From an uncultured Anaerolineales bacterium (GTDB lineage Bacteria; Planctomycetota; Phycisphaerae; FEN-1346): a stretch of DNA of 50,431 nucleotides. Positions within the stretch are counted from its first letter, which is position 1; the number at the start of each line of letters is the position of its first letter. Under the pieces are notes generated by a model. That model was not told the DNA's origin. It worked only from the letters and a program-made list of their open reading frames with translations, and made no database searches. The position numbers were made by a program, and so were the translations under genes. Shown piece by piece: positions 1 to 50,431 of the stretch. The DNA lies in NCBI GenBank assembly GCA_964437855.1, contig CAYTJE010000003.1, forward strand, positions 1 to 50,431, written 5' to 3'.

Positions 1-20
1 CGTACGTACGGTGGTGTGGG

Positions 21-50
21 AGGCGGGGGCGAGCAATCGCCCCTGCCTAC
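21..50 (-). repeat. GTAG-type REP hairpin
   Basis: aggcgggggcga-gcaa-tcgcccctgcct stem-loop followed by ac, which reads GTAG-gcaggggcgattgctcgccc on the minus strand. Confidence 0.6.
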
Positions 51-98
51 CCGATACAGAACTTACCTGAACACGCATTGCCTCGGCGGGAGAACTCC

Positions 99-746
99 AT
101 GACCCACGACGACGTCCTGGAGCGGATGTGTGAGGTTGGCCTGGTGCCGGTGGTCCGTGCCCCCTCGCCGGACGGGCTGCTGGAGATCGCCCGGGCCCTG
201 GCGGCCGGCGGCGTGCCCATTTGCGAGGTCACGATGACCGTCCCCGGGGCGATCGACGGCATCCGCCGGCTCGCCGGCGAGGTGGGCGGCGAGGTGCTCG
301 TCGGCGTCGGCAGCGTCACCGAGCCGGGCCAGGCCGACGAGGCCATCGACGCCGGCGCCCGGTTCGTCGTGGGCCCCGTCCTCGTGCCGGAGGTTATCGA
401 GGTCGCCCGCGAGCGCGATACGGTGGTGGTGCCCGGGGCGTACACGCCGACGGAGGTCTTCCAGGCCCACGCGATGGGGGCGGACATCGTCAAGGTCTTC
501 CCGGCCAGCGTGGGGGGGCCGGCGTACATCAAGGCGCTGCTCGCGCCGATGCCGTTCTTGAAGTTGCTGCCCACCGGCGGCGTGAACCTGGAGACGACGG
601 CCGACTTCCTGCGGGCCGGGGCCGCCACGCTCGGCGCCGGGTCGGCCCTGGTGAAGAAGGACGCCGTGGCCGCCGGCGACTGGGCCGCCATCACCGATCT
701 GGCCCGCCGCTTCCGCGACGAGGTGGAAAAGGCGCGACGTGCGTGA
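99..746 (+). CDS. eda: KDPG/KHG aldolase (Eda family)
   Basis: Motifs VPVVR, EVT, PGAYTPTE, VKVFPA and PTGGV; ATG at 99 follows a GGAG ribosome-binding site. Confidence 0.93.
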   Translation: MTHDDVLERMCEVGLVPVVRAPSPDGLLEIARALAAGGVPICEVTMTVPGAIDGIRRLAGEVGGEVLVGVGSVTEPGQADEAIDAGARFVVGPVLVPEVIEVARERDTVVVPGAYTPTEVFQAHAMGADIVKVFPASVGGPAYIKALLAPMPFLKLLPTGGVNLETTADFLRAGAATLGAGSALVKKDAVAAGDWAAITDLARRFRDEVEKARRA

Positions 747-1347
747 GCGAGACGAACAAACTCCCGCGCGGCGGCCTTCCCAGGCCACCGCGCCGGAACG
801 ATTACCGAGCCGTCGCGGCGGCCTGGTCCATACGGAGGCGTATGCCGAAGGCCGCCGCGCTACAACTTGCGCCGTTCTGGCGATCGGCGCCCTGGCCCTG
901 ATGCTCGCCCTCGGCTGCCATCTCCCGAGTCCCCGGCCGCGAAAGCCGACCCTGTACGAGGTCCGCGGGCGGGTTATCGACGCCGACACCCAACAGGGCG
1001 TAGCGGCGGCGCGGGTCCGCGTCCGGGCGACGCTTCCGTTCGGCAGCGGGGCGCAGTACCTCACGGCCTACGCCGTCACGGAGATGGACGGCACGTACCG
1101 GGTGGAACTGTCGGAGGGGTTCGCCGTAATGCAGCAGGCGGCGGCGATCCGCATCGACGCGTCGAAGGAGGGGTACATTCCCGGCGGGGCCGACCTGCCG
1201 CCGCCGGCCAAGCCGCGCGATTACTACGAGGCGCCGGCCATCGTCGTCAAGCGGGGGCGTGTGCCCCAACCCCCGCCGGACCTCAAGGGTCTGGGCATCC
1301 CGCTGACCGAACCGCCCCCGCCAAATCCCGTGCCGTGGAAGCGGTAA
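739..1347 (+). CDS. Putative lipoprotein with carboxypeptidase-regulatory-like beta domain
   Basis: Hydrophobic stretch ending LALGC, then VRGRVIDADT...GV..ARV...TEMDGTY...SKEGY. The GTG start overlaps the eda end. The N-terminus is encoded by two REP hairpins, so the start is uncertain. Confidence 0.7.
   Translation: MRERDEQTPARRPSQATAPERLPSRRGGLVHTEAYAEGRRATTCAVLAIGALALMLALGCHLPSPRPRKPTLYEVRGRVIDADTQQGVAAARVRVRATLPFGSGAQYLTAYAVTEMDGTYRVELSEGFAVMQQAAAIRIDASKEGYIPGGADLPPPAKPRDYYEAPAIVVKRGRVPQPPPDLKGLGIPLTEPPPPNPVPWKR
765..859. repeat. Inverted REP doublet (short and long form of the GGCC-TGGGAA-GGCC family)
   Basis: 765-793 gcgcggcggccttcccaggccaccgcgc and 814-859 cgcggcggcctggtccatacggaggcgtatgccgaaggccgccgcg; homologues at 3370, 25663, 25706, 27376, 30681 and 30746. 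Confidence 0.85.
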
Positions 1348-1350
1348 CGT

Positions 1351-1385
1351 ATTTCGGATTTCGGATTGGGGAATTCGGATTGCGA
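1351..1385. repeat. Degenerate 7-bp tandem repeat (ATTTCGG)n
   Basis: atttcgg atttcgg attgggg aattcgg attgcga; a shorter copy lies at about 4316-4330. Confidence 0.7.
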
Positions 1386-1466
1386 TGGCGAGGAGCGCCC
1401 GGCTACGCGGACGGGCCTGTATTCGCCGACGCGCGTGCGCGTCGTGCGCTCGGTGCATGGGGCCCG

Positions 1467-1493
1467 CGGCGGGCCGGGAGCCCCGCCGCGCGG
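1467..1493 (-). repeat. REP hairpin identical to the repeat inserted twice in miaB
   Basis: Its reverse complement ccgcgcggcggggctcccggcccgccg matches 23903-23929 and 23948-23974 exactly; it lies between convergent genes. Confidence 0.85.
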
Positions 1494-1510
1494 GAAGTAG
1501 CGTTGTAGTG

Positions 1511-3112
1511 CTAACCCTTCTGCCGGGCCCGGTATGCCTCCGCCGTCATGGCGAACTTCTGCTCCACCGCCTGCCGATACGCCGGCCCCGCGTTGTACGT
1601 GCAGAAGGGGTAGAGGCGGCCGTCGGGGTCGGCGTAGTGGATGACGCATCGGCGGACGCGGTTGATCTCGTAGTTGTAGCGGTCCATGAAGTGCATGCCG
1701 GCCACCAGGAGGCTTCGGAAGGTCTTCTTGCCTTCCGTGCCTCGGCCGACGTTCTTATCAATCATGCCGTTCAGGGCGTGGAGCCAGTCCTGGAAGGTCA
1801 TGCCCGCCGGTGCCGCCTCCGGCCGCCAGTGCCGCTTCAGCGCCAGGAACGCCCGCGTCTTGCGGAAGAAGCGGAATCGGCTCCGGCCGCTGCGGCCGGC
1901 CAGGTGCCACATGTCGTCCAGGAGCCCCTTGAGGTTGAAGAACTGCGGCACGGGCACCGCCCGGCCGTCGGTCCCGACGAACAGGTACGTGCCCAGGGCA
2001 CAGTGCGGATGGCACGACATCACGATATTCGCCTCGCCGCGGACCGCCTCCACCAGCCGCGTGAACGGCTGGACGCACGAGAGCGGGTACCAGTCCTCCA
2101 CCGGGTCGGTGATGCCCGTCTGCTCCGAGACGTCGCGGGCCATGTCGGTCAGCGTGTACCGTTGGGCCAGGCGCTCCTCGGTACGGATGCGGCCGGTAAA
2201 GGCGACGGGCTGGAACGAGATGCCGGAGATCGTCTCGATGCGGTCCAGGGCGAACTGCACGATTTGGCCGACCTGGTGGTCGTTGAAGCCGCGCACGAGC
2301 GTCGGGACGAGGACGATTTTCATGTCGGTCTGCATGATGGCCTCGACGGCCCGCCGCTTCTCGTCCATGAGCGGCCGGCCGCGCGTTTTCGTGTAGATGT
2401 CATCGGCCAGGCCGTCGAACTGGAGGTAGACGTCGTGCAGGCCGGCGTCCTCGCACCGCCGGGCGAAGTCCGCCTCGCGGGCGAAGCGCAGGCCGTTCGT
2501 GGCGATCTGGAGGTGCGAGAAGCCCATCTCCGTGGCCGCGCGCAGCACGTCCAGGAACCGCGGGTAGAGGGTCGGCTCGCCGCCGGAGAACTGGATGGCC
2601 CGCCCGGCCGCCGGGCGCGTCTCGCGGTAGGTCCGCAGCATGCCGAGGACCTGCTCGAACGTCGGCTCGACCACGTAGCCGGCGGCGTCGGAGTTGGCGA
2701 AGCAGATGGGGCACCGCAGGTTGCACCGGTTCGTGAGGTCGATGTTCCCGAGGGCGGTGTTCGAGGCGTGGTCCGGGCACAGGCCGCACTGGTGCGGGCA
2801 GGTGTCGGAGGCCGGCGTCTGCGGGTTCGAGAGGCCGTCGCCGTCGGCATAATGAAACGCTTCGGCCTTCAGGTACAGGCGGGCGTCGGACCAGTAGAGG
2901 TCTTCGACGGGCCCGTGGTCGGGGCAGGTCTTGGCCATCCATACCTGGCCGTCGCGCTCGATGAGGCGGGCGGGGATGCGGCGAAGGCACTCCGGGCAGA
3001 CGGACGGGACGGTCTTCGGCAGGCCGCGCGGCAGGGGCGGGATCGGCCGGCCCGAGAGGGTATGTTTGACGGCGGCGTCGGTCAGGTCGGCGGTCGGCGG
3101 TGGGTTCATCAA
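1511..3112 (-). CDS. tes: Radical SAM enzyme, tetraether lipid synthase (Tes/GDGT-MAS, MJ0619) homologue
   Basis: N-terminal CPEC...CPDHG, CPHQCGLCPDH, radical SAM motif CNLRCPIC, QFSGGEPT, YLQFDG, FQPVAFTGR, CHPHC, and C-terminal GMHFMD.YNY...RCVIHY..PDG...PFC.YN. Confidence 0.85.
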   Translation of the reverse strand: MMNPPPTADLTDAAVKHTLSGRPIPPLPRGLPKTVPSVCPECLRRIPARLIERDGQVWMAKTCPDHGPVEDLYWSDARLYLKAEAFHYADGDGLSNPQTPASDTCPHQCGLCPDHASNTALGNIDLTNRCNLRCPICFANSDAAGYVVEPTFEQVLGMLRTYRETRPAAGRAIQFSGGEPTLYPRFLDVLRAATEMGFSHLQIATNGLRFAREADFARRCEDAGLHDVYLQFDGLADDIYTKTRGRPLMDEKRRAVEAIMQTDMKIVLVPTLVRGFNDHQVGQIVQFALDRIETISGISFQPVAFTGRIRTEERLAQRYTLTDMARDVSEQTGITDPVEDWYPLSCVQPFTRLVEAVRGEANIVMSCHPHCALGTYLFVGTDGRAVPVPQFFNLKGLLDDMWHLAGRSGRSRFRFFRKTRAFLALKRHWRPEAAPAGMTFQDWLHALNGMIDKNVGRGTEGKKTFRSLLVAGMHFMDRYNYEINRVRRCVIHYADPDGRLYPFCTYNAGPAYRQAVEQKFAMTAEAYRARQKG

Positions 3113-3178
3113 GTCCCTTGTGCTGGCGTTGCGGAGTCCGGCGGCGCTCCGCCCCCGCGCCGCCCGAACCGACGGTGG

Positions 3179-3208
3179 ATTATAGGGGGGTATTCAGCCA
3201 AACTGCAA
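3179..3208 (-). promoter_or_regulatory. Sigma70-type promoter for the tes homologue
   Basis: TTGCAG-N18-TATAAT on the minus strand, about 65 nt upstream of the start codon. Confidence 0.6.
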
Positions 3209-3248
3209 GCGGGGAATGCGATACCGGGCGACCCAAAGGTTCCAGGGG

Positions 3249-3358
3249 GGGTGTAACAACGATTTCCGGCGAGCTTCGAACATCCCCGTAGCGCCGGGGT
3301 TTATCCCCGGCGTATGCCCCACGGGCTCACGGCCGCCGGGCATGAAGCCGGGGGCTAC
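3249..3358. repeat. GTAG-type REPIN with conserved 39-bp 5' extension (copy 1)
   Basis: gggtgtaacaac...gtagcgccggggtttatccccggcg...cgccgggcatgaagccggggctac; colinear with 9483-9593. Confidence 0.85.
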
Positions 3359-3369
3359 GGCCCGTTCGG

Positions 3370-3417
3370 GCGTGGTGGCTTGGTCCATACGGAGGCGTAT
3401 GCCGAAGGCCACCACGC
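3370..3417 (+). repeat. Long-form REP hairpin
   Basis: gcgtggtggcttggtccatacggaggcgtatgccgaaggccaccacgc; same loop as 814-859 with compensatory stem changes. Confidence 0.85.
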
Positions 3418-3445
3418 GGGCGTTCGGTGCCGGGCCCTTTGAGCC

Positions 3446-4282
3446 TCACCGCAGCGCGCCGGCGGCTTTGACGGCCAGGTTGAACACGATGTGCGCCCCC
3501 GCCACGATCCCGAAGCCCCGCTGCACCAGCAGGTAGCCCAGGTACACCCCGGCCGCCGAGCGGAACAGAAACGAGTCCCACGCGAAGCGGGTCGGGTCGT
3601 CCAGCGTGTGGGCGCCGGCGAAGATGCCGGCGGCGATGAGGACCACGGCCACCGTGATGCCGGGCGATTCCCGCCCCAGGATCGTGCGGGCCAGCCACAG
3701 CGCGGCCCCGACCATGAGCAGGCGGAACAGGAGTTCCTCGTAGATGCCCGCGCCGATGCTGGCCATGGCCGGGGCGAGCCAGGCCGGGCCGGCCGCACCG
3801 CCGGCCGCGGCGTCCCGCAAGGACCCGTAGGGGCCGGCCATCGCCAGGGCGCCCCCGCCCCGGAAGGCGAGGGTCACGACGGCCTGGAGGACGAAGAGCG
3901 GCACCGTCAGGATGAGGGTTTCGACGGCCATCCGGCCCAAAAGGCGCACCGGCACCCGCCACGGGTCCCGCCGCACCAGGTGCCAGGCGAGCAGCACGCC
4001 CACGACCAGCCACGTCGGCGCGAGCACCCCGGTCAGCCCCAGCGGCGCCAGGGCCTGCCGCAGCAGGAGGTCGGCCCGGGCGGCCAGGTCGGGCCGGACC
4101 CAGATCAGCCCCAGGGCGTAGAAGACGAGCAGCGGCGAGAGAAAGAGGAGGCTCGGCAGGGGACGGCGGGCCGCCGGGTCGTGCAGGAGCCGGTCGGCAT
4201 CGCGCCTGGCCGTGCGCCGCGACGAACGGCGGGCCCGGGACGGCTTGCGGCGCGGTTTCCGGGGGCGTTTCCTGCCGGCCAT
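3446..4282 (-). CDS. CPBP (Abi/type II CAAX) family intramembrane glutamic protease
   Basis: Multiple transmembrane segments; GIYEELLFR, FAGAH and AHIVFN motifs. Confidence 0.85.
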   Translation of the reverse strand: MAGRKRPRKPRRKPSRARRSSRRTARRDADRLLHDPAARRPLPSLLFLSPLLVFYALGLIWVRPDLAARADLLLRQALAPLGLTGVLAPTWLVVGVLLAWHLVRRDPWRVPVRLLGRMAVETLILTVPLFVLQAVVTLAFRGGGALAMAGPYGSLRDAAAGGAAGPAWLAPAMASIGAGIYEELLFRLLMVGAALWLARTILGRESPGITVAVVLIAAGIFAGAHTLDDPTRFAWDSFLFRSAAGVYLGYLLVQRGFGIVAGAHIVFNLAVKAAGALR

Positions 4283-4395
4283 GGCCGGAATGTAGCAGGC
4301 GGACGCGGAAAAGCAATTTCGGATTTCAGATGGCACGGCCGGAGCGATCCGTTACGCTTGACCGAGACGCCGCCGAGATACCAATGCTGTTTCCT

Positions 4396-4417
4396 GCGCG
4401 GCCCGTACGGGCCGCGC
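4396..4417. repeat. Perfect 22-bp palindrome between divergent genes
   Basis: gcgcggcccgtacgggccgcgc; a related hairpin cccggcccatacgggccggg lies inside miaB at 24975-24994. Confidence 0.6.
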
Positions 4418-4477
4418 GGGAAGTAGGGCAGTTGTGCAGTCGGGCAGGGCTTATCCGCTCATCCGACGGGAGGTCGC

Positions 4478-5155
4478 ATGAGAACCGACGAGACACTCCG
4501 TGCCTTCTACGAGGCGATGGACTCGGCCCTCGGCCCCCAGGGCTGGTGGCCGGCCGAGACGCCCTTCGAGGTCCTCGTCGGCGCCGTCCTGACGCAGAAC
4601 ACGAACTGGACGAACGTGGAGCGGGCCATCGCGAACCTGAAGCGCGAGGGCCTGCTCGACCCTCGCGCCCTGGACGAGGCCGACGCCGAGCGCCTCGGCG
4701 CTGTTATCCGGCCTGCCGGCTATTATCGCGTCAAGGCCCGGCGGCTTAAGAACCTGATGCACCTCTTGGCCGAGCGGTTCGGCGGCCGTCTGGACGCCCT
4801 CTTCGCCCTCTCGACCGGCGCGCTGCGCGAGACGGTCCTCTCGGTCAGCGGCATCGGCCCGGAGACGGCCGACTCCATCCTCCTCTACGCCGCGGGCCGG
4901 CCCGTGTTCGTCGTGGACGCCTATACCGCCCGCATCCTGTACCGGCACGGTCTCATCGAGGGCGATGCCACGTACGACGACTTGCAGGCGCTCTTCCACG
5001 GCGCGCTGGTCGAGGACGCCGACCTCTTCGGCGAGTACCACGCCCTGCTGGTGGCGGTGGGGAAGCGGTGGTGCAGGAAACGCGCCCCGCGGTGCGACGG
5101 GTGTCCGCTGGAGCCGCTGTTGGAGGACGGCCAGCCGGTGACGGACGCCCTGTGA
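4478..5155 (+). CDS. Endonuclease III-related HhH-GPD DNA glycosylase
   Basis: WWPAETPFEVLVGAVLTQNTNW, GIGPETADSILLYA, FVVDAYT and a C-terminal Cys cluster C..RAPRCDGCPL. Confidence 0.9.
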   Translation: MRTDETLRAFYEAMDSALGPQGWWPAETPFEVLVGAVLTQNTNWTNVERAIANLKREGLLDPRALDEADAERLGAVIRPAGYYRVKARRLKNLMHLLAERFGGRLDALFALSTGALRETVLSVSGIGPETADSILLYAAGRPVFVVDAYTARILYRHGLIEGDATYDDLQALFHGALVEDADLFGEYHALLVAVGKRWCRKRAPRCDGCPLEPLLEDGQPVTDAL

Positions 5156-5164
5156 GGAATTCGC

Positions 5165-5237
5165 GGGTGCCACGGATTGCCCGCAATCCGTGATTCCGGG
5201 GCCGCGGCGCACGGTTTGACAAGCAAACCGTGGCCCC
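5165..5237. repeat. GTGCCAC/GTGGC-type inverted REP doublet (copy 1)
   Basis: gggtgccacggattgcccgcaatccgtg ... cacggtttgacaagcaaaccgtggcccc; homologous doublet at 29439-29511. Confidence 0.8.
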
Positions 5238-5270
5238 TTTCTTGTACCATTGATTTTGCCGGTCTCAATC

Positions 5271-5364
5271 GCCGCGAACGCCTGCCCGGCGTAGCCTTGT
5301 AGGGCGAAGCCGGGTCAGTGAGCGGCGCGGGGCGGCCTGGCTAGCCGCGAACGTTAGTGAGCGG
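5271..5364 (+). repeat. Two copies of the gccgcgaacgtYagtgagcgg repeat, the first interrupted by a 34-bp hairpin
   Basis: 5271-5280 plus 5315-5325 rejoin to match the intact copy at 5344-5364; the insert is cctgcccggcgtagccttgtagggcgaagccggg. Confidence 0.8.
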
Positions 5365-5415
5365 TGCCGTTTCGTCTTGGTTGTGCTTGTGGAGCGGTTC
5401 GCGTGCCCCGTTCGG

Positions 5416-6561
5416 TTACGCTCCCGGTTCGGTTCCGGTCGCGGTGGTGGCGGCGAGTCCGGCCAGTCGGGCGGCGGCGGCCAGTTCGAGGCGGCTCTTG
5501 GGGTCTTCCGCCAGGAGCAGACTGCCCGGGCCGCGCAGGGTCCGCCGGATGGCCAACTGGGTGTCGGCGTCGATCTCGTGCCAGGCCGTGGCGCTGGCCC
5601 GCCCCCGCCGTTTGCTGTGGTAGAGGGCCTGGTCGGCCAGGTAAACGAGCAGTTCCGGCGACATGATCTCCTGGTCCTGCGGGTACGTGGCCGTGCCGAT
5701 GCTCAGGTGGATGGGGACGCGGGTCTCCTGGGCCTTGAAGACGTGCTTCCGGCAGGTGGCGAGGATGCGCTCGGCCAGGGCGTGGACCTCTTTGTGCCCG
5801 GTCCGCGGACAGACCAGGGCGAACTCGTCGCCGGCGTAGCGGGCCACCAGGTCCGACTCGCGGGCGCACCGCTTCAGGATGACCGCTACCTCTTTCAGGA
5901 CGTAGTCGCCGAACGGGTGCCCGTGCTGGTCGTTGATGGTCTTGAAGTGGTCCAGGTCGACGATCGCCATCGAGACGTTGTGGCCGTAGCGCCGGCTGAT
6001 CTTGAACTCCGTCTTCAGCCACTCCATCAGGTACCGGTAGTTGTAGAGCGCGGTCAGGCCGTCGGTGATGCTGCGGACCTTCAGGGCCCGGTTGTCCTCG
6101 CGGAGTTGCTTCAGCAGGGCCGTCTCCCGGGCGATGGTCTTGTCGAGTTCGCCGCGGACGTGGGCGAGTTGGTCGTGGACGGCCTTCAGGCGGATGGCCG
6201 CGTGAAGCCGGTACTGGAGGGTTTCCGCGTCGGCGCCCGAGGGAATCACCTCCTCCACGCCCGCCTGGAGGATCTCCCGTCGCCGCTCCGCCGGCAGACC
6301 GGCCTCGACCATGCCGATGACCGGCAGGTAGCGGTCGGCCCGGAGGCTCTTCAGGACCCTGGCGGTATCGGTCAGGGTGAACTCGCCGGGACGGTCCACC
6401 ACGACGAGCAGGTCGAGGTGCTCGCGTTTGACGACGGCCATGGCGGACAGACAGTCCGGCGCCGTCTGGACGGCCGCCCCGCACGACTCCAGGCGCTCGA
6501 CCAGACCGTTGGCGGTTTCCTGGTCGCCGATCACGGCAAGGATTCTGGGTTGTTGCGGCAT
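5416..6561 (-). CDS. Response-regulator diguanylate cyclase (REC, coiled coil, GGDEF) with AGDEF variant
   Basis: TDGLTALYNYRY, DLDHFKTINDQHGH, RESD I-site, ARYAGDEF, SIG and ADQALY. Confidence 0.9.
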   Translation of the reverse strand: MPQQPRILAVIGDQETANGLVERLESCGAAVQTAPDCLSAMAVVKREHLDLLVVVDRPGEFTLTDTARVLKSLRADRYLPVIGMVEAGLPAERRREILQAGVEEVIPSGADAETLQYRLHAAIRLKAVHDQLAHVRGELDKTIARETALLKQLREDNRALKVRSITDGLTALYNYRYLMEWLKTEFKISRRYGHNVSMAIVDLDHFKTINDQHGHPFGDYVLKEVAVILKRCARESDLVARYAGDEFALVCPRTGHKEVHALAERILATCRKHVFKAQETRVPIHLSIGTATYPQDQEIMSPELLVYLADQALYHSKRRGRASATAWHEIDADTQLAIRRTLRGPGSLLLAEDPKSRLELAAAARLAGLAATTATGTEPGA

Positions 6562-6807
6562 AGGACCTCCGGGTCTCGTGGACGCTGGGCCGAGGCGGGT
6601 GCGCCCGGCCGCTTGCCTGTTCAGAGGATAACGGTACCGGGGCGACGGGCAACCGGGTGGCGGCGGCGGGGGCGGGCCGGGCCGCTAAGTGCTTGTTGAG
6701 CGGGGGCTTGGCCGATTCCCGGTTTGCCGGGGGGCGCGTGGGCGGCTGCGGCGCGCGGCCGAAAATCGGCCGGTTTTTTCAGAGGAAGTGAGCCTGTTGC
6801 ACGAACC

Positions 6808-6859
6808 GCGCGGCGGGTGCCCCTCGGCTACGCTCGGGACAGGCTCCGACCCGCCGCGC
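6808..6859. repeat. Composite REP hairpin, also present in frame in miaB
   Basis: Its reverse complement differs from 24900-24951 at 2 of 52 positions; preceded by the end-like motif gagcctgttgcacgaa at 6790-6805. Confidence 0.85.
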
Positions 6860-6901
6860 ACATCCTCAGAGGCCCGCCGCGAGCCCCATGCGGGAGGCGC
6901 G

Positions 6902-7498
6902 CTACCCGGTCTGGCCGCCGGCCGTCAGAAGTTTCGACCCCGTCCGGATGTAGCCGATCAGCGAGAGGATCGCCAGGGTCACCGTCAGCCCCCAGATGCC
7001 GTACAGGACGTACCACGCCGGCCGGCCGAGGAAGCCCAGCAGGTCCGGGGCGGCGCAGGTGGCGACCACGGTCGCGAACTGCATGATGGTCGCCCCCTTG
7101 CCGGACACGCTGGGCAGGCCCTGGAACGGTCCGCAGACGAAGTAGATGACCACGGCGCCCCCCAGCATGATCAGCGCACGCGAGACGAGCGTGACGCTGA
7201 CCCAGTACGGCAGGCCGAGGTCGGGTTCGGCCGAGAGGACGCCCGGGATCGACAACGTGACCATCGCGCTGATGCCGAAGGCGTAATCGGCCAGGGGGTC
7301 CAGGATCGAGCCGACGCGGGTGACCTGGCCGGTCCGCCGGGCCAGGATGCCGTCGGCCGCGTCGGCCAGGCCGATCGCGAGCGCCAACCCCAGCGCGCCG
7401 TACCGGTACCCCCAGTGCGAGCGGGCGTTCAAGAGCAGCAGGACGAACACCGGCACCATGAGCAGCCGCGTGATCGTGATGCGGTTCGGCCACGACAT
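6902..7498 (-). CDS. CDP-alcohol phosphatidyltransferase (PgsA-like)
   Basis: PNRITITR and the signature DAADGILARRTGQVTRVGSILDPLAD. Confidence 0.9.
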   Translation of the reverse strand: MSWPNRITITRLLMVPVFVLLLLNARSHWGYRYGALGLALAIGLADAADGILARRTGQVTRVGSILDPLADYAFGISAMVTLSIPGVLSAEPDLGLPYWVSVTLVSRALIMLGGAVVIYFVCGPFQGLPSVSGKGATIMQFATVVATCAAPDLLGFLGRPAWYVLYGIWGLTVTLAILSLIGYIRTGSKLLTAGGQTG

Positions 7499-7542
7499 GC
7501 AGGTCGGTGCCTCCGTGTCGGGACGCCCTTTGGCACGGGGCA

Positions 7543-7571
7543 AAGGTACGAAGCCTACCTGAGAGTGTCAA
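7543..7571 (-). promoter_or_regulatory. Sigma70-type promoter for the pgsA-like gene
   Basis: TTGACA-N17-TACCTT on the minus strand. Confidence 0.6.
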
Positions 7572-7674
7572 TCAAACAATAGCGCGACGAGGACACCGGG
7601 GTTTCGAGCCGGGCCTCGTCGCGGTGGGGTCTGACGCAGCGCGTTGCCCTTCAGGGGGCGAACGCGTGGTTTGG

Positions 7675-8031
7675 CTATGGGATGGGTGGCGGCATTGGCG
7701 GACAGACCGGCACACTGGGGATCGGGGTCGGCGGGATGACCGGCTCTATTGGAAAGGGGTCGGGAGGCAGATCGTAAACGCGCGGCGGCGGCGAGATGTT
7801 CGGCACGTACTCCATAGCCGCCTCGGCACGCTCAATCGTTTCGGCTAATTCCCGGTCGCGCTCAGCCCACAGGCTCGTGTGATAGTCGTACGGAACGTAG
7901 GTGTCCAGGGGGGTCGGATACGGGTTGCGATAGGGGCCTCCCCCGCACCCGGCCAGAAGAACCGTCCCTATGACAAGGGCGGTACATAGTGCGGCGCGTG
8001 CGGATACCTTCGGAAAGCGATCGGCTAACAT
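7675..8031 (-). CDS. Small Pro-rich lipoprotein of unknown function
   Basis: Strong AAGGAGG ribosome-binding site, VLLAGC lipobox, Pro-rich C-terminus; lies in a less GC-rich stretch. Confidence 0.65.
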   Translation of the reverse strand: MLADRFPKVSARAALCTALVIGTVLLAGCGGGPYRNPYPTPLDTYVPYDYHTSLWAERDRELAETIERAEAAMEYVPNISPPPRVYDLPPDPFPIEPVIPPTPIPSVPVCPPMPPPIP

Positions 8032-8051
8032 GGCACACCTCCTTTTTCCCC

Positions 8052-8260
8052 TGCGGATTCAACTCTGAAACGCAACACGGCCCCCAAGCCCCTGGAGCCC
8101 CGTCGCGTCGGCGTCGGCCTCACTCCCGGCCCGAAGGGCGCCGGGCCGACGCCGAGGCGGCGGGGCGAAAGGGGCCCCCTGGCAGCCTCGGAGCTGAGGC
8201 AGAGGCCCTCAAACGCTCGAAACGTCGTTTGGCAGGTTGCGTTTCAGAGTTGAATCCGCA
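8052..8260. mobile_element. IS30-like MITE (209 bp)
   Basis: Perfect 25-bp terminal inverted repeats tgcggattcaactctgaaacgcaac / gttgcgtttcagagttgaatccgca with TG...CA ends; ccc on both flanks; resembles IS30 ends; no transposase. Confidence 0.85.
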
Positions 8261-8492
8261 CCCTGTTATAGTGGTTGTATCGTACAGGGGCGTCCGGCAG
8301 AGGATCAGTTACGGCTGCCGATCCTTACCTTGTTCCCTTCTTGAATACGCAAACCCTGGTTCGGTCTTGCGCAGTGGTTGGGAAAGGACGCGCGCATTGC
8401 GCACCGCGGAGGGGGTAGGGGTTCAGCCTGTGCACCGGGCCGTCTCTTGCGGTCGGGTTTGGGAACCGACCGGCTCGACGCGGGCGATAGTA

Positions 8493-9371
8493 TCAGAACA
8501 CCACCCCGGCGTAGCCGACGGCGGCGTCGGTGTCGGCCCGACCCGTGCGTTCCATCATCACGTCGAACGAGGTGGTGTAGCGGAGGACGTGTCCCTTGGC
8601 GGCGCCGAGGGTACGGGCGGCGGCGAGGGTGGCGGCAATGGCCCCGGCGCCGCAGGCGTTCATGTGGCGCCTGGCCTCCGGCACGACCTGCTCGGCGTCG
8701 AGGCGGGTCATCAGGTCAAGCATGCGGCGGTCGTTGTCGTCGCGGACCCAGCGGATGGCCGCCTTGCCGAGGCCCTCCGGCGTGAAGCCGTACGGCGGGC
8801 CGTAGTGCGTCAGGTCCGATGAGCCGATGCAGACGGCGTCGGCCTGCCGGTCGCGGATGGCCTGGCCCGCCACCTTGCCGAGGGCTGCGGCCGTGTCGGT
8901 CGGCGGCACGATGATCGGCACGATCTGCGCGTCGGGGCACACGTGCTGGATGAGGGGCAGTTGGACCTCCAGGCTGTGCTCGGTCTCGTGGACGGCGGGG
9001 TCGCTGTCGAGGAGGTCGTCGGCGGCGGCGCGGGAGAGGAGTTCGCCGGCCAGGCGCTCGTCCACCTCCACCTCGCCCAGCGGCGTCCGCCAGACGCCCT
9101 CCGGGAACAGGGCGTTGCCCGGGACGGGCCGATGGGCCGCCCCGAACAGCACGAACGTGGCCGGCCGACGCCGACCCGCGATGGCGCTGAAGACCGCGAA
9201 GGCGGTCTCGCCCGAGAAGAGCCATCCCGCGTGCGGCACGATGCCGGCGACCGGGCGGTCCGGCACGTCCGGTACGGCCTCCGGGACCCGCATTGACCGG
9301 ATGGCGGCCAGGCAGCCGTCGCGGTCCGCGGGGTAGAAGCGGCCGGCGACAACGGATTCACGGACCATCAT
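8493..9371 (-). CDS. amrB: AmmeMemoRadiSam system protein B (MEMO1 family)
   Basis: VAGRFYP, IVPHAG, WRTPLG, EHSLEVQLP, SSDLTHYG, NACG and VGYAG. Confidence 0.92.
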   Translation of the reverse strand: MMVRESVVAGRFYPADRDGCLAAIRSMRVPEAVPDVPDRPVAGIVPHAGWLFSGETAFAVFSAIAGRRRPATFVLFGAAHRPVPGNALFPEGVWRTPLGEVEVDERLAGELLSRAAADDLLDSDPAVHETEHSLEVQLPLIQHVCPDAQIVPIIVPPTDTAAALGKVAGQAIRDRQADAVCIGSSDLTHYGPPYGFTPEGLGKAAIRWVRDDNDRRMLDLMTRLDAEQVVPEARRHMNACGAGAIAATLAAARTLGAAKGHVLRYTTSFDVMMERTGRADTDAAVGYAGVVF

Positions 9372-9428
9372 GACGTGTCCCCCCCCGGCCTGAGGCCTGT
9401 TGGTATGGGTTATGGGCGGTCCATCCGG

Positions 9429-9456
9429 ATGGTACCGCGCCCGGAGCGCTTTGCAA
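9429..9456 (-). promoter_or_regulatory. Possible sigma70 promoter for amrB
   Basis: TTGCAA-N16-TACCAT on the minus strand. Confidence 0.45.
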
Positions 9457-9482
9457 GGAAGAACGTCCGCCCGCGCCGGCCC

Positions 9483-9593
9483 GGGTGTGACAACGGTTCC
9501 CGGAGAGAGTTGAACCCGCTCGTAGCGCCGGGGTTTATCCCCGGCGTACGCCCCAGGGGGCTCGCGGCCGGCGGGCATCAAGTCCGGCGCTAC
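9483..9593. repeat. GTAG-type REPIN with 39-bp extension (copy 2)
   Basis: Colinear with 3249-3358; the terminal ctac overlaps the stop codon of the aspartase-family gene. Confidence 0.85.
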
Positions 9594-11002
9594 CGCGGCG
9601 TCGGATCGTGCGGTTCGGTGACCCGGCGGGGGTCGAGGGCGGCGTCCAGGTCCGCCTCGGTCATCAGGCCCTTCTCCAGGATGAGGTCGCGGACCGTCTT
9701 GCCGGTGGCGACGGCTTCCTTGGCCACCTCGGCCGCCTTCGCGTACCCGATGTGCTGATTCAAGAGGGTCGCGAGGCCGGCGGAGGCCTCGAAGCAGGCC
9801 TGGCACCGCGCCGCATCGGCCTCGATGCCGCGGAGGCACCGCTCGATGACTACCGGTAGAAAGTTCTTCAATATCTGGATGCTGGCCAGGAGGTTGTGGG
9901 CCATGACCGGCATGAAGACGTTCAGTTCCAGTTGGCCGGCCGCCACCGCCTGGGCGACCGCCGCGTCGTGGCCGACCACCTGCATCGCCACCATGTTCAG
10001 GCACTCCAGGATCGACGGGTTCACCTTGCCGGGCATGATGCTGGAGCCGGGCTGGACGGCGGGCAGGCGGATCTCCGCGAGGCCCGTCCTGGGCCCGCTC
10101 GACAGGAGCCGCAGGTCGTTGGCGATGCGCCCGAGTTCCAGCGCCAGGTTCCTGAGGGCGGCGCTGGCGCCGGCGGCCGGGGCCATCGACTGCATCGCGT
10201 GCCGCAGGTCCGAGGCCGGCCGCAGGTCCAGGCCGGCGATGTCCGCCAGGTGGGCCGCGGCCGTCGCGGCGTAATCCGGGTGCGTGTTCAGGCCCGTGCC
10301 GGTGGCCGACCCGCCGAGGGGCACCTCCCGGCACCCGTCCAGGGCGCGGCGGAGGTCCGCGGCCCCGCGCGCCACGGCGGCGGCGTAGGCCGCAAACTCC
10401 TGACCCAGCCGCACGGGGACGGCGTCCTGGAGATGCGTCCGGCCGCTTTTGACGATGCCGTCGAAGGCCCGGCCCTTCTCGGCGAGGGCGTCGGCCAGGG
10501 CGTCGAGGACGGCCGCCAAGAGCGTCCCCTCCAGCCGCACCGCCACGTACATGGCCGTCGGGAACGTGTCGTTCGTCGACTGGCTCATGTTGACGTGGTC
10601 GTTGGGATGGACACGGGCGTAGGAGCCGAGCGGGTGGCCGAGAATCTCGTTGGCCCGGTTGGCGATCACCTCATTGGTGTTCATATTGAAACTGGTGCCG
10701 GCGCCCGCCTGAAACGGGTCGACGACCCACTGGTCCATGAGGCGTCCTTCGTCGAGGACCTCCCGGCAGGCCTGCTCGATGGGGTCGCAGGTGTCCGGGG
10801 CCAACTTGCCGAGATCGCGGTTGGTGCGAGCGGCGGCGAGTTTGACCATGACGCAAGCGCGCACCAGGGCCGGGTGCGCCCGCAGGCCGGAGACGGGGAA
10901 GTTCTCCACGGCCCGCTGCGTCTGGGCGCCCCGGTAGGCGCCGGCGGGCACGCGGACCTCGCCGAGGGTGTCGGTTTCCACCCGGTACGCATCGTCTGGC
11001 AT
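9590..11002 (-). CDS. aspA: Aspartate ammonia-lyase / class II fumarase family lyase, aspartase-like
   Basis: QAGAGTSFNMNTNEVIANRA, SQSTNDTFPT, GRTHLQDA, QPGSSIMPGKVNP and GQLELNV; aspA versus fumC cannot be fully resolved by eye. Confidence 0.8.
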   Translation of the reverse strand: MPDDAYRVETDTLGEVRVPAGAYRGAQTQRAVENFPVSGLRAHPALVRACVMVKLAAARTNRDLGKLAPDTCDPIEQACREVLDEGRLMDQWVVDPFQAGAGTSFNMNTNEVIANRANEILGHPLGSYARVHPNDHVNMSQSTNDTFPTAMYVAVRLEGTLLAAVLDALADALAEKGRAFDGIVKSGRTHLQDAVPVRLGQEFAAYAAAVARGAADLRRALDGCREVPLGGSATGTGLNTHPDYAATAAAHLADIAGLDLRPASDLRHAMQSMAPAAGASAALRNLALELGRIANDLRLLSSGPRTGLAEIRLPAVQPGSSIMPGKVNPSILECLNMVAMQVVGHDAAVAQAVAAGQLELNVFMPVMAHNLLASIQILKNFLPVVIERCLRGIEADAARCQACFEASAGLATLLNQHIGYAKAAEVAKEAVATGKTVRDLILEKGLMTEADLDAALDPRRVTEPHDPTPR

Positions 11003-11028
11003 GGCGTTCGTCCTTCGCGGTTCGGTTC

Positions 11029-11196
11029 TTAACGCAGAGATCGCAGAGCACGCAGAGAACAACAGAGAACGGCCGGGGACTGACTTCGCCGGAGGCGCAG
11101 GCGGTGGTCGCTTTGTGTGAGCCAGCGCCTCCTGTGTACTAAAGTATCATCTCTTTTCTCTACTTTTCTCTGCGCTCTCTGCGCTCTCCGCGGTGA
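11029..11196. repeat. MITE-like element with 31-bp imperfect inverted arms built from 9-bp cgcagagNN units
   Basis: ttaacgcagagatcgcagagcacgcagagaa (11029-11059) versus ttctctgcgctctctgcgctctccgcggtga (11166-11196); AT-richer interior. Confidence 0.75.
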
Positions 11197-11203
11197 CATC
11201 CAT

Positions 11204-11878
11204 TCAGTCGAAACCCCCACCCGGTTTCTGGCCGTAGCGCGAGTGGTACACGTCGTAGAGGCGCTGGGCCTCGTCGGGCGGTATGGGGATGGGGTCGCCC
11301 TTGACCATGGCCAGGTGGACGGTGCGGGCGATGTCCTCGACGACGACCGCGGCCTTCAGGGCGCCGCGGGCGCTCGTGCCGACGGCAAACACGCCGTGGT
11401 TCTGCATCAGGACCGCGGGGCACTGGAGGTCGATGTCGCGGAGGATGCGGACGACCTCCCGCCCGATCTCCGTGCCGCCGATCTTGGCGTACCCGCCGCA
11501 CGGGATCGGCATGCCGAAGGCGTCGCCGTGCTCCGTCAGGACCACCGGGATGCTTTGGCCGAGGGCGGCGAAACTGGACGCATGCGCCGAGTGCGTGTGG
11601 ATGACCGCGTGAACCTCAGCCAGGGCCTCCAGGATCGCCAGGGCGGTGGCGGTATCGACGCTCGGCTTCAGGTCGCCCTCGACGACCGTGCCGTCGAGCC
11701 GGACCACCGGCATCATGCCGGGCTCCATGTCGTCGAAGAGGACGCCGGACGGCTTGACGACCACGAGGCCGCTCTCGGGGTCCCGCTGGCAGACGTTGCC
11801 GCTGGTCCAGGAAACGAGGCCGAGCCTGGGCAGTTGCCGGTTGGCCCAGCAGACGCGTTCCTTGAGGGCTTCGAGCAC
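11204..11878 (-). CDS. araD: L-ribulose-5-phosphate 4-epimerase (class II aldolase family)
   Basis: WTSGNV, VVKPSGV, KPSVDT, HTHS and QNHGVF; GTG start after AAGGA. Confidence 0.88.
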   Translation of the reverse strand: MLEALKERVCWANRQLPRLGLVSWTSGNVCQRDPESGLVVVKPSGVLFDDMEPGMMPVVRLDGTVVEGDLKPSVDTATALAILEALAEVHAVIHTHSAHASSFAALGQSIPVVLTEHGDAFGMPIPCGGYAKIGGTEIGREVVRILRDIDLQCPAVLMQNHGVFAVGTSARGALKAAVVVEDIARTVHLAMVKGDPIPIPPDEAQRLYDVYHSRYGQKPGGGFD

Positions 11879-11925
11879 GGCGGGTTCCTTGTCTGGCGGT
11901 GCGAGCGATGGTCGCCGACGGTCCG

Positions 11926-11954
11926 AGTGTACCATGCCGACGGGGGGATGGGAA
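11926..11954 (-). promoter_or_regulatory. Possible internal extended -10 promoter for araD
   Basis: TTCCCA-N17-TACACT with TG two positions upstream of the -10 box. Confidence 0.4.
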
Positions 11955-11974
11955 GCATTTGGGGCAAGACGCAT

Positions 11975-12143
11975 CGGCGGCGGACAAGACTGCCCACCGC
12001 GCGAGTTCCCGTGTTATGCGCGGCGGGCAGTCTTGCCCGCCGCGATTCTCCTGTCGGCGCGGTGCCCAAGACTGGGCACCGCGCACACGCTTGCCCGCCG
12101 CGATTCTCCTGTCGGCGCGGTGCCCAGGACTGGGCACCGCGCA
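11975..12143. repeat. Cluster of REP hairpins containing a 54-bp direct duplication
   Basis: 12032-12085 and 12090-12143 are identical except at one base; hairpins gcgcggcgggcagtcttgcccgccgcg and gcgcggtgcccaRgactgggcaccgcgc. Confidence 0.85.
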
Positions 12144-12152
12144 TAAGCGTGG

Positions 12153-12842
12153 CTACACTCCGTCCCCGCCCTTCCTCGCCACAAGGCCGCACTCGGGCAG
12201 CCAGGTGACGCGGAGCCGGCCGGGAAGAAAGGCGTTCAGGTAGGTCCAGCGGTCGGCGACCTCGAAGCCGTGGCGGGCGAGTTCGGCCTGCCACTCCGTC
12301 ACGTGTCGCATGCCGATATGTTGTTCCAGGCGGTCGGCGCGGCGATAGACCCATCGGCGGAGGCGGCCGAGGTTCGGCGTGGCCATGCAGAAGCGTCCGG
12401 CGGGGGCGAGGACGCGGCGGACCTCGGCCAGGACGTCGCCCTGTCGCTCCCGGGCGATGTGTTCCAGGACGTCGGTGCAGAGGACGGCGTCGAACCGGCC
12501 GTCCTCGTACGGCAAGAGGGCGGTGCCGTCGGCCATCACGAACTCGGCCCGCGGGAACCGGCGGCTGGCCTGGCCGATGGCCCACTCCGAGACGTCGCAC
12601 CCGCACAGCCGGCGCCCGTCGTCGAACCGCGACAGCAGGAATCCGTACGCGCAGCCGAGGTCGAGCACAGCCCCGGGGCCCGCGTGCGGCAAGAACCAGG
12701 CCGCCAGCCGGTTGAAGTAGGATCCGATGTCGCGGTATCCGCCCCACTGGTAGAAGTAGGAGGTCCGGCCTTCGAAGTAATGCCGGTCGAACTGCATCGA
12801 TTGCCCGCGAGTGACGCCGGCTGGACAGGTTTCTGTGGTCAT
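12153..12842 (-). CDS. Class I SAM-dependent methyltransferase
   Basis: VLDLGCAYG, LPYEDGRFDAV, DVLEH, RVLAPAG and TPN. Confidence 0.88.
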   Translation of the reverse strand: MTTETCPAGVTRGQSMQFDRHYFEGRTSYFYQWGGYRDIGSYFNRLAAWFLPHAGPGAVLDLGCAYGFLLSRFDDGRRLCGCDVSEWAIGQASRRFPRAEFVMADGTALLPYEDGRFDAVLCTDVLEHIARERQGDVLAEVRRVLAPAGRFCMATPNLGRLRRWVYRRADRLEQHIGMRHVTEWQAELARHGFEVADRWTYLNAFLPGRLRVTWLPECGLVARKGGDGV

Positions 12843-12852
12843 CCGCGGGCTC

Positions 12853-14526
12853 TCACTCGACGCCCTTCAGCGCCTTGAGGCGTTTCATGACGTCGCTCGT
12901 GCCGCGGCCGAAATGGTCGTGCAGCGCCTGGTACTCGGCGAAGAGTTGCTCGTACGTCTCGTGGGCATCGGCGTCCGGGGTGTAGGTTGTCTCGCGCACG
13001 CCGGCCATGGCGGCGGCGGCCTCGTCGATGGAATCGTACCCGCCGGCCTTCGTGCCGGCGGCGACGGCCCCGTGCATGGCCGAGCCCAGGGCGCACGTCT
13101 GGGCACTCCTGGCGATGCGGAACGGCCGGTTCGTCACGTCGGAATAAATCTGCATGAGCAGGTCATTGCGTTCGGGCAGACCGCCGCAGCAGTCGATCTC
13201 GTCGACCGCCACGCCCGACGCCTCGAACGCCCGGATGATGGTGTACGTGCCGAAGGCGGTGGCCTCCAGGAGGGCCCGGTACATCTCCTCCGGCCGGGTG
13301 CCCAGGTGCATGCCGAGCATCAGGCCCGTCAGGTCGGCGTCGACCAGGACGCTGCGGTTGCCGTTCCACCAGTCCAGGGCCAGGAGACCGGTCTGGCCGG
13401 GGCGGTAGTCGGCGGCCTTCTCGGTGAGCAGGTCGTGGACCGACAAGCCGCGCGCCGCCGCCTCCTTCTCGTAAGCGGCGCCCGCGCAGGTGCGGACGAA
13501 CCAGGCGAAGATGTCGCCGACGGCCGACTGCCCCGCCTCGAAGCCGAACAGCCCCGGCAGAATCCCGTCCTCCACCACGCCGCACTGACCGGGCACGTGC
13601 TTCTCGGCCAGGCCGCAGACCATGTGGCAGATGCTGGTGCCCATGATCATGACCATCTTGCCGGGACCGGTCACCGTGCAGGCGGGGACGGCCACGTGGG
13701 CGTCGACGTTGCCGGCGGCAACGGCCGTGCCGGGCGCAAGACCGAGGCGGTCGGCCATCGCCGGCGTCAGGCCGCCGGCCTTGGCGCCCAGGGGCAAAAT
13801 CTCGCGCGACATCTTCTCGTCCACGACCTCGGCGAACTCGGAATGCAGGGCCTCGAAGAACTGCCGCCGAGGGAAGCCGTCGCGCTTCGACCAGATGGCC
13901 TTGTAGCCGGCGGTGCAGAGGTTACGGGTCTCGCGGCCGCAGAGTTGCCAGACGATCCAGTCGGCGGCCTCGATGAGGCGGTCGGCGGCGTGGTAGACCG
14001 CGGGGGCCTCGTCCAGGATCTGGAGGGCCTTCGGGACGAACCATTCGCTGGAGATCTTGCCGCCGTACCGCTCGAGCCAGGGTTCGCCCAGTCGGCGGGC
14101 GGTCTCGTTCACGCGGTCGGCCTCGGGCTGGGCGGCGTGGTGCTTCCAGAGTTTGACCCAGGCGTTCGGCTCGCCGCGGAACTCCGGGAGCGTGCACAGC
14201 GGCGTGCCGTCGGCCCGGGTCGGCAGCATGGTGCAGGCGGTGAAGTCCGTGCCGACGCCGATGACCTGCTCCGGCGCGGCGCCGGCGTCGGCGAGGCAGG
14301 CGGGGACCGCCTCCTGGAGGGCCCGCAGGTAGTCGTCGGGGTCCTGGAGGGCCCAGTCGTGGGCGGGCAGGCCGGTGCCGGCCTCGGGCAGGCGGTCGGT
14401 GATCACACCGTGCGAGTATTCGTAGACGGCGGAGGCGACCTCCGAGCCGTCGGCGACGTTGACCAGGACGGCCCGGGCGGACTCGGTTCCGAAATCGATG
14501 CCCAAGGCGTACGTGGCGTCGGCCAT
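12853..14526 (-). CDS. araB: Ribulokinase
   Basis: [47 protein letters not shown] and LDWWNGNRS; AAGGAG ribosome-binding site. Confidence 0.95.
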
Positions 14527-14804
14527 GGTTGGCTCCTTCCGGGCTGACTGTCGCTGACGGAGGGTGATACCCGCGGCCTCACGGTCGCGGCTCGGGTACG
14601 GTCGCGGCACGGTGCGGCCGCCGGTCGGCGGCGAGCGATTCATTTGTGCCGCGCGGAGCGGTCCGCTGCAAGAAAAAGTCGTGTCGGAGGCGGACCTGGC
14701 GCGGACCGGCCTGTAAGGGGGGCGGCCTCCGGCTGGCCGAAGACGGCGAGCGTCCCGGGTCGCCGCCCGGGACGCTCGGGCGGGCCTGGTGTGGCGGACG
14801 GGGG

Positions 14805-15590
14805 TCAGCCCTGTGGGGCGGCGGTCTCGCTTTCCTCGGTCTCCGGCGCGGGCTCGGCGCCGGTCTCGGGCGGTTTGGGTTCGGAGGGCTGGTCGGTCGT
14901 CTCGTCTTCGGAGGTCTCCTCCCCTTCGCCCTCCGCGGCCTTCATGATGCCGACGGGTCCGAGGGCCTTGGGCCGGAGCCAGCGGATCTTGTCGACGAGG
15001 TAATAGTCGTCGATGCGCCTGAGGTCGGCGGTGAAGACCCAGGGGCCTTGGCGAAGTTGCAGTTTGGGATGGTGGATGTCGGTGTCGACGGCCTTCCAGA
15101 AGAGGCTGGCGTTGCCGATCAGGAGTTGGTAGAGGGCGAAGGACTCCCGTGGCAGCCGGCGGGCGATCCAGGGGCTGAGGGTCCGCTGGGCCACGCCCAC
15201 GGGGTTCCAGCGCCACTGCTTGGCGATGAGGCGGCCGGGTTCCTCCTCGTCGGTGGGCTGGGCCCGTTCGGTGGAGGCGATCTCGACGTAGAGGGCTTCG
15301 TCGAAGGGCTGGGCCGTGTCCAGACCCTCGAGGATTTCCCGGACGCGAGCGTCCAGGAGGTCCGGGTGGTCGCCGAAGACGTCCTTCCAGATGCGCGTGG
15401 CCTCGGAGGTGATCTGGGCGGGCGTCATGGGCTTGCCCGACTCGACCATCTTCTCGTGGAACCGGGCGGAGTACTCCTTGTAAAGTTCCTCGAACTGCTC
15501 CTTGGTCGAGGATTCGGCCGGCTGGGTCTTGCATCCGACAAGGCCCGCGGCCAGCAAAGCCACCAGCAGAGAGAGGAAGACGGTTCGCAT
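14805..15590 (-). CDS. Hypothetical lipoprotein with acidic C-terminal tail
   Basis: GLVGC lipobox, AGGAG ribosome-binding site, typical codon usage. Confidence 0.8.
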
Positions 15591-15629
15591 GGCGGTCTCC
15601 TATTCGTTTGAACCCTTTGGCCGACGGCC

Positions 15630-15658
15630 AGCATACGTGGACCGGTGGGGGGTGTCAA
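15630..15658 (-). promoter_or_regulatory. Sigma70 promoter for the lipoprotein gene
   Basis: TTGACA-N17-TATGCT on the minus strand. Confidence 0.7.
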
Positions 15659-15820
15659 GCACCCTGTCATACATCGGGCGGGGGAGGGCGGTGACTTGAG
15701 GGGGAGACGCCGGGTTTTTTTGCAAACACCGCGGCGGTTCATCCGTATGCTATGGTGCATGGGCCGCGGGCGGGTACGCAGGGGCCGGGGGCCGAGGCCG
15801 TAGTGGCCCAAGGCCGGTCG

Positions 15821-15849
15821 TTGACATCCCCCCCCGCTTGCCTTAAGAT
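15821..15849 (+). promoter_or_regulatory. Sigma70 promoter for the VWA-ExbBD locus
   Basis: TTGACA-N17-TAAGAT, followed by a GGAGGT ribosome-binding site before ATG 15886. Confidence 0.7.
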
Positions 15850-15885
15850 AACGCCCTGGTTTGACCGGACGAGGGAGGTGGTCCG

Positions 15886-17022
15886 ATGGCCTTTCGATTC
15901 CGCTGTACGAACTGCGGAAAGCGGGTCACGGTGAACGAAGCGCCCGGAACGGACGTGACGTGCCCGCACTGCAACCAGGGGATGACCGTGCCGGACGACG
16001 CCCAGCCGATGGAGGGCGGGGCGCCGGCCGAGCCGGAGCCCGTGGAGGCGGCCGAGGCCCTCCAGGCGGAGGCCGGGCCCCCGCCGGAGGAGGAGGCCCC
16101 GGAGGAGGAAGAGGCCGAGGAAGAGGAAGAAGAAACCGGCATGGACACGGTCATGGGCTGGCTGGCCCTGTACGTGCCCAGTTGGGGGACCAGCCTCGTC
16201 CTCCACATCGCCGTCGCCCTGCTCGCGTACTTCGTGGTCTGGCAGGAGCAGCAGTACCTCCAGGAGTTCAAGTACGAGAGCGGGGTCGAGACCGTGAAGA
16301 AGCACAAGACGAAGGTGCGCAAGCGGGTGAAGAAGGACGAATCGCGCGGCAAGATGAAGCCCCAGCCGACGAGCATCGTCCGGGCCCCCACGCAGAACCC
16401 GGTGCCGGACGTGGCCTCGAACAACCTGGAGATCCTGAACGTGATCGGCGTGGGCGGCGGGGGCGACGTGCTCGGCGGATGGGAAGGCTTGGGCACGGGC
16501 CGCGGCTTCTTCGGCACCGGCGACATCGAGGTGGCGCACAAAATCGTCTACGTGGTGGACCGGTCGGGGTCGATGACCGACTCGATCGATTACGTGAAGT
16601 TTGAACTGAAGCGGTCGATCGGGGAGTTGGGGGAGGACTCCGAGTTCCACGTCATCTTCTATTCGTCCGGTCCGCCGGTCGAGATGCCGACGCGTCGGCT
16701 GGTTCCCGCGACCGAGCGCAACAAGGAGTTGGCCTTCGAGTTCATCGACGGTATCATCGCGCAGGGCGAGACGGACCCCTCGAAGGCCCTGGACCGCGCC
16801 TTCAGCGTGGGCCCGGAACTGGTGTATCTGCTGACCGACGGCGAGTTCGACAAGGCCATCGTCGACCGCGTCAAGCGATTGAACGCCGGCGGCGAGGTGA
16901 CCGTCCACACCATCGGCTTCCTCTACCAGGTGGGCGAGAAGGTCCTGAAGCAGATTGCGAAACAGAACAATGGCAGTTACAAGTTTGTCTCCGAGGCGGA
17001 CCTTGCGACGCTGGCCGAGTAA
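15886..17022 (+). CDS. Zn-ribbon, acidic linker, transmembrane helix and VWA domain protein
   Basis: CTNC...CPHC, Glu-rich linker, SLVLHIAVALL helix, MIDAS motif VVDRSGSM...GET...LLTDG. Confidence 0.88.
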   Translation: MAFRFRCTNCGKRVTVNEAPGTDVTCPHCNQGMTVPDDAQPMEGGAPAEPEPVEAAEALQAEAGPPPEEEAPEEEEAEEEEEETGMDTVMGWLALYVPSWGTSLVLHIAVALLAYFVVWQEQQYLQEFKYESGVETVKKHKTKVRKRVKKDESRGKMKPQPTSIVRAPTQNPVPDVASNNLEILNVIGVGGGGDVLGGWEGLGTGRGFFGTGDIEVAHKIVYVVDRSGSMTDSIDYVKFELKRSIGELGEDSEFHVIFYSSGPPVEMPTRRLVPATERNKELAFEFIDGIIAQGETDPSKALDRAFSVGPELVYLLTDGEFDKAIVDRVKRLNAGGEVTVHTIGFLYQVGEKVLKQIAKQNNGSYKFVSEADLATLAE

Positions 17023-27551: not shown

Positions 27552-29420
27552 ATGGGCACAGGCGCACCCGGACGGAGGTTATGGGCAGGGTTGGCGGCGG
27601 CGCTGGTGGCGGTCTCGGTAGCGGGGGGAAGACCGGCCGCGGCCGGGCCGGACGCCGGCGCCCGCCACGCCATCCTGAAGACGCTGCGTCGCGGCCATCC
27701 GCGGGTGCTGCTGACGCCCGAGACGCTCGAGACCCTCCGGCGGGCGGTCCGTCCGGGCGGGCCCCGGCACGAGGTGTTCCGCGCGGTCCGGCGCGACGCC
27801 GACCGCCTGCTCGAGCGCCGCGGCACCGTCGAGTACAAGATCGTCGGTCCGCGCCTGCTCACCCAGAGCCGGCGATGCCTGAGCCGCGTCCAGACCCTCG
27901 GCCTGGCGTACCTGCTGACGGGCGAGGCCAAGTATGCCGAGCGGGCCTGGCGGGAACTGGAGGCCGCCGCCGGCTTCCCCGACTGGAACCCGTCCCACTT
28001 TCTCGATACGGCCGAGATGTCGTGCGCCTTCGGCATCGGCTACGACTGGCTCTACCACTGGATGGACGAGGCCAAGCGGCGGACGGTCCGGCGGGCCCTG
28101 CTCGCGAAGGGCCTGGCGCCCGGCCTGGACGCCTATCGCGGCAAAGGGCGCCGGAACTGGTGGACCCGGTCCCGGCACAACTGGAGCCAGGTCTGCAACG
28201 GCGGCCTGGCCGTGGGGGCACTGGCCGTCGCCGACGAGGCGCCGGAGGTGGCCGCCGAGATCCTGACCTCCGGCCTCAAGGCGGTGGCCGGCGCGATGAA
28301 AAACTTCGGCCCGGACGGCTCCTGGAACGAGGGCCCCGGCTACTGGGGCTACACCCTGCGGTACACGTCGAACTACATGGCGGCGCTTCAGTCGGCCCTG
28401 GGCACGATGCACGGCTTGGAGAAGACCGACGGCCTGGACGAGGCCGGCACGTTCCGCGTCTACTTCGTCGGGCCGACGAACCGGACGTTCAACTTCGCCG
28501 ACGCCCACGACGGCGCCGGCTCGCGCGCGTCGATGTTCTGGCTTGCCCGCGTCTACGACGAGCCGGTTTACGCATGGCACCATCGGCAGCGGATGCGCGC
28601 CGAGGCGAAGGACGTCCTCTGGTACGTCGGCGAGGGGCGGGGCCCGAAGGCCGCCGGGTGGCCGCTGCACAAGCACTTCCGCCGGGACCACGTCGTCTTC
28701 TTCCGCAGCGCGTGGCAGGACCCGGACGCCCTGTGGGTCGGGTTCAAGGGCGGCGACAACCGGGCCAACCACAGCCACCTGGACCTGGGCTCGTTCGTCC
28801 TGGAGGCCCTTGGCGTCCGCTGGGCCGTGGACCTGGGGTCCGACAACTACAACCTGCCGGGGTACTTCGGCGGGAAGCGGTGGACGTACTACCGCCTGCG
28901 GACCGAGTCGCACAACACGCTCGTCATCGACGGCGAGAACCAGTCGCCGAAGGCCGAGGCGCCGGTCGCGGCGTTCCGCGGCGACGCCGACGACGCCCGG
29001 GCCGTCGTGGACCTCTCGGCGGCGTACCCGATGTGCCGGCGCGTCCTCCGCGGCGTGGCGATGCTCCAGCGCCGCGTCGTCCTCGTCCAGGACGAGGTCG
29101 AGGCGGGGGAACCGGTCGAGGTCCTGTGGGGGATGGTCACCCGGGCCGAGCCGACGATCGAAGGCGGCCGGGTGGTCCTGACGCGGAAGGGCAAGCGTCT
29201 CTACGGGCGGGTGCTGGCGCCGGAGGGGGCGCGGTTCGATACGGTCTCGGCCAATCCGCCGAAGCCGCAGCGGCAGCAGCCCGACGCGGTGAAACTGGTG
29301 GTCCGCCTGCCGGGAACGGGCCGCCGGGTCGGGGTGGCGGTGGCGTTCTCGCCGGAGGCCGACGCCCTCGGCGGCATCGAGATCCAGACGCTGAAGGCGT
29401 GGGGGACAAAGGAGAAGTAA
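27552..29420 (+). CDS. Exported heparinase II/III-family polysaccharide lyase
   Basis: Signal peptide; HPRVLL, WNPSHFLDTAEM, HNWSQVCNGG, EGPGYWGY, HSHLDLGSF and HNTL. Confidence 0.85.
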   Translation: MGTGAPGRRLWAGLAAALVAVSVAGGRPAAAGPDAGARHAILKTLRRGHPRVLLTPETLETLRRAVRPGGPRHEVFRAVRRDADRLLERRGTVEYKIVGPRLLTQSRRCLSRVQTLGLAYLLTGEAKYAERAWRELEAAAGFPDWNPSHFLDTAEMSCAFGIGYDWLYHWMDEAKRRTVRRALLAKGLAPGLDAYRGKGRRNWWTRSRHNWSQVCNGGLAVGALAVADEAPEVAAEILTSGLKAVAGAMKNFGPDGSWNEGPGYWGYTLRYTSNYMAALQSALGTMHGLEKTDGLDEAGTFRVYFVGPTNRTFNFADAHDGAGSRASMFWLARVYDEPVYAWHHRQRMRAEAKDVLWYVGEGRGPKAAGWPLHKHFRRDHVVFFRSAWQDPDALWVGFKGGDNRANHSHLDLGSFVLEALGVRWAVDLGSDNYNLPGYFGGKRWTYYRLRTESHNTLVIDGENQSPKAEAPVAAFRGDADDARAVVDLSAAYPMCRRVLRGVAMLQRRVVLVQDEVEAGEPVEVLWGMVTRAEPTIEGGRVVLTRKGKRLYGRVLAPEGARFDTVSANPPKPQRQQPDAVKLVVRLPGTGRRVGVAVAFSPEADALGGIEIQTLKAWGTKEK

Positions 29421-29438
29421 GTTGCGCTCCCATTCCGC

Positions 29439-29511
29439 GAGTGCCACGGTTTGCTTGTCAAACCGTGTTCTCCGATCGGCAGGCACCGGTTGACAAGCAA
29501 TCGGTGGCACC
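29439..29511. repeat. GTGCCAC/GTGGCAC inverted REP doublet (copy 2)
   Basis: gagtgccacggtttgcttgtcaaaccgtg ... caccggttgacaagcaatcggtggcacc. Confidence 0.8.
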
Positions 29512-29538
29512 TGCCCGGGTTTGCCGAGGCGAAATGAT

Positions 29539-29567
29539 TTGCTTGCGCCCCCCGGCTGCGCTATAAT
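29539..29567 (+). promoter_or_regulatory. Sigma70 promoter
   Basis: TTGCTT-N17-TATAAT. Confidence 0.65.
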
Positions 29568-29622
29568 CCGGGCCGTGTCCTGGAGGACTCCGTAGGAGAC
29601 GCCTCGACGGGAGGGAGGACCT

Positions 29623-30636
29623 GTGATGACGATGCAATCCACGCCGTTCTGGCGGCGGTTGGGTCTCGTGATGCTGGCGGCCGGCCTGGTGGCCCTGGGC
29701 GGCTGCAAGACGACCCCGCCCGAGGAGGGCGAACCGGAAGAAGGCGAGGAACCGGCGCCCGCCGTCACCGGCCCGTATGCCGATCTCGTCAAACTCCTGC
29801 CCGGCGCCGCCGACATGACCAACTGGACCCCGGAGGGCGACGTGCAGGTATTCGCCCCGTCGGCCGACCCGGACACCGGCGTGGCGGCCCTGGAGAGCGA
29901 CCTGGGCCAGGCGGCCTCGGCCTTTCGGGCGTACGAGTACGTGGCCTCGGCCAAGCGGACGTATGTCCGAGGTCAGACGGGCCAGACCGTGACCCTGCGG
30001 GTCGTCAAGATGAAGACGCCGTCGGAGGCGTTCGGCCTCTTCAGCGTCCGGGCCGACGGCGACCAGTATCCGATGGTGGGCCTGCGGGCGCGGATGGACC
30101 GGGGGTCGCTCGGCTTCGTCAAGGGGTCTTATTTCGTCATGGTCGAGTACAAGGGGTCGGGCGACGGCACGTCCGCCCTGATGGAGTTCGGCCGGTGGGT
30201 GGCGGACCAGATTCCCTCGCCCGGCTACGGGCCGGCGCTGCTGGAGACGTTCCCGCTGGGCGCGGTCCAGGGCGAGCGGTACTACCTGCACCGGTTTGAG
30301 ACGCTGGCCTCGCTTCCCTTCGTGCCGACGGGCGACCCCACCACGATGGCCCGCATGCTCGACCTCGGGGCCGAGACCGACGTGGCCATCATGGGCTACC
30401 CCACGACCCGCGAGGGCGTGACCAACCACCTGTTCGTCATCCGCTATCCCACGAGCGTGGATGCCAGCGCGGCCTACACGGCCTACAAGGGATACCTGGA
30501 CAAGAGCACGAACCCGGCCGAGCAGAACGTGGCGGTGGCCCCGCCGGTGGGCACCTACCTGGCCGGCACGTTCAACGCCGAGGAAAACTCGATCAACGAC
30601 CGGCTGGCGAGACTCCTGGACAACCTCGGCGGGTGA
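29623..30636 (+). CDS. Hypothetical lipoprotein (DUF6599-like)
   Basis: LGGC lipobox; M..PSEAFGLFS and FVKGSYFV motifs; GGAGG ribosome-binding site. Confidence 0.75.
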   Translation: MMTMQSTPFWRRLGLVMLAAGLVALGGCKTTPPEEGEPEEGEEPAPAVTGPYADLVKLLPGAADMTNWTPEGDVQVFAPSADPDTGVAALESDLGQAASAFRAYEYVASAKRTYVRGQTGQTVTLRVVKMKTPSEAFGLFSVRADGDQYPMVGLRARMDRGSLGFVKGSYFVMVEYKGSGDGTSALMEFGRWVADQIPSPGYGPALLETFPLGAVQGERYYLHRFETLASLPFVPTGDPTTMARMLDLGAETDVAIMGYPTTREGVTNHLFVIRYPTSVDASAAYTAYKGYLDKSTNPAEQNVAVAPPVGTYLAGTFNAEENSINDRLARLLDNLGG

Positions 30637-30680
30637 GACGCCGGGCCCCCGGCGGATGCCGTACCGACGCGCGCAACCCG

Positions 30681-30773
30681 CGCGGCGGCCTTTGGCCTAC
30701 GCCTCCGTATGGACCGGGCCGCCGCGACGCGCGGCATTCGTTGGAGCGTGGCGGCCTGGGAAGGCCGCCACGC
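30681..30773. repeat. Inverted REP doublet (long and short form)
   Basis: 30681-30726 is the reverse long form; 30746-30773 is gcgtggcggcctgggaaggccgccacgc. Confidence 0.85.
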
Positions 30774-30848
30774 GGGACGGCCCCGCGGGTGCGGCGGGGT
30801 CAGGTCCCTTTGCCGGCACGTCCGGCCGACCTCGACGGCGGAATATGC

Positions 30849-30877
30849 TTGCCTTCCGCGCGAGGTCGGTTTACACT
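30849..30877 (+). promoter_or_regulatory. Sigma70 promoter for pyrF-murD-GH
   Basis: TTGCCT-N17-TACACT. Confidence 0.55.
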
Positions 30878-30951
30878 CACCGCTTACTCAAGGCGGCCTT
30901 CGGGCCGCTTCTTCGTGTGGCAGGTGTTCGCGAGGTGGGAGGGGGTACAGC

Positions 30952-31914
30952 GTGGCCCAGAACTTTGCCGACCGATGCCTCGACGCGATCGAGGAGAAGC
31001 AGACCCCGCTGTGCGTGGGGCTCGACCCGAAGTACGAGCGGCTGCCGAAGCAGATCCGGGAGATCGCCTCCAAATCGCCCGGCCGGCTGAGCGAGCAGGC
31101 CGCCGCCGCCAGGGAGTTCTGCCAGAGCGTCATCGACGTCGTCTCGGGCCAGGTGCCCTGTGTCAAGGTGCAGAGCGCCTCGTTCGAGCGGGCGGGCCCG
31201 TACGGCATGTGCGCGTATTTCGACGTGGTCGACTACGCCCACGAGAACGGGCTGGTGGTCATCGGCGACGTGAAGCGGGCCGACATCGGCGCCACGGCCG
31301 ACGCCTACGCCGCCGCGCACCTCGAGGAGGTCTTCATCGGCGAGGGCGACGCCGAGCACACCGTCAGCGTCGACGCCGTCACGGTCAATCCCTATTTCGG
31401 CGTCGACGGCGTCCAGCCGTTCGTCGAGGTGGCGAAGGCGAACGGGCAGGGCGTGTTCGTGGTGGTGCGGACGACAAACCCGTCGGCCGGCGAGTTCCAG
31501 GACGTCCGCGACGAGGAGGGCCGACGCCTCTTCGAGCGCGTCGCCGAGAAGGTCAACGACTGGGCCAACCAGGCGGGGTGTGTCGGCGATTCGGGGTACA
31601 GCCTCGTCGGCGCGGTCGTGCCCGCCACCTACCCGGACGACACCCGCCTGCTTCGCGACCTGATGCCGAACAGCCTTCTGCTGGCGCCCGGCGTGGGCGT
31701 GCAGGGCGGCACGATGGCCGACGCCGCCCTCGCCTTTCACAGCGACGGCTGGGGCGCGATCGTCACTTGCTCCCGCAGCATCATCTACGCGTGGGAGCAG
31801 GAACAGTACGCGCACCTGGGCGAGGTGAACTGGGAGGACGCCATCGAGGTGGCCGTGCTCGACGCCAAGGCCGCCCTGGCCGAGGCCCTGGCCCGCCGGG
31901 CCGCCACGGCCTGA
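30952..31914 (+). CDS. pyrF: Orotidine-5'-phosphate decarboxylase
   Basis: LCVGLDP, IGDVKRADIGAT, TVNPYFG, RTTNP, LLAPGVGVQGG and SRSIIYA. Confidence 0.93.
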   Translation: MAQNFADRCLDAIEEKQTPLCVGLDPKYERLPKQIREIASKSPGRLSEQAAAAREFCQSVIDVVSGQVPCVKVQSASFERAGPYGMCAYFDVVDYAHENGLVVIGDVKRADIGATADAYAAAHLEEVFIGEGDAEHTVSVDAVTVNPYFGVDGVQPFVEVAKANGQGVFVVVRTTNPSAGEFQDVRDEEGRRLFERVAEKVNDWANQAGCVGDSGYSLVGAVVPATYPDDTRLLRDLMPNSLLLAPGVGVQGGTMADAALAFHSDGWGAIVTCSRSIIYAWEQEQYAHLGEVNWEDAIEVAVLDAKAALAEALARRAATA

Positions 31915-31964
31915 GGTCCCCCGGCGCCGTCCGGGCCGCCGCCCGGAGACCGCGTCGCGTCACC

Positions 31965-33416
31965 ATGCGAACCCGGTTGGACGGAGGGATGGACGCACCC
32001 CGTAAAGCACCGGTCTCGGGTCTGCCGGGGGCCGGTTCCGGGCGCTACCGCGACCGGGCCGTGACCGTCATGGGGCTCGGTCTGTTCGGCGGCGGCGTGG
32101 GGGCCGCCCGGTACCTGGCCCGGTGCGGCGCCCGCGTGACGGTCACCGACCTGAAGGACCGCGGCGCCCTGGCGCCGAGCGTAGCCGCGCTGGAAGGGGT
32201 ACCCGTGACGCTCCATCTGGGGGGGCACCGGGAGGCCGATTTCACCGGGGCCGACGTCCTGGTCGTCAACCCCGCCGTCCCCCCATCCTCGCCGTACCTG
32301 GCCAGGGCCCGCGAGGCGGGGGCCGAGATCACCGCCGAGATGAACCTCTTTGTGGAGGCGTGCCCGGCGCCCATCGTGGGCGTGACGGGGTCGAGCGGCA
32401 AGAGCACGACGACCGCGCTGCTGGGGGCGATGCTGGGCCGCCGGCGCCCCACCCGCGTGGGCGGGAACATCGGCAAGAGCCTCCTGGAGGAACTCGACGC
32501 CATTCGCCCCGACGAGGTCGTCGTCCTGGAGATGTCGAGTTTCCAACTCCAGGCCCTCGCTCCCCTGGGGTGGAGCCCCCGCGTGGCTGTCGTCACGAAC
32601 CTCAGCCCGAATCACCTCGACCGCCACGGCACCATGGACGCGTACATCGCCGCCAAGAAGACCATCCTGCGGTTCCAGGCCGCCGACGACCTGGCGGTCC
32701 TGGGCGCCGACGACCCGGAAGTCCGCACCTGGGCCGACGCCGCCCCGGGGCGCGTGGCGTTCTTCTCGCTGGAGGGGCCGGTGGAGGCGGGCGTCTTCGC
32801 CGACGGCCGGGAGGCCGTCTTCCGCCTCGGCGGCCCGGAGGAGCGCGTCCCGCTGGCCGGCGCGATGCGGCTTCGCGGCCGGCACAACCTGGCCAACGCG
32901 CTGGCGGCCGCAGCGGCGGCCCGGCACCTGGGCGCGGGCCCGGCCGAGATCGCGGCGGCCGCCGCCGCCGTCCAGCCTTTGCCGCACCGGCTCCAGCCGG
33001 TGGGCGACGTCGACGGCGTGACGTTTATCGATGACTCAAAGGCCACGACGCCGCAGGCGGCAGTGGCGGCCATGGAGGCCTTTGCCGAGCCCCTCATCCT
33101 GATCGCGGGCGGCTACGACAAGCACCTGGATCCGGGGCCGATGGTCGAGGCCGTCCGCCGGCGGGCCCGCGGCGTGGTGCTGATCGGCGAGACCGCTCCG
33201 GCCCTGGCCGAGGCGATCGGCGCCGGCGGTCCGCGCCTCGAGCGGGCCCCCGACCTGCCGTCGGCCGTCCGGCGGGCGGCGCGGATGGCCGAGCCCGGGG
33301 GCGTGGTCCTCCTGGCGCCCGGCCACGCCAGTTGGGACATGTTCGAGAACTACGAGCAGCGCGGGGAGGCGTTCCGACTGGCCGTCCGGCGCCTGGGCGG
33401 GAAAGGGTCGCCCTGA
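31965..33416 (+). CDS. murD: UDP-N-acetylmuramoyl-L-alanine--D-glutamate ligase
   Basis: MGLGLFGGG, GVTGSSGKSTT, GGNIG, LEMSSFQL, NHLDRH, HRL, DDSKAT and ASWDMFENYEQRG; alternative start at 31989. Confidence 0.95.
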   Translation: MRTRLDGGMDAPRKAPVSGLPGAGSGRYRDRAVTVMGLGLFGGGVGAARYLARCGARVTVTDLKDRGALAPSVAALEGVPVTLHLGGHREADFTGADVLVVNPAVPPSSPYLARAREAGAEITAEMNLFVEACPAPIVGVTGSSGKSTTTALLGAMLGRRRPTRVGGNIGKSLLEELDAIRPDEVVVLEMSSFQLQALAPLGWSPRVAVVTNLSPNHLDRHGTMDAYIAAKKTILRFQAADDLAVLGADDPEVRTWADAAPGRVAFFSLEGPVEAGVFADGREAVFRLGGPEERVPLAGAMRLRGRHNLANALAAAAAARHLGAGPAEIAAAAAAVQPLPHRLQPVGDVDGVTFIDDSKATTPQAAVAAMEAFAEPLILIAGGYDKHLDPGPMVEAVRRRARGVVLIGETAPALAEAIGAGGPRLERAPDLPSAVRRAARMAEPGGVVLLAPGHASWDMFENYEQRGEAFRLAVRRLGGKGSP

Positions 33417-36400
33417 TGGATCTCCTCCGACGCTTTGCCGAAGCCGCGCACCGCGGGCACGAGTATCGCCCGACGACGTTCTGGTCGTGGAACGACCGGC
33501 TGGACGGGGAGGCGGTCCGCCGACAGATCCGCGAGATGGCCCGCGGTGGCCTGGGCGGCCACTTCATGCAGGCCCGCCGGGGGCTCCGGACCGACTACCT
33601 CGGCCCCGAGTGGATGGAGGCCGTCCGCGCCGCCATCGACGAAGGCGCCCACACCGGCGTCACGCCCTGGCTGTACGACGAGTACACCTGGCCGAGCGGG
33701 TCCTGCGCCGGCCGCGTCTACACCGGCCGCGACGCCTTTCGCCAGAAGTACCTCGTGGTCGAGGAAATCGTCAGCCCGTCCTGGGAACCGTCCGAGAACA
33801 CCGTGGCGGTGTTCGTCGCCAGGAAGGCCGGCCGGGGCCGGTACACGGCGTTCCGCCGGGCCGCGCAGCCGCGGATGGTCTGCGGCAAGGCGCCCGCCGA
33901 GGACGAGGCATTTCTGCACTTCGTGTGCCGCACGGGCGAGAGCGTCGACGTCTTCAGCCGCGACGCCGCCCAGGAGTTCCTCAAGCAGACCTACGAGCGG
34001 TACCAGGCGACGGTGGGCGGGGAGTTCGGCCGGACCATCCCCGGCGTCTTTACCGACGAGCCCCAGTACGCCGGCGCCGGGCACCGCGTGCCCTGGTCGC
34101 CGCACCTGGTCCGGTACTTCCAGCGGTCGTGCGATTACGATTTGCTCGACCACCTGCCGGAGTTGTTCTACCCTGTCGGCCCGTACCGCAAGACGCGGTT
34201 CGACTTCTTCGAGACGGTCACGCGGCTGTTTCTGCTGGCGTGGACGATGCCCATCTACCAGTGGTGCGACCGGCACCACCTGCGTCTGACCGGCCACCTG
34301 ATGGGCGAGGACACGATGCTGGAGCAGATTCAGTGGGTCGGCGCCGCCATGCCGCACTACGAGTACATGCACGTGCCGGGGGTGGACCTGCTGGGCCGGC
34401 GGCCGCCCGGCCCGCTCCTGGTGAAGCAGGCGGCAAGCGTGGCGGCGCAGTTCGGCCGGGAACGTGTCCTCGGCGAGTCGTTCGGCGGCAGCGGGTGGAG
34501 CCTGACACTGGACGACATGCGGTTCCTGGCCGAGTGGCAGGTCGTCCTGGGCGTCAACCTGCTGTGCACGCACCTGGCGGCGCTGTCGCTGCGGGGGCTG
34601 CGCAAGCGCGACTACCCGCCCAGCCTCCACTATCATCAGCCCTGGTGGCCGTATTATCACCTCTGGAACGAGTACATGGCGGCGTTGGCGGCGGTGCTGA
34701 CGGCCGGCACGCCCCAGGTCGGCGTCCTGGTCATCCACCCCATCGCCAGCGCCTGGGCCGAGTACAGCCCGCTTGACCACGGGCCGGCCGAGGCCCTCGA
34801 CCGCGCCCTGGCCCGCCTGGTGGAGTTCCTGCTCGGCGCGCACGTGGATTTTCACTTCGGCGACGAACTCGTGCTGGAACGGCAGGCCAGCGTGGCCAAG
34901 GGGCACGTGAAGGTCGGCCCCTGCCGGTACCATACCGTGATCGTGCCGGAGGCCACGAACCTTCGCCGGAGCACCCTGACGCTGCTGAAGCGGCTGAAGC
35001 GGTCGGGCGGCACGATCCTGTTTGCCGGCCGGGTGCCCGAGTTGGTCGACGGCGAGACCTCGAGGGCCCCGGCCGACCTGGCCAAGGGGTGCACCCGGGC
35101 CGACGCCGGGAGCCGGCAGGGCCGCGCCGCCCTCCGCCGGGCCCTGAAGCCCCGTCTCCAGGTCGTCAACTCCAGCGGCAAGGACGCGACGTCGGTGCTG
35201 GCCCAGTGGCGGCGGGTGGACGAGGACCACGTCTTCTTCTTCCTGAACACCGACGCGAAGCGGGCGGTGCGCGGGCGGCTCCGGCTGCCGGTCTCGGGCA
35301 CGCCGCTGGTGCTCGACCCGGCCACGGGCGAGTACTGGCCCACCAAGGCCCGGGCCCGGAAGACGGGGATGACCGTGTCGCATACGTTCCCCCCGCGGGC
35401 GAGCCTGCTGCTGGTGGTCCGGCCCAAGGATGCCCCCGAGGCGTTGGTGGGCCGTCGGGCGAAGCGGCCGGGCCGCCGGCACGTCCTGCGGGGCCGGTGG
35501 CGAATCCGCCGGCTCGACCCGAACGTCCTGGTGCTCGACACGGCCCGGTGGCGGACCGACGAGGAGGACTACTCCGACCCGATGCCCGTCCTCGACGTCG
35601 AGCAGGAGTTGCTGCGCCGGGACAGGCAGCAGCCGGTCACCCTCCGGTTCGAGTTCCAGTGCGACGTGTCGGACCTGGACGGCCGGCGCTTCGGCCTGGT
35701 CCTGGAGGAGCCGGAGGCCCACGAGATGTGGTACAATGGCATGCGGACCCCTCTGGGGAAGGCCCAGCCGTACTGGGACGCCGCCTTCCGCCGTGTCGAC
35801 GTGACGCGGTACGTGCGGCCGGGGCGGAACGTGATTGAGTTGCGCCGACCGTGGTTGGTGGACCCGCGCCGGCGAGAGGTGCTGATGGGCCGCGCCGGCG
35901 GATGGGCCGTCCGGACCGTCGCCCCCGATACCGAACTGGAGGCCGTCTACCTGGTGGGCGACTTCGCCGTCGAGTTTCCCGACGGCACCCGCCAGGGGAA
36001 CCTCGGCAGCCGGTGGATGCGGGGTCGGCCGAGGCTCGTCGACGAGCCCGACCGCCTGACCGGCACCGACCTGATCCGGGCGGGCTATCCGTTCTTCACC
36101 GGCCGTCTCGTCCTGGAGCGCGAGGTCACCCTCAAGCACGCGCCCCGCGAGGGCGCCGTGCTCGAGGTGCCGTCGTTCACGGCGATGACCGCCACGGTGG
36201 TCGTCAACGGTCACGAGGCCGGCACCGTCTGGCAGTGCCCCGGCGAGGTATCGGTCGACGGGCTCCTTGAGAAGGGGCGGAACCACGTGGCCGTCATCCT
36301 GACGACCGGCCTGAGGAACCTGCTCGGCCCCCATCATCACGAGGAGGGCGAACTGGCGTGGGTCCCGCCGCAGGCGTTTGCCTGTCGGCACGGTTGGATG

Positions 36401-36487
36401 GCGCGCGGGCCCGCCCATCGGTGCGTCCCCGAGGCGTACAACGTGGTCAATTTCGGGCTGGACGCCGAGCCCGTGCTTCGGTACTAA
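33416..36487 (+). CDS. GH106-like (alpha-L-rhamnosidase-like) glycoside hydrolase, no signal peptide
   Basis: FWSWN, WLYDE..WPSG, FTDEP, TGH, PGVD, ESFG, RKRDYPP and GYPFF.G; the ATG overlaps the murD TGA. Confidence 0.8.
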   Translation: MDLLRRFAEAAHRGHEYRPTTFWSWNDRLDGEAVRRQIREMARGGLGGHFMQARRGLRTDYLGPEWMEAVRAAIDEGAHTGVTPWLYDEYTWPSGSCAGRVYTGRDAFRQKYLVVEEIVSPSWEPSENTVAVFVARKAGRGRYTAFRRAAQPRMVCGKAPAEDEAFLHFVCRTGESVDVFSRDAAQEFLKQTYERYQATVGGEFGRTIPGVFTDEPQYAGAGHRVPWSPHLVRYFQRSCDYDLLDHLPELFYPVGPYRKTRFDFFETVTRLFLLAWTMPIYQWCDRHHLRLTGHLMGEDTMLEQIQWVGAAMPHYEYMHVPGVDLLGRRPPGPLLVKQAASVAAQFGRERVLGESFGGSGWSLTLDDMRFLAEWQVVLGVNLLCTHLAALSLRGLRKRDYPPSLHYHQPWWPYYHLWNEYMAALAAVLTAGTPQVGVLVIHPIASAWAEYSPLDHGPAEALDRALARLVEFLLGAHVDFHFGDELVLERQASVAKGHVKVGPCRYHTVIVPEATNLRRSTLTLLKRLKRSGGTILFAGRVPELVDGETSRAPADLAKGCTRADAGSRQGRAALRRALKPRLQVVNSSGKDATSVLAQWRRVDEDHVFFFLNTDAKRAVRGRLRLPVSGTPLVLDPATGEYWPTKARARKTGMTVSHTFPPRASLLLVVRPKDAPEALVGRRAKRPGRRHVLRGRWRIRRLDPNVLVLDTARWRTDEEDYSDPMPVLDVEQELLRRDRQQPVTLRFEFQCDVSDLDGRRFGLVLEEPEAHEMWYNGMRTPLGKAQPYWDAAFRRVDVTRYVRPGRNVIELRRPWLVDPRRREVLMGRAGGWAVRTVAPDTELEAVYLVGDFAVEFPDGTRQGNLGSRWMRGRPRLVDEPDRLTGTDLIRAGYPFFTGRLVLEREVTLKHAPREGAVLEVPSFTAMTATVVVNGHEAGTVWQCPGEVSVDGLLEKGRNHVAVILTTGLRNLLGPHHHEEGELAWVPPQAFACRHGWMARGPAHRCVPEAYNVVNFGLDAEPVLRY

Positions 36488-36684
36488 TATGCGTAGGTTG
36501 CGCCGCCCGGTCCGGATGGGGGTTGAACGGACCGGCTGCGGCGTGGGGGCGCGGCGTTCCGGGGCCGGATTCGGTGAAGGCGGGGCGGAGGGTCGGCCGA
36601 TGCATGATGGGGAGCGCCGCGGGCGGGGCGGGACCAGTCTCGGACCTGCCCCCGCCGAGCCTGAAGCCACAACCACACTTCCGG

Positions 36685-36712
36685 TTGACACGGATTAGGC
36701 GACCGGTACAAT
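36685..36712 (+). promoter_or_regulatory. Sigma70 promoter for wza
   Basis: TTGACA-N16-TACAAT. Confidence 0.65.
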
Positions 36713-36862
36713 GGTGCCGTCAGCCACGCCGGCGGCGTGGATGCGGCTTCGGGCGGGCGGCCGCTTGCGGCGGGCAGGCGAGCGGTTGCGGCGTCGGCCT
36801 CCGATAAACGGTGCCGGCCACCGCCTGTAAGGACCCAGCGCGAGAGAAGCGAGGTGCGAGGC

Positions 36863-38749
36863 ATGGGCCAACGCATACGGACTCAGGCGATAGCCGTTGC
36901 CGCCGTGGTGGGGCTGCTCGTGTCGGGGTGCGGGCAGAACGAACTCGGCCGATATACCGGCTACCGCGGCAACATGTGGGTCGTCAAGGACCCCAAGCGG
37001 GTCCGCAACAAGATCGTCAAGAGCGAGAACTACTGGATTCAGAAGGAGGTCGAGCCGGAGGAGGAGTTCCCCGGCCCGACCCCGGACGACCTTGAGGCCC
37101 CCGAAGAGGATTACATCCTGGGTCCCGGCGACCTGATCGACATCACGGTCTTCGAACTCATGCAGCCCGGACAGCCGTACGTCACCCGCCAGCGCGTGAG
37201 CCAGAGCGGCCGGATCACGTTCCCGTATCTCGGCACGGTCAAGTGCGCGGGCCTGACGACGCACGGATTGGAGGAAAAGGTCTCCGACCTCCTCGAACCG
37301 GATTACCTGGTGGACCCGCAGGCCACGGTGTTCGTGGCGGAGTACCGGAACCTGAGCGTCTCGGTCCTGAACGGGGTGGCCCGGCCGGGCCTTTACCCGA
37401 TGAGCAAACAGGAGATGACGCTGCTGGAACTGGTGGCGATGGCGGGCGGTATGCTCCAGTTGACCGAGGACTACGGGTACGTCATCCGCGAGTACGCCCC
37501 GGACGAGGCGGACCTGTTGATGCTGGAAGGCGGTACGCCGCCGCCCGAAGCCGGGGAGGCCGGCGAGACGGAGCCGCCACCGGAGGCCGGTGCGCCGGCC
37601 GAGCCCGCCGCCGAACCTGAGCCGGCCGCTGAACCTGAGCCGGCTGCCGAACCCAAGCCTGCCGAGCCGTCCGAGACACCTCCCGCCGGGAGCGGCACGG
37701 GCGCCGAGACCGGCCCGGCGCCGGGGTCGGTGGCGCCGAAGCCGGCGGCGAGCGAGTCCTCGACCGGCGGGGCGACGCCCGATTCGCCCGACCCGGAGGC
37801 GGTCCGCAGCCTGCTGGAACAGATGGCCGAGGGCCGGGTGCCCGAGATTCGCGAGATCGAGGCGGCCGAGGTCCGGCTGCCGGCCCGCGCCGCCGGCGCC
37901 CTGGCGGCCGCCGAACCGCCCGACGCCCCCGCGCCGGCGGGCGACGAGAAGGAACTCGGCCGGTGGATCTGGTCGGACGGTCAATGGATTGAGGTCAAGC
38001 CGAAGGAAACAGAGCCGCCTGAGACCCCCACCGAGAAGCCGCCTGCCGAGAAGCCGCCTGCCGAGAAGCCGCCTGCCGAGAAGCCGCCCACGGAACCCGC
38101 CGAACCGGAAGGCCCTGCGGCGCCCGAGACCGAGCCGGTCCGGCTGGCCGAGACCGAGCCGCCGCCGGAAGCGCCCACGCCGGACGAGTCCCGCCTGGCG
38201 CTGGAGCAGAAATTGCGCCGGCTGGGCGTGGTCCAGGGGAGCGGGCAGTTGCGGCGGATCATCCGGTTCGACGTGGAGGCCCTCCAGGCCGGCGACCCCA
38301 CGCAGAACGTCGTCCTGCGCGACGGCGACATCGTGACGATCCCCTCGCCGCCGATCGGCGATTTCTACATGGCCGGCGAGGTGGCCCGGCCGGGCGTCTA
38401 CAGCCTGACCGGCCGCAAGATCACGCTGCTCCAGGCGGTGGCGGCGGCCGGGGGGCTGACGGCCGTCGCCGTCCCGTGGCGGACCGAACTGGTCCGCCGC
38501 ATCTCGGAGGAGGAGGAGGAGATTATCTACGTGGACCTCGGGAAGGTCTCGCGCGGCGAGGCGCCGGATTTCTACATCCAGCCGGAAGACCAGATCCGCG
38601 TCGGAACCGACCAGGGCGCCGTCTACAACGCGGTGCTGCGCAACGCCTTCCGGGCCACGTACGGCCTCGGGTTCGTGTACGATATGAATTATGCGGACTT
38701 CTACCCGTGGACCGATTACGTGAACCCCATATTCGACACGCCATTCTAA
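36863..38749 (+). CDS. wza: Polysaccharide export lipoprotein (Wza/OPX) with long Pro/Glu/Ala-rich insert
   Basis: LVSGC lipobox; YILGPGDLIDITVF...G.ITFPYLG.V..AGLT; two SLBB repeats (GVARPGLY, GEVARPGVY). Confidence 0.88.
   Translation: MGQRIRTQAIAVAAVVGLLVSGCGQNELGRYTGYRGNMWVVKDPKRVRNKIVKSENYWIQKEVEPEEEFPGPTPDDLEAPEEDYILGPGDLIDITVFELMQPGQPYVTRQRVSQSGRITFPYLGTVKCAGLTTHGLEEKVSDLLEPDYLVDPQATVFVAEYRNLSVSVLNGVARPGLYPMSKQEMTLLELVAMAGGMLQLTEDYGYVIREYAPDEADLLMLEGGTPPPEAGEAGETEPPPEAGAPAEPAAEPEPAAEPEPAAEPKPAEPSETPPAGSGTGAETGPAPGSVAPKPAASESSTGGATPDSPDPEAVRSLLEQMAEGRVPEIREIEAAEVRLPARAAGALAAAEPPDAPAPAGDEKELGRWIWSDGQWIEVKPKETEPPETPTEKPPAEKPPAEKPPAEKPPTEPAEPEGPAAPETEPVRLAETEPPPEAPTPDESRLALEQKLRRLGVVQGSGQLRRIIRFDVEALQAGDPTQNVVLRDGDIVTIPSPPIGDFYMAGEVARPGVYSLTGRKITLLQAVAAAGGLTAVAVPWRTELVRRISEEEEEIIYVDLGKVSRGEAPDFYIQPEDQIRVGTDQGAVYNAVLRNAFRATYGLGFVYDMNYADFYPWTDYVNPIFDTPF
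37601..37654 (+). repeat. 18-bp coding tandem repeat, three copies (EPAAEP)
   Basis: gagccSgcYgcYgaaccY three times in tandem. Confidence 0.75.
38031..38088 (+). repeat. 15-bp coding tandem repeat, about 3.9 copies (EKPPA)
   Basis: ccgagaagccgcctg in three perfect copies plus 13 bp. Confidence 0.9.
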
Positions 38750-38880
38750 GGCTACTTTGTCAACGCTTACCAACCGACAACGACGCTATCGCGGTGGGCC
38801 GTCTTGCCCACCGCGCGGTGCCCACGACGGGGCACCGCGCCACGGCCTTTGTGGATGATGGCGAAGTTGACAAAGTAGCC
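38750..38880. mobile_element. IS5-like MITE (131 bp) carrying REP hairpins
   Basis: Perfect 15-bp terminal inverted repeats ggctactttgtcaac / gttgacaaagtagcc; CTAA duplicated at 38746-38749 and 38881-38884. Confidence 0.85.
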
Positions 38881-39110
38881 CTAAGCGGGTTTGGAGGCGG
38901 TTGACGCGGTCGAATGTTGCGCCGGCGGCCCCGGGGCGGGGCGTTGGGCTGGGCCGTGCCCGGGCTCACCGCGCATCCGCCGCGCTACGCCTGGACAGAT
39001 CATACCCGAACGCGCTTCGGGGCGGGGCGCGTCCCTGATCCGTGTCGGCCGGACCGGGCCGGCCCGCGGTTGCTTCGGAGAGGATCCTATTGGCTGATGG
39101 TCAGACGGTG

Positions 39111-40358
39111 ATGTCCAATACGGCCGGCGGGACCGGTCCGGGGCACCCTGCACGGGAGTGGGACTGGAACCGCCTGCTGACCCCTCGCGTCGTCTTCCTG
39201 ATGCTGCCCGTGGCGGGTCTGCTGCTGGTGTCGTACGGCTATCCGCTGATGCGGTGGGAGGTGATGTGGCGGAACGAGGATGAGTGGAGCCACGGGTACC
39301 TCATCCCGCTGCTGGCGGTGGTCATCGCGCATTTCCGGCTGAAGGAGCGGGTCCCCTCCCGCATCGTGCCCTGCGTGTGGGGGCTGCCGCTCATCCTGGC
39401 CGGCAGTGTCATCCGGCTGTGGTCCCGGACGATGTGGTTCGGTTATCCGGGCGACGCATCGTTCCTGCTGGTGGCGGCCGGGGTGGTTCTCCTGCTTCTG
39501 GGGTGGGAGGTGTTCAAGGCCGTCTGGGTCTCGGTGGCGTACCTGGTGTTGATGATCCCCTTGAGTACGAAGTACTACGAGGGGGTGGCGCTGCCGCTTC
39601 AGAAGGTTGCGGCCGCGGGCGCCGAACAGATTCTCTCGTTGCTCGGCATGGCCGTGGTGCGGCAGAAGACCGTCCTGGAGTTGGTCAGCGGCCGGATCAA
39701 CGTGGCGGAGGCGTGCAGCGGGCTTCGGCTGCTGATGGCCTTCGTGGCCCTGGGCGTGCTGATGGCGTTCATGTATCGACGGTCGCTGTGGGAACGCGTC
39801 GTCATCATGGCCTCGAGCATCCCGATCGCGGTCTTCTGCAACGTGATCCGCGTGACGCTGATGGGGGTCTCGAGCAACTGGCTGTATGCGGAAGCCCAGC
39901 GGGTGGCCCAGGGCGGCGCGACGTGGAGCGCCTACGCCCCGCAGTTTACCGCGTGGTCGGGGACCTCGTGGTTGGGCTTTATCCTGCTCTGCGGGGGCGT
40001 GTTCTTCCTGGTGATGCGGGGCGACACGGGGGCCCTTGGCCGGATTCTGACCCCGTGGCGGGCGGCGGGCCTGGGCATCCTCGGCGTCCTTCTTGTGGTG
40101 CTGACCTCGGGATTGGAGATCGGCTACGAGACGCCGGCCCGGTTGGAGGAGGTTCGCCAGATCGTGCTGAACCCCGACAGCGGGCCGCACCAGGCCTTCG
40201 GCTTCGCGATGCTTGGCCTGGCGTTCGTGCTGATGTGGGCCGAGTTGCGCTTGATCGACCTGTTCTTCGTCGAGGACGAGGCGGGCGCAGGCGGCGGCGG
40301 GGACCCGGCCGACGCGGCCCCGGCCGGGGACGACGCCCGCCGCGAACGCTCGCCGTGA
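39111..40358 (+). CDS. Exosortase (EpsH family)
   Basis: WSHGYLIP, VAEACSGLR (Cys), NVIR (Arg), PHQAFG (His); many transmembrane helices. Confidence 0.92.
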   Translation: MSNTAGGTGPGHPAREWDWNRLLTPRVVFLMLPVAGLLLVSYGYPLMRWEVMWRNEDEWSHGYLIPLLAVVIAHFRLKERVPSRIVPCVWGLPLILAGSVIRLWSRTMWFGYPGDASFLLVAAGVVLLLLGWEVFKAVWVSVAYLVLMIPLSTKYYEGVALPLQKVAAAGAEQILSLLGMAVVRQKTVLELVSGRINVAEACSGLRLLMAFVALGVLMAFMYRRSLWERVVIMASSIPIAVFCNVIRVTLMGVSSNWLYAEAQRVAQGGATWSAYAPQFTAWSGTSWLGFILLCGGVFFLVMRGDTGALGRILTPWRAAGLGILGVLLVVLTSGLEIGYETPARLEEVRQIVLNPDSGPHQAFGFAMLGLAFVLMWAELRLIDLFFVEDEAGAGGGGDPADAAPAGDDARRERSP

Positions 40359-40386
40359 CCGTTCGTCTATCAGGAGGGGTGAGTGG

Positions 40387-41526
40387 ATGGATGCGGTGTC
40401 GGCCCCAGGAAATCGCGGGTGGGCCTTGGCGTGCGCGGCCGCCCTGGCGGTGGTCGGGGCCCTGGCCGTCGTCAATGCGTGCGAGGGGGTGGAGCGGGCC
40501 TGGATCGGCGTCGGGGCCGCCGCCGTCGGGGCGGTCCTGCTCGGGATGCACGCCACGGGGTGGGGCGCCCGGCCGTGGGGCCTCGTTGCCGCCGGCGCCG
40601 CGGTGGTGTACGCGGTGTTGGCGCCGGCGCCGAAGGCCGGTGCCGCGCTCTTTTATTCGGTGCTCAGCGCGTCGCCGGAGGGTGTCCGTTTCGAGGCGAT
40701 GCCGGTGGTTCGCTTCGTGGTGGCGTTGGCGGCCTTGGGGGTGTATCTGCGGCTGGCGGTGTCGCTGAAGCCGATGGGACTGTACGGTCTCTGCTGTGCG
40801 GTGCTGGGTGTGCTGGCGGTGTTTTTTCTGGTGTGGCAGCCGCCTCCGCCGAAGCCGGTGCCGATTGCCCGTCCACTGATCGGCCTGAAGGATGACCTGC
40901 GGGCGGCCCTGGCCGGGAAGGAGAGCGCGGGCACGTGGCCATCCGATCTGGCCGTCGGCTGGACGGCCGAGCACGAGGTGTTGCCCGAGTCCATCGAGAA
41001 GCAACTTGGGGCCGACCAGTACGTGAACCTGCGGTGGACCTCGCCCGACAGCCGGTACCAGGTCCAGGTTTTTGTTACGTATAACGCCAACGCTTGGTCG
41101 AATATTCCTCATGTACCGTGGGTCTGCATGACGCAGGCGGGGTACCGGGTGGCGGCGAAACGCACCGACCCCCTGCCGCATCCCGGCAGGGTAGGGAAGG
41201 AAATCGAACCGACGGTGCTCCTGTTCGAGCCGGGCCGGGGCATGCGGCCCGAGGGCGCGCTGATGTTCCAGTACTTCAACGTGGGCGGGACGTATGCGAC
41301 CGGCCGGTCGCGGGCCCGGATTCTGGCCACCACGGGGGCCGTCGGCCGGCAGGGCAGTTATCTCTCGCAGACCCAGGTCTCGGTCTGGCTGCCCATGACC
41401 GAGGCCGAAGGCGCCATGGAACACGCCAGCGCGGCGTACCGGCTCGGCCGGTGCTTCCTCGACGCCGTGATCCCCCTGCTCGAGCGGAACTACTACCCGG
41501 ACCTGACCGGGACCGAAGGAGGTTAA
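40387..41526 (+). CDS. Exosortase-associated EpsI-family protein with multi-TM N-terminus
   Basis: LGADQYV, VFVTY, PHVPWVC..QAG and QYFNVGG; directly follows the exosortase. Confidence 0.78.
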   Translation: MDAVSAPGNRGWALACAAALAVVGALAVVNACEGVERAWIGVGAAAVGAVLLGMHATGWGARPWGLVAAGAAVVYAVLAPAPKAGAALFYSVLSASPEGVRFEAMPVVRFVVALAALGVYLRLAVSLKPMGLYGLCCAVLGVLAVFFLVWQPPPPKPVPIARPLIGLKDDLRAALAGKESAGTWPSDLAVGWTAEHEVLPESIEKQLGADQYVNLRWTSPDSRYQVQVFVTYNANAWSNIPHVPWVCMTQAGYRVAAKRTDPLPHPGRVGKEIEPTVLLFEPGRGMRPEGALMFQYFNVGGTYATGRSRARILATTGAVGRQGSYLSQTQVSVWLPMTEAEGAMEHASAAYRLGRCFLDAVIPLLERNYYPDLTGTEGG

Positions 41527-41532
41527 GGACCG

Positions 41533-44500
41533 ATGGCCCGAAGGCTGAACACACGGCTGCTGGTGCACGTGCTGGTCTTCGTGGGTGTGCCGGCGGGGTT
41601 GATCCTGTTTGCGTTTCTGGCGGCCGCGGGCTTCCTGGGGCCCGGCGCGGCCGGCATCTTCGATTTCGGTTTTCTCGGCGGCGACCCCAAACAACTCTAC
41701 AAGGAGGCCAAGACGCTTTACGAGGAGGGGCGGTATACGCAGGCGTGGATCGCGATCCGCCAGTGCGCCAAGGCCGGCGGCGGGGACGACCCCGAGGTCT
41801 GCTTCCTGACGGGCGAGATCGCCCTGAAACAAACGCCGCCCGCCGGCGGCCAGGCCATCGAGGCCTACCGCAAGACGCTTCACCTGAAGCCCGACCATCT
41901 GGAGGCCCAGCGCCGACTCACCGAAGTCTACGTCAACCTCCGCTACTGGCGGGAGGCCCTGACCGAGGCCCAGCGGCTCCAGGAAATGGACCCCACCCTG
42001 GGCAGGGCCTACCTGTGGGAGGCCCTGGCCCATCTCGGCCTGGCCGAGGCCGAACCGATCCGGTCCAGGAAGATGCCGCACCTGGACAAGGCGGCGGCGG
42101 CCTGCGGCAAGGGAATCCAGCAGGTACCGGACGACCTCGACCTCTACCGCATGTTGGCCCACCTGTATCGGCGGCTCGAGCGGCCCGAGAAACTCGATGA
42201 AACCGTTGACCTGGCTGTCACCAACAACCCCGACAGCCCCGAGGCATACCTGCTGAAGGGCAACCGCCTGATGGAGCAGGATCACCCTGAAGAGGCCATT
42301 CAGATCCTGAAGCAGGGCCTGGAACGCGTCGGCCCGAACGCCGACCTGTTCGTGGCGCTGGGGGAGGTGGCGGTCAACCAGGTGGACCTCGAGGCCGCCA
42401 AGGAGCACTTCAAGGGCGCCGTCGAGGCCGACCCGACCAACGACAGGGGCTATCTCCGCCTCTCGGGCATCCACCGGCTCGAAAACGAGCGGGAGGCCGC
42501 CGTGGCGGTCCTCGACCAGGGCCTGGAGGCCAACCCGGACTCGGCGGCCTTGCTGGCCCAGCAGGCCGACCTGTATCTGGAGATCGGCCGGCGCCAGAAG
42601 GCCGACGCCGTCATCGGCCGGCTCGAGACGGCCGAACAGGAGGGCCGGACCGCCCCGGGGGCGGTCGAGTTCCTCAAGGGCAAACGGGCGCTGCTCTCGC
42701 AGCAGGTGCGCCAGGCCATCACGTTTCTGGAACAGGCCCGTGACAAGCAGCCGGGCCCCCGCGCCAGGCTGCTGCTCGGACGCGCCTACCTGCTGGCGGG
42801 GGAACTTGGCAGTGCCGAAGCGGAACTTCAGCGCCTGATCGATCAGCACCCGGCCCTGACGCCCGCCTGGCGGACGCTGACCGAGGTGCAGTTGCGGCTT
42901 CGCCGATTCGACCAGGCCGTCCGCAGCGCCCAGGTGGTGCTCCAGCGCCAGCCGGCCGATACCGAGACCCGGCTTCACCTGGCCCGCGCGCTCCTGTTGC
43001 AGAACAAGCCCGACGCGGCGCTGGTCCAGGCCCGCAAGGCCGCCGAGGACGCCAAGACGAACCCGGACCCCTTGATCCTGCTCGCCGGTATTTACGAGCG
43101 GATGAATCGGACCGACGAGGCCGAGGCGACTTACCGCAAGGCCGTCGAGGTGGCCGAGGACGACGTGGACGTCTACCGCGAGTTCCTCGCCTTCTATCGC
43201 CGCACGGACCAGGAGCAGAAACTGAAGGCCCTGCTGGAGGAGGCGAAAACGGCCCTCCCCGACGACGAGGTCTTCGCCGTCTCGGGCACGACCCAGGAAA
43301 TCGAGCAGCAACTGCGCCAGCGCGTGGCCTCGGAGAAGGCCACCGCCGAGGACGTCGTGGCGCTGGCCGACCTCCTGCGGGGCACCGGCCGACCGGACGA
43401 GGCCAAGACCACCTACGCCTCCGCCCTGGAGAAGGCCGAGTCCGGCTCTTCCACGTGGCGGCGGGCCTGGCAGCGGCTGTTTCTGCTCCACCTGGCGGCC
43501 GATGAGTACGAGCAGGCGGCGGACCTGGTGCAGCGGCTCCGGACCTCCGACCCCGACGCGCCGGAACTGCTCTTCGCCGATCCCCTCCTGCTGCTGAGCC
43601 AGGACAAGATCGACGAGGCCACCCGCGCCCTTCGCGCGGTCATCGAGAAGCACCCCAGCCTCTCGCAGGGACACTTCATGCTGGCCCAGGTCCTGGCCGG
43701 TCAGCGAAAATACGACGAGGCCATGGATGCCCTGAGCCGGGCGTTGAAGTCCCGGCCGGACCTGACGCAGGCCCGGCTCATGCTGGGCCGCATCTACCTG
43801 AGGCGCAGCAATTACTCCGGCGTGCTGACCGAGGCGGAGAACGCCCTTCGCTTCAACTCGCGCCTCGTCACGGCGCTGGAGTTGAAGGCGACGGCCCACG
43901 CCGGACTGGGCCAATGGCAGCGAGCCCTGGAAGCCCGCCAACGCATCGCCGAGGTTGTCCCGAACAACGTCAGCAACCTGGTGGCGCTGGCGGCCCTGTA
44001 CGTGCAACTTCATCAGCCGACGGAGGCCGAAAAGGTGTTCAAGCGCGCCTACGACCTCCAGCCCGATAACCCGACCCTGGTCCGGTCGTACGCCGATTTC
44101 CTCGCGAATACCGGCCGGACCGACGAGGGCACCCGCCTCGTCGAGGCCTACGTCGAGAAGCACCGGGACGAGGGGCGGGCCTACGTGCTCCAGGGCGAGT
44201 TCACGGCGAAGGTGGCCGGCACGGAAAAGGCCGAACCGTACTTCCGCAAGGCGGCCGAACTCGAGCCCGACGACCCGCACCCGCTCGTCTTCCTCGGCGA
44301 CCAGTACAGCCGGCAGGGCTTGTGGGACAAGGCCGCCGGCGCCTACCGCGAGGCCGTCGGGCGGGGAGAGGAATCGGCCCTGGCCCGGAAACGCCTGGCC
44401 GACGTCTACATGATCCAGGGGAAACTGGAGGAGGCCCGCTCGGTCATCGACCAGGTCATCCAGGAGGTGCCGGACGACCCGGCCGCCCTCGTCATCGCCG

Positions 44501-45903
44501 GCCGCATCGCCGCCCATCAGGATAAGGCCGACGAGGCCGAACGCCTTATGAAGAAGGCCCTGGAGTTGGACCCGGACTACGGCGAGGCGCGGGTCCGCCT
44601 GGCCGAACTGTACGCCGGCCCGTACCCGATGAAGGCGCTCAAGATTCTTGAGGAGGTGGATACCTCCGACCGGTCGTTTGAGAAGGCCCAACTGCTCCGG
44701 GCCGACATCAACACCCGCCGCGTCCGGCTGACCGAGGCCATCCTGGACCTGCATCGGCTCCTGGATTACCGCCCGACGAGCATCCCCGGCCGCCTCCAAC
44801 TCGCCTCGAAGTACATGGCGGTTGAAGAGTACAGCCGCGCAGCCAAGTTGCTGGAGGAACTCTCGAAGGAACGCCTGGACCGCGACCCCCAGTTGCTCGT
44901 GGCCCTGGGCGAGGCCCGCATGAGGCAGGGGGACTACGAGGGGGCGCTCTCGGCCTACGAGAAGGCCCTGAAGGCCAAGCCCGAATCCAGCGAGGCCCTG
45001 ACCGGCCAGGTCCGGAGCCTGGTGGCCCTCGGCCGCAAGCAGGAGGCCCTGGACCGCGCCCACGAGGCCATGAACCGGTGGGAGAAGGAAGTCTGGCCGC
45101 GCATGGCCCTGGTGGCCCTGTACAAGGAGACCGATGAACTCCAGAAGGCTTTTGAGACTCTGCGGACCGGTCTCATCGCCAATGACAAGTGGGAGGAGGG
45201 GTACGTGTACCTGGCGGACCTCCTCGTCCGGGCCGAGAAGAAGGAGGAGGCCCGGCAGATTCTTATCACCGGCCTCCAGAAGGTGCCGAAGAGCGTGCTG
45301 ATTCGCGCCGGCCTGGCCGCCCTCGAAATCGGGGCCCGCGGTCCGGCCGTGGCCGCCAAAATCCTCGAACCCCTCGCCAAGGAGTTCGAGGCCAAGTACA
45401 GCCGCATGCCCGAGAAGTTGGCCGAACTTCGCGCCTATATGCCGTCGATTCGCATCTACAGCCTCTCGCTGTATCGGATGGGCCGGACCGAGGAGGCCCT
45501 GAGGTGGGGCATGATGCTCTGGTCGATCGACCCGACCGACGTCGCGAACGCGAACAACATGGCCTGGATCCTCGCCACCGAGAAGCGCGATTTCGACCGG
45601 GCCCGCGAACTGATCGAGCGGTGCAGGCGACTGGTGCCGAACCATCCCCAGGTGCTCGATACCGCCGGCTGGATTGAGTTCCTCGACGAGCGGTATGAGC
45701 AGGCGATCGAGAATCTCCTGGCCAGCATCAAGTACGGCGACAACCCGGAGGCCCGCTATCATCTCGGACGGGTCTACGAGGCCATCGAGCGGCCCGACGA
45801 GGCCCGAAACGAATATAAAAAGGCCCTGGAGTTGGGCCTCGAGGACCAGCAGCGGGCCGAGGCCCAGCGCCGGCTCGATCAACTGGCGACCTCGGCCGGC
45901 TGA
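41533..45903 (+). CDS. Giant membrane-anchored TPR protein (1456 aa), PrsT-like
   Basis: N-terminal transmembrane helix, continuous TPRs, C-terminal ANNMAWILA...VLDTAGW...YHLG typical of exosortase-locus TPR proteins. Confidence 0.88.
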   Translation: MARRLNTRLLVHVLVFVGVPAGLILFAFLAAAGFLGPGAAGIFDFGFLGGDPKQLYKEAKTLYEEGRYTQAWIAIRQCAKAGGGDDPEVCFLTGEIALKQTPPAGGQAIEAYRKTLHLKPDHLEAQRRLTEVYVNLRYWREALTEAQRLQEMDPTLGRAYLWEALAHLGLAEAEPIRSRKMPHLDKAAAACGKGIQQVPDDLDLYRMLAHLYRRLERPEKLDETVDLAVTNNPDSPEAYLLKGNRLMEQDHPEEAIQILKQGLERVGPNADLFVALGEVAVNQVDLEAAKEHFKGAVEADPTNDRGYLRLSGIHRLENEREAAVAVLDQGLEANPDSAALLAQQADLYLEIGRRQKADAVIGRLETAEQEGRTAPGAVEFLKGKRALLSQQVRQAITFLEQARDKQPGPRARLLLGRAYLLAGELGSAEAELQRLIDQHPALTPAWRTLTEVQLRLRRFDQAVRSAQVVLQRQPADTETRLHLARALLLQNKPDAALVQARKAAEDAKTNPDPLILLAGIYERMNRTDEAEATYRKAVEVAEDDVDVYREFLAFYRRTDQEQKLKALLEEAKTALPDDEVFAVSGTTQEIEQQLRQRVASEKATAEDVVALADLLRGTGRPDEAKTTYASALEKAESGSSTWRRAWQRLFLLHLAADEYEQAADLVQRLRTSDPDAPELLFADPLLLLSQDKIDEATRALRAVIEKHPSLSQGHFMLAQVLAGQRKYDEAMDALSRALKSRPDLTQARLMLGRIYLRRSNYSGVLTEAENALRFNSRLVTALELKATAHAGLGQWQRALEARQRIAEVVPNNVSNLVALAALYVQLHQPTEAEKVFKRAYDLQPDNPTLVRSYADFLANTGRTDEGTRLVEAYVEKHRDEGRAYVLQGEFTAKVAGTEKAEPYFRKAAELEPDDPHPLVFLGDQYSRQGLWDKAAGAYREAVGRGEESALARKRLADVYMIQGKLEEARSVIDQVIQEVPDDPAALVIAGRIAAHQDKADEAERLMKKALELDPDYGEARVRLAELYAGPYPMKALKILEEVDTSDRSFEKAQLLRADINTRRVRLTEAILDLHRLLDYRPTSIPGRLQLASKYMAVEEYSRAAKLLEELSKERLDRDPQLLVALGEARMRQGDYEGALSAYEKALKAKPESSEALTGQVRSLVALGRKQEALDRAHEAMNRWEKEVWPRMALVALYKETDELQKAFETLRTGLIANDKWEEGYVYLADLLVRAEKKEEARQILITGLQKVPKSVLIRAGLAALEIGARGPAVAAKILEPLAKEFEAKYSRMPEKLAELRAYMPSIRIYSLSLYRMGRTEEALRWGMMLWSIDPTDVANANNMAWILATEKRDFDRARELIERCRRLVPNHPQVLDTAGWIEFLDERYEQAIENLLASIKYGDNPEARYHLGRVYEAIERPDEARNEYKKALELGLEDQQRAEAQRRLDQLATSAG

Positions 45904-45920
45904 CACGACGACGCTACTTT

Positions 45921-45969
45921 CCGCGCGGCGGGTCTTCCGGCTTCGCCGAGGCGACCCCCCGACCCGCCG
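45921..45969. repeat. REP hairpin with internal insert
   Basis: cggcgggtc...gacccgccg stem enclosing tccggcttcgccgaggcgacc. Confidence 0.65.
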
Positions 45970-45984
45970 GGCCGCGGAAAAAAG

Positions 45985-46015
45985 TTGCATGGGACCGAGG
46001 TCGGCTCGCTATAAT
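45985..46015 (+). promoter_or_regulatory. Possible internal promoter for wzc
   Basis: A-tract, then TTGCAT-N19-TATAAT; the spacer is longer than ideal. Confidence 0.5.
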
Positions 46016-46050
46016 GCGTGGCCGGTAAGCCACATCGGGAGGGATGAAGG

Positions 46051-50431: not shown

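Follow-up and report, generated by a model that had tools for sequence, protein, structure and literature searches.

Self-folding cassettes in the apical loops of REP palindromes of a Phycisphaerae-type draft genome

In the genome described here, REP palindromes occur in a short form and in a longer form that holds a small self-folding cassette in its loop. The long forms probably arose by recurrent, site-specific insertion into the loop, followed by amplification of composites as units. In the model that we favor, the host repeats (REP1 and REP2) would be ordinary high-copy palindromes of the REP/REPIN type, and the pieces of 20, 24/25, approximately 21, and 34 nt would be secondary mini-palindromes, themselves self-folding, that were added to the apical loop of existing REP hairpins. 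The 20-nt piece would have entered many different REP copies separately, and some of the composite REPs and REPINs would afterwards have been copied whole.

The window, i.e., the whole stretch of 50,431 nt that was analyzed, is contig C3 of a draft genome (referred to as G000; 3.68 Mb, 443 contigs, 70% G+C, 83.6% complete). G001, G002, and G003 are genomes of the same genus, and contigs are given C-numbers. The coding DNA of the same-genus genomes is 73-89% identical. The cassettes are referred to as C20 (20 nt, TCCATACGGAGGCGTATGCC), C24 (24/25 nt, CCTGTCCCGAGCGNAGCCGAGGGGC), the C22 type, and C34 (a 33/34-nt module). As for the hosts, REP1, with the arms CGCGGYGG and CCRCCGCG, is a far larger family than REP2, which reads (GCTAG)CCGCGANCG-NNA-GNGAGCGG. 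A vertical bar in a loop sequence marks the point at which the two sides of the host loop meet. The four filled/empty pairs claimed in a preliminary description of this DNA can all be recognized, with every named site present in the window, and the shared GCG(W)A(T)GCC core that it claimed for the inserts is present in 4/4 cassettes (Table 1).

Table 1. Filled and empty REP hairpins in the window
Feature	Positions	Strand	Remarks
REP2 hairpin (CCGCGAACG...TCAGTGAGCGG) holding the 34-nt module	5272..5325	+	1 of 7 filled REP2 copies
C34 module, CCTG + CCCGGC-GTA-GCC..GGC-GAA-GCCGGG	5281..5314	+	Focal 34-nt insert, joined between CG and TCAG of the REP2 hairpin
Empty REP2 hairpin CCGCGAACGTTAGTGAGCGG, GNNA loop, tandem G.A, covarying 2-bp stem	5345..5364	+	
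REP1, CCTGG|GAAGG type, with C20 at 827-846	814..859	+	Right half of a REPIN; its left half (767-792) is empty
REP1 with C20 at 3384-3403	3371..3416	+	
REP1 with C20 at 27391-27410	27378..27423	+	
REP1 with C20 variant (GTAGGCC) at 30694-30713, CCCGG|AAAGG flanks	30681..30726	-	
Empty REP1, CCTGG|GAAGG type (GGCCTGG|GAAGGCC)	25706..25731	+	Like-flanked paralog C261:949 is filled
Empty REP1, CCTGG|GAAGG type (GGCCTGG|GAAGGCC)	30747..30772	+	
Empty REP1, GTCGG|GAGAC type (GGGTCGG|GAGACCC)	27321..27346	+	
Empty REP1, GTGCG|GAGAC type	50379..50404	-	
REP1 with 25-nt C24 at 6819-6843	6809..6858	-	
REP1 with 25-nt C24 at 24916-24940	24901..24950	+	
REP1 with third cassette, C22 type GTCGCCTCGGCGAAGCCGG	45924..45971	-	

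REP1 and the 20-nt cassette

With one mismatch allowed per arm, G000 contains 700 short REP1 copies (NNNNG|GANNN loop) and 126 copies filled with C20, belonging to 142 stem-loop types. A scan with strict arms gave 1006 matches, the inner length of which is 10 nt in 582, 30 nt in 97, and 34 nt in 23, while many of the remaining matches, with other inner lengths, are chance arm pairs; short REP1 with strict arms number 615 in this genome. The 30-nt class is the 10-nt class plus C20, and 12 of the 23 members of the 34-nt class contain C24. Filled copies make up 18/161 of the GTGCG|GAGAC type, 10/142 of GTACG|GAGAC, 16/55 of CCTGG|GAAGG, and 10/30 of GCCGG|GAGGC. Both forms are mostly intergenic (114/700 short and 9/126 filled copies lie inside ORFs called by a crude gene caller), and 136 of the 190 adjacent REP1 pairs are in the inverted -+ arrangement (i.e., REPINs), the gap being most often 24 nt. 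G...C flank the REP1 core, and GTAG is found only in the REPIN tail, approximately 15-20 nt away.

C20 is present in G000 in 123 copies at ≤1 mismatch, 137 at ≤2, and 145 at ≤3. As the reversed C20 used as a control gave 0 matches in the genome, compared to the 123 at ≤1 mismatch, a chance origin of these matches is excluded. The cassette stands exactly 5 nt from the arm in 132 of the 137 arm-flanked copies, always in a single orientation, and its immediate neighbors are invariant, with G on the left and GA on the right, within a 6-nt asymmetric loop; on the left side only this one flanking base is invariant at the join. Since the cassette begins with T and ends with C, and is flanked by G and GA, its ends cannot be shifted along the host, and no target duplication accompanies it. 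The host stem is unaltered by the insertion. Although 152 REP1 have CAAGAC or CAGGAC loops, CAAGAC-type flanks (judged by inspection) were found in 0 of the 137 listed copies, and C20 is essentially never found outside REP1 in G000. Regular-expression matches to doubly nested and tandem C20 (1+6) proved to be chance matches to unrelated sequence.

C20 forms one 6-bp hairpin with 2-nt overhangs. It is strongly conserved, with 71 of the 126 copies being identical, and the only frequent variation is at position 17 (25/126 copies), where changes occur without a compensating change on the opposite arm of the 6-bp stem. This conservation, along with folds that are stable both as RNA and as DNA, would suit a long loop that is a functional module, acting on RNA or bound by protein (e.g., as a terminator or stabilizer) and kept by selection instead of being spread through insertion. 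However, filled copies show no orientation preference relative to genes as called by the crude gene caller (19 same and 22 opposite in tandem contexts; 47 vs. 46 relative to the local gene majority), and no Rfam family matches at the gathering threshold, with 4 weak chance matches in 600-7000. Selection would also leave unexplained why an identical 20-mer is found in 79 host haplotypes. Further, all four bases are found at N in the GCGNAGC center of C24, and this freely variable triloop base fits a DNA mini-hairpin and speaks against the functional module, which we regard as very improbable. Relative to GC skew, the filled copies are distributed 35:19 at an absolute skew >0.02 (p=0.04) and 51:47 without a threshold, a weak bias that is the same in empty copies.

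Derivation and recurrence of the filled forms

Short REP1 is present in 17/18 other genomes of the same family, with 170, 620, and 875 copies in three same-genus genomes, and empty REP2 is present in 13/18 family genomes. C20 (≤1 mismatch), in turn, has 10 copies in G001 and 2 in G002, and is absent from G003 and 27 other relatives; a less strict search of the family found 21-nt variants (TCCAGTACGG... and TCCGATACGG...) in the CCTGG|GAAGG REP1 loops of a second genus, g12. C24 is limited to the genus (14, 1, 17, and 36 copies in its four genomes, and 0 in 27 others). In a scan for exact C20 with one genome per prokaryote species, which may not include the window's own genome or records close to it, 10 stretches were found, nine of them in one Planctomycetota MAG and the tenth an unrelated match in an Actinomycetales MAG. 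The cassette is restricted to two genera; the short forms are thus older and more widespread, and the long forms are derived insertions and not the ancestral state. This distribution in relatives rules out the scenario that the preliminary description had named as the one to refute it, namely that the short forms are deletions of an ancestral long form. Slippage between ACG...ACG or GAG...GAG was rejected as well: it needs two steps, the 18- and 22-nt intermediates number 5 and 1 among the 1006 strict-arm matches, and most stems lack such repeats.

In their host sequences, the filled copies resemble a set picked at random from the empty ones. The 126 filled copies represent 79 host haplotypes (26 nt), and random sets of 126 drawn from the 700 empties average 74. 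Identity to an empty haplotype was found for 32 of the 79 (75 of the 126 copies), with 43% shared in random empty subsamples; 46 of the 79 are nearer to an empty haplotype, 3 are nearer to another filled one, and 30 tie. Filled and empty forms are also mixed within doublets and REPIN families. Among 136 inverted REP1 doublets, both halves are empty in 101, one half is filled in 34, and both are filled in 1. REPINs that combine the spacer AGGGCCAGGATAGGCGTTTCC with the tail GGAATCCCTTTGTAGC are found empty in both halves (contig C26), filled on the right (contigs C2 and C17), and filled on the left (on contig C24, not to be confused with the cassette of that name), and one REPIN with the AGGGCCAGGATAGGCGTTTCC spacer (contig C63) has C20 in its left half and a different cassette in its right half.

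An all-against-all comparison of 60-nt flanks yielded 50 families, of which 7 are mixed, 39 all empty, and 4 all filled. The mixed families include one with 33 empties and 1 filled copy, the rare CTCAG|GAGAG family, where like flanks on both sides link 4 empties to the one copy of this type that is filled, and the family that joins the window's empty REP1 at 25706 to the filled paralog C261:949. Counting against recurrent gain, none of the 11 families defined by alignment of both 60-nt flanks (the strict definition) is mixed (10 all empty, 1 all filled). Amplification of composites as units, which had been proposed from the window alone, is supported by examples: four copies of the TCCAGACGG variant have common flanks, the C20 copies of G001 (10/10) are in CCTGG|GAAGG stems, as unit amplification would predict, and mostly in the same doublet, and one REPIN family, its GTCGG|GAGAC half being filled, recurs on eight metagenome contigs. 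Taken together, the haplotype draw and the mixing of filled and empty forms in REPIN families and doublets argue for repeated gain plus amplification of composites.

Alternatively, C20 might have no mobility of its own, the long-loop REP1 having arisen once and spread as whole REP or REPIN units, along with gene conversion (via a 20-nt loop-out heteroduplex) and fast compensatory change of the stem. Several observations are in keeping with such a single origin, including the lack of free C20 in G000, the common flanks of composite copies, and the location of 10/10 G001 copies and of the genus g12 copies in CCTGG|GAAGG stems, often in the same doublet. Stems with only one of the three inner pairs occur in both classes (18/126 filled, 75/700 empty), orthologous comparisons show whole filled REPs to be present or absent, and loop variants that coexist in one REP family are known, according to the extracts of an earlier survey (PMC3733652). 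However, a single origin is at odds with a haplotype richness of filled copies equal to that of random empties, with the 32 filled haplotypes that are identical to empty ones, and with doublets that are mostly half-filled (34, vs. 1 fully filled). For the single filled CTCAG|GAGAG copy, a filled donor with that stem is lacking, and gene conversion tracts would need to stop exactly at the cassette ends each time. We consider a single origin unlikely, and continue to favor recurrent insertion.

Recurrent gain might also be templated and proceed without a dedicated enzyme, if a replication fork stalls at a REP tip and the nascent strand switches to a filled REP, copies the cassette, and returns. 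Such a switch would use microhomology in the loop, with G on the left and GAG or GAA on the right, and G and GA are the only invariant host bases. No further assumption would be needed to account for the fixed orientation and the missing target duplication, for the confinement to G|GA loops and the absence from those of the CAAGAC type, or for why C20 is not seen free. Nevertheless, 1+2 to 1+3 nt of microhomology is very short for an ectopic switch, and partial or shifted junctions are uncommon (132 of 137 are in exact register). Template switching would also leave unexplained the same or similar modules in unrelated palindromes and in ORFs of genomes G014 and G033 (see below), and we deem it quite unlikely compared to site-specific insertion.

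Among the G001 and G002 loci and four metagenome loci compared to G000, we found no orthologous site that is filled in one genome and empty in another. With 70-89% identity in coding DNA, the intergenic DNA of G001 and G002 cannot be aligned to that of G000, gene content differs, and REPs differ or are absent as whole units. The same holds for the cassette-bearing metagenome contigs, the identity of which to G000 is 70-87%. Logan contigs from three public runs that contain the window, compared to its positions 1-20000, end at repeats, and among the 12 of 25 indels listed none is at a cassette. One orthologous site (G002 L027, corresponding to G000 C31:889) is filled in both genomes with the same variant, and the cassette can thus persist since the split of G000 and G002. 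The notion of a second tier of mobile hairpins in REP loops is supported as regards the derived state, the exact site and orientation, and the recurrent gain, while mobility itself is putative.

Other cassettes, their hosts, and candidate enzymes

A search for REP2 in G000 gave 111 regular-expression matches, roughly 90 of them true copies, and 7 copies contain the 33/34-nt module. The REP2 hairpin has a GNNA loop, a tandem G.A step, and a covarying 2-bp stem (AC/GT, GC/GC, CC/GG). The window's filled REP2 shares its 45-nt left flank with an empty paralog at C211:6050. C34 folds as CCCGGC-GTA-GCC-loop-GGC-GAA-GCCGGG and, unlike C20, has several hosts in G000, including the loops of REP2, the loops of a perfect palindrome referred to as REP2p (CCGCGACC/GGTCGCGG; contigs C136 and C63), and a CCCGCTGC/GCAGCGGG palindrome (contig C294). 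Elsewhere, C34 is found in non-REP2 contexts in genomes G007 (5 copies), G018 (4), and G003 (1), two of these copies being located within tandem CCTGAGT heptamers.

In genomes G014 and G033, a 16-mer of C20, TCCATACGGAGGCGTA, is present inside a ~50-nt palindrome (CCCATACGGG|...|CCCGTATGG, with the arms CCATACGGG/CCCGTATGG) that occurs within open reading frames, and also at intergenic GCCTG|... sites, with 7 places in G014 and 3 in G033. The intergenic C20-like copy in G014 adjoins a gene encoding a PEP-CTERM protein, with no tRNA or nuclease gene nearby. Another hairpin, CCCGCC-GGAG-GCGGG, is found inside REP1 (7 copies), inside REP4 (1 copy; this fourth repeat, GTGTGGCCCGGCCGGTCTTGCCCGGCCGGGAG, has 124 strand-hits at ~60 loci in G000), and inside a GTCATTC...GAATC host (1 copy). 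The occurrence of modules in more than one kind of host palindrome is thus supported. C24 does not appear to be a clean insertion, as approximately 3 bases of the host loop are replaced relative to the usual short form.

As to how a cassette enters the loop, the insertion step would act on a REP hairpin extruded as single-stranded DNA, and may be catalyzed in trans by a hairpin-specific ssDNA enzyme, which we put forward as a tentative possibility. Candidate inserters present in the lineage would be an HUH-Y1 protein (RAYT-like or IS200-like) or a small GIY-YIG nuclease. The classical RAYT reaction is disfavored, since characterized RAYTs, according to the extracts of PMC8266576, cut at CT/CA 5' and 3' of the hairpin and not in the loop, and C20 is too small to hold two transposon ends. 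A bolder and rather doubtful version is that C20 is genuinely mobile as a unit and one of the smallest such units known, being written by an ssDNA-specific enzyme of the lineage into any REP1 tip with a G|GA loop, and that several modules (C20, C24, C34, and CCCGCC-GGAG-GCGGG) circulate among all palindromic repeat families of Phycisphaerae-type genomes. If this were true, REP loops would be landing pads for a second generation of hairpin parasites.

G000 contains a RAYT (NCBIfam REP_Tyr_transpos, 100 bits, with a cut-off of 80) that is flanked on both sides by REP4. RAYT genes flanked by REP1 are present in the sister genomes (G001:C156 and G003:C84), and a further RAYT is flanked by the CAAGAC-loop subtype of REP1 (G003:C104). 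A tblastn search of the 83.6% complete G000 assembly did not find a REP1-type RAYT, and returned only a 28%-identical match that is flanked by a different REP. Also encoded in G000 is a Y1 protein that has the motifs HVH and Y----Q, fits class 3 of PMC6006769, and lies between perfect palindromes of the REP2 type. G000 further contains an IS200-like gene flanked by GTAG-tagged hairpins (REP3), along with a truncated paralog of this gene.

Three small GIY-YIG reading frames were found in G000. One of them, a mini GIY-YIG located after tRNA-Ala(cgc) on contig C85 and without a hit in NCBIfam, has in front of it CCTGC-GTA-GCCC-GAGCGCAGCGA-GGGC-GAA-GCAGG, a sequence that shares the frame of C34, and ~130 nt after its domain is a near-C24 sequence (~24/29 aligned positions match by our own count). 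Its C-terminus reads differently from those of the intact orthologs in G014 and G002, which have a like hairpin upstream and no C24-like piece downstream. Downstream of another GIY-YIG frame is a GTCATTCTGAGCG...GAATCTCGCC hairpin, belonging to a family with 89 seed matches (GTCATTCYGAGSG...GAATCTCGCC). The center of this hairpin is modular, with short forms, AGCGAAGCGAGT, and CCGTACGGCC, and single copies hold either a complete REP1, a palindrome of the REP2 type, or CCCGCCGGAGGCGGG. No gene for a nuclease was found adjoining C20, and the GIY-YIG genes of G014, G033, and G001-G003 were rejected as partners of C20, as they are not on contigs with C20-like cores. Examples of RAYT or GIY-YIG genes that adjoin such repeats are the REP1-flanked RAYTs of G001 and G003 and the GIY-YIG gene with C34- and C24-like hairpins, but no enzyme is tied to C20.

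C20 provides an unusually clean case, with one exact 20-mer, one phosphodiester target, one orientation, >120 copies, 79 haplotypes, and ~700 unoccupied targets, and site-specific single-strand insertion can therefore be tested directly, using oligonucleotides and the small number of Y1 and GIY-YIG enzymes that the lineage has. An enzyme, if one is responsible, would offer a compact means of writing short DNA into the loops of hairpins; should there be none, the case would document templated insertion between dispersed hairpins. The system is relevant to the question of how very small repeats, REPs among them, diversify and move.

Comparison with known systems

Short and long loops that coexist in one REP family were described by Di Nocera et al. 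(2013; PMC3733652), in the extracts of which the inner part of the long loops is self-complementary, up to 6-7 bp and in Bradyrhizobium up to 27 bp, with species-dependent proportions, and REPs are located inside small GC-rich palindromes in Thermomicrobium roseum, where unoccupied copies are abundant. REP1 is similar to these families in that a single stem family has short loops alongside long, self-complementary ones, and the "undescribed hierarchy" of the preliminary description is too strong a term in view of these short and long loops and of REPs within palindromes. In those extracts, however, the variants are loop types, with no claim as to insertion, polarity, or recurrence, whereas the cassette described here is an exact-ended, derived 20-mer in 79 host haplotypes. 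Unlike the GTAG/CGTC-tagged superfamilies in the same extracts, REP1 has no tetranucleotide at the foot of the hairpin; REP3 does have GTAG.

In its inverted doublets with spacer and tail, and, in the sister genomes G001 and G003, in RAYTs flanked by REP1 itself, the REP1 system resembles the REPIN/RAYT system as given in the extracts of Bertels and Rainey (2011; PMC3116915), where REPINs move as whole doublets. The word "nested" occurs 0 times in this extracted text, and no account of a shorter module entering a REP loop was found in it. REPs as specific targets with a fixed position are also known from IS copies that are all at one fixed REP position (extracts of Tobes and Pareja, 2006; PMC1525189), the inserted element being a full-size transposase-coding IS in that case and a non-coding piece of 20-34 nt here.

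Similar to IS200/IS605 elements, C20 has an orientation-specific join at a short conserved target without target duplication. The subterminal hairpins at both ends and the guide tetranucleotides of these elements are not found in C20, which has no room for two ends. The SDR repeats of Nostocaceae, which are 21-27 nt in length and have a common fold, were reportedly shown to be mobile by Elhai and colleagues in 2008, by comparison of orthologous sites. One of the SDR, SDR5, may insert into the HIP1 palindrome (extracts of PMC5861425). The likeness to C20 lies in the very small size, the proposed mobility, and the insertion into a palindrome, and the differences lie in the phylum, the sequences, and the host, an 8-nt palindrome as opposed to a REP loop.

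Further, the Ssn proteins are GIY-YIG ssDNA nucleases whose tiny genes are bracketed by NTS/SRM hairpins with a GCG-xAx-GC center, and in the extracts of Chenal et al. (2025; PMC11893778) Ssn was shown to cut and not to insert. G000 resembles the Ssn/SRM system of these extracts in having ~89 GTCATTCYGAGSG...GAATCTCGCC hairpins and small GIY-YIG genes, one of them with adjoining C24- and C34-like hairpins. The SRM search pattern, as published in the extracted text, has 35 matches in G000, compared to 17 in the reversed control, which was not counted as enrichment, and none of these falls on C20, C24, or C34. Our searches of the open-access literature did not turn up any report in which an exact short cassette in REP loops is shown to be both derived and recurrent. 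The nested cassettes of G000 extend a known pattern of loop variation in REP families, with stronger evidence for repeated insertion.

Further repeats and cassettes

A repeat of approximately 115 nt has numerous copies at 79-88% identity in the three same-genus genomes (G001-G003), and in the draft genome itself (G000) it often comes after copies of another repeat, REP4. In the window, the end of the ~115-nt repeat directly abuts the focal REP2 hairpin. The 34-nt module held by that hairpin (C34) has a counterpart in the relative G007, where runs of the heptamer CCTGAGT surround a C34-like module at two loci (L070 and L072). Heptamer repeats are a frequent location of the small dispersed repeats of cyanobacteria.

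The 20-nt cassette found in REP1 loops (C20) has GGCGTATGCC in common with the 3' end of a GTAG-tagged hairpin, GTAGCGCCGGGGTTTATCCCCGGCGTAYGCC, and this hairpin type accounts for five of the 17 sites at which GGCGTATGCC stands alone. C20 also occurs in a pair in which a REP bearing the 24/25-nt cassette C24 is followed by a REP bearing C20. This pair is nearly identical, with the same spacer, at three contig ends. Either the three contigs are strain variants of a single locus or the pair is a composite that has become dispersed.

Coordinates of repeats and genes in the draft genome (C, contig; L, locus)
Feature	Location	Details
GTAG-tagged hairpin GTAGCGCCGGGGTTTATCCCCGGCGTAYGCC	window 3290-3345 and 9516-9567	
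~115-nt repeat	window 5157-5271	hairpins CACGGATTG..CAATCCGTG and CCACGGTTTG-ACAAG-CAAACCGTGG
Row of four REP1 copies	window 11976-12141	CAAGAC/CAGGAC loops
GTCATTCYGAGSG...CGARGAATCTCGCC hairpin family	window 23382-23430	89 seed matches across genome
C24-bearing REP, then C20-bearing REP	C15:1959-2057, C188, C232	contig ends
Y1 protein gene	C175 (L003 1306-1791)	161 residues; motifs HVH, Y----Q
tRNA-Ala(cgc), then two hairpins and mini GIY-YIG gene	C85:11431-12045 (L110 1318-1932)	
Run of ~100 N	C191 (L109 1332-1430)	just upstream of small GIY-YIG gene

Candidate enzyme genes and their repeats

In G003, the contig syntenic with the window (C104) has a RAYT gene within a REP1 cluster with CAAGAC/CAGGAC loops, approximately 4 kb beyond the last aligned gene. 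RAYT is absent from the window although such a cluster is present there, and the window cluster may be the trace of a RAYT locus that was either lost or unassembled.

The C-terminus of the mini GIY-YIG gene on C85 is out of frame relative to its intact 81-residue orthologs in G014 (C103) and G002 (C151). The 5' flank of the small GIY-YIG gene on C191 is unreadable because of the adjacent N run.

Likeness to known systems

The Y1 gene is bracketed by a ~120-nt repeat, the same on both sides, that contains the palindrome CCGCGACC-loop-GGTCGCGG, and this locus resembles "class 3" of HuH-Y1, a rare arrangement. The GTCATTCYGAGSG...CGARGAATCTCGCC hairpins have a modular centre, where single copies contain an entire REP1, a palindrome of REP2 type or a different hairpin; the family is similar to the NTS/SRM repeats of the Ssn nucleases, which are GIY-YIG enzymes.
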